The translations under genes were made by a program, and so were the position numbers. The notes beneath the pieces are model-generated. The model searched no databases. It was not told the DNA's origin and saw only the letters and a list, made by a program, of their open reading frames with translations. This document shows positions 1 to 64,000 of a stretch of 64,000 nucleotides of DNA, in pieces (the stretch's first letter is position 1; the number at the start of each line of letters is the position of its first letter). This DNA comes from a virus (taxonomy: Duplodnaviria; Heunggongvirae; Uroviricota; Caudoviricetes), in IMG/VR virus record IMGVR_UViG_3300008107_000002; one strand, 5' to 3'.

Positions 1-629
1 CGACCAAAGCTGTTCTCGCGGGCACTATCAATATCTTCTTTGAGTTGTTTCATCTCAGAAGTTAATTTGGTAGTGACTGCTTCTTGAACTACTGCGGCGC
101 TACGTTGAATGAACTGCTTCTTAATAGCTTCAAATTGTGTTTTAGCTTCGCGAACAAGTTTAACCTTGGTCTCTGCTAAATCACGCTTATCGGCTGCGAA
201 TTCACTGATTTCTCTTGCAAGTGCGTGAACCACGAACTGCTCGAGTTTCTGGAAGTTTTCCGAAACTTTCTGACGATCATTTTGGAATTCTACCAATTCT
301 TTTCCTAGCTGACCTAGCACAAACGATTCTAATACTTTCGCATCAGATTTCATTTTATGTTGATAAGCAACTTTAGCTTCTACTAAAGATTTCTTATCTT
401 CTGCAAGTTCAGCCATTTCTGCGGCCAATCTCTCGCTCAACATCTTGTCGATTGCTTCAACCATGACACCTTTATCGTGTTCATACTTGTGTGCAAATTC
501 TTCACGAAGTTCAGCGGTGACTTGGTCGCGATTCTCTTGAATTTTTTTAGCGAAGGCAGACTCGATAACGGATTGTGTTTCCACGGTCATCACGCCTGAC
601 TCAACTAGTTGTTTGAATGCGTCCAACAT
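1..629 (-). CDS. Prohead core scaffolding protein (T4 gp22-like), runs off the left edge
   Basis: Not in the ORF track. ATG at 629 with AGGAG SD, open to position 3: MLDAFKQLVESGVMTVETQSVIESAFAKKIQENRDQVTAELREEF... Coiled-coil, E/K-rich, directly downstream of the prohead protease. Confidence 0.8.
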   Translation of the reverse strand, partial: MLDAFKQLVESGVMTVETQSVIESAFAKKIQENRDQVTAELREEFAHKYEHDKGVMVEAIDKMLSERLAAEMAELAEDKKSLVEAKVAYQHKMKSDAKVLESFVLGQLGKELVEFQNDRQKVSENFQKLEQFVVHALAREISEFAADKRDLAETKVKLVREAKTQFEAIKKQFIQRSAAVVQEAVTTKLTSEMKQLKEDIDSARENSFG

Positions 630-645
630 CACGTTCTCCTTCCGG

Positions 646-1275
646 TTATTTCAAACCGTTGATTATGTTAAGCATCGCCTCGCGGAGATACTTGTCTTTT
701 TTTGGGTCTTGTTGTACTTCTTGCGCCACCCTAAACGCTCTACTACCACCTCTTGCATTTAAAAGATGTTCATAAACCGGTGTAGGATAAGCTCCTGGCG
801 CTGAAGGCTGGGCAACTACGTCTACTGTAATAATTTCAAATTCGGCTACTTCGCCAGTTCTCTCATCAACGTTTCCGCTTCCTCTAGAACTTACACCAAG
901 TTTTACGCCGCTTTCAAGCATAGTACGAATTAAATTACCCATTGGAGTTGGCAAAATCTTCATTTTGCCATATCCGTTAGGACCTTCCATCCACATGTTT
1001 GTGATCATATGGCTTACTCGGTCCAAATTAACTTTAAGATCATCAGGATGATCTACCTCACCTAATACACTGTAACCATTTTGAATTTGGTCGTTGAGAG
1101 TCTTAACAGCATTCTCGATTTCTCGAACTGGATAAACCCGCTGGTTTTGATTACGAATGCCGCCTTGAATAGCAATACCTTTAAGATAAAGATTTTTGCC
1201 TTCCTTGTCGTCAGACTCTAATACAACCCCTGCCTGATCAAAACTTAAATGTTCTCGTAGATAAGATAGTTTCAT
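646..1275 (-). CDS. gp21: Prohead core protease (T4 gp21 family)
   Basis: Motifs NQNQRVYP, LGEVDHP, VSH and LGVSSRGSG; position in the head module. Confidence 0.93.
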   Translation of the reverse strand: MKLSYLREHLSFDQAGVVLESDDKEGKNLYLKGIAIQGGIRNQNQRVYPVREIENAVKTLNDQIQNGYSVLGEVDHPDDLKVNLDRVSHMITNMWMEGPNGYGKMKILPTPMGNLIRTMLESGVKLGVSSRGSGNVDERTGEVAEFEIITVDVVAQPSAPGAYPTPVYEHLLNARGGSRAFRVAQEVQQDPKKDKYLREAMLNIINGLK

Positions 1276-1288
1276 TAACGATCTCTAA

Positions 1289-2314
1289 TTAAAACTTTCT
1301 ATCAACTGGTGAACGTGTATTTGTGTTTCCGCCTGTTTGGCCAGCTTTGTCGCCGGAACCAGAACCAACTGGAGCACCTTCACCTGTCTTGTTGCCTTGT
1401 GGAACTTTGTTTAGTGAAGATCCGTTACCAAAGCTAGATTTTGAACTGCTAGATAGGTTCTTTTCAACACCTTTTGTAAACTCACCCTTTGTACTGCCAA
1501 CTAGGCCACGTGAACCTTTGTCTGCATTTGGGCTTGTACCACTCATTTCTCCTACGCCAGTACCGCCTTGTGCAATATTTTTTGCACTAGCAGTTGTTGT
1601 AGGACGTCCTTTTGGATTTTGTAATCCAGGACTCTTTGTATTTGTTTCAGTAGCTTGACCAGCTTTGTCGCCGCGACCAGAACCAACTGGGCCAGGTGAC
1701 TTCATGCTGTTTTTATGCCAATCGTTACCGACAGTTTCTACATACTCACGCATTGGTTGTCCCATGCTTTCTGCATCTGGTTTGTCTTCATCATCGTCTT
1801 GGCTGTCATCATCTGCAGGAGCAGAATCATCATCACCAAAAGTTGGTTCTGCTGGTTCGTCTTCACTGCCGTGGCTTTGAACGATGTCTTGGAATTCTTG
1901 TTTTAGTTGAGTAAGAATGTCGATGATTTGTTCTTCACCTGCGCTCATATCTCCACCAGCTGCTTGATTATCATCATCTGGGGCTGCTACATCTGCAGAA
2001 AAATCGTCACTGGCATCACCATCACCGCCAATAGACATAGATGTCTCATCATCGGCAGGTGCATCGTCGTCAGCACCAAAGCCTTCTTCAATTGACTCAT
2101 CTTCTTCTACATCTTCATCTGCTTCTTCAACAGACTCATCTGCATCATCTGCATTATCAGCTTCGTCAACAGATTCTTCTTCTGCTTCTTCAGCTATCAT
2201 ATTTTCATAAATTTCTCTAGATTTTTCTACAACGATCTCATGGAATAATTCGTTTGCCTTGTCCATTTCCTCGTTGACAAGATAATCTAGAAGTTGTTCA
2301 AACTTTTTAGACAT
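1289..2314 (-). CDS. Acidic prohead core / internal head protein
   Basis: Very D/E-rich N-half, G/S/K-rich C-half, several S/I/L-x-E motifs resembling gp21 cleavage sites; lies between portal and protease. Confidence 0.6.
   Translation of the reverse strand: MSKKFEQLLDYLVNEEMDKANELFHEIVVEKSREIYENMIAEEAEEESVDEADNADDADESVEEADEDVEEDESIEEGFGADDDAPADDETSMSIGGDGDASDDFSADVAAPDDDNQAAGGDMSAGEEQIIDILTQLKQEFQDIVQSHGSEDEPAEPTFGDDDSAPADDDSQDDDEDKPDAESMGQPMREYVETVGNDWHKNSMKSPGPVGSGRGDKAGQATETNTKSPGLQNPKGRPTTTASAKNIAQGGTGVGEMSGTSPNADKGSRGLVGSTKGEFTKGVEKNLSSSSKSSFGNGSSLNKVPQGNKTGEGAPVGSGSGDKAGQTGGNTNTRSPVDRKF
1341..1690. repeat. 32-bp direct repeat (1341-1372 and 1659-1690) encoding a duplicated PVGS(G/R)GDKAGQ-type module
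   Basis: ccagctttgtcgccg-NN-accagaaccaactgg occurs twice, 30/32 identical. Confidence 0.9.
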
Positions 2315-2355
2315 TGCGGGTTTCTCCTATATTAGACTGGCAAGGCTGTCAATGT

Positions 2356-2361
2356 TATTTA
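2356..2361 (-). promoter_or_regulatory. T4-late-type promoter core TAAATA
   Basis: GTAAATA on the minus strand about 40 nt upstream of the core-protein gene; a second TAAATA lies at 2462-2467. Confidence 0.6.
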
Positions 2362-2497
2362 CAGCCAAGATGATTTACTTATGCGAAATAGGCCAAAAAC
2401 GGTCGTTTTTGACAACAGTCAGGAAATTTATAACCCATTTTGAGGTTTTTTTCTGTCAAAATATTTAGTTTGACGTCAATAATGTTAAAGTACAATA

Positions 2498-2740
2498 TTA
2501 TTCCGTCGGTTCTTCTTCGGGAATTGCATACATTATTCTTACTAATTCAAGATCTTCTTTCGTCTCTTGTTCTCGAGCATCGCCTGCTTTGCGTAAACTG
2601 TTTAACATTTCAAGAGTAAGACGCATTTTTCTTGTGTCTTTATTAATAATAACACTGGTGTCTCTATCAGAGTCATAGCGATTATTAGACTTTAGGTCTC
2701 CAGAATCTTTTTCAAAGTAAATAAATTCTTGTAATAACAT
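2498..2740 (-). CDS. Small hypothetical head-module protein
   Basis: 80-aa ORF between portal and core gene; TAAATA 5 nt upstream of the ATG. Confidence 0.7.
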   Translation of the reverse strand: MLLQEFIYFEKDSGDLKSNNRYDSDRDTSVIINKDTRKMRLTLEMLNSLRKAGDAREQETKEDLELVRIMYAIPEEEPTE

Positions 2741-2745
2741 GTTAA

Positions 2746-2751
2746 TATTTA
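2746..2751 (-). promoter_or_regulatory. Late promoter core TAAATA
   Basis: GGTAAATATTAAC-ATG on the minus strand. Confidence 0.6.
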
Positions 2752-2756
2752 CCTAA

Positions 2757-4469
2757 TTATACCGCAGGAGTCGGTGTAGTTTCTGGAGTGCTTGGCATTG
2801 GAGCCATACCTGTTTCACCGTCTTCCATATCTTCCGGAGGCTCAGTTGCTCCTTCGAGACTGTCAATATCCCCTTGAATTCCGCTTGCAGTAATACCTGC
2901 ACTACGTAATTCTGCTTGGGCACTTAAATTAGTACCTTGATCGATATTTTCTTCTCTCCAAAGTTTTTCGTTTTCTGCAATTTCTTCTTGTGTCATACCC
3001 AAGAATCTCTTAAGAGCAAAGCGTTTACTTACAAAAGGAATCTCAACGATAGAAGCAAATGTGCCTACACGAGCAGTATCCATTTCTGCTTGACGGTAAG
3101 CGGCAAAATTTTGGGGAGGATTAAACTTAAGATCAAACAAATTGTTGTCTACGTTAATGCCTTTATTGTATAGATACAGTTTAAATTCTGTATCAAATTG
3201 TTCGTTAATTAAAGATTGTAAGCGTTCACAATACTTGTTAAAGCGTAATTCTTGTATGTAAGCAGTTCCTACTCGACCATCATTAAATGATGATCCCCCG
3301 TCATCAGGACCGGTAGGTAAGTAACTGCTAGGAATACGCAAAGCCCTAAATAGCTTATTAGTAAAATAGCGTAAATCGTCAATTTCACCTAGATTAGTAC
3401 CGCCTGGCAAAATTTCAACTTTAGATCCTCGGCCTTCTGCGGTTTGTGGGAAGAAATAGTCTTCATTAATGCTTAACGGATTGTAACTACTGTCGATAAC
3501 ACTTTGGCCGCCACCTGCGGCACTTGGTATTCTGCGTTGATTTACTTCATTTTTAACACGTTCCACAAAGCCCATGGCCAAGTGACTAGGCATGTTACCT
3601 ACGTCAATATAGAATACTCTACGCTCTGGCGCACGTTGTACACGATAGATGATGATGGCATCTTCAAGTAATTCTTTTTGTTTGTAGACTTTAAAAATAG
3701 TCTCCATTAGGCTGTTACCAAACGGAAAGTTATTGTCTAAACCTTCACTCATTGACAAGTGAATAACGTGCTTTGCATCAATTGCCCATTGTTGTATGTT
3801 ATTTGAAAATCGTCCGCCGGCGCCTGCTTGTCCACCAAAGCCGCCAACCATGCCTTTTTGTTGGGCGCCACCTGTGAGGTACGCAGTTCCGCCCGGAGTA
3901 ACGTTTTGATTAGTAGGATTAATTGCAGTAACAGTTAAGTTTTGAAAATTTACATTAAGATCACGCAATACATATTGTTCAGGTTTTTTACCTTCACTTT
4001 CGTTAACAATAACTTTATCAACTTTTTGTGGGTCTACATAAAACCATGCTTGTGTTTCAGGGTCACGAATAAAGAATACGTCTCCATACTTAAAGGCATT
4101 ACGCACCATTTTAAAAATTCGTGTTTGAAATTTATTAAGTTTAGTCCACTGCTGTAGATACTTTTTAATAATTTTAACTTCAGTACTAGTTGCCTGTTCT
4201 TTAAAAAATACTTGAAACGGTGTTCCGTTCTCATCGTTCATCTGTGTGCAGAATTCAGCAAGAATATCAAAAGCGGCATTAACTTCGCTGTCAGTATCCA
4301 TTGAATCATATTGACCGTAACGTTCTAAACGATTAGGATGCCCGCTGTATACATCAGGGAGATAACTGCTGTAATTAGTACGAGACATATTAGGTCTCGA
4401 GGCTCCAGATGATATAACACTCATCTGTCCAGTAGTATCAACTGGTGTAAAATATTTTTTCCAACTCAA
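2757..4469 (-). CDS. gp20: Portal vertex protein (T4 gp20 family)
   Basis: LLEDAIIIYRVQRAPERRVFYIDVGNMP, EDYFFP, LPGGTNLGEIDD and LRIPSSYL motifs; TTG start with GGAG SD. Confidence 0.95.
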   Translation of the reverse strand: MSWKKYFTPVDTTGQMSVISSGASRPNMSRTNYSSYLPDVYSGHPNRLERYGQYDSMDTDSEVNAAFDILAEFCTQMNDENGTPFQVFFKEQATSTEVKIIKKYLQQWTKLNKFQTRIFKMVRNAFKYGDVFFIRDPETQAWFYVDPQKVDKVIVNESEGKKPEQYVLRDLNVNFQNLTVTAINPTNQNVTPGGTAYLTGGAQQKGMVGGFGGQAGAGGRFSNNIQQWAIDAKHVIHLSMSEGLDNNFPFGNSLMETIFKVYKQKELLEDAIIIYRVQRAPERRVFYIDVGNMPSHLAMGFVERVKNEVNQRRIPSAAGGGQSVIDSSYNPLSINEDYFFPQTAEGRGSKVEILPGGTNLGEIDDLRYFTNKLFRALRIPSSYLPTGPDDGGSSFNDGRVGTAYIQELRFNKYCERLQSLINEQFDTEFKLYLYNKGINVDNNLFDLKFNPPQNFAAYRQAEMDTARVGTFASIVEIPFVSKRFALKRFLGMTQEEIAENEKLWREENIDQGTNLSAQAELRSAGITASGIQGDIDSLEGATEPPEDMEDGETGMAPMPSTPETTPTPAV

Positions 4470-4483
4470 AATTTGACTCCAAA

Positions 4484-6553
4484 TTATGCAAATGCATCGC
4501 CAGATATGCCTAATACTGCATCATAAGTTCTACGTGAGTTTTCGGCAATGATCTTTAGTTGTGCAACCATCTCTGCTGTATTTAAGTTCTGTGCAACGGT
4601 TCTTAAAGTTTCTGCGGTGTTGGCAGACATTAGACCGGCTATTTGTTCCGGTTTGAAAACACCTTCTGTACCGTGTAGCATTGCAGGAGTTCCTTTGCCA
4701 AAATCTTCAAATGGTTGTCCTGTTGCTCCTAAACTACCATCATCCCTTGAGACAAAATTTTGGAACATGCCAGCAATCAGACCAGTTATTGCTCCTGCAA
4801 GAGCGCCTACGGCTGCGCCGCCTGGACCTCCTAGCATGCCTATTGTTGCACCAGTAACTGCTCCTGCCCCTGCTCCTGCCAGTGTATATCCGGCAGTTGA
4901 CGCTACCTTGCCAGCAGTATCTGCCCAACTAGGTTTAACCATTTCCCATATTTTTCCAAATAGACCTTTTAAAAATTCTGCAATGTCGGTCATTATTTTT
5001 TCTCGCCCTGAAGGAGAAAACAGATCATTTATAAATTGTATAATTTTTGGAACCCAATCTCGTAACGTAACAATGACTTTACCAAGATTTTCGTTTAAAT
5101 AATTAAGAGTCGGTATAACAATTCCAGCAATTAATGGACTTAATGCTTGACCTAATGTTATTGCCAATTTCCTTAATTGTTCTTCTGACGCTAATTGTGC
5201 TTGTAATTCTGCTTGATTAGCCGCAGTTGCATCTTCAATACTTTTAAGTCTTATTTTTTCTGCTTCAATTACTCGATACAGTTGTTCTTCACTGGTTATA
5301 TTTGCATTTGTTAATCTTGCGTATACTTCTGGCATTACTGAAATTTTTGCATATGTTTGATCACCTTGTAATGCTAATGCCTGAAATACACTTGCCAGTT
5401 GAGGGTATGCTTTGGCTAATTCCATTTGTAATTTGGCCTGTCGTCTTGACGACTCTTCTTCAATTTGTTTTACTGATACAGATCCATTGCTGGCGCTGTC
5501 AATCATTTGATCAATAGACCGTCCTGCGTTTGTTGCTAGAGAATATAGCATCTGGCCCGCTTCACTTTGAACAGCAAACCCCATAGCCCTTGCCTTGGCA
5601 ATATCTCCTCCAGCTTCTCCGTAGACCGCAGTAACATCTTTAAGAACTTTTTCTAATTTTAATCTTGTTTTTTCATCTTTTGATGCCATAAATGCTTTCC
5701 AGTTAGATTCTTGAGTTTGTTTTTCTAGATCTTTCTGTATCTGCTCTCTACTCTTACCTGTAATTTTAGATAGTAGGTCTAATTCTTTTCCGTATTCTGC
5801 AACCAGTTTAGCTGTGTATTTTGAATCTCTTTGTTGTTGTTCAGATAAACCTCCCATTGCTTTGGCATAATCTAAAGTAAGATGATTAAGTTGTTCGTAA
5901 CTAAACCCCAAACTTAATAGGCCTTTATGATTGGCAAGTAATTCTTTATTGACAGCTTTAAGTTGTTTTGCTCCTGCGGTAGCAGTTACTCCCATTGTAA
6001 CTAGAGTCTCTCCTGCATCTTTCATAAGACGAGTAAACGATTCAGCAGTAAGTCCCATTTCTAAAAAATCAACTCGTAGTTGACTTAATGATGTACCAAA
6101 GTTAACACCGCTTGAATTGAGATCTCTGTATACTTGTAAATTTTCTTCTTGTAATTTTACTATTGCTCCAAATAAAGAAGCAACTGTACCAATAATAGGA
6201 AGGTCTTTGAATGCGTCAAACAGGCCACTCATCTGTGCTTTACCAGATAGAGTACTGGCAGCAAACTTAACTAAATTTCCAACTGTAGCTGTAAGTCCGC
6301 CTACTAGATCAGATAAAAGACTACCTACAACACTGCCTACCTTACCAAGTTTATTCTGTGCCGTTGCGGCCGTTTCTGCTGAATCGCCTAGATCTTTGAG
6401 TCGAGCTTCAGCTTCTTTAATAATTTTTGGATCAAGACCCGCGGCTTTGGCCAGCCTTATAAACATTGCTGTTGATTGCTTACCTTGAGCTCTTGCTTCT
6501 TTGAGAAGATCAGTAAGCAGAACTTCCATTGCTGCCGTGTCCATACCAGCCAT
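4484..6553 (-). CDS. Tail tape-measure protein
   Basis: Long helical A/L/Q-rich protein with a Gly/Ala-rich hydrophobic segment and a C-terminal GTPAMLHGTEGV motif. Likely start is ATG 6553 (MAGMDT), not the track's 6595. Confidence 0.75.
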   Translation of the reverse strand: MAGMDTAAMEVLLTDLLKEARAQGKQSTAMFIRLAKAAGLDPKIIKEAEARLKDLGDSAETAATAQNKLGKVGSVVGSLLSDLVGGLTATVGNLVKFAASTLSGKAQMSGLFDAFKDLPIIGTVASLFGAIVKLQEENLQVYRDLNSSGVNFGTSLSQLRVDFLEMGLTAESFTRLMKDAGETLVTMGVTATAGAKQLKAVNKELLANHKGLLSLGFSYEQLNHLTLDYAKAMGGLSEQQQRDSKYTAKLVAEYGKELDLLSKITGKSREQIQKDLEKQTQESNWKAFMASKDEKTRLKLEKVLKDVTAVYGEAGGDIAKARAMGFAVQSEAGQMLYSLATNAGRSIDQMIDSASNGSVSVKQIEEESSRRQAKLQMELAKAYPQLASVFQALALQGDQTYAKISVMPEVYARLTNANITSEEQLYRVIEAEKIRLKSIEDATAANQAELQAQLASEEQLRKLAITLGQALSPLIAGIVIPTLNYLNENLGKVIVTLRDWVPKIIQFINDLFSPSGREKIMTDIAEFLKGLFGKIWEMVKPSWADTAGKVASTAGYTLAGAGAGAVTGATIGMLGGPGGAAVGALAGAITGLIAGMFQNFVSRDDGSLGATGQPFEDFGKGTPAMLHGTEGVFKPEQIAGLMSANTAETLRTVAQNLNTAEMVAQLKIIAENSRRTYDAVLGISGDAFA

Positions 6554-6580
6554 TGTTATTTCCCTAGTTAAATGCGTACA

Positions 6581-6613
6581 TAAATATGATACCAAAGTAC
6601 CTTATTTTATTTA
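6581..6613. promoter_or_regulatory. Overlapping divergent late promoters (CATAAATA on + at 6581-6586; GATAAATA on - at 6608-6613)
   Basis: Two TAAATA cores in the 74-nt gap between the divergent tape-measure and hub/chaperone genes. Confidence 0.65.
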
Positions 6614-6627
6614 TCGGAGTTAAACCC

Positions 6628-7485
6628 ATGGAACAAGAGCACAAGTCAAATCCACTAGCAAGTCTTATGAGACAGCCAAAAATCTATATTAGACTTCCCA
6701 GTAGTGGAAAATACTGGCCTGAAGGTAGTATTAATCCCACTATGAACGATGAATATCCTGTATTCTCTATGACTGCTCGAGATGAATTATTACTTAAAAC
6801 TCCTGATGCACTGATGAACGGACAGGCAGTTGTTGATGTTATCCAAAGCTGTGTTCCTAATATACTTGATGCATGGCATACTCCTAATATAGATTTAGAT
6901 GTTATCCTTATTGCTATTCGTCTTGCTACCTACGGACAAAAAATGGAGACTACTCTTACTGTAGGTAAAGAAGACATGTCTTATAATGTTGACCTACGAC
7001 AACTATTAGAAAATCTTATGAACACAATTACCTGGGACGAAAAGATTGAAATAGGTAATCAAATGGCATTGTATGTACGTCCTATTAACTATGCCGCTAT
7101 GAGTCAAACAAACATAAAGAATTTTGAAACTCAAAAATTATTAGGCATTGTTAATGATAGTGAATTAACTGAAGAAGAAAAAATAGCACACTTTAAGAAA
7201 AGTTTTGAAGCTATTACTAATATTACCCTAGCTATTATTTCTCAATCAGTTTACAAAATTGAAAGTGTAGCAGGCACCACTGATGATCCGGTACATATTG
7301 CAGATTTTCTTTCTAACTGTGATAGAGAAATTTTTGAAGCAGTTAAAAACAGACTAGATACCTTAAGACAACATAACACTCTTAAAGCGATCAAGGTACG
7401 GGCAACTCCTGAAATGATTGCAAATGGAAGTGAAGATGAAATCGAAGTTCCCTTGGTATTTGACGCCGCAAATTTTTTCGACTGA
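6628..7485 (+). CDS. Baseplate hub / tail assembly chaperone (T4 gp26-like)
   Basis: RQPKIYIRLPS, MTARDELLLKTPDALMNG and DLDVILIAIRLATYG motifs; likely start ATG 6628 after a GGAG SD. Confidence 0.7.
   Translation: MEQEHKSNPLASLMRQPKIYIRLPSSGKYWPEGSINPTMNDEYPVFSMTARDELLLKTPDALMNGQAVVDVIQSCVPNILDAWHTPNIDLDVILIAIRLATYGQKMETTLTVGKEDMSYNVDLRQLLENLMNTITWDEKIEIGNQMALYVRPINYAAMSQTNIKNFETQKLLGIVNDSELTEEEKIAHFKKSFEAITNITLAIISQSVYKIESVAGTTDDPVHIADFLSNCDREIFEAVKNRLDTLRQHNTLKAIKVRATPEMIANGSEDEIEVPLVFDAANFFD
7470..7479 (+). other. Candidate -1 programmed frameshift site A-AAT-TTT-TTC
   Basis: Two overlapping X-XXY-YYZ heptamers two codons before the stop; the -1 frame is open (FRLRLLS) straight into ORF 7497-7709. 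Confidence 0.6.
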
Positions 7486-7496
7486 GGCTTTTATCT

Positions 7497-7709
7497 ATGA
7501 CTTTCGCTGAAATTGACCAGTTAGCGGAAAAAATGGAAAAAGAGATAAAAGCCTTTAAGTCAGAATTGTTTAAATTATGTTGGTTTATGAGGGGAGGTCT
7601 GACTATAGAGCAGGCCTATGATACTGATTTTCAAGATCGAGAAACTATAGTAGAACTTATAAAAGAGAATTTAGACACTACTAAAAAGAGTGGTCTGCCA
7701 TTCTTTTAA
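7497..7709 (+). CDS. Small tail/baseplate assembly protein (gp51-like or frameshift T segment)
   Basis: 70-aa ORF in the -1 frame of the upstream gene; CWFMRGG motif. Confidence 0.65.
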   Translation: MTFAEIDQLAEKMEKEIKAFKSELFKLCWFMRGGLTIEQAYDTDFQDRETIVELIKENLDTTKKSGLPFF

Positions 7710-8680
7710 AGTTTCATATTTAAAAAACGACTATACTCTATACTTTCAGTAACCCCCGGTTGAGGAGGCGCTACCGGAGCAGCCTGTTGTGCAACTGCTT
7801 TTTGAGGCAGTGCAGAATTTAATGTTTCTATTGCTTTACGTAGTTTTCTAGTAACTTGGCCACCGTTATCTAAATATTCTTGCCACTGTGCTAAAAGTTT
7901 ACCTGGATTGTTAAATGGATTATCTGTAGCTACTGGTGACGCAGGTTCTGCCGCAGTAGATTGTGATCGTCCTAAAGAAACACCACTGCCTCCACGAGAA
8001 GGGAGACTACGACCTCTCTGTGCCGCAACAATAGCAGAATAATTCTTTTCTACGGCTGTTTTAATAATAGTATCTATTTGTGAGTTATTAAGAGTAGCGG
8101 CTCCTTCTACATCTTCTCGAACTGTAGCAAATTTTGGAGAACCGTCTGGATTCTTTCCTACTAGTTTTTGTACTGGAACACCCACTCTTGAAGTTTTAAA
8201 TCCTGTTCCAGTTTTACCTGCTATGCCTGCACCACCTTTTAATCTGCCCTTTAATTCAGCGGCTTTTTTTGGGTCAATTTTAGTTGGAGTAGTCGGAGTA
8301 CTTGTCGGTGCTGCCGGAGTAGCTGTTGGTGTAGAACTTGGTGCGGTTGCTGTAGTTGCAGGAGATGCTGATTGAGCAGGTGCTGTAGTAGGATCAGTAA
8401 TACTATCTAAATCTTGTAATCCGTGACTACCAAGAAAATCTATGAGACTAGAGTATGTTGCATTATTTCCGCCACCTACAGTCTTCATGTATTCAGCTTT
8501 GAGATTTGCAACAATTTTAGACGAATGTTCTTCACCTTGCCTACTAGATTGACTAGCTTTAAACCCACTTACTGCACCTCGAACTCCGTTGTCCATAGCA
8601 CCTTTAAAGCCTGCCTTAATGTCTTTAAAGATACCTAACTCATCAAGTTGTTCTTCATTTAAAACATCGTTATATCTCAT
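7706..8680 (-). CDS. Late hypothetical protein, probable internal head protein with Pro/Thr/Ala linker
   Basis: Perfect TATAAATA upstream; N-terminal LNEEQLDE and internal LxE-type motifs; low-complexity PATT segment. Confidence 0.6.
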   Translation of the reverse strand: MRYNDVLNEEQLDELGIFKDIKAGFKGAMDNGVRGAVSGFKASQSSRQGEEHSSKIVANLKAEYMKTVGGGNNATYSSLIDFLGSHGLQDLDSITDPTTAPAQSASPATTATAPSSTPTATPAAPTSTPTTPTKIDPKKAAELKGRLKGGAGIAGKTGTGFKTSRVGVPVQKLVGKNPDGSPKFATVREDVEGAATLNNSQIDTIIKTAVEKNYSAIVAAQRGRSLPSRGGSGVSLGRSQSTAAEPASPVATDNPFNNPGKLLAQWQEYLDNGGQVTRKLRKAIETLNSALPQKAVAQQAAPVAPPQPGVTESIEYSRFLNMKL

Positions 8681-8702
8681 GATAGTTCCTAAAATTGTGT
8701 TG

Positions 8703-8710
8703 TATTTATA
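8703..8710 (-). promoter_or_regulatory. T4 late promoter TATAAATA (perfect)
   Basis: Plus-strand tatttata, 22 nt upstream of the ATG at 8680. Confidence 0.8.
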
Positions 8711-8753
8711 GTGAGCAGTAGCTCACTTGCTTCATCGCTTACGCTCGAAGCAA
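8710..8753 (-). terminator. Tandem hairpins at the 3' end of the nuclease/ncRNA transcript (terminator or processing signal)
   Basis: AGTGAGC-tact-GCTCACT (8710-8727) and TTGCTTC...GTAA...GAAGCAA (8727-8753). No clear U tract, so not a canonical intrinsic terminator. Confidence 0.45.
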
Positions 8754-8789
8754 TTTTTTATTATGATTAATGCGAAGCATTTTAATATT

Positions 8790-9150
8790 ATCCAGATCGT
8801 TCAGTCACACTTTGCCCAGAGAGGGCAAAGTAAAACAACATTATCCGAGTCGAACATGTGTCACCTAGCGTTAGAGCATTACAGTGGCGGTTGGCCGGTA
8901 CCACGAGCTCAGTCTTATTCCAGCGGCGGTAAGCAAATATACGCTAACATACTTACTTACGTGGGGTGTCTCTATCCCCTCATTTTACCTATTCATCTAT
9001 CTTCAAACAACTAAATCGCAGGTTTTATTAGCAATCTTCATCCTTTCGGGTAGTAGTTGAGTACTCTTAACGGCGAGAGATTTCCATCCCTGTGATCCGA
9101 GATCCAGGTTTAGGGCACCAGAAATTAGCAGGTGCGAGCTTAATACCGTA
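8790..9150 (-). ncRNA. Candidate large structured ncRNA (about 360-450 nt), family unassigned
   Basis: Only long intergenic region; about 45% GC over 8821-9120 by my count; at least 8 stems including a 13-bp and a perfect 9-bp helix, a three-way junction and a candidate pseudoknot. Confidence 0.6.
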
Positions 9151-9159
9151 TAATGAGCC

Positions 9160-9588
9160 TTAAGATTTTTTAATTATATGTGAGCCATGTACACGAACAG
9201 ATATCTGTCCGTTATAATATTCATTTGATTCTAATACTTTGCGGTCGAATTGTTCACGGGCCTCAATGTAAGATGTTTCTGCTTTACTTTTACAGTAGTG
9301 TAATATTTCTCTTGTGAAGTTTTCTTTGCCGTATAACTCAACGTCTTTGTTAAGTTCTATATTTGAGCCATAATAATCTTGCCAGTCGCTTTCTATTTTG
9401 CTTCTGATCTTCTTTTTCTTCTTGGTGCCGTTCTTTAACTTTACAGTCTTGTAGGTCGTTTTACTAAACTTCGCTAATTTTTTGCCAACATAAAGCCTGC
9501 CAGAAGTATTACATGAGATAAGATATACAAATCCCACGCAATCTTCAGGTAATTCTGTAACTATAGAACCTTTATAGTACCAAGTCAT
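9160..9588 (-). CDS. Stand-alone GIY-YIG family endonuclease
   Basis: GFVYLI...LYVGKK (GIY/YIG), later YIEAREQF and YYNG; 142 aa, no C-terminal DNA-binding repeats. Confidence 0.8.
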   Translation of the reverse strand: MTWYYKGSIVTELPEDCVGFVYLISCNTSGRLYVGKKLAKFSKTTYKTVKLKNGTKKKKKIRSKIESDWQDYYGSNIELNKDVELYGKENFTREILHYCKSKAETSYIEAREQFDRKVLESNEYYNGQISVRVHGSHIIKKS

Positions 9589-9591
9589 TGG

Positions 9592-9789
9592 TTACTTTGC
9601 CGTCTTGGCTTCCTTGCGAGCATTTTTCTCAGCAGTAATTTCGTTGCGGCGTGCCTTAACTAATTTGCCAACTTCACCTAACGCCTTACGAGCACGAGTT
9701 CCTGCGGCGCTGTTACCTGCTGAAAACTTTGCATCTTCTGCTAGGAATGCTTCAAATTCTGCTTTAATCTGTTCAACTGTTGTTGTCAT
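9592..9789 (-). CDS. Histone H1-like protein (Hc1 family)
   Basis: GNSAAGTRARKAL motif typical of Hc1-like nucleoid proteins; basic tail. Confidence 0.8.
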   Translation of the reverse strand: MTTTVEQIKAEFEAFLAEDAKFSAGNSAAGTRARKALGEVGKLVKARRNEITAEKNARKEAKTAK

Positions 9790-10090
9790 TTTGTTTTTCC
9801 TTCTTTGGTTTTGGCCCTGGTTTTTTAGGGTTTAATTTTCTTTCTTCAGCTTTACGCTGTTTTTCTTGTTGTGTTTTAAGTCTAGTTAACACGCGATGTT
9901 CTTTAGAAACTAACTTCGAGGATCTCCATAACTTTTTTTCTATTACTCGTATAGAACGATACACTTTACGAACTTTAAATCCATCTCGTTCAGTCGGTGC
10001 AACATTAAACGATACACTCAAATTATGTAACTCAACTAATAAGCTCACAAATTGATTGTAGAGTTCTCTATACTTCTCTAACTCTGACAT
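9773..10090 (-). CDS. Basic hypothetical protein, possible distant Hc1 paralogue
   Basis: Two-helix pattern (PTERDGFKVRKVYRSI) and a Lys/Pro tail KKPGPKPKK. Confidence 0.55.
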   Translation of the reverse strand: MSELEKYRELYNQFVSLLVELHNLSVSFNVAPTERDGFKVRKVYRSIRVIEKKLWRSSKLVSKEHRVLTRLKTQQEKQRKAEERKLNPKKPGPKPKKEKQNDNNS

Positions 10091-10096
10091 TTATCC

Positions 10097-11878
10097 TTAC
10101 GCCTCGATGTAGTCCACATCATTTGAGTAACTAGTAAACCCATTTTCTTTTGTTACCCTTAATACATTATTAACTCGTCCAATTAATTCATCTTTGTGAG
10201 AAATAAGATATATATTTTTATTTCTTTCTCTGCCCATTTTTTTCAATACGGCTAACCCAGCTTCTACCCCTGCGGCATCCATACCTGCATCGATAAGCTC
10301 GTCTATGAACAATAAATTAATATGTTGATATAAGTTTTCCCAAACATCTCTAAACGCAAAACTTAAACTTAAAATAAGTCTATTTCGTTCACCGCGTGAC
10401 AAATTATCAAAATCTAAATCTTGTCCTAGTTGGGTAATTTCAACGTTAAGGTCATTAAGGAATTTTACCTGATGTGGTAATCCTAGTTTATCAATATAAT
10501 ATCCTAATCGTTTATTAAGATATGAAAGATTTTGATCGATAATTTTTTTACGAACAAATGAATCTTTGTTAGTTAATAGTTTAAGAAGAAACTCTTGATG
10601 GTCTTTAAGTTTTACAAGAGTGTTAACCTGAGTCCAGTCAATTGCTTGAATAGCACTATTTCTTAATTCTTCAATTTGTTCATCATACGGATTAATTTCA
10701 GAAATCTTTTCTTCAAGCGTATTTTCTAAATTTGCAAGATTATTTTGATGTCCTAATGCTTCTGCCTCTGTTTCATAATAAGGTTCCGGTCTAGTTGGCA
10801 AGTCCCCGGTTCCTATCTCTTCTATGATTTTTTTGCAGTCTCCTGCAACCTTGTCAAAATATTTTTGTGCATCTGTTAGATTAGCAGTTGCAACAGCAGT
10901 CATTTCTTCATGTTTATGATCGTGCAATTCTTGCTCGCAAGCGTGACATTTTTTGTCTGAAAGACTTTCTAATTCTTTTTCGTATTTTTTAAGAGACTTT
11001 TCTGCCTGTATTAATGCACTTTCAAGAGTTGATTTCTGTTTATTAAGTTCTCGAACTTTATTAGAATGCTCTAACCATGCTTTCAAATCAATATGTAATT
11101 GTAATTCAGTTGCAATATCAACATTCTGTAATGCTAAAATTGCATTAAGCATTTTAGTAATATCTGCTTCTTTCTTATTATTCCATGCAGAACTTTTAAT
11201 TTCTAAACTGTTGATGCTCTTTTGAATATTTTCATTGGCTGTTTTAATACTTTCAATTTTAAATGTTTCTACTTGTATGTTATCTTTAGTTTCTTTAACT
11301 TCGACTTTTAATTTTTCAGCTTTTTCACTTAAGATAGTAATGCCTAATAATTGTTCGATTACTTCTCTTTGATCAGCGGCTCGCATACTTAAAAATGGTT
11401 CAGTATAAGTATTCAACGCAACAAGATGTTTGAACATAGTATGAGACATCTCAAGCATTGTTTCAATTACCTTTTGCGTTTCTCGACTATCTCCTTGACT
11501 CTCGTCATCGTCGTTTGCAGATTTTTGTTCAGTGTCATTGACAAATAGCCGCATTACATTGGGTTTTCGTCCCCGCTCAATTCTATAAAGACTTCCGTTA
11601 TTCTCAAACTCAACTGTGACTAACATGTGCTTCCCGTTAGTTTTATTAATTAAGTTTTCTTTTTTAATGTTAGTTAACGCCTGTCCATATAGTGCATAAG
11701 ACAGAGCATTTACAATAGTAGTTTTGCCAGTACCGTTACGACTTCCGCTGTCATCTCCGCCTAGATCTAGGTTTTCACCTAGTACAAGGGTAAGTTGTTC
11801 TTTATCAAAGTCTACGGCTTGAGTTTGATTTCCGACAGATAAAAAGTTTTTTACCGTAATATTTTTTACTTTAAACAT
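10097..11878 (-). CDS. gp46: Recombination ATPase, SbcC/Rad50-like (T4 gp46)
   Basis: Walker A NGTGKTT, coiled coil with CHAC hook, signature LSRGE, Walker B LFIDE, ISHK. Confidence 0.95.
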   Translation of the reverse strand: MFKVKNITVKNFLSVGNQTQAVDFDKEQLTLVLGENLDLGGDDSGSRNGTGKTTIVNALSYALYGQALTNIKKENLINKTNGKHMLVTVEFENNGSLYRIERGRKPNVMRLFVNDTEQKSANDDDESQGDSRETQKVIETMLEMSHTMFKHLVALNTYTEPFLSMRAADQREVIEQLLGITILSEKAEKLKVEVKETKDNIQVETFKIESIKTANENIQKSINSLEIKSSAWNNKKEADITKMLNAILALQNVDIATELQLHIDLKAWLEHSNKVRELNKQKSTLESALIQAEKSLKKYEKELESLSDKKCHACEQELHDHKHEEMTAVATANLTDAQKYFDKVAGDCKKIIEEIGTGDLPTRPEPYYETEAEALGHQNNLANLENTLEEKISEINPYDEQIEELRNSAIQAIDWTQVNTLVKLKDHQEFLLKLLTNKDSFVRKKIIDQNLSYLNKRLGYYIDKLGLPHQVKFLNDLNVEITQLGQDLDFDNLSRGERNRLILSLSFAFRDVWENLYQHINLLFIDELIDAGMDAAGVEAGLAVLKKMGRERNKNIYLISHKDELIGRVNNVLRVTKENGFTSYSNDVDYIEA

Positions 11879-12891
11879 TATAGATTGTTATAAATTTCTA
11901 ATAAGGTGGTTGCATTAATACTATCAGATTCGATATTAAGTATTTGCTCTGTAACAATTTGATCAACACTTTCAAAAGTACTATCAGGATTGTCGTCTGT
12001 AGTCAATTCAATATTGTTTTTTTCTTGTATTAAACTTATATCTCGAATATCATGTTCCTGCATATAAGTTTCTTTAACAAAGTTTGCTTCTTCGTAGGTA
12101 ATGTCAATATCAAGATGCACTTTAAGATACATCTTACTTTTCATAATTTGATCTTTCCCGTCAATCAATTTACTTAAAGTTATTGTTCTATATTTTGGAG
12201 CGTCCGGCCATGATTTGTATTCAGGCTTGCCGCCCCACTCTAATATCATCATGCCGCGATCGTCATCCCACGTGTCTGCATAGTTGTGTGGAAACGCATT
12301 TCCTATATATACAATATTTCCATTATGTTGACGCTTGTGGAAATGTCCGCTGAATACATACTCTGGTTTTGTAAGATCTGCTCGTTGTAGCTCGCCGTGA
12401 TCCGGCATTTGTACCATGGCGTTCATGTAGAAACTAGGAAGTTCAAAGTGACCGAACACATATTTGCTTTGGATCTCTTTCATGGTTTTCCACTCATCAC
12501 CTACTAACCACGGAACTAGGGTGACACCATCAAGAGTTGTAATACCGTCTACGACGGTAACTCCTGGAATGTGCCGACCAAAGGCACTAGAATGAATGTC
12601 ACGCTTGTCTTTATAAAATAGATCGTGATTGCCCGGAAACCAAAAGAACTGCTCAAAAGCCGCTCCTAGTTTTTCTAAACATCGTAGACTGGTATCTAAC
12701 GTAATTAGGTTAATCGAATTACGATTGTGATGCCAATCTCCTAAAAAGATACAGGTATCACACCCTTCTTTTTTAGCTTCTAAAATAAACCAGTCAACAA
12801 ATTCTTCACAATCTTGATTGTGAGTAACGCTATTTGATTTTAATCCAAAATGTATATCTGTAAAACAAGCAACTTTTTTAAACAAAGGCAT
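11878..12891 (-). CDS. gp47: Recombination nuclease, SbcD/Mre11-like (T4 gp47)
   Basis: Phosphoesterase motifs FTDIHFG, LGDWHH, PGNHD and SGHFH. Confidence 0.95.
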   Translation of the reverse strand: MPLFKKVACFTDIHFGLKSNSVTHNQDCEEFVDWFILEAKKEGCDTCIFLGDWHHNRNSINLITLDTSLRCLEKLGAAFEQFFWFPGNHDLFYKDKRDIHSSAFGRHIPGVTVVDGITTLDGVTLVPWLVGDEWKTMKEIQSKYVFGHFELPSFYMNAMVQMPDHGELQRADLTKPEYVFSGHFHKRQHNGNIVYIGNAFPHNYADTWDDDRGMMILEWGGKPEYKSWPDAPKYRTITLSKLIDGKDQIMKSKMYLKVHLDIDITYEEANFVKETYMQEHDIRDISLIQEKNNIELTTDDNPDSTFESVDQIVTEQILNIESDSINATTLLEIYNNL

Positions 12892-12913
12892 CGATTATTA
12901 TTCTCCTACGTAT

Positions 12914-12943
12914 AATATAACAAACTGTAGGAGTAAAAGTCAA
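12914..12943 (-). promoter_or_regulatory. Sigma70-type promoter for gp47/46 (TTGACT-18-TGnTATATT)
   Basis: -35 at 12938-12943, extended -10 at 12914-12919. Confidence 0.6.
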
Positions 12944-13851
12944 GCTTCTTCCTCTTCATCTTCTATACTAGTTTCTTCAGATTTAGGTAATCGAACGTTC
13001 TTATACAGCTCGGCCTGCCTTGCAGTTTCTTCAGCAAATTCTGCTTGGGTTTGTCTAGTCAAACTAGGAGTTAATCCAGCAATTTCTAATAAGTCATCAC
13101 GAATATTTTGGTTCTTTTTTTCCAAATTTAACACACGAGTGAAGCTATTTGTGACTGCCGCAGTATAGTAGGCAAAGGGATTTTCTGACTTGGATTCGTC
13201 AAATTGAAGCCCAATTTGACTTAACTGTAATACGGCCTGCCCCCGCATTTCTTCGACATAGGTATAGCCGCGCCAGTTACTACGTTGTGCATATCTTTCA
13301 CTTAATTTAATATACATTTTACCTAAATTTTCAGTAATTCTTCCATGATCCTTACTAAAATGTCCCTTTTCAACAGTTCCTTTCCAGTGACTTTTACCTA
13401 TACATATTAAATTGTCGGTCTCGTCAAATTTAAAATGTTGGAAAGGAGGAAAATTTACTCTATCATGCCCGTCGGCTGTGCTTTTAACAGTTTTCTTTCG
13501 TCCTGGAGCAAGCGGAATATGATCAAATGTCATTATTCGAATTACAATATCTGTTTTAGCTATAGTTTTGTAATCCGGAGTCACTTCGAGTAATTTAATT
13601 TTTTTATCACCCGATAATCTGGCTGCAACAAATGCTTCTAATCCTAGTCGTTTTGCCTTGTTTCTTTTTGCTTCTGCTATTGTTCTTATATTAATTTTAT
13701 CTATACTTGGCAAAATAATATCATGTTGACTATATTCTGGCTTGGTAAAACTACTAAATGAACATTTGCTTTTATGTATTTCTGCTAATAAATCTCTGTT
13801 ATTGAGATATTTTACTTTACGCCCCGTAGTCAGGGATGTTGTTATGGTCAT
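12940..13851 (-). CDS. gp55: Late-transcription sigma factor (T4 gp55 family)
   Basis: KYLNNRDLL, NWRGYTYVEEM and FDESKSENPFAYYT motifs. Confidence 0.85.
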   Translation of the reverse strand: MTITTSLTTGRKVKYLNNRDLLAEIHKSKCSFSSFTKPEYSQHDIILPSIDKINIRTIAEAKRNKAKRLGLEAFVAARLSGDKKIKLLEVTPDYKTIAKTDIVIRIMTFDHIPLAPGRKKTVKSTADGHDRVNFPPFQHFKFDETDNLICIGKSHWKGTVEKGHFSKDHGRITENLGKMYIKLSERYAQRSNWRGYTYVEEMRGQAVLQLSQIGLQFDESKSENPFAYYTAAVTNSFTRVLNLEKKNQNIRDDLLEIAGLTPSLTRQTQAEFAEETARQAELYKNVRLPKSEETSIEDEEEEA

Positions 13852-13874
13852 CTTGATGCGACCTCCTTTTAGCT

Positions 13875-13903
13875 AGTGTAGTGGAACGGAAAAAGTTTGT
13901 CAA
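13875..13903 (-). promoter_or_regulatory. Sigma70-type promoter for gp55 (TTGACA-17-TACACT)
   Basis: Near-consensus boxes followed by an AAGGAGG SD. Confidence 0.8.
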
Positions 13904-13926
13904 CCGAAATAGTTAACTATAGCTAT

Positions 13927-13943
13927 TATTTATTGGGTAAATA
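13927..13943. promoter_or_regulatory. Back-to-back late promoters (TAAATA on - at 13927-13932; on + at 13938-13943)
   Basis: The plus box precedes the baseplate operon; the minus box points at gp55. Confidence 0.65.
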
Positions 13944-13964
13944 TAATACTAGGAGCGTTTAAGA

Positions 13965-14813
13965 ATGCTAAATGACGAATTTGACAAAACAAAACCAAAA
14001 AACTTTCTCGAAGCAGTAGGTAAAGATCTTTTACAAAAAACCCAACTAGGCAGATTAGCAAAGGCTGTTGGCACCCTTTCTGACAAAATAGGCCTTACAA
14101 GGTTAGGAAAACTTGAAAAGGGAGGAAAGCAACCGCTACCTAGTTTTGATGTGCTATATCAAGAAGAAAAAGATTTTAGGACACGATTAGTAGTTCCGGT
14201 GAACTATATGTTCAGTCAAGATTTTCAATGGCCGGCAGGCTCGCCCTATCCGTTTAAAAAAGGTATTACTTTTCCTTTTACTCCAGTAATTACACAGGAA
14301 TGGAGTGCAAACTACTCAACATTAAATCCTACTCATTCTAACTATTCTTTGCATTTTTATAAACACAGCTCTGTAGGCCCAATAAGTGTGAGTGGAAAAT
14401 TTGCAGTTCAAAATAAACTGGATGCAGTTACGTGGTTACAAACTGTACACTCTCTCCGTGCTCTTACCAAAATGCATTTTGGTAAAGATACTAATAAAGG
14501 CCTTCCACCGCCAGTATGTAGATTTTTTGCTTACGGAGAACTGCAATATAACAATGTCCCAGTTGTAGTCCAATCTGTAAGAGTTGACCTACCTGATGGC
14601 GTAGATTATTATGCCGCAGACATAAATCAAGATAGATTAGATAAAGATAAACCTGTCTCCGGAACAATGGTGCCAACGTTGTCTACTATAACTATTAATC
14701 TATTACCTATGTATAGTAGAGCAGAATTGCTTAATCTAGCGCACGTTGATGATTATATGGCAGGATTAGATTCAACTAAATCAAAGTCAAGTAAAACTCA
14801 AGGATTCCTATAA
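13965..14813 (+). CDS. Baseplate / tail-tube initiator protein (gp48/gp54-like)
   Basis: FPFTPVI, GLPPPVCRFFAYG and NVPVVVQS motifs; first gene of the baseplate operon. Confidence 0.6.
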   Translation: MLNDEFDKTKPKNFLEAVGKDLLQKTQLGRLAKAVGTLSDKIGLTRLGKLEKGGKQPLPSFDVLYQEEKDFRTRLVVPVNYMFSQDFQWPAGSPYPFKKGITFPFTPVITQEWSANYSTLNPTHSNYSLHFYKHSSVGPISVSGKFAVQNKLDAVTWLQTVHSLRALTKMHFGKDTNKGLPPPVCRFFAYGELQYNNVPVVVQSVRVDLPDGVDYYAADINQDRLDKDKPVSGTMVPTLSTITINLLPMYSRAELLNLAHVDDYMAGLDSTKSKSSKTQGFL

Positions 14814-15109
14814 TGTCTTTTAAAAATACTAGCCCTTACTATCAAACTCCATTTAACGGGTCGTACCTTGATATTATGACTATGAGAAACATACCTGCTC
14901 TTTCAGAAGATGTTGAATATGAAATTCTTCCTCAATATGAATATAGGCCTGATTTATTGGCATTTGACTTATATGACGATGTTAATTTATGGTGGGTGTT
15001 TGCTGTAAGAAATAAAGATGTTATTAAAGATCCAGTATTTGACATGTTCGCAGGTCAAAAAATAAGAATACCTCTTATGGAAACACTTCAACGTTCGTTA
15101 GGTTTATAA
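14813..15109 (+). CDS. gp53: Baseplate wedge subunit, LysM-like (T4 gp53)
   Basis: YEYRPDLLAFDLY...LWWVFAVRN motif. Confidence 0.8.
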   Translation: MSFKNTSPYYQTPFNGSYLDIMTMRNIPALSEDVEYEILPQYEYRPDLLAFDLYDDVNLWWVFAVRNKDVIKDPVFDMFAGQKIRIPLMETLQRSLGL

Positions 15110-15110
15110 A

Positions 15111-17360
15111 ATGGGCACAGTTACTCGAAAAACTGCATCCGTAGACGTAGCTACAGGTAATACTGACGGACAAAAATCCAATACTCAAAGTTCTAGCTCA
15201 AATAACGGAACAACAAGCGGCGATGTTAATAGAAAAACTGAAAACAGCGCAGAAAGAATAGGAACTCAAAACAATTCTGCAGTTAAACAGACTGACGTTG
15301 GAATTCCGCCGTATGCCTGGAATGGAGACAGAAATCCATTACACGAGTTTAGGACTTTTAACTATTTGTTTACCTTGGCAGCAGTACAAGAAGGCGCACT
15401 AAAAAATCCCAAATCTATAAGACAATCAACTGAAAAGTTTGTTGTTGCTAAATCTGCAGGTAAAGGCTCAAACAAACCTGACACCAATCCCTTTGCTATA
15501 ACTACGGAGTTAACAAAGGCTTCTGAATTAGTTAAAGATTTTAATAAATTAAGTCCCGGTAGATTTGACCTGTACTTAAACAATGTTGAAATTGAAACGT
15601 TAATGGCCTTTAGTAAAACAACCAATCTTGCAATGGCTACTAAAATTAGTTTTGAAGTTCACGAGCCCTTAAGCGTCTCTGGATTTTTAGAAGCAATACA
15701 GGTAGCCGCCATTGCAGCTGGTCATAAATCTTATATGGGAGCACCATTTGTTCTTAAAGTTGAATTTCTTGGATATTCTGACAAAGAACCCGGCCCGTCT
15801 ACTAGACCCATGACGGTAGATAAAGGAAATAGATATTTTGTTCTTAATCTTACAAAAATAGATATTGATGTTACAGAAGCAGGAACAAAATATAGAGTCC
15901 AAGCTATAGCTCACAACGAAACAGGTTATGGAGATAGTAACGATCTAAAGACACCTATACAAATAAGTGGTACTACTGTAGGAACTATTCTACAAAATTT
16001 AATGAGTTCTTTAGAACAATCAGAACTAGAAGCACTAAAAAAAGAAACTGGTCAATCGACTAACGATTACGATAGATATGAAATTGTGTTTCCTAGTCTA
16101 GTAGGAGATAAACTAGTATATGATCAAGTTAATACAGCTTTACGAGATTCACCTGTTACTGAATTATTAAATTCTGGAGGTTTATATTCAATGCCCCCTC
16201 CTGGGCCAATATTATCTGAAATGTATTCTTCGGGTAATGTTCCAAAATTTACTTTTAATCCAGCACTCAACGCAAACAAACAACCAAAATTTGAAATATC
16301 TAAAACAATGATGCAGTTTACAAAAGGAGCAAAGGTACATGATATTATTGCTTCTATTGTCCGAGATAGTGCCTGGGGCAAAAGAATATTTTCCGAACCT
16401 CCAGAGAAAGTTATTAAAAACGGAATGGTTGAGTTTGTTCATGTAGCTATTGAAGTTGAATATGTCGACGGTCAATGGAATCCGCATACAAGGCGTCCAG
16501 TGTGCCGTTATAGATATCTAGTAATACCTTATAAAATGCATTTTACAAGAATACCATTATTTCAAAAATTTATTCCAAAAGCAGAAATGCAAAATTTTGT
16601 AGACAAATATGTTAAAAGAAAATACAGTTATTTGTATACAGGAGAGAATGTTGATATTATTAAATTTAATATTACTTTAAATCATCTTTTCTACCAATCA
16701 TACGCACAAAATTTAGGTAATAAAACTATACCTATATACACTGATTCAAATAAAAAACAAAATTCAGTAAACAAGGGTCTTAACTCTACAGATCCCGATG
16801 TAGCACTGAACACGTTTATTCCAGAAGCTCCAAGACGAGCTGATTCTAAATTAAGTAACATTGTTAAACACGGTTCAAATGCTGGCCAAAGAGATTATTA
16901 TTCTTACGATGTATTGGTGTCGGCCATGCATCAGGCTATTCTTGACAATACTGATATGATAAAGTGTGAAGTAGAAATAATAGGAGATCCTTATTATCTA
17001 GTAACCGGAGGAATTGGAAATTACAGACCCGTATTACTTGACGGCGGAATAACAACCGATGGTGAAGCTCCTTATCAAACTCATGATGTTGTTGTAGTTT
17101 TAGAATTTAAAAACCCGTCAGATATTAATCAATCCACAGGCAAAGCTACAAAATTTGATAAAGGTGCGGTTTCGTTTAGTGGTTGTTTTAGGGTAATTAA
17201 AGTACAGAACAAATTTGTAGACGGAATGTTTACTCAAAGATTGCATCTTGTAAGAATTCCGGGACAACCGTACGATAGTGCTAAACCTCCAGTAGCAGGA
17301 AGTTCAGCATCGACAGTTGGCCTAGTTGACGTTGACGCTCCTTCCCCACCAACAGAATAA
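15111..17360 (+). CDS. Baseplate hub protein (gp27-like)
   Basis: Lies between gp53 and gp5; C-terminal IIGDPYY...FSGCFRVIKVQNKFVDGMFTQRL hub motif. Confidence 0.6.
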   Translation: MGTVTRKTASVDVATGNTDGQKSNTQSSSSNNGTTSGDVNRKTENSAERIGTQNNSAVKQTDVGIPPYAWNGDRNPLHEFRTFNYLFTLAAVQEGALKNPKSIRQSTEKFVVAKSAGKGSNKPDTNPFAITTELTKASELVKDFNKLSPGRFDLYLNNVEIETLMAFSKTTNLAMATKISFEVHEPLSVSGFLEAIQVAAIAAGHKSYMGAPFVLKVEFLGYSDKEPGPSTRPMTVDKGNRYFVLNLTKIDIDVTEAGTKYRVQAIAHNETGYGDSNDLKTPIQISGTTVGTILQNLMSSLEQSELEALKKETGQSTNDYDRYEIVFPSLVGDKLVYDQVNTALRDSPVTELLNSGGLYSMPPPGPILSEMYSSGNVPKFTFNPALNANKQPKFEISKTMMQFTKGAKVHDIIASIVRDSAWGKRIFSEPPEKVIKNGMVEFVHVAIEVEYVDGQWNPHTRRPVCRYRYLVIPYKMHFTRIPLFQKFIPKAEMQNFVDKYVKRKYSYLYTGENVDIIKFNITLNHLFYQSYAQNLGNKTIPIYTDSNKKQNSVNKGLNSTDPDVALNTFIPEAPRRADSKLSNIVKHGSNAGQRDYYSYDVLVSAMHQAILDNTDMIKCEVEIIGDPYYLVTGGIGNYRPVLLDGGITTDGEAPYQTHDVVVVLEFKNPSDINQSTGKATKFDKGAVSFSGCFRVIKVQNKFVDGMFTQRLHLVRIPGQPYDSAKPPVAGSSASTVGLVDVDAPSPPTE

Positions 17361-17362
17361 TT

Positions 17363-19672
17363 ATGACAATTAATAAAAGAACTGGTTTTAAATTACCACA
17401 TCCTGGACCTTATATAGGACGGGTTACAAATCATATTGATCCTACATACATGGGAGATCTAGAAGTTGTACTTGAATTAGGAGCATGGGCTACTACAGAA
17501 CTTAAATCAAAAAGTATTACAGTACGTTATCTTAATCCTTTTTACGGTGCAACTTCTGCACAGTTTGAAGGTAACAACCCTTCTAATTTTAATGATGTTC
17601 AGAAGTCTTACGGAATGTGGTTTATTCCTCCTGATATTGGTTGTAGGGTAATGTGTACATTTGTTGAAAGCGATTCAAATCAAGGTTATTGGTTTGGTAG
17701 CGTCCAAGATAGATTTCAAAATCATATGGTTCCTGGTATTGCTACTCCATCAACACCTGCTGAAATTGCTTGGGGCCCGGGAGAAAAAGAAAAATATGAC
17801 GGCGTTCCTACTCCTGTTGCAGAATTTTTAACAAGAAATTTTGACGGTGCGTTTAATCCCAATGGTATCCCAAAACCTGTACATCCTTTTGCCGAACGTT
17901 TATTAAGACAGGGCCTACTTGCAGACACTAACCGTGGCGCAACATCTAGCACTGCTAGGAGAGAAATTCCTAGCAGAGTTTTTGGAATAAGCACTCCGGG
18001 ACCAGTTGATTTAACCGGCCCACGCCGAACTATTAGTTCAGGATCATTAAGCAATGAAAGGTATACAATTCCTGTAAGCAGACGTTCAGGTCATACTTTT
18101 GTAATGGATGATGGCGATATTTTAGGAAACAACCAATTGGTTAGATTACGATCTTCGTCGGGGCATCAAATTTTATTGAATGATTCAATTGGAGTTGTAT
18201 ATATTGCTAATGCTGAAGGCTCGGCGTGGCTTGAAATGACCGCGTCTGGAAAGATAGATATCTATGCACAGGACTCAGTAAGTATCCATAGTGAAGGTGA
18301 TTTTAATTTTAAAGCAGATAGAAATATTAATCTCGAAGCAGGCCAAAATATTTGTATGAAATCGGCCGCAGATACCATCATTAACTCTGATGCTAATTTT
18401 CATTTACTTACAAGCGGTGATGTAAGAGTAAGAGCAGAAGGTGATTTAGAAATGTTATCTATCCATGCTTTAAATCTTACATCTGCTAAAACTATGAATT
18501 TTAGGTCTTACGAAAAACTCAACCTTATGTCGTCTGGAGGAGATTTAAGCCTTATTGCAGTCGGTGGTGATGTTAAAGCAGGACCAAAAGTACGACTTAA
18601 AGTAGTCGGCGATCAAGCCGCAACTGCAACAAAGGCGTCAGGCTCTACTACCAAACTTAATACAGTTCCGGTTCCAAAGACTAGTGTTAGTGCAGGATGG
18701 CCTGCAAGATATCAGGACGGAACACTTGATAGTATTATGTCTCGGGTACCTATGCACGAGCCTTGGGCGGCACATGATTCATATAATCCTGGTGCTAATG
18801 CATCGTTTATAACATCTGATGGAACGGTGAATCCGCCAGCCTCTGGAGATTCACCGGTTTCTTCGGCACCTGTAGTAATGACATATTTTACAGATGCATG
18901 GTTTGAGTTTGACAAAGCAGTTTTATTACCAGCAGGTGAAGCGGCACTTAAAGCCTTTGCTGATAAAATTAAAGCATCTTCTGGCCCGCACACTATTACA
19001 GTAATAGGTCACACTGACAGTAAAGGTACTCCAAGTTATAATCTAGACCTGTCTCAAAGGAGAGCTGGCTCAGCAAAAACTTTCTTGGTATCACAGGGGC
19101 TCGATTCGAGTTCAATTATTACTAGGGGCAAAGGTGCAACAGAACCAGTTGCCGCAAATGAAATAAACGGTAAAGATAATCCCGAAGGCAGAGCAAAAAA
19201 TAGAAGAGTTGAAATTAAAGTTGTAGGAAGTTTTGCAGATGTCCCAACATCTACGTCAGATGAAGGATTAACATTTACTGCTAGAACAGGCGATAAGGCA
19301 CACTTTGAACAATTATCTACGCCAATGAAAAATGCCATGCGAGCAATGGCTAACGAATATAAAATAAAAACAAACAAATCTATTATTATTAGCAGTTCAT
19401 ATCGATCAAGCGCCGAAGAAACGGATTTATATAATAGATGGTTAGCGGCCGGCGGCCGGCCAAAAGGAGCACTAGGCCCGGGCGATCCTGGAGTACCAAA
19501 AGCTGGCGGAATTACAACTCCAGTAAAACCGGGAGGAGTAAGTCCTCATACAAAGGGCATTGCAGTAGACACTCCCCAAGCTTCTACACTACAGTCGTTG
19601 GGACTATTGGCAAAATACGGTCTACGCATTCCGTATCCATGGGACCCAGATCATATACAATTAGGTCAATAA
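17363..19672 (+). CDS. gp5: Baseplate spike (gp5/VgrG-like) with C-terminal OmpA-like and M15 peptidase domains
   Basis: N-terminal OB fold (PPDIG..V) and GHTFVMDD/GHQILLND beta-helix; FEFDK...GHTDS...LSQRRA...NRRVEI (OmpA); SSYRS...HTKGIAVD...DHIQ (M15). Confidence 0.85.
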   Translation: MTINKRTGFKLPHPGPYIGRVTNHIDPTYMGDLEVVLELGAWATTELKSKSITVRYLNPFYGATSAQFEGNNPSNFNDVQKSYGMWFIPPDIGCRVMCTFVESDSNQGYWFGSVQDRFQNHMVPGIATPSTPAEIAWGPGEKEKYDGVPTPVAEFLTRNFDGAFNPNGIPKPVHPFAERLLRQGLLADTNRGATSSTARREIPSRVFGISTPGPVDLTGPRRTISSGSLSNERYTIPVSRRSGHTFVMDDGDILGNNQLVRLRSSSGHQILLNDSIGVVYIANAEGSAWLEMTASGKIDIYAQDSVSIHSEGDFNFKADRNINLEAGQNICMKSAADTIINSDANFHLLTSGDVRVRAEGDLEMLSIHALNLTSAKTMNFRSYEKLNLMSSGGDLSLIAVGGDVKAGPKVRLKVVGDQAATATKASGSTTKLNTVPVPKTSVSAGWPARYQDGTLDSIMSRVPMHEPWAAHDSYNPGANASFITSDGTVNPPASGDSPVSSAPVVMTYFTDAWFEFDKAVLLPAGEAALKAFADKIKASSGPHTITVIGHTDSKGTPSYNLDLSQRRAGSAKTFLVSQGLDSSSIITRGKGATEPVAANEINGKDNPEGRAKNRRVEIKVVGSFADVPTSTSDEGLTFTARTGDKAHFEQLSTPMKNAMRAMANEYKIKTNKSIIISSSYRSSAEETDLYNRWLAAGGRPKGALGPGDPGVPKAGGITTPVKPGGVSPHTKGIAVDTPQASTLQSLGLLAKYGLRIPYPWDPDHIQLGQ

Positions 19673-19675
19673 ATA
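19670..19675 (+). promoter_or_regulatory. Late promoter core TAAATA
   Basis: AATAAATACACT-ATG before gp25. Confidence 0.6.
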
Positions 19676-19679
19676 CACT

Positions 19680-20114
19680 ATGTCATACAAGAATCTTGTT
19701 ATTAAACCTCCAAAATATACCAACAACGACGGAGTAAAAGAAAGTCAATTTTATAAAGGCTTTAGTACGGTTAATGATACCGCATCGGTATCTCTTTTTG
19801 ACTATGAATTAATAAGACAAGATTTAATTAATCGCCTTTCAACAGCTAGGGGCGAGCGTGTAATGAATCCCAATTTTGGTACAATTATTTGGCATCTAAT
19901 TTACGACCCCCTTACTGATCAGTTAAGGGATGAAATCAAAGACGATCTTGTTTCTGTAATTACAAGCGACCCTAGAATAAGTCCGGTAAAACTAGAACTA
20001 GTTGATAAAGATTACGGCATACTTGTTGAGATTACTCTAGCAGTTCTTTCTACTAATCAAATTGAAAAAATGAGTTTAACATTTGATAGAGAACTAGGTT
20101 TAATAGCACAATAA
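19680..20114 (+). CDS. gp25: Baseplate wedge subunit (T4 gp25 family)
   Basis: IRQDLINRLSTARGERVMNPNFGT...DPRI motif. Confidence 0.9.
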   Translation: MSYKNLVIKPPKYTNNDGVKESQFYKGFSTVNDTASVSLFDYELIRQDLINRLSTARGERVMNPNFGTIIWHLIYDPLTDQLRDEIKDDLVSVITSDPRISPVKLELVDKDYGILVEITLAVLSTNQIEKMSLTFDRELGLIAQ

Positions 20115-20132
20115 AAACCCAATATTTTTAAT

Positions 20133-20142
20133 TAAATAAATA
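20133..20142 (+). promoter_or_regulatory. Tandem late promoter cores TAAATAAATA
   Basis: Upstream of the gp6-like gene. Confidence 0.55.
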
Positions 20143-20165
20143 TTGGTATCGGAAAAACAAATTAT

Positions 20166-23100
20166 ATGATACCATCAACAACTAATCAGCTTCTTGTAGC
20201 CGAAGATTGGAAAAAAATATACCAATCTTATAAAAACGCAGACTTTAAAAGCTACGATTTCGAAACGCTTCGTAGGACAATGATATCGTACCTGCGAGAA
20301 AATTACCCAGAAGATTTTAATGATTACATCGATTCTAGCGAGTATATTGCTCTAATTGATCTTATTGCGTTTCTAGGACAGAATTTAAGTTTTCGTGTAG
20401 ATTTAAATGCTCGTGAAAATTTTTTAGAAACTGCAGAACGACGTGAAAGTGTTTTACGATTAGCAAGATTAATTAATTATAATGCTAAAAGAAATTATCC
20501 TGCAACAGGATTATTAAAGATTGTGTCAATTCAGGGCACTGACAATGTATTCGACAGTAGCGGTCTTAATTTGTCCAACGTACCGATATCATGGAACGAC
20601 CCAACTAATCCAAATTGGTTTGAACAGTTTATAACTATTCTTAATTCGGCAATGCCTTCGACTATGAGTTTTGGAAAACCTGCTGCCAAGGCAACAGTTG
20701 ATGGTATATCTACAGAAAAATATACCATTTCTAGTAATAATGATAGTGTTGCTGTATTTTCTTTTAATAAAAGTATTAACGGAAGCAATTTTACATTTGA
20801 AATTGTATCATCTAGTTTTGATACCACAATTTACGAAGATGTTCCAAAGCCAAGAAGCCCTTTTGGAATTTTATATAGGAACGATAACAAAGGAACCAAC
20901 TCAGCTAACTCTGGATTTTTTGTCCAGTTTAAGCAAGGTACGTTAAATGTTTCTGATTTTAATCTTGACAATCCTGTACCAAACGAAATTATAGGTATTG
21001 ATGCTCCTAATATTAACGAAACTGATGTTTGGCTATGGCAACTTAATCAAGACGGTACTTATCCTGCTAATCCTTGGAAGAAAGTTTCGTCAGTATCAGG
21101 AAACAATGTTATATACAACAGCTTGTCGACAGACGAAAGGAATTTATATTCAGTTATCACAAGAGAAGATGATCAAATTGATTTAAATTTTACTGACGGT
21201 AGTTTTGGAAATTTACCTAAAGGACAATTTAAACTGTGGTATAGACAAAGTACTGGTATTTCTTATTTGATTAAAGCATCGCAAATGCAGAATATTAGTT
21301 TTAGCATTCCTTACGTCAACAGTCAAGGCCAAGCACACACAATTTCTTTTATAGCATCGTTACAATACAATGTAGGAAATAGCTCACCGGCCGAAACTAA
21401 CGTACAAATTAAAACAAAAGCTCCTCAAGCATTTTATAGTCAAAATAGAATGGTAACAGCAGAAGATTATAATATTGTACCTCTTACAGTTGGTACGGAT
21501 ATATTAAAAGTTAAGACGGTTAATAGAATATCTAGTGGAGTTTCAAGATATTATGAACTTACTGATGTATCGGGAAAATATAGTAGTGTAAACATCTACG
21601 GTGATGACGGTATTCTTTATAAAGAAGTTAAAGAATATAATTTTGAATATAAAATTAGTACAAGAAATGAGATTAAATTTGCTATTAAAAATAATCTCGT
21701 ATCAGTGTTTAATTTAAAAGAGTTTCGAAATTTCTATTACGAATATTATCTCCGTCCTAATTTTGAAAATTATAGTGTAAACTGGACACAGGCTACAAAA
21801 AATACTAATCAAGTTACCGGTTATTTTAATTTAGATGGATTGCCTACTCCTGCAGGAGACTTTTCATCTAATAATCTTAAGTATGTAACTACGGGTGCTC
21901 TTGTAAAATTTATTGCCCCTAAAAAAATTAATCCGTTACTTACTAACGACTCTACTCTTTATCAACAATATTTTTTACCGAACGGTAAACTTACATTTAC
22001 GTCAGACGGTACAACAAGTTTATACAAATGGGCAAAAGTAATTTCTATTGTAGGCGACGGATATAATGAAGGTAAAGGTACACTGCTTAACGGTAGTGGT
22101 CCTGTTACATTGAGCACATCTCTTCCTACTGGAGCTATTCCAGTTGAAGTTATTACTAAATTTATTAATATTCCTTCAGAAGCATTACAAGCTCAATTAG
22201 TCAACATAAGTTTAACAAAAAGAAATTTTGGCATAAGTTTGGACCAAGATACAAAATCTTGGTATATTGTTTCAGATTCTAACATTGATCTTACATCTCC
22301 TTTTAGTTTAATAAATCAAAAGGATACTACTGATACAAATAAAGACGCAAGTTGGATGGTATCTTTTGTATGGACAGGAATAAACTATAAAGTTACATAT
22401 AGGGTAATTGAATATATATTTGAAAGTCTTAATAATACTTCTTTCTTTGTCGATAATCAAAAAATAAATTATGATTATATTAATGATACTATAATAAAAG
22501 ATAGTATTACAGTGTTAGGTATCAATCGATCACCACTAGTATCAACTGGAGAAAGTTTAAAAGTTGATCAACCTTGGCAAGTTGATGCACCAGTAATAGA
22601 ACTTGACGGATATCAAGAGCCTAGGAAAGTAAAAATAAGTTTTTATGACATTGACGAGGACGGCCAAATTGATAATCCTGACTCATTTGTAGACATTGTT
22701 AATCCCGATTATTTTGATTCTGTTACAGGATTTAAAAGTAATTTTGTATTTTTTAAATGGAATACTGGTAGGACTCGTTACACGGTAGCTGATCCTACAC
22801 AGTTTTTCTCTTGCCCCACTGAAAATGATGTTCCTCAATCAATGTTAACTGACGGACAGTTATTTTACTTCTATGACGATGCGGTTAATGTTATTAAAAT
22901 TTGGGACGAATCAATTTTAGATTACGTTTTACAGACAGATTATTTCGCAAGACCAGGACGGTCAGATCTTAAATTTCATTATATACACAAGGCATCTCAA
23001 GACAGAAGATTAGATCCTGGTAAAACAAATTTAATGGATATCTACTTACTGACTAAATCTTACGACACTGAATTTAGAAATTGGTTATATACTGGAGACG

Positions 23101-23609
23101 GTACAGAACCATATCCTCCAACAACTCAGGGATTAGACACTTCTTATTCGTTGTTATTAAATCCTCTTAAAAGTATTAGTGACGAATTAGTGTTCCAACC
23201 TGCAAAATACAAAATATTATTTGGTGATAAGGCACCCGCAGTACTCCAAGCAACTTTTAAGGCAACAAAAAATCCTGCTAGATCCAATAGCGACAATGAT
23301 CTTAAAACACGAATTCTTACAGCAATTGACCAGTTCTTTAGTATAGACAATTGGGATTTTGGTCAAACTTTCTTTTTTAGTGAATTGTCAACCTATGTAA
23401 TGAATATAATGACTCCGGACATTACTAATTTTATTATTGTTCCTAAACAAGAATATGCGTTTGGTAGTTTATATGAAATTAAATGCAAAAGTAATGAAAT
23501 TTTTGTATCCGGTGCAACCACCTTTAATATTGAAATTATTGATTCTATGACAACTTCACAACTAAAAGCAAGTGGTAACATTACAAATACCGTAAGGGGT
23601 CAACAATAA
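20166..23609 (+). CDS. gp6: Baseplate wedge subunit (T4 gp6 family)
   Basis: DFKSYDFETLR, ENFLETAERRESVLRLA and QNRMVTAEDY motifs; 1147 aa. Confidence 0.88.
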   Translation: MIPSTTNQLLVAEDWKKIYQSYKNADFKSYDFETLRRTMISYLRENYPEDFNDYIDSSEYIALIDLIAFLGQNLSFRVDLNARENFLETAERRESVLRLARLINYNAKRNYPATGLLKIVSIQGTDNVFDSSGLNLSNVPISWNDPTNPNWFEQFITILNSAMPSTMSFGKPAAKATVDGISTEKYTISSNNDSVAVFSFNKSINGSNFTFEIVSSSFDTTIYEDVPKPRSPFGILYRNDNKGTNSANSGFFVQFKQGTLNVSDFNLDNPVPNEIIGIDAPNINETDVWLWQLNQDGTYPANPWKKVSSVSGNNVIYNSLSTDERNLYSVITREDDQIDLNFTDGSFGNLPKGQFKLWYRQSTGISYLIKASQMQNISFSIPYVNSQGQAHTISFIASLQYNVGNSSPAETNVQIKTKAPQAFYSQNRMVTAEDYNIVPLTVGTDILKVKTVNRISSGVSRYYELTDVSGKYSSVNIYGDDGILYKEVKEYNFEYKISTRNEIKFAIKNNLVSVFNLKEFRNFYYEYYLRPNFENYSVNWTQATKNTNQVTGYFNLDGLPTPAGDFSSNNLKYVTTGALVKFIAPKKINPLLTNDSTLYQQYFLPNGKLTFTSDGTTSLYKWAKVISIVGDGYNEGKGTLLNGSGPVTLSTSLPTGAIPVEVITKFINIPSEALQAQLVNISLTKRNFGISLDQDTKSWYIVSDSNIDLTSPFSLINQKDTTDTNKDASWMVSFVWTGINYKVTYRVIEYIFESLNNTSFFVDNQKINYDYINDTIIKDSITVLGINRSPLVSTGESLKVDQPWQVDAPVIELDGYQEPRKVKISFYDIDEDGQIDNPDSFVDIVNPDYFDSVTGFKSNFVFFKWNTGRTRYTVADPTQFFSCPTENDVPQSMLTDGQLFYFYDDAVNVIKIWDESILDYVLQTDYFARPGRSDLKFHYIHKASQDRRLDPGKTNLMDIYLLTKSYDTEFRNWLYTGDGTEPYPPTTQGLDTSYSLLLNPLKSISDELVFQPAKYKILFGDKAPAVLQATFKATKNPARSNSDNDLKTRILTAIDQFFSIDNWDFGQTFFFSELSTYVMNIMTPDITNFIIVPKQEYAFGSLYEIKCKSNEIFVSGATTFNIEIIDSMTTSQLKASGNITNTVRGQQ

Positions 23610-26600
23610 TGGCTTCTAGAAAATCAGTTAATCTTTTACCGTCTTTTTTAAGAACAGAAAAAAATAATAAATTTTTATCAAGTACGCTTGACCAATTAAT
23701 ATCTCCGCCTGAAATTACAAGAATAGATGCATATGTAGGTAGCAAAGATACTCCTAGTTATCGAACTGGTGATGAATACCTGCAAGAGTCAAATCCATTG
23801 CGAGAAAAATATCAATTAGAACCAGCGTTGGTAGTAAGGACATTGACTCGTAGCATTAAAAAGGCATTTGCGCTTGACGATCTTTTAAATCAAGTAAAAG
23901 TTAATGGAATTGATTCTTCTAATATTGACAGAATTCTTAATCCTAAATTTTATTCTTATGATCCTAAAATTAATTGGGATAAGTTTGTTAACTTTCGAGA
24001 ATACTATTGGCTTCCATCTGGTCCTTCCGCAGTAGAAATTGCAGGAAGAACATTATCTCCAGTAACTGAATTTAATATTGTTGATGCAGACGATAAAATT
24101 CAATTCTTGTTTGATGCAAAGACAACTTCTCCTACTCTTACGTTGTATAGAGGCGCCACTTATGTTTTTAATGTTAAGTCGCAACATAATTTTTATATAA
24201 AATATACAAATAGTGTAGGTAGTAATGATTCTGTTCCTTTAACTAATAATGGAACTAAAGACGGTCAAATAATTTTTACTGTCGATTGGTCTGCTCCTGA
24301 ACGTTTATTTTATGTCAGTAACGATGACCAGCTATCAACTGGTAATATTTTTGTTAAAGACCCAATTGACAGCACTCTTATTGATATTGAAAATGAGATT
24401 GTTGGTAAAAAACACTATACCTCAGGTAACAATGTTACTTTTATTGATGGTCTTAAAGTTCGATTTTCGGGAACTGTTATACCTGAAACATACAAAGACA
24501 ACGAATATATTGTTGAAGGTGTAGGCAATGCAATAAAATTAATTAAATTTACTGATTTAGATACTCCTGATGTGACTGCCGATGCTTATAATTCTAGATT
24601 TGACGGCACAAACTTTGATCAGTTTCCGTTTGATAATTTTAAAAATATTCCGTTAGTACCTGAATATGTTACAATCAATCGTGCTAGCAAAGATCTTAAT
24701 CCTTGGTCTCGATACAATCGTTGGTTTCATTCGGACGTAATTAGAGAAGTTGCTAAAGCAAATAATCAATTAGTAATATATCCTGCCGAATATAGAGCAA
24801 CTAGACCTATTGTAGAATTTATTCCAGATTTGCAATTATATAAATTTGGTACTACTGCAATTCCTAACGTTGATTTAATTGATACTTTTACAACTAACAT
24901 CTTTAAAACAATTGAACAAGAAGACGGATACGATATTGATCAGATTACAGTAGAAGAAGGATTTAGAGTTGTTTTTAATGCAGATTCTGATCCTGCAATA
25001 CGCGGAAAAGTTTTTAAAGTTAACTTTGCTAGATTTGGCGATAGGTTTAAGATTAATTTAACACAAGAATCAGATATTCCTGTTGTTGGAACATCTGTTC
25101 TTATCAAGAAAGGTATTGAACACGGCGGTTCTTCTTGGTTTTATAACGGCATTACTTGGGTTAAAGGACAACAAAGAACAAAAAGGAATCAAGCTCCATT
25201 ATTTGATTTGTTTGACGAAAACGGAATAAGCTATAGTAGTAGTGAATATACTACTGATTTTAAAGGAAATGCGTTATTTGGATACGGAGTAGGCACCGGC
25301 CCCGTTGATCCTGTGTTAGGATTTCCGTTAGCTTATAGAAATACAGGTATTGAAGGCACTTATCTTTTTAAGAATTATTTTGCAATAGGATCTATTCAAT
25401 TAGTAAACGCAGATCAATCAGCTACAATTTCAACTGCTCAAACATATTTTAAAATTAATAGTGATAATGGCACAACAGTTTCTAATATATGGTTGTCGGT
25501 AGAACCTTACGAAATTCCAAACGTAAATGGAATATATGACACACCACTTAATTTAACAAATAATCCTTCTAATAAAAATATTACAGAATTTACATTAACT
25601 GAATTATCAGACCATGTACGCTCTATGGTATCTAGAGATCCAGAGTTTAAGGGAGATTTTCCTGGAGTAAGTAATCTTAAAGATTTACCATTTATTACTC
25701 GATTTGGTACAAAACTTATTACAAATATAAATCCGTTAAGTTTTGCCCAACATTTTATTACAGACAATGATAATTCTGTTATTAATGCAATGCGCCTTGT
25801 GGGAGAAAATTATCAGACTTTTAAATTTAATCTTATAAAAACAATCAGCGACTTAAATGATAATTTGTCCCCCATTGATGCACTAGATGAAGCATTAAGA
25901 ATTTTAAATCAAAACAAAACTACTACATTCCCATATTATAGTAGTGACATGGTTCCATATGGAGTAAGCCCAGTTATTCGAACTTATAGGATTACTGATT
26001 CTCGAAAGACAAAATATGCTCTTCCGCCCGATGCAAGTGTAACAATATTAAGTTCTAGGGGCCTGTTAGTATATCTTAATACAACACAATTGATAAGAGG
26101 TCGAGATTATAAATTTGATTCTTACGATGCTAACGTAGAAATTTTAGTTCCTATTGTCCGAGGAGACGTTATTACTATTAAGGATTATCCTACAACTGAT
26201 GGTAATTTTGTTCCTCCTACTCCTAGTAAATTAGGATTATACCCTGCATACGAGCCTGCTATCTTTGAAGATGATTCTTATATTAACGGACCTAAAACTG
26301 TTATTCAAGGTCATGATGGCAGTATTACGATTGCGTTTGGTGATTATCGAGACGAAATATTATTAGAATACGAAAAACGAGTTTACAATAACATTGGAAC
26401 AGAATACAGAGCTGACATTTTTGATATCACTGCAATTTTACCCGGCGTATTTAGAAATTCTAAATTTTCTTATAGAGAAGTAATTAATCCAGTTTTACAA
26501 GATTTCCTTAAATGGAAATCAACATTCGGAGTCGAAATAGAAAAAAATCTAACATTTGATGTTAACGAACCTAAAACCTATAATTACAGTTCAGTAAAAT

Positions 26601-29600
26601 TATCATCAGGCGATTATCTTCCTGGAAATTGGAGAGCAATATTCAAATTATATTTTGATACTGATCGTCCGCACATTGCTCCTTGGGAAATGTTAGGGTT
26701 CAGTGTTAAACCAGCATGGTGGGAATCCGAATATGGTCCTGCTCCATATACTTCTGGCAACACAAAATTGTGGGAAGATTTAAAATTAGGAAAAATTGCA
26801 CAAGGTACAAGGAAAGGGTTTGACCTTAACTATGCAAGACCGGACTTAATTAACATTTTGCCAGTTGACTCTTACGGTAATCCAATTCCAATTAGAAATT
26901 GGGGAATTTTAAACGCTAATAGTTCAGTTGATGGTATAACTAATAATTGGAAATTTGGGGACATGGGTCCTGCTGAAACTGCATGGAGGAGAAGTAGCTA
27001 TTGGCCTTTTGCTCTACAAATAATTTCTGCACTTACTAATCCGGCAACTTACACTGCTTTGATGTTTGACACAAGTAGAATAGTTAAAAATGCCGTAGAT
27101 AAATTGGTCTATAGCAATGACAACCTTCCTATCAATTCTTCTAAAGTTATACTTCCATATGAAACAATAAATGGACAAAAACAATTTGCAAGCGGTTATA
27201 GCGTTATTGTTATTGAAGCAGGGCTAATTAAAAATTCTAATTATATTAAAAATTTAAAATTAGAATTAACAAATGCTGAATTTAATCTTATGAATAAAGT
27301 TGGCGGATTTGTTAGTAAAGACAAATTAGAAGTTGTGATCGATTCTGTTAATCCTAACAGCATTAATCCTGGAATATTATTGCCTACAGAAGATTATTCT
27401 ATACATTTTAATGTAAGCAACCCTATCGATACAATTGAAATAAGCGGAGTTATTGTACAAAAAGTACAAGGCAATTATATTGTAAGAGGGTATGATAAGA
27501 CCAATTCATATTTTAAAATTAATGCCCCTATTCGACAACAAGTGGATCCATACATCACTGTGGGTGCTATTTCTGAAGATTATACCGTGTGGAGTCCAAA
27601 TACGTTTTACTCTATTGGTCAAGTAATTTTAAACGATAATGTCTTCTATAGGGTGTCTTCAAATCATAGTAGTGGTTTTATCTTTGATACCTTAAATTCT
27701 CAAAAGTTATCAACTTTGCCAACAATAGGCGGAATTACTGCACAACTATCAACAGGATTCGAAGATACTGAAACTACTATCCCATACGGAACATTGTATC
27801 AAACTCCGCAAGAAGTTGTAGATTTCTTATTAGGGTACAGTCGTTATCTTACAAATAAAGGATTTGTGTTTGATGAATATAGTAAAGAATTGGGCGAGCT
27901 ACTTGATTGGAAGTTAAGCATTAAAGAATTTTTATTTTGGACAACGCAGAACTGGAACGAAGCCAATATAATAACATTAAGTCCCTTTGCAAGCAAAATT
28001 AAATTAACAACAAAAAATGCAGTTGTTGATAATGTGTTTAATCCTTATTACGAATATTCAATATATAAGGCAAATGGAGCACCATTTCCGTACTCTGATA
28101 TATCGTTAAGTCGTGAAGACGGATTTTGTACAATTTCTACTGACAACGAACTAGAAGGTATTTTTTACGCTAAATTAAGATTAGTACAAAAAGAACACGC
28201 AATTATTCTTAATAATTTAAGTCGATTCAACGATGTAATATATGACACCGCAACAGGATATAGACAGCGTCGAATTCGTCTTATTGGATTTAGAACAGCA
28301 AATTGGAACGGAAATTTTGTTAGCCCTGGCTTTGTTTATGATGATGTTAAAATAACACCTTGGGGACCCTATACAGATTATACAGCAGGTGATGTTGTTG
28401 AATATGCAGGAAAATATTATAGTCTAATTAGATCGTTAGCAGGAGAAGAAACGTTTGATTTTTCTAAATGGTATAAGTTAGATAATAAACCGACAGCACA
28501 ACTAATTCCTAATTTTGAATACAAAATTAATCAGTTCGAAGATTTTTATAGTCTTGATATTGATAATTTTGATATAGGTCAACAACAATTAGCACAGCAC
28601 CTTATAGGTTATAGTTCTAGAGTTTATCTTGATAATATATTTTTAAATCCAATTGCACAATACAAATTCTTCCAAGGATTTATAAGAGAAAAAGGCACCC
28701 TTAATGCTTTAAAAAAATTAGAAAGAGCAAGTGTTCATAACTTACAGGGAAATATTGAATTTAACGAAGAATGGGCATTTAGAATAGGAACGTTTGGAGC
28801 ATTTGCGGCTCTTGATGAAATTGAATTTCCTCTCAACGAACTAGATTTTGTCGATAATTCTCAAATTGTTAAATTTGTTGAAAAAGCTCCTAACATATCT
28901 TACGATCCAACAAATTATATCACCCCAGATAAATTTACAATTAAAAACCCAGAAATTGATATTCTTAATCTCTTTGACACAGTACCGTCGTCGACAAATG
29001 AAGAATTGTTAGTATTACCTTATGCTGGTTATGCAACATTAGAAGATGTTGATTATACAGTAGTTTCAAAATCAGAACTTATATCGGGTCCTGTAAATTC
29101 TAACATTAAAGTTGGCGATACTGTTTGGGTAGGGTTTGACGATAACGAAGACTGGGGTATATATAGATATTCTAGATTACCTATTGCAGTTAAACAAGTT
29201 TATTCTTACCGAGACGGCGAACAAATAAGTTTTATAACAGATAAAAACCACGGGTTAAAAGTGGGCGATGTTGTTGCAGTTGTTCGATTTTCAGATACAT
29301 TAGATAGAACATATGTTATCTCTGAAATTAATAGATTAGACGAATTTGTAGTAGACTACACCGGCTCAATTCCTGATTTTGTAAGTCAATTTGGTTTATT
29401 GTTTAAGTTTGTATCATCTAGATTTGAAACATTTGACGATATTATCAATACAACATATCTTGCAGACTTTAGACAAGGTAAAAAAGTTTGGATTGATAAT
29501 AATATATCTGGTAATTGGGAAGTTTATGAAAAAACTAACAACTATTTTATAAGTAGACTTCCAAATGTAATTGATTATGATTATGCTAGATACGGACAAG

Positions 29601-32600
29601 TGGTCAAGGCCGAAGAAAATTCTAATATATTAATTGTTGGTGCACCTGATTACGATGATGGAAATGGGTCGGGTAAAGTATTTGTTTATACAAATGTAAA
29701 TGGAGTGCTGACCCAACTATTCTATTATGGAGTCAACAGATTCCTTAACCAATATTATAATAATAATCTTTCACCTGCCCCAAAAGGTGGATTTGGATCA
29801 GCAATAGAGTATGACCCTATTGACGGATATATTATTGCTTCTGCTCCATATGCGTCCTATATTAGATCAGAAACTTCCGGAAATACACGGTTTGTTTTAT
29901 CTACCGCTCCTACTAGTTCATACCAAAAAGAGGGACTAGTAGTTATATCGTCGGTAAATTTAGCAAATAATGGAGAAACTCGACATTTTACATTATCTTG
30001 TTCTGAACCGGAGAATGGATTAGAATTTGGTAAGAGTTTATATGTTACAAACACAGCAACACACAAATTATTATTTGTAGGAGCTCCTGGTAAATCTTAT
30101 AATGCAGGCGCAGTCTATTTCTATGATTTAGCAATAGTTAAATCAGTTCCCGATGTATTAACTTTTGATAATAATCTTACTACCTTTGATAAAAATACCT
30201 GTCTGTTTGATGCAGTAGGTGCTGTTAAAATTGATACAAACGTTACAGCAACGTCACAAATAAAATTACCAACACCTCCTATTGTTTCTGCTGGTAGTAG
30301 ATTTGGTGAAGTTATTTCTGGAAATAATTTAGGAACAAGAATAGCAGTATCTGCTCCTCAATATAATAATGGAAATGGTGCAGTCTTTGTTTATAGAAAG
30401 AGCTCAACTGTAAATTCTTATACCTTAATTCAAACCTTACTGCATTCTGATGTAGCGCATGGCGGAAAATTTCCGTTGTATTCTAGATTTGGTGCATCAG
30501 TAAGTATGACAGACGACGGTAATTGGTTAATTGTGTCTGCTGATTTAGCCGATGATAAGAATGTAGAAAAGGGAAAAGTTGCAATCTATAAATGGTCGAC
30601 TAGTCTTAATTTATTTGTGTTCTCTCAACTACTACAAAATCCTTCTAGTACTAGAGGTCTTAAATTTGGTCATAAAGTTGAAACAGATAAATCTGGCGAA
30701 ATTTTAGTTGTATCTGCTCAAGGACCAAATTATTTTTATGGTCTAACTTATGACGATGGGTCTACTACTTTTGATGCCGAGTCAACAAATTTTGGTGCAG
30801 TTATAAATGACTCCGGCTCTGCGTATGTTTATAATAGGTACAATGATAAATTTATATATGCAACTGAGCTTTTTGATTATCAAGTTGATGCCGGAAGTTT
30901 TTATGGTGCAGATATTGCGGTAACAAGAAATTATGTATACGTTGGAGCACCGTTAGATATAACAACAGGTACTACACGTGGCGGCCAGGTGTTTGCATGG
31001 AACGCAATTGACCCATTAGCAAATACGTGGAAGTTAATAAGACAACAGTCTAATTTAGTAGATACTCGAAATATTAAATCTATTAAAACGATTGATTCAT
31101 TTAACGAACAAGTATTAGATTATCTTGAAATATATGATCCTATCAAAGGATTTATTCCAAGTCCTGCCGAAAACGAATTAAGATATAAGTCTTTGTTTGA
31201 CCCTGCGGTCTACAATACTGGTACCAATACAAAAGTTAATATTGACATAACTTCTTATTGGGGGAAAGAACATGTAGGCGAGCTTTGGTGGGACTTATCG
31301 GCTGTTAAGTACATGTTGTATGAACAGGGCAATATTGATTATAGGCGCAACCTATGGGGAAGTCTGTTTCCAGGAGCATCTATTGACGTATATGAATGGA
31401 TAGAAAGTGATTTTATTCCTAGCGAATGGGGATTGAGCGCAGATACAACTGCCGGCATTGCTCTAGGTATAAGCGGTACTCCGAAGCATTTAGATGATTC
31501 TGTGTACGTTGAAGAACAAATTTATAGTCCTATATCTGGACAACTTATAAGCAAATACTATTTCTGGGTTAAAAATTCAATTTTAGTACCAAGCAGGCAA
31601 GGTAGAAATATTTCTGCAAACGAAGTAGCTGGGTATATAGAAGATCCAAAAGGTTACGGTTTAAGATATCTACAAGTTCATTCTGCAAATTCTTTATCTG
31701 TTGTTAATACTAAAGAAACATTGGTTAACGAAAGAATATTATTGAACATACAATTAAACAATAGTGATTCAAATAAACACTCTGATTGGTTGTTAATAGA
31801 AGAAGGATCAGCTAATAGTCTTCCTAATCCATTATTAGAGAAAAAATTTGTTGATAGTCTATTAGGTCGAGATAGTTTAGGAAACGTTGTTCCTGATCCG
31901 TCGTTGACAGAAAGACAAAAATACGGAATTCAAATTAGACCACGCCAATCTATGTTTAAAGATAGATTGGAAGCATTAAGGAATCTTATCAGTTATGCAA
32001 ATGCAATATTTGTTAATAATTTAATTACTGATTTTTATAACTTATCTACTCTTAATCTTAAAGACGAAATTCCTCCAATCACTAGTCGAGCATATGATTT
32101 AATTGTAGAAGATTTAGAAAAAAAATTAACTATATCAACTAAAGAATTAGTTCAGGCTGAATTTACAGCAGTATTAACTGATGGAAAAATTACTAATGTT
32201 AATATTATAAATTCAGGACACGGTTACGGTAAACTAGATCCAATTGCTTATAATCAGGCCGGTGAACCAATTTTATGGCATGGTCCAGATATTACAATTG
32301 ACAATGATACCAACGGGGCTATTATTAATACAGAAATTAATAGTGTAGGGTCAATTATTAATGTAATAATTAAAAATTCAGGGAAAAACTATAATACTCC
32401 TCCTGTTTTAGTAGTAAGACCGTATACTTTAATTGTTCAAACAGATTCTGACTCAAAAGGTCGATGGACAAAGTATGCGCTAATTAACGGCGACTGGGAA
32501 AAAATACAAACTCAAAGCTACGATACTACATTGTATTGGGATTATATAGATTGGGTATCACCAAACTATAACCCTAATCAAGCGATTAGTGCAACTCTTG

Positions 32601-35600
32601 ATCAGATATATCAAATACCAGAAATTGAAGTAGCGACAAATGAGTATATAAAAATTAACAATAACGGTGCTAACAGATTTATTATCCTTAAGAAAGTTGA
32701 ACTAGGAACGTTAGGTACATATAACAATAATTTTGATATAATGTACAGCGAAAAGGGAACTATTAAGATTAAAGATAGTATATGGAAGTTATCTGATTCA
32801 CAGTTAGGGTTTGATCAAATATCACCGTATGATGATACGTTCTTTGATCAAACTCCTGATGTAGAGTTAGAAAAAATTATATATGCTCTTAAGAATGATT
32901 TGTTCACAGACAATTTAAAAGTCTATTGGAATAAATTCTTTTTTGCAGGAGTTAAGTACGCACTAACAGAACAAAAATTTATTGACTGGGCGTTTAAAAC
33001 AAGTTTTATTAATGTTAAAAATATAGCTGGAGAGTTGAATCAACGACCAATTTATAAATTTCAAGATTCTCAGTGGTATGAAAATTATCTCGATGAAATT
33101 AAACCATTCCATACTAAAGTAAGAAATTACAAGTTAAGTTATTCAGTGACAGATCCTTCACTAACCTTTGCAACTGATTTTGATCTTCCTGGCGTATACG
33201 ATAAAACAATAGGCAAGTTTAAACCATTATCGGCTGGTGATATTGAAGCTCAACAATATCCTTACAAAGGCTGGTTTGACAATTATAAACTTCATTTAGA
33301 TAGGATAATTCTTGTCAATGCTGGTAAGGGATATACAGAAACTCCTCAAGTTCAAGTAATTCCTGCATTAGGTGAAACTGTTACAAGGCCAGCAATTGTA
33401 AGAGCAGTATTAAGTGGCGGTAGTATATTAGATTTTGAAATTTTAGATTCAGGAGAAGGATATATTACTAACCCTACAATTCTATTTGTAGGCGGCGGCG
33501 GCGCAGATTATACCCCGGCCAAAGCTACTGCTGTTATGTCTAACGGAAAAATAAGAACTAATCTTATTTCTCTAAAATTTGATAGAATATCAACAAATAG
33601 AGAAGTGGGATCAAAATTAGCAACTGATCAATTTACTGTTGTGGGAAATGAAAACGAATTTGTTTTATCGTGGCCTGCGCTATATGACAAGACTAATATT
33701 ACGTTAAAAGATAACGGTATTATTGTGTTATCTTCAAACTATATACTTGAGAATTTTTCATCAAAAGTTAACGGTTATAGTAAACAATTTACAAGATTAA
33801 TTCTTAATTATACTCCGGATCTAGGACATATAATTTCTATTACATATCCAAAAAGTCTTAAAATTTATCAAGCATTTGATAGGATACAAGACTATTATAA
33901 TCCGTTGCCAGGAATGCCAGGTAAGGATATAACTACTGGATTTTCTCAATTAATGAAAGGAGTAGAATATCCTGGAACTGAAATTTCAACACAGGCGTTT
34001 GATAACAGTTATCCATGGGACGGTGATCCATGGGGAGAAATTCCTTGGGATATCTTAAATTATTCAGTTACGGGATATATTCCAACTAGGGCAAATCTTC
34101 CTAGTTCGTATTCAGGTAGCATAGGCGATAGTTACATGACCACAGACAACAATCACAAATGGGAATGGTCTGGTACTACATGGATTGACAGGGGCGAAAT
34201 TAATAAAGACCTTGACACTCTTATTGATGGCGGCAATTTTATAAAAACGTTAGCTAGTGGATTTGCCACTGCGGCAGGCACAACTGCTACTGACGTTATT
34301 CTTGACGGTGACGAATTTATATCTCCTTATAGGAGTCATGCTCCTGAAGAGTCTATTCCTGGTGAAGTTCATGATTCTCTTGCTATAGATGTCTTTACAC
34401 GACGATCTTCAGGTAGTGGAATGATCTATACCCTAGTTCAAGATGTAGTAGCTGGCCAACCTACTACAATCCAGTTAACTATTAAACCTCCAAATTATGA
34501 TTCAGTCACTGTTACGTTAAATCATACATTATTACAACCTCGAGTAGATTATAGTATTAATTTCCTTGACAATTCCTTGTTTGTCGTGCAAAAAGCGGTA
34601 GGAGGCACACTTGAAGTTACCTATATGGAATTTGGAGGCACCGGTTTCTTAAGCAAAGATTCAGCTGTTGTTGAAGGGGAAGCTGAGGGAGCGGTTATAG
34701 GTTCTTGTGCATTTAGAGATGTTAAGAGTGTATTTGTAAGTGTTAATGGAGTAAGAATATACCCTCAAGGAACGTTCTATGCTCAATTGCAATATTTTGA
34801 GTTAACTAAAGCAGATGCTAAAAACAGTGCTAGAGCAAAAGTTACAGTATACGGATTAGGTATAGGTGAACCTAACACAATTACGGCTATATTCTTTAAT
34901 GGTGATAAAAAGTTTAGTGAGATTAAAGAACAAGTTTGGCTTAATTTAGATAATAATAATAGAGATGTTGCCTTATCTCAACCTCCAGGCCTGCTTGGTC
35001 CTGCTTCTGCAAATTCTATTGTAGAATTAAACAGAAGAAGACTTGTTCCTCCTAATACCACTTATTATGAGATAACAAACTTATCTCAAACACAATTTGA
35101 TATTAATACTCGAAAAGTTTATCCGGCTAACTCTTTTGATAATACAATTATTGAAGTTTATAAGAACGGAATAAAACTCTCAATTGGCCAATATGAACTT
35201 AACCAATACTACAATAGAGTTGAATTTGCAGACAACTTCTTTAATTTGGGCGATGTGTTAGCAATTACTTCTATCGTTGATTATGATTATGTGATAAGAG
35301 GCAATGTTCTTACTATCTCGGAAAGAGTTGATATTACAGGCTCTAATAGATTTAATACTCTTAATGAACCCGGTTATGACGGAGTTACATATCTTCGAGC
35401 TATTACATTTACTAATCAAGATAACAGTTTTATAAGAACTGAAGTGTATGAAGCAAATAGTTCAAGAATTTATAAACTCACTCGAGTGGTAGTAAATGAT
35501 AACTTTGTTTGGGTATCTATTGGAGATAAAGTTTTAACTAGCGGATATGATTTTGAAATAATGGAAGATTTAAGAACAATTCGTATTGATCCAGATATTC

Positions 35601-36517
35601 CTTATAACGAAGGCGATCAAGTTATTATTACTAGTTTTACTGAACAAGTGGCTAGCCTTACAATTGGATATAAAATATTTAGAGATATTTTAGGCAGAAC
35701 ACATTATAAGAGATTGAGCTCTGCAGAAACTACATACCTAACTGAAGCATTGTTACCTACATCTACAACAATTAAAGTTCATAATGGAGCAATATTACCA
35801 ACACCTGCATTAGAATATAAAACACCCGGTGTAGTATTTGTTGCGGGAGAACGTATCGAATATTTAGAGAAACACGGAAATGTCCTATCTAAATTGCGTC
35901 GAGGAACATTGGGCACTGGAGTAAAAGAACAGTACGGAGTTGGAACTTGGGTAGTTGATCAAAGCAAGACCCAAACTATTCCATTTGCAGAATCTGTTAT
36001 CACACAAACATTCACTAATACTAGTGTTATAAGCACATTTACTCTAACTCATAATAAATTTATATTTGCTAACGATGTTAAACCACACGATGCTATAGAA
36101 ATATTTGTTGGCGGAGTAAAATTAGAAAAGCCGTTGCAAACTGGTAACTACCGTGTAATACATGACGGGACTTTATCGTTTGACTCGGGTGTAAATGATA
36201 CAATTTTAGAACCGGATTTTACAATTACAACCAGCACACAAACATTTGGAACTATGTATACAGTCAGCTTGTTAAAACCAGTTGATCCGCATTTAACTAT
36301 ATCTGTAGTACAACGTAGATCAACAACTTGGTATGATATAGTTCCTCCAAGTTTTACAGCTTCCTTATTTGATCAAAATACTGTACCTGCTACATTTATT
36401 AAACAACGAGAAGCTATTACCCCCGATCGATTCTCTTATGGAGGCGATTCTGTTTTACGTTTAGATGATGGAACCGCTCTATTATTAGATGACGGACGAG
36501 AAATTAAAGAGTATTAA
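23609..36517 (+). CDS. Giant multidomain baseplate/virion protein (gp7 position), 4302 aa
   Basis: Overlaps the gp6 stop; contains FG-GAP-like repeats (VGAP, FG.S) at about 29590-31010, CBM5/12-like W...Y..G motifs and Ig-like repeats. Confidence 0.75.
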   Translation: MASRKSVNLLPSFLRTEKNNKFLSSTLDQLISPPEITRIDAYVGSKDTPSYRTGDEYLQESNPLREKYQLEPALVVRTLTRSIKKAFALDDLLNQVKVNGIDSSNIDRILNPKFYSYDPKINWDKFVNFREYYWLPSGPSAVEIAGRTLSPVTEFNIVDADDKIQFLFDAKTTSPTLTLYRGATYVFNVKSQHNFYIKYTNSVGSNDSVPLTNNGTKDGQIIFTVDWSAPERLFYVSNDDQLSTGNIFVKDPIDSTLIDIENEIVGKKHYTSGNNVTFIDGLKVRFSGTVIPETYKDNEYIVEGVGNAIKLIKFTDLDTPDVTADAYNSRFDGTNFDQFPFDNFKNIPLVPEYVTINRASKDLNPWSRYNRWFHSDVIREVAKANNQLVIYPAEYRATRPIVEFIPDLQLYKFGTTAIPNVDLIDTFTTNIFKTIEQEDGYDIDQITVEEGFRVVFNADSDPAIRGKVFKVNFARFGDRFKINLTQESDIPVVGTSVLIKKGIEHGGSSWFYNGITWVKGQQRTKRNQAPLFDLFDENGISYSSSEYTTDFKGNALFGYGVGTGPVDPVLGFPLAYRNTGIEGTYLFKNYFAIGSIQLVNADQSATISTAQTYFKINSDNGTTVSNIWLSVEPYEIPNVNGIYDTPLNLTNNPSNKNITEFTLTELSDHVRSMVSRDPEFKGDFPGVSNLKDLPFITRFGTKLITNINPLSFAQHFITDNDNSVINAMRLVGENYQTFKFNLIKTISDLNDNLSPIDALDEALRILNQNKTTTFPYYSSDMVPYGVSPVIRTYRITDSRKTKYALPPDASVTILSSRGLLVYLNTTQLIRGRDYKFDSYDANVEILVPIVRGDVITIKDYPTTDGNFVPPTPSKLGLYPAYEPAIFEDDSYINGPKTVIQGHDGSITIAFGDYRDEILLEYEKRVYNNIGTEYRADIFDITAILPGVFRNSKFSYREVINPVLQDFLKWKSTFGVEIEKNLTFDVNEPKTYNYSSVKLSSGDYLPGNWRAIFKLYFDTDRPHIAPWEMLGFSVKPAWWESEYGPAPYTSGNTKLWEDLKLGKIAQGTRKGFDLNYARPDLINILPVDSYGNPIPIRNWGILNANSSVDGITNNWKFGDMGPAETAWRRSSYWPFALQIISALTNPATYTALMFDTSRIVKNAVDKLVYSNDNLPINSSKVILPYETINGQKQFASGYSVIVIEAGLIKNSNYIKNLKLELTNAEFNLMNKVGGFVSKDKLEVVIDSVNPNSINPGILLPTEDYSIHFNVSNPIDTIEISGVIVQKVQGNYIVRGYDKTNSYFKINAPIRQQVDPYITVGAISEDYTVWSPNTFYSIGQVILNDNVFYRVSSNHSSGFIFDTLNSQKLSTLPTIGGITAQLSTGFEDTETTIPYGTLYQTPQEVVDFLLGYSRYLTNKGFVFDEYSKELGELLDWKLSIKEFLFWTTQNWNEANIITLSPFASKIKLTTKNAVVDNVFNPYYEYSIYKANGAPFPYSDISLSREDGFCTISTDNELEGIFYAKLRLVQKEHAIILNNLSRFNDVIYDTATGYRQRRIRLIGFRTANWNGNFVSPGFVYDDVKITPWGPYTDYTAGDVVEYAGKYYSLIRSLAGEETFDFSKWYKLDNKPTAQLIPNFEYKINQFEDFYSLDIDNFDIGQQQLAQHLIGYSSRVYLDNIFLNPIAQYKFFQGFIREKGTLNALKKLERASVHNLQGNIEFNEEWAFRIGTFGAFAALDEIEFPLNELDFVDNSQIVKFVEKAPNISYDPTNYITPDKFTIKNPEIDILNLFDTVPSSTNEELLVLPYAGYATLEDVDYTVVSKSELISGPVNSNIKVGDTVWVGFDDNEDWGIYRYSRLPIAVKQVYSYRDGEQISFITDKNHGLKVGDVVAVVRFSDTLDRTYVISEINRLDEFVVDYTGSIPDFVSQFGLLFKFVSSRFETFDDIINTTYLADFRQGKKVWIDNNISGNWEVYEKTNNYFISRLPNVIDYDYARYGQVVKAEENSNILIVGAPDYDDGNGSGKVFVYTNVNGVLTQLFYYGVNRFLNQYYNNNLSPAPKGGFGSAIEYDPIDGYIIASAPYASYIRSETSGNTRFVLSTAPTSSYQKEGLVVISSVNLANNGETRHFTLSCSEPENGLEFGKSLYVTNTATHKLLFVGAPGKSYNAGAVYFYDLAIVKSVPDVLTFDNNLTTFDKNTCLFDAVGAVKIDTNVTATSQIKLPTPPIVSAGSRFGEVISGNNLGTRIAVSAPQYNNGNGAVFVYRKSSTVNSYTLIQTLLHSDVAHGGKFPLYSRFGASVSMTDDGNWLIVSADLADDKNVEKGKVAIYKWSTSLNLFVFSQLLQNPSSTRGLKFGHKVETDKSGEILVVSAQGPNYFYGLTYDDGSTTFDAESTNFGAVINDSGSAYVYNRYNDKFIYATELFDYQVDAGSFYGADIAVTRNYVYVGAPLDITTGTTRGGQVFAWNAIDPLANTWKLIRQQSNLVDTRNIKSIKTIDSFNEQVLDYLEIYDPIKGFIPSPAENELRYKSLFDPAVYNTGTNTKVNIDITSYWGKEHVGELWWDLSAVKYMLYEQGNIDYRRNLWGSLFPGASIDVYEWIESDFIPSEWGLSADTTAGIALGISGTPKHLDDSVYVEEQIYSPISGQLISKYYFWVKNSILVPSRQGRNISANEVAGYIEDPKGYGLRYLQVHSANSLSVVNTKETLVNERILLNIQLNNSDSNKHSDWLLIEEGSANSLPNPLLEKKFVDSLLGRDSLGNVVPDPSLTERQKYGIQIRPRQSMFKDRLEALRNLISYANAIFVNNLITDFYNLSTLNLKDEIPPITSRAYDLIVEDLEKKLTISTKELVQAEFTAVLTDGKITNVNIINSGHGYGKLDPIAYNQAGEPILWHGPDITIDNDTNGAIINTEINSVGSIINVIIKNSGKNYNTPPVLVVRPYTLIVQTDSDSKGRWTKYALINGDWEKIQTQSYDTTLYWDYIDWVSPNYNPNQAISATLDQIYQIPEIEVATNEYIKINNNGANRFIILKKVELGTLGTYNNNFDIMYSEKGTIKIKDSIWKLSDSQLGFDQISPYDDTFFDQTPDVELEKIIYALKNDLFTDNLKVYWNKFFFAGVKYALTEQKFIDWAFKTSFINVKNIAGELNQRPIYKFQDSQWYENYLDEIKPFHTKVRNYKLSYSVTDPSLTFATDFDLPGVYDKTIGKFKPLSAGDIEAQQYPYKGWFDNYKLHLDRIILVNAGKGYTETPQVQVIPALGETVTRPAIVRAVLSGGSILDFEILDSGEGYITNPTILFVGGGGADYTPAKATAVMSNGKIRTNLISLKFDRISTNREVGSKLATDQFTVVGNENEFVLSWPALYDKTNITLKDNGIIVLSSNYILENFSSKVNGYSKQFTRLILNYTPDLGHIISITYPKSLKIYQAFDRIQDYYNPLPGMPGKDITTGFSQLMKGVEYPGTEISTQAFDNSYPWDGDPWGEIPWDILNYSVTGYIPTRANLPSSYSGSIGDSYMTTDNNHKWEWSGTTWIDRGEINKDLDTLIDGGNFIKTLASGFATAAGTTATDVILDGDEFISPYRSHAPEESIPGEVHDSLAIDVFTRRSSGSGMIYTLVQDVVAGQPTTIQLTIKPPNYDSVTVTLNHTLLQPRVDYSINFLDNSLFVVQKAVGGTLEVTYMEFGGTGFLSKDSAVVEGEAEGAVIGSCAFRDVKSVFVSVNGVRIYPQGTFYAQLQYFELTKADAKNSARAKVTVYGLGIGEPNTITAIFFNGDKKFSEIKEQVWLNLDNNNRDVALSQPPGLLGPASANSIVELNRRRLVPPNTTYYEITNLSQTQFDINTRKVYPANSFDNTIIEVYKNGIKLSIGQYELNQYYNRVEFADNFFNLGDVLAITSIVDYDYVIRGNVLTISERVDITGSNRFNTLNEPGYDGVTYLRAITFTNQDNSFIRTEVYEANSSRIYKLTRVVVNDNFVWVSIGDKVLTSGYDFEIMEDLRTIRIDPDIPYNEGDQVIITSFTEQVASLTIGYKIFRDILGRTHYKRLSSAETTYLTEALLPTSTTIKVHNGAILPTPALEYKTPGVVFVAGERIEYLEKHGNVLSKLRRGTLGTGVKEQYGVGTWVVDQSKTQTIPFAESVITQTFTNTSVISTFTLTHNKFIFANDVKPHDAIEIFVGGVKLEKPLQTGNYRVIHDGTLSFDSGVNDTILEPDFTITTSTQTFGTMYTVSLLKPVDPHLTISVVQRRSTTWYDIVPPSFTASLFDQNTVPATFIKQREAITPDRFSYGGDSVLRLDDGTALLLDDGREIKEY

Positions 36518-36529
36518 AGGATTATAAAA

Positions 36530-37816
36530 ATGGCCGCAATTTCACAACTACCAAGAACAACTTCAATAACAGGTAACTCCCTCTTTATTGTCACTGAAAA
36601 CGGAGTATCAAAAGTAGTTTCCTTTGATTTTATCAAAGCAAATATAACTGGATTTTCTGGATCTTTTGGATTCCAAGGAAGTGCAGGACTACAAGGATTT
36701 GTAGGATCAGCTGGTTTAGGTTATACAGGTAGTACAGGACCAAAAGGTGACACTGGTTCTCCTGGCGGTTATACAGGTAGTGCAGGCCGGGGACTTGTTG
36801 GATATATAGGAAGTCCGGGGTTTATTGGACGAGACGGCTATGTAGGAAGTGAAGGACCTAGAGCGTATACAGGTAGTCAAGGCCCGGCAGGTGAATTTGC
36901 AGGTATGGGCTATGTAGGCAGTCAGGGAACTCAAGGTAATCTAGGTTATACAGGCAGTGCCAGTAGTGTAATAAATTTATCTGGGTTAAGCCAAAGCATA
37001 ATTCCTTCTGCTGCATTGGCGTTTGATATAGGTACTACAACTACTTTTTGGAGAACTGGCTATTTTTCCGCAGTAGTTGCAAATTATGTCGTCGACTACC
37101 TTGGCAATTCTTTAGTGGGCGGAGCTAACGGTTATACCGGTAGTAGGGGCGGCGGCTTCGTCGGTAGTGCAGGTCCACAGGGTGATCCTGGTTCGCCCGG
37201 CGGTTATACCGGCAGTGCAGGTACAGCAGTGGCGTATGTAGGTAGTCAAGGTGCTGCCGGCAGTCCTGGCGGTTTTATGGGCAGTAGGGGCTATATTGGT
37301 AGTCAAGGATATGCCGGATCGACTGGTCAAGGATTTGTTGGTAGTAAAGGTTACTCTGGCAGTTTTGGATTTGTGGGTAGTTTAGGACCTGTAGGGTATA
37401 CAGGAAGTCCTGGAACCGGCGGCGGCGGAGTTGGATTAACCAGCAGACAAACTTTGTCCGGAGTTACTGGATCGTTAGCAAATAGTGCAACTGGGACATT
37501 TACAATTAACGGATATAAATCATATGCATTACTTAAAGTTCAAACGAGTGCGGCAGCATGGGTAAGAATATATTCAAGTTTAGCCGCTCAAGCAAGTGAT
37601 GCAAGTCGTACTAGCTTTACTGAACCTCTTCCTGGTAGCGGAGTAATTGCAGAAATTATTACAACGGCTGCTGCCACTCAGTTAATAACTCCGGCAGCAA
37701 TAGGATTTAACGATGATAGTCCTGCAGCCAGCACAATTTATTTACGAGTAACAAATCAAAGTGGTTCAACAGCGGCTATTACTGTTACATTAACAACATT
37801 ACAACTTGAGGCTTAA
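36530..37816 (+). CDS. Collagen-like (Gly-X-Y) fibre protein
   Basis: Long GYTGSx/GFVGSx triplet runs from about 36650 to 37420, interrupted once; globular C-terminus. Confidence 0.85.
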   Translation: MAAISQLPRTTSITGNSLFIVTENGVSKVVSFDFIKANITGFSGSFGFQGSAGLQGFVGSAGLGYTGSTGPKGDTGSPGGYTGSAGRGLVGYIGSPGFIGRDGYVGSEGPRAYTGSQGPAGEFAGMGYVGSQGTQGNLGYTGSASSVINLSGLSQSIIPSAALAFDIGTTTTFWRTGYFSAVVANYVVDYLGNSLVGGANGYTGSRGGGFVGSAGPQGDPGSPGGYTGSAGTAVAYVGSQGAAGSPGGFMGSRGYIGSQGYAGSTGQGFVGSKGYSGSFGFVGSLGPVGYTGSPGTGGGGVGLTSRQTLSGVTGSLANSATGTFTINGYKSYALLKVQTSAAAWVRIYSSLAAQASDASRTSFTEPLPGSGVIAEIITTAAATQLITPAAIGFNDDSPAASTIYLRVTNQSGSTAAITVTLTTLQLEA

Positions 37817-37818
37817 AA

Positions 37819-39495
37819 ATGTCTAATTTACGAGAATATGTAATAACTCTACATAAACATGAAGACCTTGATGAGTTTTACCTAGATATGGAAACACTTC
37901 GTACAACTATGTACGGAGTTATGCCAGAACGAGCAGTAGACTGTTTTGAGCGCCGGCCGATTAGTAGAAATACTCATTATAAATTAACAGCTGATGAAGT
38001 AGAAGAATTAAAAAAAGATCCGAGGATACTAGCAATTGAATTATCAATGGCCGAAAGAGGTATTGAAGCAAGACCGTTTTTTACTCAAACAAACCCATAT
38101 TGGGATAAAAGTAATACCATAAACAACGGTCACCGAAATTGGGGACTATATAGATGTACTCGTTCAGGACAAATTACAGGGTGGGGATCTGATAATACTC
38201 CTAACAAGTCAGGAACAGTAACTACAACTTCGAGCGGAAAAAATGTAGATGTAATTATATCTGACGGTCATTTTGATCCAGCTCATCCAGAATATGCAGT
38301 TAATTCGGACGGAACTGGTGGAAGTCGAGTTAATCAATTTAATTGGTTTACATATCTTCCTGAAGTTAGAGGAACGGCCGCTGGCGTGTATACATATACG
38401 CCTTATTTTAATGTACTTAATAAAACTAATGAAGAAAATAATCACGGGGCGCATGTAGCCGGAACTGCGTGTGGTAATACTCAAGGATGGGCAAGGGACG
38501 CTACTATATACAACATAAATCCTTATGCTTCAAACCCAAATGCTAATGCCACTGGTGACTTCCATTTTGATTATATTAGACAATTTCATTTACAAAAAGC
38601 CATCAATCCTGAAACAGGATTAAAAAATCCAACAATAGTTAATTGTAGTTGGGGGAATACTATTGGTATCAACATATCAGATATTCAAAAACTTTTTCAT
38701 CGAGGAGTTACAACTGATAATCCAACGATGCAAAATTGTATAGATGCAGGTTTTGGTCTTGCTGTTGATCCTGATACGGGTGACGACCAAGTCATACTTC
38801 CAATACTAGTTAGCAGTGTTGAAGCAGATGTTAATGATTGTATTGCCGCAGGAATTATTCTAATAGGCGCTGCCGGAAATGATGGAATGCGTGGTACAAG
38901 ATCATCTTTAGATTCGTCATATGGGGACTATATTTTATTCACATATGCCGGTAGCACATATTTAAATTATTATGGACGAGGCCATAGCCCTGGTTCATAT
39001 ATGATAACTGTCGGTGCATCAGACAGCACTTCGGCTGAATATAAAGCTGATTTCAGTAACTGCGGTCCTAACATTGACATATTTGCTCCAGGTACATTTA
39101 TTATAAGTTCTGTTAACAATCTTAACAGTTGGGGAGGAACCTGGGACTTTAGAGATACTGAACGATCCCATTCAAAAATAAGTGGAACCAGCATGGCTAG
39201 TCCTCAAGTGGCAGGAGTAATTGCCTGTGTAGCAGAAACTTATCCCAAATTTAATCAGACTGATATGTTAACATATTTGCAAAAATCAGGTGAAACAAAC
39301 AGCATGGGTGATAGTGGAAATTATCCAAATGATAATTCTGATCTACAAGGTGCACCTAATTTGTATCTAAAATATAAACTTGAAAGGCCGGTTGATGGAT
39401 TAATGTATCCAAGATCTAATACTCTTTACAGACCTACGTCTGGACAAGTTTATCCCCGACCTAGAGTATATCGCTTTGGCAAAAATCCTCAATAA
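37819..39495 (+). CDS. Subtilisin-like serine protease (S8)
   Basis: Intact triad and oxyanion motifs: IISDG, NHGAHVAG, AAGN, SGTSMASP; N-terminal prodomain. Confidence 0.92.
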   Translation: MSNLREYVITLHKHEDLDEFYLDMETLRTTMYGVMPERAVDCFERRPISRNTHYKLTADEVEELKKDPRILAIELSMAERGIEARPFFTQTNPYWDKSNTINNGHRNWGLYRCTRSGQITGWGSDNTPNKSGTVTTTSSGKNVDVIISDGHFDPAHPEYAVNSDGTGGSRVNQFNWFTYLPEVRGTAAGVYTYTPYFNVLNKTNEENNHGAHVAGTACGNTQGWARDATIYNINPYASNPNANATGDFHFDYIRQFHLQKAINPETGLKNPTIVNCSWGNTIGINISDIQKLFHRGVTTDNPTMQNCIDAGFGLAVDPDTGDDQVILPILVSSVEADVNDCIAAGIILIGAAGNDGMRGTRSSLDSSYGDYILFTYAGSTYLNYYGRGHSPGSYMITVGASDSTSAEYKADFSNCGPNIDIFAPGTFIISSVNNLNSWGGTWDFRDTERSHSKISGTSMASPQVAGVIACVAETYPKFNQTDMLTYLQKSGETNSMGDSGNYPNDNSDLQGAPNLYLKYKLERPVDGLMYPRSNTLYRPTSGQVYPRPRVYRFGKNPQ

Positions 39496-39538
39496 CAGCT
39501 CCCATGCACAGGTAGTTTATGATACTAATTTAATCGGA

Positions 39539-39544
39539 TAAATA
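39539..39544 (+). promoter_or_regulatory. Late promoter core TAAATA
   Basis: GATAAATATCACT-ATG. Confidence 0.6.
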
Positions 39545-39549
39545 TCACT

Positions 39550-40206
39550 ATGGAAAATAATAAAAATTCAGAAAATCAAGTTAAAACTGAACCGCAAACG
39601 CCGCCTAACGAGCAAGGCAATGTAAGATTACAGGGCCATATAAAGATCTTTAATCCAGAAACTAAAGAAGTTTTTGTAGATAAACGTAATGCTATTCATT
39701 ATGAAAATTTTAGTATTGCTTTAGCTAGTGGAGTTAGTAATCAAGAATCTGGTGTTATTGCAGAAATGGCTTTTGGAAACGGTGGTAGTAGGATTGACCC
39801 TACAGGAATTATCACCTATCTTACTCCGAACGTAACAGGTAGTGCCGCGGCATTATACAACCAAACTTATTACAAAATTGTTGATGCAAGAAATTTTAAT
39901 TCAAGCGATCCTAGTAGAAATTTTATGGAAGTTCGACACGTTGCTGGCACAAATTATAGTGATGTTCTAGTAAGTTGTTTACTAGATTTCGGAGAACCTA
40001 GCGATCAATCTGCATTTGATAACGCCACTAATCAAGATGGTGCATATGTCTTCGACGAGTTAGGACTTAAAAGTTATAATTCAAACGGACCAAATACAGG
40101 TTTATTATTAACCCATGTTATTTTTCACCCGGTTCAAAAATCCCTTAATAGATTAATTCAGATAGACTACACTATTAGGGTGCAAAGTTTATCTAGCGGA
40201 GCATAA
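39550..40206 (+). CDS. Virion structural protein (baseplate/fibre module)
   Basis: GHIKIF...RNAIH...FGNGG and FDELGL...LLTHVIFHPVQKS pattern; late promoter upstream. Confidence 0.65.
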   Translation: MENNKNSENQVKTEPQTPPNEQGNVRLQGHIKIFNPETKEVFVDKRNAIHYENFSIALASGVSNQESGVIAEMAFGNGGSRIDPTGIITYLTPNVTGSAAALYNQTYYKIVDARNFNSSDPSRNFMEVRHVAGTNYSDVLVSCLLDFGEPSDQSAFDNATNQDGAYVFDELGLKSYNSNGPNTGLLLTHVIFHPVQKSLNRLIQIDYTIRVQSLSSGA

Positions 40207-40208
40207 TA

Positions 40209-41681
40209 GTGTCGTATTCAGTACCATATACTAACTCTACAAAAGATCCTATCATAGTAGCTGATAGCACTATTAATCACGATACCAGTATCAATTTAGT
40301 AGGAAAAAATGCATCTGGTTACGGACAATCAGTTGCTGAAAATTTCTTACATATTTTAGAAAGTTTTGCAAATGTAACTCCTCCCCTGGCACCAGTTGAA
40401 GGTCAATTATGGTACGATACTGGCCTTCCGACTAATAAAATTTTAAAAGTGTACGACGGCGCAAATTGGTTTCCTGCCAACGGCGTACATCAAACAAGCG
40501 AAGAACCTCAATTCAAAAAAACAGGCGATGTATGGGTAGCTACTTCTACTGGCCAAGTTAAAATTTGGAATGGCACAACATGGATTTTGATTGGTCCGAC
40601 TACTACAAGTGGTTTAAAGAATGGCATATATGTAGAACAAATTTTAGATAATCTAGGACAGAATGCTGTTTATCATACAGTTGTTATTAGTTACGTAAAT
40701 GATAATGCTATAACTATAGTGTCACAGGATCAATTTACTCCTAACCCTTCTATTTTAGGATTTTCTACTTTATATCCAGGTCTTAATGTAAGCACACGAA
40801 CATTCGGTACAGTTCAAGCAAAGTTAATAGGATTATCTAATTCTGCACTTAATCTTCAAGTTTCTGAAACAGTTGAACCAATACCTGCTGATAACTTTTT
40901 AAGAAATGATGTTGCCGGCCAATCGTCGAGAACAATTCAGGGTTTTATTAATATTTCAAGTAATGCAGGATTAAGAATAGGTGCAGTGACTCAGACAGTA
41001 TTACTAGAAAGACAAGGAAATGATGCAGTCCTTTCAAATAGGACTAGTGGTGCAAAGATACATTTGTCTATTGTTAAAAGTGGTTTACTAAAACAAATAG
41101 TTTCAGTTGATGGCAATACACAACGAGTAGGAATTAATAACAATGCTCCTACAAAAACGTTAGATGTCAACGGAGATGCAAGGATAGATGGTAAAACTTC
41201 AATTACATCTGCAGATGTTGAAGCATTATCTGTAACAGGCGGTGTTAAAATTAGTGGAGCACTTACAGTAACAAATGCTGTATTTGTCGGCAATAATTTA
41301 ACAGTAGCCGGAAAAACAACAATAGGCCAAGGCGGGTCAAATGGTATCGGTATTGAACCAATTAGTTCACATAATTGGGACATTGGTTCAGCTAATAAAC
41401 CTTTTAGAACAGTATACGCAGACAATTTTTCAACTACCGCAACATCATTCTCAATGGTCGCAACAGGTATGATTTTACCGTTTGCAGGAACTGCAACACC
41501 TGACGGGTGGTTAGTTTGTGACGGGTCACTTGCTCTTAAATCGTCTTATAAGAATCTATACGATGTTATAGGAGATCAATTTGGAACAGGATCAGCAACT
41601 GAATTTGTATTGCCGGCAATTCCAGTAACGGTAACAGCTAATTTTACCCCTGCTAATATAAATTATTTTATAAAGTTTTAA
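40209..41681 (+). CDS. Tail fibre protein 1 with C-terminal tail-collar domain
   Basis: Shared N-domain (L.GKN..GYG...ENF...GQLWY); collar motif GMILPFAG..PDGWLVCDG. Confidence 0.8.
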   Translation: MSYSVPYTNSTKDPIIVADSTINHDTSINLVGKNASGYGQSVAENFLHILESFANVTPPLAPVEGQLWYDTGLPTNKILKVYDGANWFPANGVHQTSEEPQFKKTGDVWVATSTGQVKIWNGTTWILIGPTTTSGLKNGIYVEQILDNLGQNAVYHTVVISYVNDNAITIVSQDQFTPNPSILGFSTLYPGLNVSTRTFGTVQAKLIGLSNSALNLQVSETVEPIPADNFLRNDVAGQSSRTIQGFINISSNAGLRIGAVTQTVLLERQGNDAVLSNRTSGAKIHLSIVKSGLLKQIVSVDGNTQRVGINNNAPTKTLDVNGDARIDGKTSITSADVEALSVTGGVKISGALTVTNAVFVGNNLTVAGKTTIGQGGSNGIGIEPISSHNWDIGSANKPFRTVYADNFSTTATSFSMVATGMILPFAGTATPDGWLVCDGSLALKSSYKNLYDVIGDQFGTGSATEFVLPAIPVTVTANFTPANINYFIKF

Positions 41682-41685
41682 GATT

Positions 41686-43815
41686 ATGGCATATACTATT
41701 AAAAACGCAGACGGTACAGTACTACTTAATTTAGTAGACGGTACAACCGATATTAAAACTACAAGCCTTACACTTATTGGCAAAAATACAGATGCTTACG
41801 GAACAGCATTAAACACAAATTTAGTTAATATATTACAAAATTTTGCCAGTATATATCAACCTAGGGCTCCTCTTACTGGACAACTATGGTATAGTAAAGC
41901 TGACGGTCGATTAAAAGTATATACGTTAAATGGAATTTTTGAAAATATTTCAACCGCATTTATAAGCCAAGGCCAACCAGGCGGTCTTAAACAGGGCGAT
42001 CTTTGGATCGATAGTGAGACAAGTCAATTATATTTTACTATTGACGGTGCAAACAGCACACTTGCAGGTCCAATATATCCAAAAACTAAAGGGCGGTCTG
42101 GTTTTGTTGTAGAATCTTTTAATGACGTATTTGGTAATACACAAACAGTTACCTCTGTTTACAGTAACGATGTATTATTAGGAATGTTAAGCACGACATC
42201 TTTTTCAATGGTTCCTAGTGTTCTTAATCAAGGAATGAGTGGAATAAGTATTGGTTTAACATTAAACACTAGCATTCCTGATATTCGATTTGCAGGTACA
42301 GCAAGTAATGCAACAGCAATTGCAGGAATATTTCCAGATAATTATTTGTTAAAATCTTCAAATAGTAATCAACAAATAGTAGGCACAGGAAAACTTACAT
42401 TACTTAACGATGTAGGTATTTGGGTTGGAGCATACGAAGATCTTTCCATATCGAGCGGCGGCCCAATTGAAGCCCGTCGCCCTAATATAACAAATCATAT
42501 TGTTGATAGTGCGTTATGCCTTATCACACTGAAATCGAATCCTGGGGGACAAGACTCCGCTGTAACAAGTCTTGCAGCCAAGGGCGATAGAGTAGGTATT
42601 AATACAGAAACTCCAATTACAAATTTACACGTTGAAGGTGATTCTTACTTTAATGGGGACATTACTGTTACAAAGAATTTAACAGTCTCGGGAACATTTA
42701 CAACAAGATTATCAGTTATTACTAGAATTGACGATAAAAATATTGAGCTTGCATATGGAAGTACTTCTGATGCTGATTCAGACGGAGGCGGAATAACCCT
42801 TAAAGCTGGCAATGATAAAACATTCCTCTATAGTAAAATAAAAGAATCTTGGGTATCTAATATTAATATTGAAGTAGGTACCACTAGCAGTTATCGTGGC
42901 GGCGCAGGGGTACTAGTTATTAATTCTAGTACTATTGGATCAACTGTAGTTTCTTCAAATCTACAAAGAGTTGGAGTTTTAACAGAGTTAACTGTATCTA
43001 ATGTTCTTATTAAAGGAAATGGAATCACTGCAAGCGATGCAGTGTTCCGAGTTAGCGATGTGTATGCATCTGCCCTACTGGCATATTCTACAATTACAAT
43101 TGTAACCAATTCAGCAATTCCTATTATTGGTACTGGAACAACAGTTGTTCTTGATGGTATAATTGATGCTGGTTATAATAATACTTATCAGGTTGATAAA
43201 GTTACCAGTAGCACACAATTTACTGTTCGCTCTGTAAGCTCTTTAACTACAATTTCTCCTATTTTAGGAGCTAACCCTATTGTTAAACTTGTAGATTTAA
43301 TGTTGTCAAGTACCAATGGCGGTGTTGATATTACAAATAAAAGAGTTAAAAATGTAGCTTATTCAACTGTTGGTACTGATGCGGCCACGGTTCAATATGT
43401 TCTAGACGCTCAAGCAATCAACGTATTAAAAGGTTATGTAATTACATTAGATGTTACTAAAATGGTTAATCCTAATGTAGAAATTGCCACGCTACTTAAT
43501 TTATTAACACCACCAGTTAATACAATTCCTCCAGATTATCCTACAGAAGCTCAATACGATCTTCCTTTAGGATATAGGGCCCGAGTTTTATGTGCAAACC
43601 ATTCTATTTCAGTTCCTGCAAGGGCAATTACAGTTCAGTCAACGACTACGTTGGTAATGAGTTATCCCGAAGGTGCTGCCGTAAGTGCTGTTACAAACAT
43701 TGGCGCTCAAACTGATGCATTTGCTACTACTGCAACATACCTCTATTCAGTTAAAGAATTCCGAGTGAGTGCAGGACCTCCAAAGTCATGGCAATGGTAT
43801 AGAGATGTTAGTTAA
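41686..43815 (+). CDS. Tail fibre protein 2
   Basis: Same paralogous N-domain; beta-rich S/T-rich body. Confidence 0.75.
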   Translation: MAYTIKNADGTVLLNLVDGTTDIKTTSLTLIGKNTDAYGTALNTNLVNILQNFASIYQPRAPLTGQLWYSKADGRLKVYTLNGIFENISTAFISQGQPGGLKQGDLWIDSETSQLYFTIDGANSTLAGPIYPKTKGRSGFVVESFNDVFGNTQTVTSVYSNDVLLGMLSTTSFSMVPSVLNQGMSGISIGLTLNTSIPDIRFAGTASNATAIAGIFPDNYLLKSSNSNQQIVGTGKLTLLNDVGIWVGAYEDLSISSGGPIEARRPNITNHIVDSALCLITLKSNPGGQDSAVTSLAAKGDRVGINTETPITNLHVEGDSYFNGDITVTKNLTVSGTFTTRLSVITRIDDKNIELAYGSTSDADSDGGGITLKAGNDKTFLYSKIKESWVSNINIEVGTTSSYRGGAGVLVINSSTIGSTVVSSNLQRVGVLTELTVSNVLIKGNGITASDAVFRVSDVYASALLAYSTITIVTNSAIPIIGTGTTVVLDGIIDAGYNNTYQVDKVTSSTQFTVRSVSSLTTISPILGANPIVKLVDLMLSSTNGGVDITNKRVKNVAYSTVGTDAATVQYVLDAQAINVLKGYVITLDVTKMVNPNVEIATLLNLLTPPVNTIPPDYPTEAQYDLPLGYRARVLCANHSISVPARAITVQSTTTLVMSYPEGAAVSAVTNIGAQTDAFATTATYLYSVKEFRVSAGPPKSWQWYRDVS

Positions 43816-43825
43816 GGAACAGTAA

Positions 43826-44731
43826 ATGTCATATCAAATAAGAAAATCAGACGGAACATTGCTTATAGATTTACAAGTTGGCGAAACAGACAACACTAGA
43901 TCTCCGCTTACACTAATAGGTAAAAATGTCTCAAACTTTGGACAATCGATTAATCAAAATCAAGTAAGACTATTAGAAAATTTTGCGGCAGGATTTGAAC
44001 CACCTAATTCCATTAAAGGACAATTATGGTTCAATACAACTAACAATCAACTTTTTGTAAAGACGGCTACTGGTTTTACTTCTGTTGGTCCGTTTTCTGC
44101 AACAAGTACTCCTGTATTGTCGGACAGATCTACTGCACCTGCTACAACAGAATTTGTTCATTCTATTCTCCCAGCCGGCGCTATTATAATGTGGTATGGT
44201 ACTGTTAATAATATTCCTGCGGGATGGGCATTGTGTGACGGAAGGGCTCAGGGAGCATACATTACTCCTGACCTTCGAGATAAGTTTGTCATGGGGGCAG
44301 GATCAACTCATGCACCTAGAACAACTGGGGGTAAATCTTCTATTAACACAGTAGTATCGCATAGTCATACATTTGATACTATTACAGATAATAATAATAG
44401 AAGCCACTCACACGGTGGAGTTACTGCTGGAAGTGGCACACACCAACATGCTTATCCAGGTGATGATCAATTATCATTTGCTAACGGTCGTGCTGGTTGG
44501 ACTGCAAGCTCACTGGGCGGATTTGGATATGATGCTAGATCAGTAGGTGGCGGTGGTGGCCAATTATGGCAGACTACTTCTAATGGTAATCATACACATA
44601 CCTTTACTACAGGTGATGAATCGCAAACACATACGCATTCATTGACTGGTGGTACAAATACTGTAGGTTCTGCTACAGTCGATATACTTAATCCTTTTTA
44701 TGCATTATGCTATATTATGAAAGTTGTTTAA
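43826..44731 (+). CDS. Short tail fibre protein 3 with collar and HxH motifs
   Basis: Paralogous N-domain; GAIIMWYG..PAGWALCDG collar; HSH/HSH/HQH/HTH/HTH motifs. Confidence 0.8.
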   Translation: MSYQIRKSDGTLLIDLQVGETDNTRSPLTLIGKNVSNFGQSINQNQVRLLENFAAGFEPPNSIKGQLWFNTTNNQLFVKTATGFTSVGPFSATSTPVLSDRSTAPATTEFVHSILPAGAIIMWYGTVNNIPAGWALCDGRAQGAYITPDLRDKFVMGAGSTHAPRTTGGKSSINTVVSHSHTFDTITDNNNRSHSHGGVTAGSGTHQHAYPGDDQLSFANGRAGWTASSLGGFGYDARSVGGGGGQLWQTTSNGNHTHTFTTGDESQTHTHSLTGGTNTVGSATVDILNPFYALCYIMKVV

Positions 44732-44746
44732 TTTTTGGAGTTATAG

Positions 44747-45973
44747 ATGGCCTACACGTTATATAAGACAAATGGAGTTAAGTTAACCACAGTTGAAGAT
44801 GGTTCACTTAACCTTACTACGGATTTGCAATTAGTAGGCAAAAACTATGCAGGTTATGGTCAGGTAGTTAACGAAAATCTTGTTAAACTATTAGAAAATT
44901 TTTCAAATTCTGCGGCACCTACAAAACCTCTTGCAGGACAAATTTGGTACGACTCTCTTAATAAGAAGATTCGTTACTATACCGGCGTTCAATGGAACCA
45001 ACTTCCTGCAATTACTATTTCAACAACTGCACCATCTACATTAACCAACGGTGAATTTTGGTTTAATAGTAGTACAAAAAAGTTATGGTTAAAACATGAA
45101 GACTCGTTAGTAGCTATAAGTGGAACAACATCGGTAGGTTCTAGCGCAGGTTCTTCTATTACTGCTGGTACTGGTATTGGTACAAGTCAAATATTATCTT
45201 CTATTAATGTCGTTTATGATGTAATTAAACTTGCTGTTGGCGACATAGTTCCTGTAATTGTTTCCCCTTACTCGTTTAAGGTAAACACCACTGATCCAAT
45301 TGTATCACAATTTTCAACAGTTACTAATGGAATTACTTTATTAGGATCTGATCCTTCTACTGGAATATCTAGTAACAATAACACATATTTTTGGGGAACA
45401 GCAGCCGATTCAGTAAGACTTAATGGTGCTCTTGCTTCCGATTATGTAAAAACTAGTGAAATTAGTATTGTTGCTAATAACATAACTAGATTAGATAGTA
45501 TCACGTATATAAGTGCTGGAACTCCGTCAACATCGGGGTACATTGACGGCGCATGGCAATTAACCGCAGGATCTACAATGCAGGCAACCTATGCTGACAT
45601 TGCTGAAAGATACGAAGCCGATGATGAGTATAAACCTGGTACTGTATTAATGTTAGGTGGCACTAAAGAAGTTACTATTTCTAATGTATATGCTACAACG
45701 GCAGTTGCGGGAATTGTGTCTACAACTCCTGCATATATGTTAAATTCTGCTGCCGGAAATGACAAAACTCACCCTTATATTGCCTTAAAAGGTCGTGTTC
45801 CTTGCAAAATTTATGGCCCTGTTAAAAAGGGTGATCTGATGGTAACAAGTGTACATCCAGGCTATGCTTGTGCTGTTGATTTAACCTATTCAGTGCATCC
45901 CGGTGCTATAATAGGAAAAGCCCTCGAAGATTTCTCTTCCGAGGGCTTTGGAGTAATTGAAGTTAAAATTTAA
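44747..45973 (+). CDS. Tail fibre protein 4 with C-terminal intramolecular-chaperone-like domain
   Basis: Paralogous N-domain; ADIAERY...ALKGRVPCK...GDLMVTS...IIGKALE resembles a peptidase G2 autocleavage domain. Confidence 0.75.
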   Translation: MAYTLYKTNGVKLTTVEDGSLNLTTDLQLVGKNYAGYGQVVNENLVKLLENFSNSAAPTKPLAGQIWYDSLNKKIRYYTGVQWNQLPAITISTTAPSTLTNGEFWFNSSTKKLWLKHEDSLVAISGTTSVGSSAGSSITAGTGIGTSQILSSINVVYDVIKLAVGDIVPVIVSPYSFKVNTTDPIVSQFSTVTNGITLLGSDPSTGISSNNNTYFWGTAADSVRLNGALASDYVKTSEISIVANNITRLDSITYISAGTPSTSGYIDGAWQLTAGSTMQATYADIAERYEADDEYKPGTVLMLGGTKEVTISNVYATTAVAGIVSTTPAYMLNSAAGNDKTHPYIALKGRVPCKIYGPVKKGDLMVTSVHPGYACAVDLTYSVHPGAIIGKALEDFSSEGFGVIEVKI

Positions 45974-46854
45974 ACAGCCATTGGTGCTGAAATGGCATCA
46001 TGGCTTTCATACCCTACTAGTTCAATATCGTCCATAGCAAAGTGAGTAATCACATTTATATCTGCGTTAAGCTGTAATGTAGGTAACTTTTTTGGAGTTC
46101 GAGATAACTGCTCCTTAACTTGTTCAACATGATTTTTATAAATGTGTGCATCACCTAATGCAATTATCAAGTCTCCGACTTCTAAATTACATACCTGTGC
46201 TAACATGTGAGTGAACAATGCATAAGATGCAATATTAAACGGCACTCCCAAAAACATATCTGCACTACGCTGATACATTTGACAACTCAATTTACCGTTA
46301 CTAACATAGAATTGTGCCATTACATGACAAGGCGGCAATGCCATTAATTCTATTTCTCCCGGATTCCATGCTGTAATAATATGACGTCGACTGTAAGGAT
46401 CATCCTTTAATCCAGCAATTAATTCAAGCAATTGGTCATGGTTTTGTAAAGCAACTTTGTTAATACGTATTAAAGGTTTACGCCATCTGCGCCATTGTAC
46501 TCCGTATATTCTTCCAAGGTCTCCTGCGCTTCTTTTTAATTTTTTATCAACCCAATATGAAGCGTTTGCGTTATCAGACCAAATTGTTTTTTTGTCTGTA
46601 TAACGTTCACCATGAAGTATTTCTTTTAAACGATTCTCGTCGCCGCTGCCTTCAATGAACCAAAGTAGTTCGCTGACGCACGCCTTCCATGCTAGTTTTT
46701 TTGTTGTAATGGCAGGAAAGCCTTCGTTTAAATCAAAGCGCAGTTGGATACCAAATTTACTAATCACACCTGTGTTAGTCCTATCTGGTCGATCTTCTCC
46801 GTTCTCTAAAATATCTTTTAGAGCGTCTAAATAGACTTGTTCAGAATTTGACAT
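45970..46854 (-). CDS. thyA: Thymidylate synthase
   Basis: DRTNTG, LGRIYGVQWR, LPPCH and YQRSADMFLGVPFNIASY motifs. Confidence 0.97.
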   Translation of the reverse strand: MSNSEQVYLDALKDILENGEDRPDRTNTGVISKFGIQLRFDLNEGFPAITTKKLAWKACVSELLWFIEGSGDENRLKEILHGERYTDKKTIWSDNANASYWVDKKLKRSAGDLGRIYGVQWRRWRKPLIRINKVALQNHDQLLELIAGLKDDPYSRRHIITAWNPGEIELMALPPCHVMAQFYVSNGKLSCQMYQRSADMFLGVPFNIASYALFTHMLAQVCNLEVGDLIIALGDAHIYKNHVEQVKEQLSRTPKKLPTLQLNADINVITHFAMDDIELVGYESHDAISAPMAV

Positions 46855-47462
46855 TATTCTGCAATAATTTTTTCTGATTTAGATTTCTTTTTAGGAGGAT
46901 CTAACTCGTCTGCTTTTTTACGAAGAACCTGAGCCTGTTTAAATAATGCATCTGCACGTGAACGCATCTCCGAAGGAGTTAGATCAAAATCACCGGTTGT
47001 TGATTGAGTAACATTTGCACTCTCTGGATTGACATAGTCATCGATAATTTTTGAAGTTTTCTTTGCTGGAGGTGTCTGACTTCCATCCGATACAGCCAAT
47101 TGGTCAATTGTAATTCCCTTTTGTTCTGCAATAATTTTGTTAAGCTCGTCAAGACCAATAACAGTTTGAGAATCGGGAGTCATATTAACTAGACTGGTTT
47201 TTACCTTAATAAGGTGACCACCATTATGTAGGTAACCTAGCATATTGCTGCCATCTGGAAATTTACGAGACGAAAGAATATCTGCAAGTTCATTGGCTTG
47301 TTGGCCGTTATCACTTTCAATGAGATTCATTAGAGTGTCATGATAACTGTCTCCAAGACCTTGTGTTCCAATAACTAAACAGTTATGGGGATCCCCCGGC
47401 AATGTTCGGTAAGCTACTGCTACTCTTGCCGAGTTATTTTTCATTTTTCCTACATGTTTCAT
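46854..47462 (-). CDS. Hypothetical protein
   Basis: 202-aa ORF, SD present, translationally coupled to thyA. Confidence 0.75.
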   Translation of the reverse strand: MKHVGKMKNNSARVAVAYRTLPGDPHNCLVIGTQGLGDSYHDTLMNLIESDNGQQANELADILSSRKFPDGSNMLGYLHNGGHLIKVKTSLVNMTPDSQTVIGLDELNKIIAEQKGITIDQLAVSDGSQTPPAKKTSKIIDDYVNPESANVTQSTTGDFDLTPSEMRSRADALFKQAQVLRKKADELDPPKKKSKSEKIIAE

Positions 47463-47474
47463 GTTTTTCTCCTT

Positions 47475-47702
47475 TTAAACAGCTGGTGGTTGTTCTGGTT
47501 GCTGTTCTGGTTGTGCAGGTGCAATTGAATTTAAAAATGCATCTAATTTATTATAAACAGCACCAACTCCGGCCATTTCTGAAGCTTGGAATGCTCCCCT
47601 ACGACTTGCGGCATCAATAATAGATCTAATATTTTGTAGGTCAGTTACTGTAAGTTCAGCAGGTGCAACGGGTGCAGTGGGTTGGGTTTCTTGATTTTCC
47701 AT
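47475..47702 (-). CDS. Hypothetical protein
   Basis: 75-aa ORF with AGGAG SD. Confidence 0.7.
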   Translation of the reverse strand: MENQETQPTAPVAPAELTVTDLQNIRSIIDAASRRGAFQASEMAGVGAVYNKLDAFLNSIAPAQPEQQPEQPPAV

Positions 47703-47711
47703 TTAAGTCTC

Positions 47712-47996
47712 CTATGTATTTTTTAGTAAGTATGGACAGGATAATGATAGCATTGTAATTTCTTTTGGATCTTCAATTCCAATCTCACAAATTTCTATAA
47801 GTTTGTTACTGTCGTCCAATTTATGATTTTTCTTTATACAATATCTACTGTTTAAATTTGTATAAATCCAATCTTCAATGTTATTCATTTCCTTTGTATT
47901 ACTTGTAAATGTCTTCGCAAAATGTACAGGTATAAAATTTAATTTTCTTACACCTAGTACATTGAGCGGATTAACTGTACCTCTACTCAAGGCCAT
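47712..47996 (-). CDS. Hypothetical protein
   Basis: 94-aa ORF behind a perfect late promoter. Confidence 0.7.
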   Translation of the reverse strand: MALSRGTVNPLNVLGVRKLNFIPVHFAKTFTSNTKEMNNIEDWIYTNLNSRYCIKKNHKLDDSNKLIEICEIGIEDPKEITMLSLSCPYLLKNT

Positions 47997-48008
47997 AATA
48001 TACCTACT

Positions 48009-49265
48009 TTATTTATAATGTGCGGTCTGGCCGAATGGTGCAATTATGGCGTCATTTCCGTGGACAATAAACAGGGTATCGCAGTAATCTTCGTCACCCC
48101 AACTACCACAAGGATACCCGTCGGTGAACATAATAAAGCGTTTTGGTTCAATATTTTGCTCTTTCATAAAATCCCAATTAGCTTCAAATGCGGTACCTCC
48201 GCCACCTTTGCATTTATATTCCATAATTTCGTCAGCAGTGTCGCCTGTAAATTGTTTATATCCGTATACTTCTGTGTCAAAGCACCACAAGTCCAATTTA
48301 AAGTCGACATATTCGTCCATGATGCCCTTAACTTCACTTAAAAAGTCTTTAGCCTGTTCGTTTGAAATACTGCCCGACATATCAATTGCAACTGAAACAT
48401 CGATAGTTTCTTCATTCATCATGCCAGGCAAGATAGCACCGCAGTGTTGGCTTTTACGATTAGGACGACTAAAGCTAAAGTTACTCTTGAGAATACTTTG
48501 GATATTCATACGTAACATTTCGCGCCAGTCCATTTTAGGTTCAGTAAAATCAGAGATCATACGAGCCACTCCGGCAGGTACTCGTCCTGCGCCAGCGGCA
48601 TGTGCAGCCGCAACCATTGCCTCTTTAATCTCGTCTCTAATTTTTTTCTTTTCTTCGGCAGTTAGACGCGGCGGCCCTTTGCCTTCTTTATCCCCATCCC
48701 CATCGTCGTCACCTTCACCTTCGCCCTCGCCATCTAGGTGCTCGTCAAGTAATTCTCCTAACGTTGAGATATCAATTTTTTCAGCTTTATCGTACAAGTC
48801 CTGATAGATTTGTTCGTAACTCATACCACGGTATTTGTTATCCTGAAAGATCTTAATCCAACTTGGTACGTCACCAATTTTCTCATCTTTAAGAATTTGA
48901 TTGGTAGCAAAGTCGGCGGCAATATTAGACAATGAGGGATCTCGGTCTTCTCGACGACCCATATGATCAAACACATTATGCAGAACTTCGTGTGCAAATC
49001 CAAATTCTGCTTCTTTAGGTTTGAGTTTGTCAACAAACTCGTTATTGTAGTAGAAGTTCCTACCGTCAGTGGCCAGTGTAGCACACCAGTCATCTGCTTC
49101 GACCATTTTAAGACGTGTTGCTAGATTACCAAAAAATGGATGGCGCAACAACAAACCGACTCTAGCTGTAATTAGTTTATCAAGAATTTTATTTTTATCA
49201 GCCGCCGAGTATTGTTTTGTATTTTTTGGTTTACGAATTTTTTCTGTTTTCATTACCGAAGTCAT
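48009..49265 (-). CDS. VWA-domain protein with N-terminal HExxH metallopeptidase-like domain
   Basis: AHEVLH, MIDAS DMSGS, GGGTAF and FTDG motifs. Confidence 0.88.
   Translation of the reverse strand: MTSVMKTEKIRKPKNTKQYSAADKNKILDKLITARVGLLLRHPFFGNLATRLKMVEADDWCATLATDGRNFYYNNEFVDKLKPKEAEFGFAHEVLHNVFDHMGRREDRDPSLSNIAADFATNQILKDEKIGDVPSWIKIFQDNKYRGMSYEQIYQDLYDKAEKIDISTLGELLDEHLDGEGEGEGDDDGDGDKEGKGPPRLTAEEKKKIRDEIKEAMVAAAHAAGAGRVPAGVARMISDFTEPKMDWREMLRMNIQSILKSNFSFSRPNRKSQHCGAILPGMMNEETIDVSVAIDMSGSISNEQAKDFLSEVKGIMDEYVDFKLDLWCFDTEVYGYKQFTGDTADEIMEYKCKGGGGTAFEANWDFMKEQNIEPKRFIMFTDGYPCGSWGDEDYCDTLFIVHGNDAIIAPFGQTAHYK
48010..48017 (-). promoter_or_regulatory. T4 late promoter TATAAATA (perfect), overlapping the VWA stop codon
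   Basis: Plus-strand tatttata. Confidence 0.7.
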
Positions 49266-49292
49266 AATGCGTCCTTTTGTTACCTATATATT

Positions 49293-49321
49293 ATTATATA
49301 ACCAAATACGTAAATAGTCAA
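49293..49321 (-). promoter_or_regulatory. Sigma70-type promoter TTGACT-17-TATAAT
   Basis: Near-perfect consensus upstream of the VWA gene. Confidence 0.85.
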
Positions 49322-49323
49322 GC

Positions 49324-49344
49324 AAAAAGGGCCCCGAAGGGCCC
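49324..49344 (-). terminator. Intrinsic terminator GGGCCC-UUCG-GGGCCC-UUUUU
   Basis: 6-bp GC stem, UUCG loop and U5 tract, right after the AAA stop. Confidence 0.9.
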
Positions 49345-49348
49345 AATT

Positions 49349-50431
49349 TTAACCTTCCATTGCTTGGATAATGTATTTTCCGTACTTGTCATGGAACTTG
49401 TCAAAATGTTGCAATTTACTTGCATCAAATGGTAGATTGTAGTTAGTCAATGCTACCTTGGCACCCATAACAACCAATTCAGTCGGAAAGTTTTCCATCA
49501 TAAACTTAAAGAAATTGTCTGCTAGTGCATCCCAATTTTTTACCTTTTTCTCGTCTGCACTCTGCAATTCATAGCAAAGGCTAATAGTCAACGAGTACAT
49601 TGCAGAGATTTCTTTAATGGTAACTTTTTCAATTTTACCAGACAAGATGTCTTCTGGCTTGGGCATTTGTTTTGCTACTTTACGGTGAGCCATGAACTTA
49701 ACAGCAAGACCTTCACCGATTGCTCCAGCAACTAAATCAGTCAATGTATTTTCTGGCAAACCATCATCTGATAGCAATTCAGAAACAAAAGACCAACTGC
49801 GAGGAGTGGCAAATGAGCGGCTTCCACCCTTTGGATCAAAGTCGTAAAGGTCCTGTTTAGCAAATCCAACATAGCCAACAACCTGCTCGTGAACACGATT
49901 CAAAGTAGCCCAATTGAGCCAATCTTCGTAATCTGTTTTAAGCTCCAAGTGAACAAAACGGTTAGCCAGCGGAGCAGGCATACGATAAGTAACACCTTTG
50001 TCAGTTTCACGGTTACCTGCGGCAACAATACTTACGCCTTTTGGCAATTTGTAAGTACCAACACGACGATTCAAAATAAGTTGATAAGCCGCGGCCTGTG
50101 TAGCAGGAGCCGCTGAGTTAAGTTCGTCTAGGAAGAGGATAGCAGTTGAGTCTGGATCGGAAGGAAGTTCCTGGGGCGGTGCCCAGCTCATAGTGTTAAG
50201 TTGAGTATTATAAAATGGAATACCTTTAATATCTGTAGGTTCCCAAAGACTCAATCGAACGTCAATTACTTCACGATCTTGTTCGTCTCCGAGTTGTTTA
50301 ATAATATCGGATTTACCAATACCAGGGGGGCCCCACATGAATACAGGACGATTAACTTTCATAGCAAATCGGACAGCCGCTTTAGCTTCATTAGGACTAA
50401 CGGTACGATTTGCGCTCATTTTTTCTGCCAT
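49349..50431 (-). CDS. MoxR/CobS-like AAA+ ATPase
   Basis: Walker A GPPGIGKS, Walker B LFLDE, AAGNR, PLANRF. Confidence 0.92.
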   Translation of the reverse strand: MAEKMSANRTVSPNEAKAAVRFAMKVNRPVFMWGPPGIGKSDIIKQLGDEQDREVIDVRLSLWEPTDIKGIPFYNTQLNTMSWAPPQELPSDPDSTAILFLDELNSAAPATQAAAYQLILNRRVGTYKLPKGVSIVAAGNRETDKGVTYRMPAPLANRFVHLELKTDYEDWLNWATLNRVHEQVVGYVGFAKQDLYDFDPKGGSRSFATPRSWSFVSELLSDDGLPENTLTDLVAGAIGEGLAVKFMAHRKVAKQMPKPEDILSGKIEKVTIKEISAMYSLTISLCYELQSADEKKVKNWDALADNFFKFMMENFPTELVVMGAKVALTNYNLPFDASKLQHFDKFHDKYGKYIIQAMEG

Positions 50432-50477
50432 TTTGTGCCTTTCTAAAAAACAGTACAGAATTGTTTGCTGTTATATT

Positions 50478-50506
50478 ATTGTAGCGTAAAACAGTCAGAG
50501 TGTCAA
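50478..50506 (-). promoter_or_regulatory. Sigma70-type promoter TTGACA-17-TACAAT
   Basis: Consensus boxes upstream of the AAA gene. Confidence 0.85.
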
Positions 50507-50901
50507 TCTATTTTTGTGTTGTATTTTTGCGACATCTCTTTTGATTTAGTGTATTTTTTTATGTCGCCACCGAATAGTACCAATTGGACAGCAGTTTTTT
50601 CTGCAAAAACTTTAATGTATTTTCTGGTAAGAAAATATGGACCGCTGATAGTCCTATCTAAATCTAAAAATAATTTATTATGGAAATTTTCTATTGGTTT
50701 TGGAAAGTCAACCTGATACGATTTTAAACCTAATTTTTGTTCAAAATCATCTAAACCTCTTTCTGTTAACCTCATACTATTGGTGCCGTTGTCTCTAGGA
50801 TTAAGCCACCAAAGTAAATACCAACTTTTGAGTTGCTTCTCATTCACAACAACATTAAGTTCATTGAGAAGTGTTTTAGTTAGTTGGAGTTTTTGATTCA
50901 T
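50503..50901 (-). CDS. Hypothetical protein
   Basis: 132-aa ORF in the operon. Confidence 0.7.
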   Translation of the reverse strand: MNQKLQLTKTLLNELNVVVNEKQLKSWYLLWWLNPRDNGTNSMRLTERGLDDFEQKLGLKSYQVDFPKPIENFHNKLFLDLDRTISGPYFLTRKYIKVFAEKTAVQLVLFGGDIKKYTKSKEMSQKYNTKID

Positions 50902-51187
50902 CGCTTTCTACTTTTTCTCCAGTAGTTAGCTTATAGACAGAAAAATCTTTACAATTAAATAATTTGTTAAGTTTTTCGGCTAGATTAAAGGCATGTCCAG
51001 AGTTAGAAAAACTTACTTTTTTATATTTTGGTCCAAGATTTTGGGCTATAAAACTAGTGGTTTTTAGATTAACTGGCCTATCATTATAAAAAACTGCCCA
51101 AATGGCATCAGCTTCTAGAACCTGTTCTGTTTTGTAATTTTTTTTGTTTGTTAGTTCTAACAAAACTTTTGGTTTTGGTCTAGACAT
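50876..51187 (-). CDS. Hypothetical basic protein (late-controlled)
   Basis: 103 aa, MSRPKP...GPKYKKVSFSN; GGAG SD. Confidence 0.75.
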   Translation of the reverse strand: MSRPKPKVLLELTNKKNYKTEQVLEADAIWAVFYNDRPVNLKTTSFIAQNLGPKYKKVSFSNSGHAFNLAEKLNKLFNCKDFSVYKLTTGEKVESDESKTPTN

Positions 51188-51188
51188 A

Positions 51189-51223
51189 ATATATGCGCTC
51201 CGAATTTAGTACGCATATATTTA
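51189..51223 (-). promoter_or_regulatory. Late promoter overlapping a 9-bp RBS-occluding hairpin
   Basis: ATATATGCG-14nt-CGCATATAT ending 1 nt before the ATG; TAAATA at 51218-51223. Confidence 0.7.
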
Positions 51224-51232
51224 GTTGAAAAA

Positions 51233-51448
51233 TTAAAAATTTCCACCATCCATCTTTACTTGGACAGCGGTGTTTTCGGGCGGTCTAGAAGGACCATCTC
51301 CTGCTAATCTTGTCATTGTTACCGCTAAACTGTCCACTAAAGATTGTACTTCTTTAATGTCTAAAGTAAGATTTCTCTGATTGCTTTTAATAGCTATTCG
51401 AGCTTTGTCTAAAAAATTTTCAATTGGTGCAGTATTAAGATAGTTCAT
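51233..51448 (-). CDS. Hypothetical protein
   Basis: 71-aa ORF overlapping the upstream gene. Confidence 0.65.
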   Translation of the reverse strand: MNYLNTAPIENFLDKARIAIKSNQRNLTLDIKEVQSLVDSLAVTMTRLAGDGPSRPPENTAVQVKMDGGNF

Positions 51449-51929
51449 TTTTTTTACTCATTAAAACAAGCATTTGTTTCATTTCATCTTCAGTTCTAAA
51501 CGGACCTTTAAAAACATATCGTTCTAAAGTAATTAGTTTTGGGCAGAAACTTTTTACCCAACCTTTGCGGAATTTAATAACATAATATCCTGCACAATAT
51601 AGGCTCTTACTTTTGTTACTCTTTGCATAGATTGGTAATTTTTTCTTTATGTTATATACAGGATTGTGGGGCCTACTACCGCACGGAAACTCATATACAT
51701 TGTGTGTTAAGTCGATATTTTTAAGTACTTTGATATTTTTTTCAATTTCTTCCGTTACCGAAATTCCAAATGTATCTCTTATTTCTGATTTAGTCTGAAT
51801 ATCAATTTTTTGACCTTTACGATAGAAACTAAAACCTTTCTTTTCTTTATTCAAAGTTCCTAATTTCTTACCACCATCCTCGACAATCCATACTTTATTA
51901 GGTACTAAAACTTTAGCAACGGCGCTCAT
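51435..51929 (-). CDS. Hypothetical protein
   Basis: 164-aa basic ORF coupled to the nuclease gene. Confidence 0.75.
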   Translation of the reverse strand: MSAVAKVLVPNKVWIVEDGGKKLGTLNKEKKGFSFYRKGQKIDIQTKSEIRDTFGISVTEEIEKNIKVLKNIDLTHNVYEFPCGSRPHNPVYNIKKKLPIYAKSNKSKSLYCAGYYVIKFRKGWVKSFCPKLITLERYVFKGPFRTEDEMKQMLVLMSKKNELS

Positions 51930-52912
51930 AATGTATACCTCGCATTTAATGGTTCTGCATAAATCTGTACATTGTCGCTTACTTTTTGTAAATCGTATTC
52001 TGCACAGAATTTTAAAAGTTTAAATCCAACTTGTGAAACATTTTTTGTTTTATGTTCTTTGTTATCAATTACACTATTAATAATTTCTTTGATCTCAGCT
52101 GGTTGGGCTGTGAGGTCACATAATAGTTTATTTCGAGTATAGTCATCTAATACTTTATGTTCGACACCTTCGTGGTCAGTCCAGCGCTGAAGCATCATGT
52201 TGTTCCAAGAATAGCCTTTTGTTCCTCTGTCGGCAAAGGCCTCACGGAGACCAACTTTATTCTTTGTCCCTTTCTCACGTACTCCCGGATAAGCACTAAA
52301 GATATTGTCGGAGGTGTCGCCACGCATACACTTCTCAAAAAGTAACCATTCTGGGTCCGGCGCGGGCTTGACTTGTTTAGTTTTCTTATCAACGATAGGC
52401 TTACCCTTCTCATCAAAATACCCCTCATGTGTAGTTGTAATACCCATGACTCCGTTATATTGTTTAACATTTGGAGCAATAAGTTGTGCAAAGTCGCCGT
52501 CTGTTGAAATGATAACATGGTTATCGTTTGGATGACTCTGTATCCACCCTGCAATAAGATCGTCTGCTTCTAGTTGAGCATGTTGCAAAACTGTACAATT
52601 AGTTTTACTTTCAATAAATTCTTTAAATTTATCAAAAGTTTCCCAAAATAATTTTTCTTCTTCTGCTTCTCGGGGACTATGTGCGGCACGGGCATCACTC
52701 CGATTTCTTTTATAAGGTGCATAATGATCTTTGCGCCAGCTACGCCCCTCTAGGCAAAATACCACATGGGTGCCGTTAAAATCTTTCCATGCTTTTTTAA
52801 TAGAAGCAAGGATAATGTGCATAGCCATACCGACTTTTTCATCAGCGTCGCCTCTTACTACATGCCTTGCACGAAAGAATGTATTTGCGGTATCTACAAG
52901 AATATAACTCAT
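51926..52912 (-). CDS. rnh: 5'-3' exonuclease / flap endonuclease (T4 RNase H-like)
   Basis: ILVDTAN, YKRNR, LEADDLIA, ISTDGDF and GDTSDNI motifs. Confidence 0.9.
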   Translation of the reverse strand: MSYILVDTANTFFRARHVVRGDADEKVGMAMHIILASIKKAWKDFNGTHVVFCLEGRSWRKDHYAPYKRNRSDARAAHSPREAEEEKLFWETFDKFKEFIESKTNCTVLQHAQLEADDLIAGWIQSHPNDNHVIISTDGDFAQLIAPNVKQYNGVMGITTTHEGYFDEKGKPIVDKKTKQVKPAPDPEWLLFEKCMRGDTSDNIFSAYPGVREKGTKNKVGLREAFADRGTKGYSWNNMMLQRWTDHEGVEHKVLDDYTRNKLLCDLTAQPAEIKEIINSVIDNKEHKTKNVSQVGFKLLKFCAEYDLQKVSDNVQIYAEPLNARYTL

Positions 52913-53349
52913 TAGCCTATCTCTGACTTTCCGTCACCTAGATTGTTTACATTAACATAACCAGAACCACGTCTGTCCATATTAACCCCTGCTTCGGCTC
53001 CTACATTTCGGCAAAGCTCTTGAAACCATAGATCAACTATTTCTTCTTCGCTCTGCCCTTGAAAGCCGTTAAGTCTTAATTGTACTATAAAATGCTCATT
53101 CCAGTCAAGTTCAAAGAATCCGTTCCTTACATTATCTGCATTAACTTTAGTTTCTAATACAGCAACATACGGTTCTCCTTTTTCGTTTGCTAGTTCTTTT
53201 GGAGATAACTTTGAAATACGTTCTTTTTCGGCTGCTTCGGCAATAACTACTTCTGCTTTAACTGTTGCTTCTTGTAATTTTTTTTCTGCTTCGGCTGTTA
53301 ATGCTTCTATTTTATCAATACCAAATATTTTTTTAATAAACTTTTTCAT
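52912..53349 (-). CDS. Hypothetical protein
   Basis: Likely start MKKFIKK at 53349 (TAATG overlap with the queE stop). Confidence 0.75.
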   Translation of the reverse strand: MKKFIKKIFGIDKIEALTAEAEKKLQEATVKAEVVIAEAAEKERISKLSPKELANEKGEPYVAVLETKVNADNVRNGFFELDWNEHFIVQLRLNGFQGQSEEEIVDLWFQELCRNVGAEAGVNMDRRGSGYVNVNNLGDGKSEIG

Positions 53350-54191
53350 TAAGTTCCCCATTCGTTCTTGAAGAGCGGCACTTGTAGTCTATCACTATAC
53401 CGCCATCCTTTTCGCATTGCCATTTCTGCCACTGCACGATTGTTAAGGGTATACACCCGCTCAACCCCGCCAATGGGCATAATATAAACAGGACCTGTGA
53501 ACCCCGCAATACGATACTCTTCAACTGCTCGTTCAGCATCTTTAAGGTCCTCCTCTGTTGCCACAACAAATTTCAAATACACATATCCGTAATTTTGATA
53601 GTCACAGACTACCTCAGGCTTGATTGCATCTTTCCAAGGCTCACCTGAACAAGGCAGTTTAGCACTTACGCTAAAAGTAATTTCTCTTTCATCACTGCCA
53701 TAAGTCCAGTCTGTTAAAAACTCTTTAAACCCACTAGTTAACCGCATAGTGCCATTTGTTTCAAATGTAATTTCTTTAAGACTAGACATCTTTGGATGTG
53801 ATAGTAATTCTGGAAATTGTTTTTGCCAACCTAGCAAAGGTTCACCACCTGTGATGACAAGATGTTCATCACGCCATTCCCCGTGCGGCAACATATCTAT
53901 GATTCCGTCAGCAATAGCATCTGTTGAAAGTAGGGGACTGAGGTCTTTAAAACGTGGGTCCCAAGAAGCATAACTATCGCAACCAGTACTAACAAGGGGT
54001 AGTTCACGATATGTTTTAAATTCTAATGGATTAATATTATTTGCTTCTTCGCTTAATTCACCTCTTGGCATACCAAATCCTTGGCATTTAAAATTACAGC
54101 CGAATGTGCGTAAGAAAACGGAAGGTACACCCATGTATCTTCCTTCACCTTGTATTGAATAGAATAACTCTGATATTTTAATTTTGCTCAT
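53349..54191 (-). CDS. queE: 7-carboxy-7-deazaguanine synthase (radical SAM QueE)
   Basis: ELFYSIQGEG..G.PSVFLRTFGCNFKC, ITGGEP, ETNGT, SDRLQ. Confidence 0.9.
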   Translation of the reverse strand: MSKIKISELFYSIQGEGRYMGVPSVFLRTFGCNFKCQGFGMPRGELSEEANNINPLEFKTYRELPLVSTGCDSYASWDPRFKDLSPLLSTDAIADGIIDMLPHGEWRDEHLVITGGEPLLGWQKQFPELLSHPKMSSLKEITFETNGTMRLTSGFKEFLTDWTYGSDEREITFSVSAKLPCSGEPWKDAIKPEVVCDYQNYGYVYLKFVVATEEDLKDAERAVEEYRIAGFTGPVYIMPIGGVERVYTLNNRAVAEMAMRKGWRYSDRLQVPLFKNEWGT

Positions 54192-54477
54192 AAATGTTTG
54201 ACCATATTTTTAATTTTTCAATTTTTGCTTGCTTGGCAGTATTTAGACCTGTATCGCTAACAACATTATAATATTTTAACAGATCTATCATCGCAAGTAA
54301 ATCCCCAATTTCGCCTTCTAAATGTTGAGCATTAGTTAACGGCTTTCCGGGTTTTGCATTATCTAATCCGAATCGGAAACATTTACTCACAGCTTGTGTA
54401 ACTTCCGCACATTCTTCTTGAGTGATTAATAATACTTCTCTTAATTGATTGTTCATATCAGTTGTCGCTTTATCCAT
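54178..54477 (-). CDS. MazG-like nucleotide pyrophosphohydrolase
   Basis: QEECAE...EGEIGDLL all-alpha NTPase motif. Confidence 0.8.
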   Translation of the reverse strand: MDKATTDMNNQLREVLLITQEECAEVTQAVSKCFRFGLDNAKPGKPLTNAQHLEGEIGDLLAMIDLLKYYNVVSDTGLNTAKQAKIEKLKIWSNIYEQN

Positions 54478-54949
54478 TTTTTGCTCTTTCTGTTAAGTAA
54501 GTGTCGTTATGAATCCATTTGTTCTTAACTAAAAATCCCCATTCTCTTTTTTGAGGACCCGGCATAAACAATGTCCACGCAGTCACGTTAGGATCGAGCT
54601 CAATGCGGTGATAACTGGTAGCGGAACAGATGCGAAAATGTCCTGGACCGCACCACTTACTAACTTCTCCGATTTTTCTACCTACTGTATCAAAAACTGG
54701 TGTCCATTCATAATATCCACCTTTAAGGATAAGTGTAGCATAAGGCCAAGGATGATCATGAACATCATCTGGATCTGACTTGAGAAACTTGTGCAGGAAC
54801 ACATTAAATGGAAACTGTTTGCGTTCTTTTAAAAAAAGATAGTACCGTACAAGATAGGGTTCGTTGTTTACCCTATCCATAATAAGTCTTTTTCTACCTA
54901 GCCTTTCTAACACCCTTAAAAACCATTTCATTTGCAAGTCTCCAGCCAT
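54470..54949 (-). CDS. Cupin-fold protein
   Basis: HDHPW...GGYYE...HRIEL metal-binding cupin motifs; the true start may be MKWF, a few codons in. Confidence 0.7.
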   Translation of the reverse strand: MAGDLQMKWFLRVLERLGRKRLIMDRVNNEPYLVRYYLFLKERKQFPFNVFLHKFLKSDPDDVHDHPWPYATLILKGGYYEWTPVFDTVGRKIGEVSKWCGPGHFRICSATSYHRIELDPNVTAWTLFMPGPQKREWGFLVKNKWIHNDTYLTERAKNG

Positions 54950-55143
54950 TCATGTAAACGAGTTACCGCTTCGTTAAAGTCAACACCGTACACCTTTGCC
55001 GACATGATGCTTCCTGTAATTTCTATATCAAATGGTACCACACCATTAAATTGAAAATCTTCTGGGACTTCTGTTTCGACAATAAATTCTTGTAAATGTT
55101 TTGCTCTAAAAATAAGGTTATTAGCCATGTCTACGGAATTCAT
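54928..55143 (-). CDS. Hypothetical protein
   Basis: 71-aa ORF in the operon. Confidence 0.65.
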   Translation of the reverse strand: MNSVDMANNLIFRAKHLQEFIVETEVPEDFQFNGVVPFDIEITGSIMSAKVYGVDFNEAVTRLHEWLETCK

Positions 55144-55152
55144 ATTTTTTCC

Positions 55153-56100
55153 TTAATTGGGTGGGTAACATTCAAACAGTGGCAGATCACTACCTATTTG
55201 GTCAATTTCGTTAAATTGATAATTGTATTTTTCTAAATCTCTAACAATTTTTTTAATAATTAAATCTCTAGTAGTATGAATAGTATCATGCGGTTCAATA
55301 ATTATTTTAGGTTGACATTTATTAAAGAATTCTTTATCTTCAAAAATAACTTCTTCAGCACCTTCGATATCACACTTAATAAAATCTACACGACTTAAAT
55401 TTTTTAATTTTACTAATTCAGAAAGAGTATATGAATTAATTTTTTCATTTTGACCCCCTCGGAATTCAGGAACACCTACAATGGATACCGCAGATGATCC
55501 CATACTACCCTCTGATGAAAATTCTATTCCATTGTTATGATTCCACATTGCTCCGTACACTAGATCAATGCTAGAATTTGTAATATTTTTATAAAGTTTA
55601 AAATTCTTTTCTATTGCATCAATATTTTGCCGATCAGCTTCTACTGCAATAACTGTACCCTCATGTCCTACTAGATCTTTAAACAATATAGAGGTTAATC
55701 CCGAATATGCTCCGAGATCAAGTACTACATCTCTAGGTTTTAATTTGGCAAATTCTAAATATTGATTTGTAGCAAAGATGGGTTCAGCTATGGCAGGAAA
55801 ATAAATTGGATGGCGATCGTATCCTATAACATCGTGATACTTTGGCTCTGAAAAATCTACTATTTCTTTGTCAGCATACACTAATGGAGCAACTGATTTA
55901 AAATAAAAATCAAATTCTAAAATTATTCCATAAAGATAAATCATATGATGCACGCCTAGTCTTAATATTTGAGAACCCTTTCTTAATTCTATATCGTGCG
56001 CCGATGCAACAATTTCTATTCCTAACAATGATGCAGATTGCGTTGCAGGATGATTATAATTGTATCGATATAATTCTTCTATGGTCGATAATTTTTTCAT
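55153..56100 (-). CDS. FkbM-family SAM methyltransferase
   Basis: VLDLGAYSG, AVEAD and FIKCDIEGAE motifs. Confidence 0.88.
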   Translation of the reverse strand: MKKLSTIEELYRYNYNHPATQSASLLGIEIVASAHDIELRKGSQILRLGVHHMIYLYGIILEFDFYFKSVAPLVYADKEIVDFSEPKYHDVIGYDRHPIYFPAIAEPIFATNQYLEFAKLKPRDVVLDLGAYSGLTSILFKDLVGHEGTVIAVEADRQNIDAIEKNFKLYKNITNSSIDLVYGAMWNHNNGIEFSSEGSMGSSAVSIVGVPEFRGGQNEKINSYTLSELVKLKNLSRVDFIKCDIEGAEEVIFEDKEFFNKCQPKIIIEPHDTIHTTRDLIIKKIVRDLEKYNYQFNEIDQIGSDLPLFECYPPN

Positions 56101-56324
56101 TATTTTTTTGTTTTATTTTTTACACTGTCAATAGCCTCACGTACATCACGTGCCAGTGCTTCGTCGTCCCATTCTAGTTCTGTGCGTCCATCTGGATGGG
56201 TTGTTACAGTAAGGTGACTACCTTTAACTACGGTAGTTTCTTTTGGAAACACTAATTTAGCACTGCCTATAGTACCAGGCATTTCTAATTTAATATCAGT
56301 TGATTTCTTTTTACGGGTTGCCAT
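56100..56324 (-). CDS. Hypothetical protein
   Basis: 74 aa, GAGGAG SD. Confidence 0.7.
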   Translation of the reverse strand: MATRKKKSTDIKLEMPGTIGSAKLVFPKETTVVKGSHLTVTTHPDGRTELEWDDEALARDVREAIDSVKNKTKK

Positions 56325-56325
56325 A

Positions 56326-56448
56326 TTAAACTCCTCTATAAACTATTCTATATTGAGAAGCAGGATAATTTTCCTGCAGCCATTCTAGTAATCCGGGCTC
56401 ATACGGTACCCGTATGCTGTCGTATTTGTTGGTAATATAATGTGTCAT
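56326..56448 (-). CDS. Unannotated 40-aa small protein
   Basis: ATG overlaps the folE TGA; MTHYITNKYDSIRVPYEPGLLEWLQENYPASQYRIVYRGV* fills the gap exactly. Confidence 0.6.
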   Translation of the reverse strand: MTHYITNKYDSIRVPYEPGLLEWLQENYPASQYRIVYRGV

Positions 56449-57284
56449 CGCGGTGCAAACTCTTGTTGTAACTTGATGTTATCAAAGAACTCTTTCTTCG
56501 TATTACCATCGGTGTTAAATGCACCTTTAAGCACAGTTGTCTGTGTTAAACTTGAGTGTGCCATAATGCCGCGATTCTCACAACATCCGTGTACCGCTTG
56601 AATATAGACTGCTACGTTTTCTGAGTCGGTGGCCTTACTAATCTCACGTGCTATGTCATTACACAATTCTTCTTGTAGGGTACCTCGACGAGCACACCAT
56701 TGCGCGATCCTTGTGTATTTTGACAGTCCGATAAGTTTTTGGGCGGCGATGATTCCAATGTAGGCAACACCGCTAACAGGCTGATGATGATGGCTACACA
56801 TACTGCGAAGCTCACTACGAACCACAAGCATACCTTCATAACGATCCGCGGAATCGTTAGGGAAAGCCGTAGCATCTGGGGCTGTTTCATATCTACCTGC
56901 CATTATTTCGTTAAAGTACATTTTAGCAAGACGACGAGCTGTGCCTTTACTATTGGGGTCATTTTCACGATCAATTAACAAGCAGTCTAACACTTTTTCA
57001 AATGCTAGAGTTGTTTCTTTGATTAGCTCTTCTTTCATTTTGTCATCAATGTATTCACTGATGTTATCCCCGGCCCAGAACCTTTTACCATTACGTTTCA
57101 TTACAAAACCTAAATAGTTATGTGCTGTGCCTTCTTGATAGCCGCTATCACCGTACATTGCGTCCAGTGCTGTTTCTTTTTTAATATATACTTCTTTACC
57201 TAGAGGTGTATATTCTTCTGATTTGAATTCTGGTTTAATTCCAGCTTCAATTACTGGGTCAGGTACAAATTCTTTTTTTGTCAA
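56445..57284 (-). CDS. folE: GTP cyclohydrolase I
   Basis: RSMCSHH, GLSKYTR, LQEEL and HGCCENRG; TTG start with GGAG SD. Confidence 0.95.
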   Translation of the reverse strand: MTKKEFVPDPVIEAGIKPEFKSEEYTPLGKEVYIKKETALDAMYGDSGYQEGTAHNYLGFVMKRNGKRFWAGDNISEYIDDKMKEELIKETTLAFEKVLDCLLIDRENDPNSKGTARRLAKMYFNEIMAGRYETAPDATAFPNDSADRYEGMLVVRSELRSMCSHHHQPVSGVAYIGIIAAQKLIGLSKYTRIAQWCARRGTLQEELCNDIAREISKATDSENVAVYIQAVHGCCENRGIMAHSSLTQTTVLKGAFNTDGNTKKEFFDNIKLQQEFAPR

Positions 57285-57326
57285 TTATAATTCTCCGAGT
57301 TAACGTCGAGGATGACGTATATTGTA

Positions 57327-57355
57327 ATACTACGCTATTATTTAGGTTCTGTCAA
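57327..57355 (-). promoter_or_regulatory. Composite promoter: TTGACA-17-TAGTAT with TAAATA (57339-57344) inside the spacer
   Basis: Both elements read directly upstream of folE. Confidence 0.65.
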
Positions 57356-58144
57356 CCTTAATAATGTATTTTTCTTAACTGCCGCATTGAGCACTTCTAA
57401 ACTTTGACCATATTCTTCTGCCCATTTGAGTAATGCGGCAGTATCTTTTGGAAAACACATTCCTCCAAAACCCATAGCACCGTCTGGACCAGGCACCTTC
57501 ATATGACTTCCGCCAATTCGACTATCCATAGTAATCATGCTGGCAATTCTATTATAGTCAATGCCAGCAGTTGATGCTACTTTATATAATTCATTCATGA
57601 ATACTACTTTAGTAGACAAGAAACAATTAATAGCATATTTGGCAAGACTTGCTTCGGCGGCTGTTGAATATCGTATGTCTTTAAGACTAGCCTGTCCCCA
57701 TTTAATAATGCGTTCAGCTTCTCTTATATAAGCAGAAGTGCTTCCGCCAATAATGGCAAACGTGCCATTTGCATAATCTCTACTAGCATTGGCCGCCGTT
57801 AAGAATTCTGGTGCGTGTACAAGATTTTTATATTTTTTAGAAAGTGATTCGTAAACACTCGGGGGTGCAGTAGTCTTACTAATAATAACACCGCTGAAGT
57901 CTTTGAGCTTTTCTAATGTTTCTTCTAAAATACTTGTATCACAACTTCCGTCGTCATTGCTAGGGCTAGGAACACATACAAATACAGCCTCACAAGATGC
58001 AAGATCTTTGTAGGTGTGCGGTAATCCTTTTGGCGGATCCACTAAAATTAAATTACCAAAACCGTCCATCGAATCACGAATTGCACTACCAACAAATCCT
58101 AATCCTACAATTCCTATTTTAGGAAACTCATCTACAAAAATCAT
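57338..58144 (-). CDS. ugd: UDP-glucose/GDP-mannose dehydrogenase family, lacking the C-terminal domain
   Basis: GIVGLGFVG, KTTAPP, PEFL, KYAIN and catalytic GFGGMCFPKD; only 268 aa. Confidence 0.85.
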   Translation of the reverse strand: MIFVDEFPKIGIVGLGFVGSAIRDSMDGFGNLILVDPPKGLPHTYKDLASCEAVFVCVPSPSNDDGSCDTSILEETLEKLKDFSGVIISKTTAPPSVYESLSKKYKNLVHAPEFLTAANASRDYANGTFAIIGGSTSAYIREAERIIKWGQASLKDIRYSTAAEASLAKYAINCFLSTKVVFMNELYKVASTAGIDYNRIASMITMDSRIGGSHMKVPGPDGAMGFGGMCFPKDTAALLKWAEEYGQSLEVLNAAVKKNTLLRLTEPK

Positions 58145-59238
58145 TTAATATGCTCCAGCAACTGATCTGCACTAAAGAAATATTTAGATAAGTCTTCAGT
58201 TTGTTTGCGTAATTGTGATAACCGTTTTTCGTAATGTGTCATTGTAACAATAATATGATGGCACAATTCTTGCCTATGTTGCAGATAACTATTCCAATCT
58301 TGTGTCCATGCACTAGGATATTTAAATCCTTCATAATACATTTCACTGTATGACAAGCGATCCGGAACCATAGGAATAGCATCGAGTAAGGCTCCCTCAT
58401 AGCAGCCAATACCTAGTGTTTCCTGTAGGCTGGCACTAAACACAATTTTAGCTTCGCCTAACAAATTATGATACTCATTCTTTGTTAGCTGTTGATCCTG
58501 ACACACAATAAATTCATATTGAGGTAGCTGTTCTTTGAGATCTCTAAAAATCTCAACCTGCTTCTCGGGTGCGATGCGATGAGGGAAAAGGATAAGATCA
58601 CGTTTAGGCATACCTTTATACGAAGTAAGGGCTAAATCCATATACTCCATTGGCCAGCCAGTTTTAACAATCTTGCCGCTGTCATAACGTTCGGCCCAAT
58701 CTTCTTCGTACCAAGGATTTTCACTTTTAAAGCCGTCTTCTAACAATTCGTCAAAGAACAATTTAACGTGAAATTCTGTAGCAAAGTAATTATGATCAAA
58801 TGCATGGAAGAAACTTTTTTCGGCATGTCTTACCCACTTCTTCTTGCCAACAAGCCGTCCGAGGAAGTCTTGCGGATCATAACTGCCAGCATGCCATAAG
58901 CCGTGTGTAACAACTGGTATGCCCAGTAGTTCGCTCATGTATTTGAGATTGATGATACCAGGGTGCCAAGCATCAGTAAATACAAAGTGATCACCGGCAC
59001 GAACGGCTCCGTCGCAAAAAAGGCGACCCATCTGCTGAACCTGTGCTGACTTATATATGTTGGTACCGCCAAAATTAAGGAAAGCACCAGGAGTAGTGGC
59101 AGAAGGAATATCTTCAGGGCCAGAAATAACTTGAACATTGTGTCCTGCCTTTTGTAAAAGAGCGGGTACATGGGACTTCCATTGTCCCGTGTACCTTGTC
59201 TCAACTGATTCTAAATCAACGAGAAAAACGTTCGCCAT
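58141..59238 (-). CDS. GT-B fold glycosyltransferase
   Basis: FPHRIAPEKQ...QETLGIGCYEGA...PDRLSYSE matches the GT-B C-terminal E-x7-E region. Confidence 0.8.
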   Translation of the reverse strand: MANVFLVDLESVETRYTGQWKSHVPALLQKAGHNVQVISGPEDIPSATTPGAFLNFGGTNIYKSAQVQQMGRLFCDGAVRAGDHFVFTDAWHPGIINLKYMSELLGIPVVTHGLWHAGSYDPQDFLGRLVGKKKWVRHAEKSFFHAFDHNYFATEFHVKLFFDELLEDGFKSENPWYEEDWAERYDSGKIVKTGWPMEYMDLALTSYKGMPKRDLILFPHRIAPEKQVEIFRDLKEQLPQYEFIVCQDQQLTKNEYHNLLGEAKIVFSASLQETLGIGCYEGALLDAIPMVPDRLSYSEMYYEGFKYPSAWTQDWNSYLQHRQELCHHIIVTMTHYEKRLSQLRKQTEDLSKYFFSADQLLEHIK

Positions 59239-59467
59239 TGTTTCTATTCTCGTGTCTTGGTTTGTTGCCTAAATACGGCTTGCGCTCACCGTTCCATGCA
59301 GGACGAGAGAAATATTTATATTCCTGAGATTTATAAAGATCAGCAGGATTATAAGGAAGCAGATTAAATCTGCAATGATCTAACCAGGCGTCGAGATCGT
59401 CGAACACTTTCTCGACTTCGGGTTTCATGCGGAGAGTTTTTTGAATATAGGCAGGGATATTTGCCAT
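59216..59467 (-). CDS. Hypothetical protein
   Basis: Likely start MANIPAY at 59467, just after the QueD-like stop. Confidence 0.65.
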   Translation of the reverse strand: MANIPAYIQKTLRMKPEVEKVFDDLDAWLDHCRFNLLPYNPADLYKSQEYKYFSRPAWNGERKPYLGNKPRHENRNNGERFSR

Positions 59468-59468
59468 T

Positions 59469-59867
59469 TTAAGATTCCATTGTAGAAATGTGATTAATAA
59501 AAGTAAGTGCGGCGCCGTTCTCACCGTCTTCACTTACATCGATGATGGTCTTACGACCGGGGTACCTTGCTTTGATTTTCTCGTTTAATTCACGAGCAAT
59601 CATTTCACAAGATTTGTGGTTGAGCTCAAGTGTACCTTCGCTGTACATCTTTTCAAGCCAACGCTTAAACTGGATAAACTCAATATCGCGATCATCTTGA
59701 TAGACTTGGATAAAGACTTTAAAATGGAAAATATGACGATGCGGTGTTCCAAGGAAACTTACATCATATTCGTCGCCTGTGGCTAACTTGGGGTCAGTTG
59801 CCGCGGCAGGATACATATGAATACCTTCTTTACGGAAGGTAACCCAAATCATTGATAAATCACTCAT
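59469..59867 (-). CDS. QueD/PTPS-like T-fold protein with non-canonical active site (DpdL-like candidate)
   Basis: His plus HRH zinc ligands, SCE and EDGENGA; L-x3-HRH-x-F replaces the QueD C-x3-HGH. Confidence 0.75.
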   Translation of the reverse strand: MSDLSMIWVTFRKEGIHMYPAAATDPKLATGDEYDVSFLGTPHRHIFHFKVFIQVYQDDRDIEFIQFKRWLEKMYSEGTLELNHKSCEMIARELNEKIKARYPGRKTIIDVSEDGENGAALTFINHISTMES

Positions 59868-59882
59868 AATTTTCTTTCTTTG

Positions 59883-60554
59883 TTAAACAAGGGGGATCCA
59901 ATGGTTTTCATACAAACTGTTGTCTATAATTCTTCCTGGTAGAATATCAAATGCAATAGTAATTCTTGGTCTATCTGAAATTGCCCAGGGAATATTTCTA
60001 TGCATCGGACCACTGGGACTTATAAACAAAAAGTTATCTTGACCGCACACATCGGCTAGTTCATATTCTGTATTATGTTCTAGTAGACACATATTATTAT
60101 AAACGTAATCCTTTTCGTGTGCAATACTTTCTTGAAAAAGTGGAGGAAATAATGCATAAGTTGTTTTACTCTGATCCACATCAACGCAAAAATATCCGTG
60201 CCAGCCATTATCTTTGCTTTCAAAATGACTATGCCATCCTACACTTTTTGAATTGTCATACACGTTGACCCATGATCTCAAATACCAAGGTTCGTCAGTT
60301 GGCTGAATAGTTTTCCAAAAATTTGAGATTTCAACAAATAATTTATGCAATTCTTGCGAAGAAAACAAAAAAGTGTTGTATTTAAAAAATAATCTAGTAC
60401 TGAGATTACTAAAAGCTGGCCCATCAACGGGAACTTTAAAATTTCCGTATCTATATTTTACTGTTTCGTAAATAGCAAGGCAATCTTGTTTTGCTCGTGC
60501 TAGATCAATATCAAGTTTTTTAATCTTGAAATGACCCGAAGTCCATTCGTTCAT
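59883..60554 (-). CDS. Putative 2OG-Fe(II) oxygenase
   Basis: WVNVY...GWHSH...GYFCV...MHR...RITIAFD pattern. Confidence 0.7.
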   Translation of the reverse strand: MNEWTSGHFKIKKLDIDLARAKQDCLAIYETVKYRYGNFKVPVDGPAFSNLSTRLFFKYNTFLFSSQELHKLFVEISNFWKTIQPTDEPWYLRSWVNVYDNSKSVGWHSHFESKDNGWHGYFCVDVDQSKTTYALFPPLFQESIAHEKDYVYNNMCLLEHNTEYELADVCGQDNFLFISPSGPMHRNIPWAISDRPRITIAFDILPGRIIDNSLYENHWIPLV

Positions 60555-61093
60555 TTGATAATTGTATCATTTTTGTACGCATCCCAGCTAGTGAATTTTG
60601 TACGGTCTTTTAAACTATGTAGACTATGCGTCCACACACCTGGATTAGTTGCTTTAAAATCTTTGTCGTCAATTTTAATCATAGTGTTATAATTCCATAG
60701 TTTAACGTATGGAATTGGTACACGTATTTGCGGAATAAAATTATTATAATCATTCAAACTGCCATCGTTGAATTCTTCAACTGCACTTAATGGAATATCC
60801 AATGAACATAGGTATTCCTTAACTAGGAAAAATTCAATCATTTTTTCCCATTGACTCCATTCGTCTGGAGTTTGAGGATTAAAACTATGATTAGCTCCAA
60901 AAAAGATATGCGTAATGTGTTTAGACTTATCTTCATACGAGTTAAAGTCATCTAACCAATCTTGTATATCTTGGTTAGATTGCACACCGGTTACAAATAG
61001 AGTATTCATTCCAAAAGCAGGGGTATGCTCTACTTCTTTACCAAAAAAGAATACAGCATCCCCTGCTTCACCTGACGCATAATCTCTTTTCAT
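60551..61093 (-). CDS. Hypothetical protein of the modification cluster
   Basis: FFGKEVEHTPAFGMNTLFV...HIFFGANHSF; 180 aa. Confidence 0.75.
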   Translation of the reverse strand: MKRDYASGEAGDAVFFFGKEVEHTPAFGMNTLFVTGVQSNQDIQDWLDDFNSYEDKSKHITHIFFGANHSFNPQTPDEWSQWEKMIEFFLVKEYLCSLDIPLSAVEEFNDGSLNDYNNFIPQIRVPIPYVKLWNYNTMIKIDDKDFKATNPGVWTHSLHSLKDRTKFTSWDAYKNDTIIK

Positions 61094-61290
61094 TAGGCTT
61101 TTGGCATTGAAATTGCTTCTGCAATGAATACATTAAGAGCATCAACATCAGGTACAGCAAATTTGCATAGATGCCACTCTTCTGGATTATTAATATTCAA
61201 TCCAGTAATCTCAAATAAGAAACCAGAATCAAACATAGTAACGCTAAATCCAGGTTGTACTTTTGAAACTTTATCACTAATTGTCGCCAT
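61093..61290 (-). CDS. Hypothetical protein
   Basis: 65 aa, AAGGA SD. Confidence 0.65.
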   Translation of the reverse strand: MATISDKVSKVQPGFSVTMFDSGFLFEITGLNINNPEEWHLCKFAVPDVDALNVFIAEAISMPKA

Positions 61291-61329
61291 TTTATTTTCC
61301 TTTTATAAAAGTAGTATTAACTACAGCTA

Positions 61330-61369
61330 TATTTACTTAAAGTATATATTCTAATTTAGAAAACGTCAA
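61330..61369 (-). promoter_or_regulatory. Sigma70-type promoter TTGACG-17-TATACT followed by late core TAAATA (61330-61335)
   Basis: -35 at 61364-61369, -10 at 61341-61346. Confidence 0.7.
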
Positions 61370-62919
61370 GCGGTGACGCCTTCTTCTAATCTCCGAAGTT
61401 CGTCGTCATCCGGATTAGCTAAATCAATTTCATCAGCCGAAGTTACTTCTTCAACTTCGAACAAACTGCCAAAGTTATTTTGAGCAGGCCCGCCTTGTAG
61501 ACGTGCTCCTTCTAAACTTTTTAAGAATGGAATTGCTTGCTCAATCATTTCAAATGCTTCTAATTTTGTTTTAGTATTAAACAAATCTTCAATAAGACTA
61601 TTAAAATATAAAATATTACGAGGAACCCAATCACTATATTCATCGCTCATATCTGAAGATTTAACTTTCTTCCAATGTTTCCAATTAATTTTACCACGAG
61701 TCTTGGCAATTTCAATATCCATCAACTGTTGAGCACGTTGTACAGCAACAATATGACATTCGACATTATGACCCATCATCAGTGCGTAGGCAAAACTATC
61801 CCATGAAGTCTTACCTTCCTTGCCGATCTTATTGAGCATACCGGGAGCATAATGGGCAATATCCCCCATTGTTAATCTGCGACCAATTTCACTTTCGAAG
61901 GGAAACGGGATGTCGGACTTTGCAAGTGCTTTGTTATCTGGTGCCTTGTCCATAATAACGCTCCACCTTTTGGGAGTGTGGACTGCGTTTGTGTAGACAA
62001 GTCCGTGCGCTGTTGCAATGAACGGTGAGGCGCAGTCAAAAGATATGGTAATTTCTTCATTGATATGTTTCCTAATTTGTCGTTGAATCAAAGTTAAGTA
62101 ACAACTCCAGTCAAGTTGCGCTGTACCCAAGAAGTGGATCCAGTTTTTGCCCTTCAGCAAACCATCTTCTCTTAACGTCATTAGACGTTTGAGAGTAATA
62201 TCCATTTTACACATATTAGCACCACCAAAGGCCCAACCTTCGGCTTCCTTACCAGCATACTTGCCTTTGGGATCACTAAACTCTTTAACACCATCATACC
62301 ACTTTTCAGCAGTATCCCAGTCACTACCTTGTAGAACATTAAGCCATTTAGTTTGACCTAATCGATTCATTAAGAAGTAATCGTTATTAAACTTTGTTTT
62401 ATCCAAACAATCTTCAAATGTTTTTAAACCAGTCTTTGGACTATGGATGTGATCACAAGCCCAGGTAGGAACGTCTAACATCATAGACCAATCAGCGGTT
62501 AGTTCTAACCACTCTAAAATCTTTTGACGTGTAGCGTTTGCTGACTTACCTTCAAAATCTAACCAGTCAAACTTGAGAACACCTTTACCAATTTGATATC
62601 CACCAGAGTCGCCTAGAATCATAGTATTGTTTCGATCACGTTGTTGGATCATAGATTCTTGCACAAGACTCTTTTGTAAATCTAGTTGTGCATGACCCGC
62701 TGAATACAACCCATACTTATAGGTAAAATACCCTTGTTCCGGATTAAGAAAATTCATGCCTTCAATACCACGATCAAATCCTTTAGGAATACGACCAGTA
62801 GGAACAAATTCTTCTAGACGTTGTTTAGCAACGTAGGTACTGTAGAAAGAACTAATTGCGGGTAGATATACTGCATAGTCTTTTTGTAAAGGAGTTAGGT
62901 TAACTGGCGGTCTGTTCAT
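61366..62919 (-). CDS. dpdA: tRNA-guanine-transglycosylase-like DNA modification enzyme (DpdA family)
   Basis: TGT motifs LGDSGGYQ, MMLDVP, VLQG, HFLG, SFD and GHN; clustered with folE, queE and the queD-like gene. Confidence 0.8.
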   Translation of the reverse strand: MNRPPVNLTPLQKDYAVYLPAISSFYSTYVAKQRLEEFVPTGRIPKGFDRGIEGMNFLNPEQGYFTYKYGLYSAGHAQLDLQKSLVQESMIQQRDRNNTMILGDSGGYQIGKGVLKFDWLDFEGKSANATRQKILEWLELTADWSMMLDVPTWACDHIHSPKTGLKTFEDCLDKTKFNNDYFLMNRLGQTKWLNVLQGSDWDTAEKWYDGVKEFSDPKGKYAGKEAEGWAFGGANMCKMDITLKRLMTLREDGLLKGKNWIHFLGTAQLDWSCYLTLIQRQIRKHINEEITISFDCASPFIATAHGLVYTNAVHTPKRWSVIMDKAPDNKALAKSDIPFPFESEIGRRLTMGDIAHYAPGMLNKIGKEGKTSWDSFAYALMMGHNVECHIVAVQRAQQLMDIEIAKTRGKINWKHWKKVKSSDMSDEYSDWVPRNILYFNSLIEDLFNTKTKLEAFEMIEQAIPFLKSLEGARLQGGPAQNNFGSLFEVEEVTSADEIDLANPDDDELRRLEEGVTA

Positions 62920-63286
62920 CTTGTATTAATATCTCTGTTATTTTTAATTGTTCTTCTAATCGATTTACTTCTAGTTTAGCTTTATTTAGGTTTTGTTTAG
63001 CGGCTTTGACAGAAGGATGGTCTGACGGCAATGTTATTAACAGTTCTTCTTCAATCTTCTTCTTTTTAGCCCATTCTAACAGCATTTTTGTTTCAGTATT
63101 AAGTTCTACAGTGGCGTAACTAGTAGATATAGTTACCCAGTTAGTGCCGTCGAATACTTGCATATCAGTACCCCATACTCTAATCATACCCTGTATGGGG
63201 TTTGTGGTGTTTTGATTAACATAGGGCACACTAGTGTTACCTCCTGATACCGTAACACCTACCCCACTTGCTAGACCTTTTATCAT
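62900..63286 (-). CDS. Hypothetical protein
   Basis: 128 aa between the clamp and dpdA. Confidence 0.7.
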   Translation of the reverse strand: MIKGLASGVGVTVSGGNTSVPYVNQNTTNPIQGMIRVWGTDMQVFDGTNWVTISTSYATVELNTETKMLLEWAKKKKIEEELLITLPSDHPSVKAAKQNLNKAKLEVNRLEEQLKITEILIQDEQTAS

Positions 63287-64000
63287 GCGTTAGCTGGAAT
63301 AATATATTTGTAAACAGCAAGTCCACTATCTAGTGTAATTTGCATTGCACCTTCATTACTAAAGCTAATAGTAGAATTATTTGAATCTGCAATTTTAAGA
63401 ATTGCTAACACACTGGCTACAGGCCAAGTCCATGCTTTATTTAGGTTACCCTTAACATCAGTGGCAAATATAAATTCACCGCCGTGTGTTGATTGATCAC
63501 CAAACACAAATTTGAGATTGCCGTTTTCTGTTTTAGCAATAAACGTAGTATGTTCTGTATTAGCACTGGCCTGAAAATTAAAACGTTGAACAGATTGCAG
63601 TGTTGGAGAAACTTCAACGTCCCACTTAACACCTTTAAATTTTATTGTCTTAAGTTTTTCGTTAATAATTTCAGTGTTCATAAAACGATAGTCGTTTTTA
63701 AAGTCACCTGTTTTATTTTCAAAATGTAATCCTACTGGAATTTCGTCGCCGTTGCGTTCTGCCTTGACTACTTTAATAGAGGCATTTTCTTTATATTCGG
63801 GGCAGTCTAGATGATATTTTAGTTTATTAAGTTGCGGCATACCAAAGATGCCTATCATGTCTGGATATGGTCCCGCAGTTTCTGCCTGCATAATGACGCT
63901 TCGATCGTCTGCCATACTGTCAATAGCAGTTTTCTTTTCGTCTCCGGTAATTTTAACGATATTTAAAAAGCCTAGGTTGTGTGTGTGGCCTACAATATCT
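63283..64000 (-). CDS. DNA polymerase sliding clamp-like protein (gp45-like), 5' end beyond the window
   Basis: The frame stays open past the track's ATG to the edge (DIVGHTHNLGFLNIVKITG...); alternating beta/alpha clamp pattern ending ITLDSGLAVYKYIIPA. Confidence 0.65.
   Translation of the reverse strand, partial: DIVGHTHNLGFLNIVKITGDEKKTAIDSMADDRSVIMQAETAGPYPDMIGIFGMPQLNKLKYHLDCPEYKENASIKVVKAERNGDEIPVGLHFENKTGDFKNDYRFMNTEIINEKLKTIKFKGVKWDVEVSPTLQSVQRFNFQASANTEHTTFIAKTENGNLKFVFGDQSTHGGEFIFATDVKGNLNKAWTWPVASVLAILKIADSNNSTISFSNEGAMQITLDSGLAVYKYIIPANA

What the first reader, a model, noticed from the sequence alone, without database searches (positions are those of the whole stretch)
8790..9159. 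Unassigned ~400-nt highly structured RNA, the only large non-coding element in 64 kb
Seen on the minus strand: GCACC/GGTGC (9115-9135); CCTG-GATC/GATC-A-CAGG (9089-9108); a three-way junction CAACTA/TAGTTG (9054-9059 with 9008-9013) enclosing CC-GAAA-GG and GATTGC/GCGATT; GGGG/CCCC (8963-8979); a 13-bp contiguous helix (8929-8960); GTGG..CGG-ccaa-CCG-CCAC (8884-8904); a perfect 9-bp ACTTTGCCC/GGGCAAAGT (8809-8831); a T-loop-like GTTCGACTC; and GGATAAT twice. GC is about 45% against about 30-35% in the flanks. It does not match tRNA, tmRNA, RNase P, group I/II or hammerhead consensus by eye. Inference: a novel large phage ncRNA, though a single-stranded DNA structure (origin or packaging signal) is possible.
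Basis: partly seen in the sequence, partly recalled or inferred. Interest (0 to 1): 0.8.

Follow-up and report, generated by a model that had tools for sequence, protein, structure and literature searches.

The report
Extended Polynucleobacter-1 phage RNA, twin boxes
The gene-free stretch behind a small nuclease gene of this uncultured freshwater T4-like phage encodes a real, about 440-base, triply knotted non-coding RNA; its first third is the catalogued but unexplained Polynucleobacter-1 motif, and the uncatalogued rest carries the same 7-letter word twice, read by something still unknown.

Summary
Window 9151-8711 (minus strand) is a conserved structured RNA.

- **Known part:** Rfam RF01718 (Polynucleobacter-1) matches 9140-9005 at 115.6 bits against a cut-off of 37. 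This is only the 5' third.
- **Uncatalogued part:** the other ~300 nt travel with the 5' third in every full-length relative found (about 95 viral and metagenome loci).
- **Structure:** on 49 non-redundant copies, a curated fold of 79 pairs (17 helices, three pseudoknots) is 95% paired, against 34-41% in slid controls. 52 pairs show compensatory changes, against 16-19.
- **Twin boxes:** two 7-nt boxes (GGAUAAU, 8846-8840 and 8793-8787) flank hairpin P9. They are identical in 66 of 66 unique phage copies, although the word changed at least 15 times on the family tree.
- **Cellular relatives:** copies in Polynucleobacter genomic islands keep the twin-box layout with quite different words. They sit between a DUF6641 gene and a short tyrosine recombinase instead of behind the GIY-YIG gene.
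- **Reader of the boxes:** no complementary partner was found in cis.
- **GIY-YIG gene:** it occurs widely without the RNA, so it probably does not depend on the RNA as a guide.

This scan had already found the same RNA family on other DNA at least ten times. I class it as a new variant of a known kind.

The parts
8711..9151 (-). Full-length structured RNA (extended Polynucleobacter-1 family), about 440 nt
   Evidence: An nhmmer profile of 9152-8785 finds full-length copies in about 95 loci. The 3' hairpins X and Y are conserved.
9005..9140 (-). 5' domain, matching Rfam RF01718 Polynucleobacter-1 (helices P1, P2, P3 and the P4 three-way junction)
   Evidence: cmscan gives 115.6 bits against a gathering score of 37, E = 2e-24, model positions 1-141 of 141.
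9146..9149 (-). 5' strand of pseudoknot PKa (ACGG). It lies upstream of the Rfam model and pairs with 9073-9070 in the loop of P3.
   Evidence: Alignment columns 11-14 pair with 99-102. Pair types are GC 23, AU 22 and UA 2, and 99% of cells are paired.
9070..9073 (-). 3' strand of PKa (CCGU), inside the P3 hairpin loop
8929..8960 (-). P6 long hairpin. Its loop, 8947-8942, forms pseudoknot PKb with 8870-8865.
   Evidence: 11 of the 12 P6 pairs and all 6 PKb pairs show compensatory changes. PKb is 97.9% paired.
8865..8870 (-). 3' strand of PKb (CGCUAG)
   Evidence: Columns 359-365 pair with 243-248.
8920..8924 (-). 5' strand of pseudoknot PKc. It pairs with 8894-8890, the loop of P8.
   Evidence: Columns 267-271 pair with 310-314. 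Pair types include UA 33 / CG 16 and GC 37 / AU 10, and 95.9% of cells are paired.
8874..8910 (-). P7 (8910-8907 with 8877-8874), enclosing P8 (8903-8885) and the PKc loop (8894-8890)
   Evidence: P7 pair types are GC 26, CG 13 and UA 6. P8 shows AU 30 and UA 19.
8840..8846 (-). Box A (GGAUAAU), preceded by the conserved ACUC
   Evidence: Identical to box B in 66 of 66 unique phage copies. Positions 1, 2, 5 and 7 vary.
8809..8831 (-). P9 hairpin between the two boxes
   Evidence: 9 bp in the window. 4 pairs show compensatory changes.
8787..8793 (-). Box B (GGAUAAU), preceded by the conserved AUCU
8727..8753 (-). Hairpin X: an outer stem around an inner GCG-UAA-GC hairpin
   Evidence: Found in 73 of 73 unique tails with 38 different stem words. 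Also present in the cellular copies.
8711..8726 (-). Hairpin Y, the likely 3' end of the RNA
   Evidence: Found in 63 of 73 unique tails with 27 different stem words.
8703..8710 (-). TATAAATA, the T4-type late-promoter consensus, directly after hairpin Y and 23 nt before the downstream gene's start at 8680
   Evidence: One of only 3 copies in the window, all on the minus strand; about 6-7 per strand are expected by base composition. The same word sits at this place in many relatives. That it is a late promoter rests on established T4 biology.
9160..9588 (-). Upstream gene: a 142-aa GIY-YIG nuclease consisting of the catalytic domain only (SegE-like)
   Evidence: Pfam PF19835, E = 1e-31. It ends 7-51 nt before the RNA in most loci that have enough flank to judge.
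7706..8680 (-). Downstream gene, 324 aa, with no family match. It has its own late promoter, so it is probably not regulated through read-through from the RNA.

Best explanation
**Shown.** Window 9151-8711 (minus strand) encodes a roughly 440-nt non-coding RNA of an uncultured freshwater T4-like phage.
- It is the full-length form of the Rfam family Polynucleobacter-1. The catalogued 141-nt model covers only its 5' domain.
- The RNA has 17 helices, including three pseudoknots.
- Its 3' part has two single-stranded 7-nt boxes of identical sequence, one on each side of hairpin P9. They follow the conserved words ACUC and AUCU.

**Inferred (odds about 0.4 for this part).**
- The RNA acts in trans as a folded scaffold for mobile elements (phages and genomic islands).
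- It shows the same short, freely re-programmable word twice to one external reader.
It could be two copies of a target, or two target molecules.
- The knotted core binds a conserved cellular or element-encoded protein.
- The RNA is probably made as the 3' end of the gp47-gp46-...-GIY-YIG transcript and ends at hairpin Y. The next gene has its own late promoter.
For: **Identity**
- RF01718 matches at 115.6 bits over the whole model.
- About 95 loci carry the full 365-nt core whenever the contig allows it.

**Fold**
- 95.0% of cells are paired, against 34-41% for slid structures.
- 52 pairs have compensatory changes, against 16-19 for slid structures. 0 of 500 shuffles reach any measure.
- The pseudoknots PKa, PKb and PKc have 3, 6 and 3 covarying pairs.
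- Frequent switches between A-U/U-A and G-U/U-G pairs make the fold specific to this strand.

**Boxes**
- They are identical in 66 of 66 unique phage copies.
- On a tree built without the box columns, the word changes at least 15 times. By position: position 1 changes 9 times, position 2 once, position 5 six times, position 7 five times. Both boxes always change together.
- Distant copies keep the layout with unrelated words: AGCGAAAG, AUCAAAAG, AGAGAAAG, AUCGAAAU, AUGAAAG and GCAAAU in Polynucleobacter islands; AGAUGAAGU, GUGUCAAGU and ACAUGAA in divergent phage forms.
- No column within -520 to +160 covaries with the boxes in Watson-Crick fashion.

**Acting in trans rather than as a leader**
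- A TATAAATA late promoter lies between the RNA and the next gene.
- There is no sigma-70-like promoter just upstream and no intrinsic terminator.

**Independence from one protein partner**
- Cellular copies lack the GIY-YIG gene.
- The GIY-YIG gene occurs without the RNA in at least 6 loci inspected, out of 26 where the profile found no RNA right after the gene (74 sampled), and in cultured phages such as Melnitz.
Against: - No transcript data exist. The ends of the RNA are inferred from conservation only.
- No complementary target was found within 10 kb in the islands. The box and its complement are not enriched in the 64-kb window, and no extra flank-plus-box sites exist in three complete genomes.
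- A dimeric protein, or an endoribonuclease that cuts at both boxes, would explain identical boxes equally well.
- Identity is not absolute in cellular copies. L361/L363 differ at the first two of 8 positions, and L335/L345 differ at positions 1 and 8.
- The 3' part alone folds no better than shuffled sequence.
Confidence: 0.45

Rival explanations
1. The twin boxes are two identical binding or cutting sites for a protein: a dimeric RNA-binding protein, or a sequence-specific endoribonuclease. Cutting at both would release the P9 unit of about 55 nt, much as type III antitoxin RNAs are cut out of repeats. The RNA would then be a decoy, sponge or precursor used by mobile elements against a host system.
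For: - The two modules are structural repeats: GUGAC...ACUC-box and GUGAC...AUCU-box in phages, and GUGUAG...AACUC-box and GUGUAG...AAUCU-box in cells.
- No nucleic-acid partner was found.
- The boxes are A-rich, as the recognition sites of known type III toxins are (this comparison rests on my own knowledge).
- The RNA occurs only in mobile elements, and the box word evolves fast.
Against: - At least 15 concerted word changes among close relatives would each need a matching change in protein specificity.
- No protein is shared between the phage and island settings.
- There are no tandem repeats and no adjacent toxin gene.
Confidence: 0.22
2. The RNA is a programmable guide or bridge for DNA-cutting enzymes of mobile elements that lack a DNA-binding domain of their own: the 142-aa GIY-YIG nuclease in phages, and the roughly 195-aa tyrosine recombinase in islands. 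The two identical words would hold two DNA sites that share the same core, as strand exchange by tyrosine recombinases requires.
For: - The short recombinase lies downstream on the same strand in 18 of 18 island loci, and DUF6641 lies upstream in all of them.
- The GIY-YIG gene ends 7-51 nt before the RNA in most phage loci.
- Both enzymes consist of the catalytic domain only.
- The box word is arbitrary but matched between the two copies.
- There is a precedent: HEARO and bridge RNAs were first seen as orphan ornate RNAs next to nuclease or recombinase genes (my own knowledge).
Against: - The GIY-YIG ortholog is in 451 cultured phage records. At least one has no RF01718 match: Melnitz, at 52% identity.
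- At least 6 close orthologs inspected, at 75-80% identity, are followed directly by a protein gene.
- The RNA exists without a neighbouring GIY-YIG gene in L123/L291, L297, L300 and L082.
- FimB/FimE-size recombinases work without RNA (established knowledge).
- No box or complement sits at island ends or elsewhere with the constant flanks.
Confidence: 0.07
3. The RNA acts in cis. It could be a 3'-end structure that protects or processes the gp47-gp46-GIY-YIG message, or a leader or riboswitch for the downstream gene, as the 2010 catalogue guessed.
For: - The RNA starts about 10 nt after the stop codon of the GIY-YIG gene and has no promoter of its own.
- Weinberg 2010 marked the motif as possibly cis-regulatory.
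- In islands, it lies upstream of the cargo and recombinase genes on the same strand.
Against: - A late promoter lies between the RNA and the next phage gene.
- No terminator or anti-terminator alternative was found.
- A 440-nt RNA with three pseudoknots, invariant single-stranded stretches and matched hypervariable boxes is far more than a stabiliser needs.
- The neighbouring genes differ completely between phages and islands.
Confidence: 0.15
4. The conserved fold belongs to single-stranded DNA (a replication origin, packaging signal or recombination site) rather than to RNA. The boxes would then be DNA repeats such as recombinase core sites or iterons.
For: - Covariation cannot tell RNA from DNA of the same sense.
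- The boxes are direct repeats flanking a hairpin.
- A recombinase gene lies nearby in the islands.
Against: - The same fold is kept in lytic T4-like phages and in chromosomal islands, which differ in replication and packaging.
- G-U type pairs are used heavily, and there are stable RNA-type loops such as UUCG and GNRA.
- Repeats 53-72 nt apart are too close for recombination between them.
- No further sites exist in the genomes.
Confidence: 0.04

Closest known systems
Polynucleobacter-1 RNA motif (Rfam RF01718; Weinberg et al. 2010, Genome Biol 11:R31, PMC2864571)
   Same: Window 9140-9005 matches the whole 141-position model at 115.6 bits, with the same helices P1-P4. The habitat is also the same: fresh water and Burkholderiales. 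As the 2010 supplement states, the motif lies downstream of a gene family with a cyanophage relative.
   Different: - The catalogued motif is only the 5' third of the RNA.
- Not in the model or the paper: the 5' pseudoknot strand upstream of the model, about 300 further nucleotides with two more pseudoknots, the twin boxes, and hairpins X and Y.
- The paper found no copy in a purified phage. Here the carrier is clearly a T4-like phage (gp46/gp47, baseplate genes, late promoter).
Large ornate orphan RNAs of phages and mobile elements (GOLLD, ROOL, HEARO/omega RNA of IscB)
   Same: These are also several hundred nucleotides long and multi-domain, with pseudoknots, and are carried by phages or mobile elements. 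They were found by comparative genomics before any function was known. HEARO sits next to a nuclease gene.
   Different: There is no Rfam match to any of them, even at E = 10. None is known to carry two matched hypervariable boxes. The neighbouring GIY-YIG gene is widespread without the RNA.
IS110-family bridge RNA (two programmable loops that specify target and donor DNA for a recombinase)
   Same: It is a structured RNA with two short re-programmable single-stranded segments, encoded next to a recombinase gene (as in the island copies here).
   Different: - Bridge RNAs are about 150-250 nt, and their two loops carry different guides.
- They serve a DEDD-type IS110 recombinase.
- Here the two words are identical, and the neighbour is a short tyrosine recombinase (islands) or a GIY-YIG nuclease (phages).
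- No target or donor match was found.
Type III toxin-antitoxin RNAs (ToxI-like repeats cut out by their toxin)
   Same: They have repeated identical short sites in a pseudoknotted RNA, have a role in phage-host conflict, and phages carry look-alikes.
   Different: The RNA here is not a tandem array: only 7 nt plus a loosely similar flank are repeated. No toxin gene is adjacent, and the RNA is much larger.

Membership tests
Rfam RF01718 Polynucleobacter-1 | Covariance-model score at or above the curated gathering score (37 bits) | tested here: met
   115.6 bits, E = 2.2e-24
Rfam RF01718 Polynucleobacter-1 | Full model covered, with its helices (two hairpins, a third hairpin, a three-way junction) | tested here: met
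   Model positions 1-141 of 141 are matched. Each helix has compensatory changes in 49 relatives.
Rfam RF01718 Polynucleobacter-1 | Setting described in 2010: downstream of a GOS11034 / PSSM2_218-like gene; fresh water or Burkholderiales | tested here: inconclusive
   The upstream GIY-YIG gene has orthologs in 397 cyanophage records (Synechococcus 331, Cyanophage 44, Prochlorococcus 22), and the relatives come from freshwater metagenomes. PSSM2_218 itself was not compared.
Group I / group II introns, RNase P, tmRNA, tRNA, hammerhead | Match to the family's covariance model or detection by ARAGORN | tested here: not met
   No match even at E = 10 in 8600-9250. ARAGORN finds no gene in the window.
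GOLLD, ROOL, HEARO, OLE and other large catalogued RNAs | Match to the Rfam model | tested here: not met
   Only RF01718 passes. The weak extra hits are snoZ7, RAGATH-12 and Atu_C9, all at E > 6.
IS110 bridge RNA | Adjacent IS110 (DEDD) recombinase, and two loops with different guides that match target and donor DNA | tested here: not met
   The neighbours are a GIY-YIG nuclease or a Phage_integrase-family enzyme. The two words are identical. No matching DNA was found within 10 kb or genome-wide with the flanks.
Riboswitch / cis-regulatory leader | Lies in the 5' untranslated region of the regulated gene, with an expression platform (terminator or start-site sequestering helix) | tested here: not met
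   A TATAAATA late promoter lies between the RNA and the next gene. No intrinsic terminator was found.
Type III antitoxin RNA | Tandem array of whole repeats next to an endoribonuclease toxin gene | tested here: not met
   Only the 7-nt boxes and short flanks repeat. The neighbouring genes are GIY-YIG, Hc1-like and gp46/47.

The most novel reading that the evidence does not exclude
The twin-box RNA is a programmable guide for mobile-element DNA enzymes that lack their own DNA-binding domain: a short tyrosine recombinase in Polynucleobacter islands, and the GIY-YIG nuclease in T4-like phages. Its two identical words would pair with the shared core of two DNA partners. That would make it a second, independent kind of bridge-like RNA.
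Probability: 0.07. Interest if true: 0.95.

Novelty: new variant of a known kind. Interest (0 to 1): 0.62.

Why it matters
- **Correction to the catalogue.** Polynucleobacter-1 has been an orphan motif since 2010, listed as a 141-nt candidate leader. This window and its roughly 95 relatives show it is the front end of a roughly 440-nt, triply knotted RNA carried by T4-like phages and by genomic islands of abundant freshwater bacteria.
- **An unusual signal.** Two short boxes are kept identical to each other while their sequence is rewritten again and again. This is the signature of a re-programmable recognition code. The same kind of signal preceded the discovery of guide functions for other orphan RNAs.
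- **Even the modest reading is useful.** A decoy or scaffold in phage-host conflict would still add a new large RNA class to phage biology.
- **Testable systems exist.** Polynucleobacter strains that carry the island copy can be cultured.

Tried and rejected
- **Cis partner for the boxes.** Mutual information of box columns against all columns of the RNA and of a -520 to +160 alignment of 66 loci gave no Watson-Crick partner. The only strong signal, for box position 2, comes from a single clade.
- **Box or complement in the 64-kb window.** Counts are 5 and 7 against 6.4 and 7.3 expected, with none in a telling place.
- **Box or complement within 10 kb in 18 island loci.** No consistent site was found. 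The recurring -56 and +100 hits are constant parts of the RNA that happen to resemble the commonest word.
- **Extra genomic sites with flank plus box.** None in G287 and G264, and near chance in G177.
- **tRNA link.** The neighbouring tRNA-Phe T-loop matches the L273 box complement in 6 nt, and tRNA-Met matches the L298 box in only 4 nt. I judged this chance.
- **Anticodon loops.** The box complements do not fit anticodon-loop rules; position 37 would be a pyrimidine.
- **Translational bypass as in T4 gene 60.** GGA followed by a stop, a hairpin, then a matching GGA is a striking look-alike. I rejected it because no reading frame enters box A, the landing site is also followed by a stop, and cellular boxes carry no stops.
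- **Homology of DUF6641 and the GIY-YIG protein.** hhalign gives probability 0.1%.
- **DUF6641 or recombinase genes in the phage window.** None.
- **Long-range pairing of the conserved CGGUA upstream with UACCG at about 8895.** No covariation. The real partner is CCGU at 9073-9070.
- **GUUC/GAAC pairing between the two box modules.** It holds in some sequences only.
- **Nucleotide search of cultured phages.** No match.
- **Nearest held virus record, G001.** It is a 14-kb fragment without the RNA.
- **RNAalifold on the 3' tail.** It failed because loop lengths differ. It was replaced by a per-sequence hairpin check.
- **PDB sequence search with the GIY-YIG protein.** Nothing significant.

Full report
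**What is there.** The 479-bp stretch between the stop codon of a 142-aa GIY-YIG gene (9160-9588, minus strand) and the start of a 324-aa gene (7706-8680, minus strand) holds no credible gene.
- The window is from a T4-like phage. It carries gp46/gp47-like SbcCD genes, a T4 baseplate hub, an Hc1-like gene, and T4-type late-promoter words.
- An Rfam scan of all 64 kb gives one hit: RF01718, Polynucleobacter-1, at 9140-9005 (minus strand). It scores 115.6 bits against a cut-off of 37 and covers the full model.
- A permissive scan of the region adds nothing credible.
- ARAGORN finds no tRNA or tmRNA.

**The element is larger than the catalogued motif.**
- Pattern scans of IMG/VR, JGI metagenomes and GTDB genomes were filtered with an nhmmer profile. 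About 95 loci carry the whole 365-nt core (window 9151-8785) whenever the contig is long enough.
- Two further hairpins follow box B, and their stems change in step: X (8753-8727) and Y (8726-8711). A per-sequence check finds X in 73 of 73 unique tails with 38 different stem words, and Y in 63 of 73 with 27 different stem words.
- The RNA therefore spans about 9151-8711, roughly 440 nt.

**The fold.** I aligned 49 copies that are under 96% identical to each other and 60-96% identical to the window. From RNAalifold and a mutual-information scan I derived 79 pairs in 17 helices.

| Measure | Curated structure | Partners slid by 1-3 columns |
|---|---|---|
| Cells paired | 95.0% | 34-41% |
| Pairs with compensatory change | 52 | 16-19 |
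| Shuffles (of 500) reaching any measure | 0 | - |

Three pseudoknots stand out:
- **PKa:** ACGG at 9149-9146, upstream of the Rfam model, pairs with the loop of P3 at 9073-9070.
- **PKb:** the loop of the long hairpin P6 (8947-8942) pairs with 8870-8865.
- **PKc:** 8924-8920 pairs with the loop of P8 (8894-8890).

Many positions switch between A-U/U-A and G-U/U-G pairs, so the fold belongs to the minus-strand sense. Folding energy alone is modest: z = -2.96 for the whole element and -1.33 for the 3' part.

**The twin boxes.** GGAUAAU occurs at 8846-8840 after ACUC, and again at 8793-8787 after AUCU. The two copies lie on either side of hairpin P9.
- In 66 unique phage copies the two boxes are always identical. 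Positions 1 (G/A), 2 (G/C), 5 (A/G) and 7 (U/A) vary.
- On a maximum-likelihood tree built without the box columns, the word changes at least 15 times. The count is 21 single-position changes, and both boxes always change together.
- No column of the RNA, of the upstream gene, or of the 160 nt downstream covaries with the boxes in Watson-Crick fashion.
- The word and its complement are not enriched in the window.

**A second home for the RNA.** Weak profile hits proved to be full RF01718 members at 78-97 bits in non-phage DNA.
- Searching genomes found the motif in 17 of 151 Polynucleobacter genomes, some with two copies, and in 4 of 151 genomes sampled across the order.
- In 18 of 18 such loci a DUF6641 gene lies divergently about 120 nt upstream. 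A short (188-212 aa) Phage_integrase-family recombinase lies 0.3-1.4 kb downstream on the same strand.
- There is no GIY-YIG gene in these loci. DUF6641 is unrelated to it.
- These copies keep P9, hairpins X and Y, and the twin boxes after AACUC and AAUCU. The words are quite different: AGCGAAAG, GGCGAAAG, AUCAAAAG, AACAAAAG, AGAGAAAG, GGAGAAAG, AUCGAAAU, AUGAAAG and GCAAAU.
- Identity is slightly looser here. L361/L363 differ at the first two of eight positions, and L335/L345 differ at positions 1 and 8.
- Neither the word nor its complement recurs at a consistent place within 10 kb, or genome-wide with the constant flank.

**Is the GIY-YIG nuclease the partner?**
- Seen from the RNA, the gene ends 7-51 nt upstream in most phage loci with enough flank. 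There are five exceptions.
- Seen from the protein, more than 592 viral contigs encode an ortholog. Of the 74 best with room downstream, 48 have the RNA within 120 nt.
- I inspected 11 of the other 26. Four carry divergent twin-box RNAs, with words AGAUGAAGU, GUGUCAAGU and ACAUGAA. Six go straight into a protein gene. One has protein-coding-looking sequence there and only a partial RNA match about 1.2 kb on.
- 451 cultured phage records have the ortholog, mostly cyanophages. The closest, Methylophilales phage Melnitz at 52% identity, has no RF01718 match and only a 148-nt gap after the gene.
- The protein is highly conserved, at 76% mean column identity, and its GIY, YIG, Arg, Glu and Asn motifs are invariant.
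- It is therefore a widespread core-like gene. The link is strong synteny rather than dependence.

**Expression.** No sigma-70-like promoter lies just upstream and no intrinsic terminator follows.
- TATAAATA, the T4 late-promoter consensus, abuts hairpin Y at 8710-8703. It is one of three copies in the window, all on the minus strand, and recurs at this place in relatives.
- I infer that the RNA is the 3' end of the upstream transcript, perhaps processed, and that the next gene is transcribed on its own.

**What is known.**
- The only paper in the library that names the motif is Weinberg et al. 2010. It lists the motif as a likely RNA, possibly cis-regulatory, from Burkholderiales and fresh water.
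- Its supplement says that the 3' half is not always detected, that most copies lie downstream of a gene family with a possible relative in cyanophage P-SSM2, and that no purified phage carried the motif.
- The extension, the pseudoknots and the twin boxes are not described there. No paper mentions DUF6641.

**Earlier notes of this scan.** At least ten notes describe the same family on other DNA: eight in phages and two in islands. I reached the same description independently before reading them. Their view that the RNA is not simply the nuclease's guide agrees with my protein-seeded sample.

**Verdict.**
- It is a real RNA, of a known family in its front third.
- It is a new variant in its full architecture.
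- Its function is open.
- My best reading is a trans-acting scaffold that shows one re-programmable word twice to an external reader, most likely a nucleic acid.

Noticed in passing
L298, L321, L287, L331-L335, L355-L367 (Polynucleobacter and related genomes): There is a conserved three-part module in genomic islands: a divergent DUF6641 gene, the twin-box RNA, a variable slot of 0.3-1.4 kb, then a short (188-212 aa) tyrosine recombinase. Some loci sit a few kb from tRNA-Met or tRNA-Phe genes, and one has a full-size integrase nearby.
   Followed up: partly
L377, L421, L440, L444 (IMG/VR loci found through the GIY-YIG protein): Downstream of GIY-YIG orthologs lie divergent RNAs that the phage sequence profile misses in full or in part. 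They still show twin boxes after ACUC/AUCU-like flanks (AGAUGAAGU, GUGUCAAGU, ACAUGAA). The twin-box 3' domain may therefore be more widespread than the Polynucleobacter-1 front end.
   Followed up: partly
window 9160-9588 (-): The small GIY-YIG protein has orthologs in 451 cultured phage records, mostly T4-like cyanophages. They are often annotated 'NAD synthetase', which looks like a propagated mis-annotation of a GIY-YIG nuclease domain. The protein has an invariant lysine-rich insert (KLKNGTKKKKKIRSK).
   Followed up: partly
window 9592-9789 (-): A 65-aa protein matches the chlamydial histone H1-like Hc1 family (Pfam PF07432, E = 1e-13). It is present in many but not all related phage loci, between gp46 and the GIY-YIG gene.
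   Followed up: no
window 8703-8710, 48010-48017, 59313-59320: TATAAATA occurs only three times in 64 kb, all on the minus strand, against about 6-7 expected per strand. This suggests the word is avoided except where it serves as a late promoter.
   Followed up: no
L355-L367 and L332, L335: Island copies with the commonest word, AGCGAAA(G), mostly have a 0.7-1.0 kb cargo slot before the recombinase. Copies with other words (AGAGAAAG, GGAGAAAG, AACAAAAG, AUGAAAG) mostly have none. This may be shared ancestry only. The same word also resembles constant parts of the RNA: the P8 loop region and hairpin X.
   Followed up: no
G003 (Polynucleobacter MAG): contigs C80 and C51: One metagenome-assembled genome holds both a phage-type copy (a short contig with the GIY-YIG gene) and an island-type copy. 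This fits a Polynucleobacter host for this phage group, or binning of phage DNA together with its host.
   Followed up: no
window 8727-9014 (+) and 8884-9060 (+): Two open frames of 95 and 58 aa on the opposite strand overlap the RNA. They are probably spurious and could be mis-called as genes by automatic annotation.
   Followed up: no

Follow-up and report, generated by a model that had tools for sequence, protein, structure and literature searches.

Which base does a phage make when its genes for 7-deazaguanine synthesis stand beside enzymes for sugar, methyl and oxidation chemistry? The question is raised by a locus at 53349-62919 (minus strand) of a 64,000-nucleotide stretch of DNA, hereafter called the window, whose source is an uncultured giant T4-like phage. 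The initial annotation described a 7-deazaguanine DNA-modification cluster expanded with such enzymes, and the ten genes it named are all present (10/10), on the minus strand, in a single co-oriented and tightly packed block. The block lies downstream of replication genes and is flanked by DNA polymerase/clamp and 5'-3' exonuclease genes, i.e., the module sits within the replication gene block. It encodes a TGT-fold DpdA-like protein, QueE, FolE, MazG, a GT4-type GT-B glycosyltransferase (GT), a truncated Ugd-like protein, FkbM, a cupin-like protein, a weakly 2OG-oxygenase-like protein and a DpdL-like protein. Two further conserved members, h180 (60551-61093) and h83 (59216-59467), are of unknown family.

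We compared the block with 38 related metagenomic loci spanning it. The core DpdA-h180-DpdL-h83-GT is found in 38/38 loci, the cupin gene in 36, MazG in 34, FolE in 11, Ugd in 10, and FkbM and h223 (the oxygenase-like protein) in none, and core gene order is unchanged at 41-52% DpdA identity (L098 and L102). Our preferred reading, in which we place middling confidence, is a 7-deazaguanine DNA-modification module of the DpdL type, lacking a visible QueC, in which the GT4 enzyme probably decorates the deazapurine with a sugar. The gene set for exchanging guanine for 7-deazaguanine in DNA is already known; the built-in sugar transferase hints at an undescribed sugar-bearing purine.

The DpdA-like DNA/nucleic-acid guanine transglycosylase is a long form of 517 aa (61366-62919, minus strand) and had no matches in Pfam, NCBIfam or PHROG. 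The TGT fold expected from the annotation as a TGT-like dpdA was borne out by the AF2 model (pLDDT 91.1), as the top 50 Foldseek matches in the PDB were tRNA-guanine transglycosylase throughout (E ~1e-7, prob 1.00), and the BFVD matches include phage TGT/DpdA proteins, e.g., M4SLA5 of phiST. In hhalign comparisons, an ACP17 protein of 424 aa scored 96.8%, and the product annotated as TGT in Xanthomonas phage X1 scored 95.9%. It carries the motifs DSGGYQ at residue 104 (62593-62610), LDVPT at 148, VLQGS at 195 and GWAFGG at 228, and an FDC motif with Asp295 (62020-62040); the zinc motif CxCxxC is absent. The TGT substrate-site motifs align in the family profile, and a set of 56 diverse homologues shows no variation at D104, S105, G107, H262 and D295. 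Judged from these alignments, both catalytic Asp motifs are kept.

The nature of the base is indicated by a T-fold protein of 132 aa (59469-59867, minus strand), which had been annotated as QueD-like. According to Cui et al. (2023), DpdL has the signature LxxxHRHxF, as opposed to CxxxHGH in QueD. The protein reads LGTPHRHIF at residue 39 (59727-59753), and by tblastn it is 57.6% identical to ACP17 and 35% to phiST gp040, which occupies the DpdL position. The QueD identity was therefore rejected, and the true QueD is located tens of kb away in relatives. As a DpdL homologue, the protein is a predicted CDG decarboxylase as in the dDG system of phiST, which points to the CDG- or DG-derived base that had been proposed. 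Counting against this reading, DpdL activity itself has never been demonstrated, and expression of dpdL together with dpdA of phiST and ACP17 in E. coli yielded no dDG (PMC10516641).

The annotations of folE, queE and MazG held, the first by a match above the curated cut-off and the other two through PHROG with curated scores below it. FolE (GTP cyclohydrolase I, 279 aa with an N-terminal extension; 56445-57284, minus strand) matches PF01227 at 3.8e-39, and its zinc-site motifs CSHHH and HGCC are intact. The QueE-like radical SAM enzyme (280 aa; 53349-54191, minus strand) matches PHROG 2076 at 7.5e-53 and NCBIfam QueE models at 1e-16 to 2e-10, under the cut-off. It has the cluster cysteines C32, C36 and C71, the last of them preceded by an insert of 34 residues, and the SAM motif TGGEP at residue 114; alignment shows that the three cysteines and TGGEP are shared with the QueE proteins of PA5oct, ACP17 and phiST. 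The MazG-like nucleoside triphosphate pyrophosphohydrolase (99 aa; 54178-54477, minus strand) matches PHROG 4856 at 6.1e-23 and reaches 21.3 bits for PF03819 (cut-off 22). In phiST, MazG likewise stands beside DpdL, and the Pseudomonas phage PA5oct has DpdA-like (43%), GT (41%), DpdL (57%) and QueE genes.

Starting from these gene identities, folds, catalytic motifs and patterns of co-occurrence, we infer the chemical steps, the DNA target and the sugar acceptor as follows. FolE would convert GTP to H2NTP, QueD encoded elsewhere in the genome would provide CPH4, and the QueE-like enzyme would form 7-carboxy-7-deazaguanine (CDG). The DpdL-like protein would then convert CDG, by decarboxylation to 7-deazaguanine according to the prediction in the literature, and the 517-aa DpdA-like enzyme would swap guanine in phage DNA for the deazaguanine. 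The GT4 enzyme would most likely add a sugar to the deazapurine, before or after insertion, and the Ugd-like protein, together with the FkbM O-methyltransferase and h223 in one sub-lineage, may tailor the sugar or the base. If sugar-decorated, the product would be a base so far undescribed.

The sugar step depends on the GT4-like retaining GT-B glycosyltransferase (365 aa; 58141-59238, minus strand), which the annotation named as a GT-B and the predicted fold bears out, FkbM and the Ugd domains being recovered by Pfam. Its AF2 model (pLDDT 91.8) has sucrose-phosphate synthase, BshA and MshA as structural neighbours (VIA Z 25.3-24 over residues 1-365; Foldseek E 2e-11). The EX7E motif at E273..E281 (58396-58422) is intact, with E273 and E281 invariant in 48 homologues, and many homologues contain PF00534. 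Six cultured phage lineages (Phosso, PA5oct-like phages, ACP17, X1, BUDD and BCSR5) have the GT close to DpdL, and of 22 isolate records that match the GT, 17 also have DpdL, with gene spacing of 0-3 kb. In this phage, as in several unrelated ones, the module includes a genuine glycosyltransferase as a constant member.

The foremost alternative, which we regard as a real though rather unlikely possibility, is plain dDG as in phiST, with GT, Ugd-like protein, FkbM, cupin and h223 having nothing but the early-gene block in common with the deazaguanine genes and acting on other targets, e.g., small metabolites, proteins or components of the host envelope. To our knowledge, plain 7-deazaguanine has no obvious C7 hydroxyl or amine that could serve as sugar acceptor, which counts against decoration, as does the fact that the closest structural neighbours of the GT glycosylate small molecules and not DNA. 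The region is also a hot spot for unrelated genes, with inserts of subtilase, homing endonuclease, HIT and IMPDH-like genes. phiST has DpdL, MazG, FolE, QueD, QueE and DpdA3 but lacks a GT, and its DNA is wholly (100%) substituted with dDG (PMC10516641); similarly, 11 of the 28 isolate records with DpdL have no GT match. Against plain dDG, the GT is present at every related locus and placed between DpdL and the remaining module, and DpdL accompanies the GT in most isolate records as given above. Moreover, the adjacency of DpdL and GT holds even in Phosso, where 170 kb separate the pair from the closest counterpart of the 517-aa protein.

The other enzymes credited with expanding the cluster fared unevenly. 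The Ugd-family dehydrogenase (268 aa; 57338-58144, minus strand) is truncated: PF03721 and PF00984 (N-terminal and central domains) are matched, PF03720 is not, i.e., the C-terminal UDP-binding domain is missing, and TIGR03026 is matched only over profile positions 71-294 of 413. The NAD site GxGxxG and the catalytic-Cys motif GGMCFPKD are kept, and the homologue in L093 is short as well (271 aa). Without a UDP-binding domain, UDP-glucuronate synthesis is doubtful, and this also counts against sugar decoration. The presence or absence of the Ugd-like gene agrees with that of FolE in 37/38 loci. The slot beside the GT is filled by different sugar-nucleotide enzymes, lineage by lineage: the Ugd-like gene here, a GHMP kinase and a sugar-1-P nucleotidyltransferase in L098, and an epimerase-like fragment in PA5oct.

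The FkbM-family SAM methyltransferase (315 aa; 55153-56100, minus strand) matches PF05050 (2.7e-15) and TIGR01444 (2.4e-19), both above cut-off, and is shared with L093 of the nearest sub-lineage only. The 223-aa h223 (59883-60554, minus strand) belongs to PHROG 2696 of unknown function and spans the whole PF13759 profile at E 0.011 and 16.5 bits, below the cut-off of 27, so the call of a 2OG-Fe(II) oxygenase is weak; it is found in L093-L095, again the nearest sub-lineage only. Isolates gave only remote cyanophage matches for both proteins. Their absence from the 38 loci argues against methyl and oxidation enzymes as module parts and against accessory decoration. The cupin-like protein (54470-54949, minus strand; likely 153 aa from an internal Met), a member of the phage 'cysteine dioxygenase' family, was recovered through PHROG 4786 alone (6.6e-38), with no sequence match in Pfam or the PDB. 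His64, His66 and His114 are invariant in the family, which is common in phages outside such modules, e.g., mycobacteriophages and Gordonia phages, and this too counts against a decorating role. The expected co-occurrence with dpdA is not seen for FkbM and h223.

A nitrile- or amide-type base (preQ0, ADG or a derivative) made via a distant QueC-like enzyme, with another role for DpdL, appears quite unlikely. The window agrees with the reported lack of queC and queF: at Pfam E<=1e-3, no QueC, QueF, PTPS/QueD or second TGT was detected among 32 other ORFs, which are the whole greedy ORF list of the window minus the 1147-aa and 4302-aa ORFs, and the cluster ORFs likewise gave no QueC, QueF, PTPS/QueD or further TGT match. 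As an argument the lack is not airtight, since two relatives with the Ugd-FolE locus form (G002 and G003) encode a very divergent QueC-like protein of 206 aa ~91 kb from dpdA, which combines an SGGLDS PP-loop with a C-terminal Cys motif resembling that of QueC. In addition, the module of Xanthomonas phage X1 has a gene annotated as PAPS-reductase family adjoining FolE. However, the QueC resemblance is confined to the last ~60 residues, and the match of 30 bits to PF06508 (cut-off 22) contrasts with 35.5 bits for TIGR00364, far under its cut-off of 150. No similar protein was found in PA5oct, G004, G005 or the window.

A pre-replicative route seems very unlikely. Here, the phage DNA polymerase would incorporate a deazapurine nucleotide, MazG would remove dGTP and the TGT-like protein would salvage or edit. 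Consistent with this, MazG belongs to the module at most loci and in phiST, the block adjoins the polymerase, PA5oct and some relatives carry phosphoribosyltransferase genes in the same slot, and L003 has an IMPDH/GMP-reductase-like gene. However, the block of the window has no phosphoribosyltransferase or nucleotide kinase, and the DpdA-like protein is invariably present with both catalytic aspartates kept. All known deazaguanine DNA modifications have been argued to be post-replicative (PMC10516641), which further counts against this route. A non-DNA target, either tRNA (a queuosine-like base), the classical TGT substrate, or a pterin made from GTP by FolE and the PTPS-like T-fold protein, both pterin-pathway enzymes, and glycosylated by the GT, which has the pterin glucosyltransferases 5zer and 9v0l among its Foldseek matches, is barely tenable, as those are not top matches and GT4 enzymes all score alike, the window has no detected tRNA genes, the pterin pathway has no place for QueE or a TGT-fold enzyme, the block has a replication-gene context, and PA5oct DNA resists restriction at G-containing sites.

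The block also encodes small proteins, all on the minus strand. h180 always follows dpdA in this clade and has homologues in ACP17 (29%, beside FolE/DpdA), PA5oct (41%, elsewhere in the genome) and L098 (30%), with no match to Pfam or the PDB by sequence. h83 lies between DpdL and the GT; the corresponding GTG ORF of 105 aa (to 59533) probably has its real start at an internal Met, and the gene is called as 83 aa in L093. Like h83, the remaining small ORFs have no family match: h74 (56100-56324) has homologues in 24/38 loci at varying block positions, h71 (54928-55143) is found in 10/38, and the lineage-specific h65 (65 aa; 61093-61290) in 3/38, being present in L093-L095. In the comparison with L093, every gene tested shows purifying selection, with a dN/dS of 0.10 for h223.

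The genes at 53349-62919 (minus strand) may specify a sugar-decorated deazaguanine DNA modification, a reading that we hold with moderate confidence and base on the observed identities, folds, motifs and co-occurrence of the proteins. In the proposed pathway, FolE, a distantly encoded QueD and QueE would produce 7-carboxy-7-deazaguanine (CDG), which DpdL would convert (decarboxylation to 7-deazaguanine is the prediction in the literature). The DpdA-like enzyme would then install the base in DNA, the glycosyltransferase (GT) would add a sugar to it, and MazG would police the nucleotide pool. The genes are co-oriented and tightly packed, and in transcription order they encode the 517-aa DpdA-like protein, h65, h180, h223, the 132-aa DpdL-like protein, h83 and the 365-aa GT, followed by the 268-aa Ugd-like protein, FolE, h74, FkbM, h71, the cupin-like protein, MazG and QueE (ORFs with an h are named by their length in aa). 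Downstream of QueE lie a virion-protein-like gene, a 5'-3' exonuclease and a MoxR-type AAA ATPase, and close relatives have a DNA polymerase B gene and a 244-aa gene immediately upstream of the block. Elsewhere in the window, T4-type portal, prohead protease, gp55-like late sigma factor, SbcCD-like and baseplate genes identify the genome as that of a T4-related jumbo phage. As regards the block, the closest cultured phage is Pseudomonas phage PA5oct; a megablast search with the block in phage records gave no match, and scans for promoters and terminators were uninformative.

Family searches gave no match for the 517-aa protein, with Pfam (including PF01702) taken to E<=0.01, but its designation as a TGT-like DpdA is borne out by fold and catalytic residues. 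The best 50 PDB matches of its AF2 model (pLDDT 91, with a helical C-terminal extension and disordered tail) in Foldseek are all tRNA-guanine transglycosylases (E ~1e-7, probability 1.00, target TM ~0.5), and the BFVD matches include phage TGT/DpdA proteins. From 906 clusters of relatives, 56 homologues were aligned; D104 and D295, in the catalytic Asp motifs DSGGYQ (residue 104) and FDCASPF (residue 294), are invariant in all of them. The family profile also aligns the TGT substrate-site motifs, with a best E against PDB TGT sequences of only 0.085. The protein thus shares with bacterial TGT and DpdA the TIM-barrel fold, the DSGGxQ Asp, the substrate-site D/Q/GG motifs and the FDC nucleophile Asp, whereas it differs in having ~130 extra residues, no PF01702 match and no zinc motif (CxCxxC...H), with only six scattered Cys. 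Single-sequence PDB searches with the 517-aa, 132-aa, 365-aa and 223-aa proteins returned nothing useful, and a predicted complex of the DpdA-like protein with h180, run without controls, scored 0.00. The family is abundant in metagenomes, where >7000 protein clusters (90% identity) match. A 677-aa ORF fusing DpdA and h180 in one related contig (L053:6975-9008, plus strand) has no counterpart in 150 family representatives, and is therefore probably an assembly or sequencing error.

The 132-aa gene, described in the initial annotation as QueD-like, is a DpdL homologue instead. DpdL, a predicted CDG decarboxylase, is distinguished by LxxxHRHxF from the CxxxHGH of QueD (Cui, Hutinet et al., NAR 2023; PMC10516641), and the 132-aa protein reads LGTPHRHIF at residue 39. 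By tblastn it is 57.6% identical to the homologue in the T4-like Acidovorax phage ACP17 (2e-38) and 35% identical to the protein at the gp040/DpdL position of Cellulophaga phage phiST (3e-9). PTPS-family genes above the Pfam cut-off, the candidates for the distant QueD, lie 40-55 kb upstream of dpdA in contigs of relatives and in PA5oct; in the copy of one relative (G002) the motif reads CxxxHGY.

The phiST system consists of FolE, QueD, QueE, DpdL, DpdA3 and MazG (PMC10516641). It has in common with the window an LxxxHRHxF DpdL, QueE, FolE, MazG beside the pathway genes, a TGT-superfamily enzyme, adjoining replication genes and a locus without QueC. However, phiST has QueD within its cluster and the window does not, and its DpdA3 (259 aa; gp042) shows only weak similarity to the 517-aa protein (hhalign probability 66%, E 5e-5 over 83 columns; BFVD M4SLA5, E 7.7e-4). 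The DpdA3 subfamily of PMC10516641 has phiST CGPG_00065 and the Campylobacter phage DpdA3 as its reference proteins. The hhalign link of the 517-aa family to the proteins of ACP17 and Xanthomonas phage X1 is stronger (96-97%). In ACP17, ASD50399-50406 comprise QueD, FolE, an h180 homologue, a 424-aa DpdA, GT, DpdL and QueE, resembling the window in DpdA (hhalign 96.8%), GT (35%) and DpdL. The differences are a shorter DpdA, QueD inside the cluster and no Ugd, FkbM, cupin or MazG there. Heterologous expression in E. coli of dpdL with dpdA, including the ACP17 genes, gave no 2'-deoxy-7-deazaguanosine (dDG) product (PMC10516641).

The annotated GT-B enzyme is also upheld. The 365-aa protein (model pLDDT 92) has a two-Rossmann GT-B fold over its full length, GT4-like and of the retaining type, with Z 25.3 to 6kih (317 residues, rmsd 3.3) and Z 24 to BshA and MshA, and E273 and E281 of its EX7E motif are invariant in the homologues aligned. 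PF00534 does not match the window GT and gives 19 bits for the PA5oct homologue (cut-off 26.4); precomputed PF00534 matches exist for many other homologues. Among cultured phages the GT family matches 22 records, and 17 of these also carry DpdL, with the two genes 0-3 kb apart (Phosso, eleven PA5oct-like records, ACP17, X1, BUDD and BCSR5). In Phosso the two are neighbours, yet the 517-aa protein has its best match 170 kb from them. At 41-52% DpdA identity, related loci L098 and L102 preserve the order DpdA-h180-x-DpdL-x-GT.

The alternative that fares best against these data, although we regard it as unlikely, is that the phage makes plain dDG and that the GT is unrelated to the base. There is a precedent in phiST, whose DNA is fully substituted with dDG (PMC10516641). 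Eleven DpdL records, phiST among them, have no GT match, and tblastn (E<=0.01) of the window proteins against the 16-kb phiST locus gave no GT, h180, cupin, Ugd or FkbM homologue. The sugar-decorated reading also has weak points of its own: plain 7-deazaguanine offers no obvious sugar acceptor, the chemistry of DpdL is putative, the nearest structural neighbours of the modelled GT are small-molecule enzymes, and the Ugd-like protein lacks a UDP-binding domain. The proximity of GT and DpdL in the 17 records speaks against the plain-dDG alternative.

Sugar enzymes occupy a variable slot beside the GT. In L098, where DpdA is 41% identical, the GT is immediately followed by genes for a GHMP-family kinase and a sugar-1-phosphate nucleotidyltransferase (L098:10843-12509, plus strand), which suggests a dedicated NDP-sugar supply; the slot holds an epimerase-like fragment in PA5oct and the Ugd-like gene in the window. 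The sugar-nucleotide enzymes in the slot thus differ by lineage, which speaks for a donor tailored to the GT and for a sugar that varies between lineages. T-even relatives also vary their sugar between lineages, and the T4 alpha- and beta-glucosyltransferases (AGT and BGT), encoded with early DNA-metabolism genes, glycosylate 5-hydroxymethylcytosine in DNA. The likeness is that of a phage GT among early DNA-metabolism genes placing a sugar on a pre-modified base. However, the acceptor in the window would be a purine analogue with no evident hydroxymethyl handle, and T4 AGT and BGT are not among the best 50 structural matches listed for the GT, which groups with GT4 small-molecule enzymes. In eukaryotic tRNA, the GT4-family enzyme GTDC1/QTMAN puts a sugar on the cyclopentenediol of queuosine, giving mannosyl-Q and galactosyl-Q. 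That system, likened here by description only, resembles the window in a GT4-type enzyme acting on a 7-deazaguanine derivative in nucleic acid, and differs in its tRNA target and in that the window has no QueA/QueG-type genes.

A QueC-dependent base carries a smaller weight than plain dDG. The initial annotation had noted that queC and queF were missing, and no QueC, QueF, PTPS/QueD or second TGT was matched in the ORFs scanned with Pfam, i.e., the cluster ORFs and 32 other window ORFs (the greedy list minus the 1147-aa and 4302-aa ORFs). Pfam PP-loop families had no match in these 32 ORFs, one of which matches PHROG phrog_447 ('NAD synthetase'), and no QueC or TGT was found in a near 13.9-kb record (G001). 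On the other side, two relatives with the Ugd-FolE form of the locus (G002 and G003) encode a 206-aa PP-loop protein (SGGLDS) ~91 kb from dpdA (L091:1474-2094, minus strand, in G002, which has a weaker second copy). Its C-terminal 60 residues and Cys motif are QueC-like (PF06508, 30 bits; TIGR00364, 35.5 bits, far below the cut-off of 150), so that either a highly divergent QueC or a PP-loop enzyme of another kind may be encoded. Because relatives carry this protein, a QueC-less pathway for the phage is likely but not a closed matter. In X1, a gene annotated as PAPS-reductase family (L097:1846-2379, plus strand) lies between FolE and the GT-DpdA-DpdL-QueE block, and is a possible counterpart to the QueC step. 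A pre-replicative route, in place of exchange by the TGT-fold enzyme, and a non-DNA target, as for the tRNA enzymes that share this fold, each carry smaller weight as well.

The remaining pathway enzymes are recognizable. FolE matches PF01227 (134 bits, cut-off 27) and has the zinc ligands (CSHHH and HGCC); NCBIfam equivalog cut-offs were not reached. QueE is divergent (PHROG 2076 'QueE-like', 7.5e-53; best NCBIfam match TIGR03963, 61 bits, below the cut-off of 260), and its C32, C36, C71 and TGGEP align with QueE of PA5oct, ACP17 and phiST, the third Cys being preceded by a 34-residue insert. This arrangement (residues 32-71, window 53979-54098), CX3C followed by 34 residues and the third Cys, is common to PA5oct; the motif is CX3CX2C in ACP17 and CX3CX7C in phiST. 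MazG is slightly below the Pfam cut-off and clear in PHROGs.

FolE, FkbM and both Ugd domains score above curated Pfam/NCBIfam cut-offs, as the initial annotation had them. FkbM matches PF05050 (57.4 bits, cut-off 22.7) and TIGR01444 (70.2, cut-off 37.7). The Ugd-like protein matches PF03721 (6.7e-12) and PF00984 (6.7e-23) and has GLGFVG and GGMCFPKD with the catalytic Cys. However, it ends after the central domain, without the C-terminal UDP-sugar-binding domain PF03720, so it may not make UDP-glucuronate; TIGR03026 covers positions 71-294 of 413 only (134.5, cut-off 189.8), and homologues are equally short. The supposed 2OG oxygenase, h223, matches PF13759 below threshold (E 0.011, 16.5 bits, cut-off 27, profile positions 1-101) and has no PDB sequence match. 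The only family match of the cupin-like protein is PHROG 4786 ('cysteine dioxygenase', 6.6e-38), with His64, His66 and His114 invariant and no Pfam or PDB sequence match. Profile searches started from h180 and from the cupin were unproductive. Homology of h180 to a Phosso 'glycosylase' and to the X1 protein in the h180 position was considered and rejected.

To see which genes travel with dpdA, 80 IMG/VR loci whose DpdA-like proteins show 82-92% identity were examined, 38 of which span dpdA to queE; the contigs of three family representatives (P0183, P0197 and P0159) were too short for the context comparison. All 38 loci have h180, DpdL, h83 and the GT, and most have the cupin (36) and MazG (34). 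FolE is found in 11 and the Ugd-like gene in 10, their presence or absence agreeing in 37/38. The cupin family is also common outside the module (mycobacteriophages, Gordonia phages and others). The expectation that the accessory genes accompany dpdA fails for FkbM and h223, each present in 0/38 loci. Three contigs with a 95% identical DpdA-like protein do carry both, in unchanged order and with dN/dS <=0.1; the two are genuine genes of a single sub-lineage and do not belong to the shared system. The widespread module itself includes uncharacterised parts, i.e., the 517-aa TGT-fold family, h180 and h83. The window contributes the sub-lineage that is richest in accessory genes (Ugd-like, FkbM and oxygenase-like), the counts of accessories that do or do not travel with dpdA, sugar-activation genes in the slot next to the GT and, in relatives, a distant gene that may be QueC-like.

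A broader proposal, which we put forward tentatively and with some doubt, is that guanine is replaced by a sugar-bearing 7-deazaguanine whose lineage-specific sugar is set by the enzymes beside the GT. In the sub-lineage of the window, the Ugd-like, FkbM and oxygenase-like proteins would act on the sugar by oxidation and/or O-methylation, which would make the base more elaborate than that of any relative. To our knowledge, natural deazaguanine DNA bases bear only small C7 groups, and we know of DNA sugars on pyrimidines (T-even phages, base J) and none on purines. Literature searches found no paper on a glycosylated deazaguanine in DNA. If true, this would be the first glycosylated purine analogue in DNA and a new class of DNA base, with bearing on restriction and CRISPR evasion, modification-dependent nucleases (e.g., the END family) and nanopore basecalling.

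Cultured relatives are available in PA5oct, ACP17, Phosso and X1. PA5oct (a jumbo phage, Wroclawvirus; EST35_0316-0322) has homologues of the DpdA-like protein (43%), GT (41%), DpdL (57%) and QueE (28%), and after them the exonuclease and AAA genes also seen in the window. Its h180 homologue is 28 kb off the locus, its variable slot holds a phosphoribosyltransferase besides the epimerase-like fragment, and FolE, Ugd, FkbM, cupin and MazG had no match in the locus. PA5oct DNA is reported to be restriction-resistant with a suspected modified G, and the phage to be restricted by END nucleases, which act on hypermodified phages only and one of which is specific for modified G (PMC12191111). No published chemical identity of the base was found in the literature searched, and PMC12191111 gives none. 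Since PA5oct has an unexplained modified G, the question is directly testable.

The region is an insertion hot spot. In other relatives it holds a second radical SAM gene (22 loci), HIT, phosphoribosyltransferase, IMPDH-like and subtilase genes and homing endonucleases. The second radical SAM gene (~300-345 aa; PF04055, 8e-7), absent from the window, lies between the cupin/MazG genes and QueE in L076 (15609-16646, minus strand) and 21 other loci, on the opposite strand in the copies with a strand listed (L002, L076, L015 and L037). In L003 (11809-13410, plus strand) the variable slot has a phosphoribosyltransferase beside an IMPDH/GMP-reductase-family gene, and the phosphoribosyltransferase of PA5oct adjoins QueE; these genes may represent purine salvage linked to the module. 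Between the window and the 95% relative L093, synonymous divergence ranges from 0.015 (FkbM) to 1.65 (GT) within 9 kb, which points to recombination mosaicism inside the module. Outside the block, a single 4302-aa ORF at 23609-36517 (plus strand) lies in the tail/virion module and adjoins the 1147-aa ORF.
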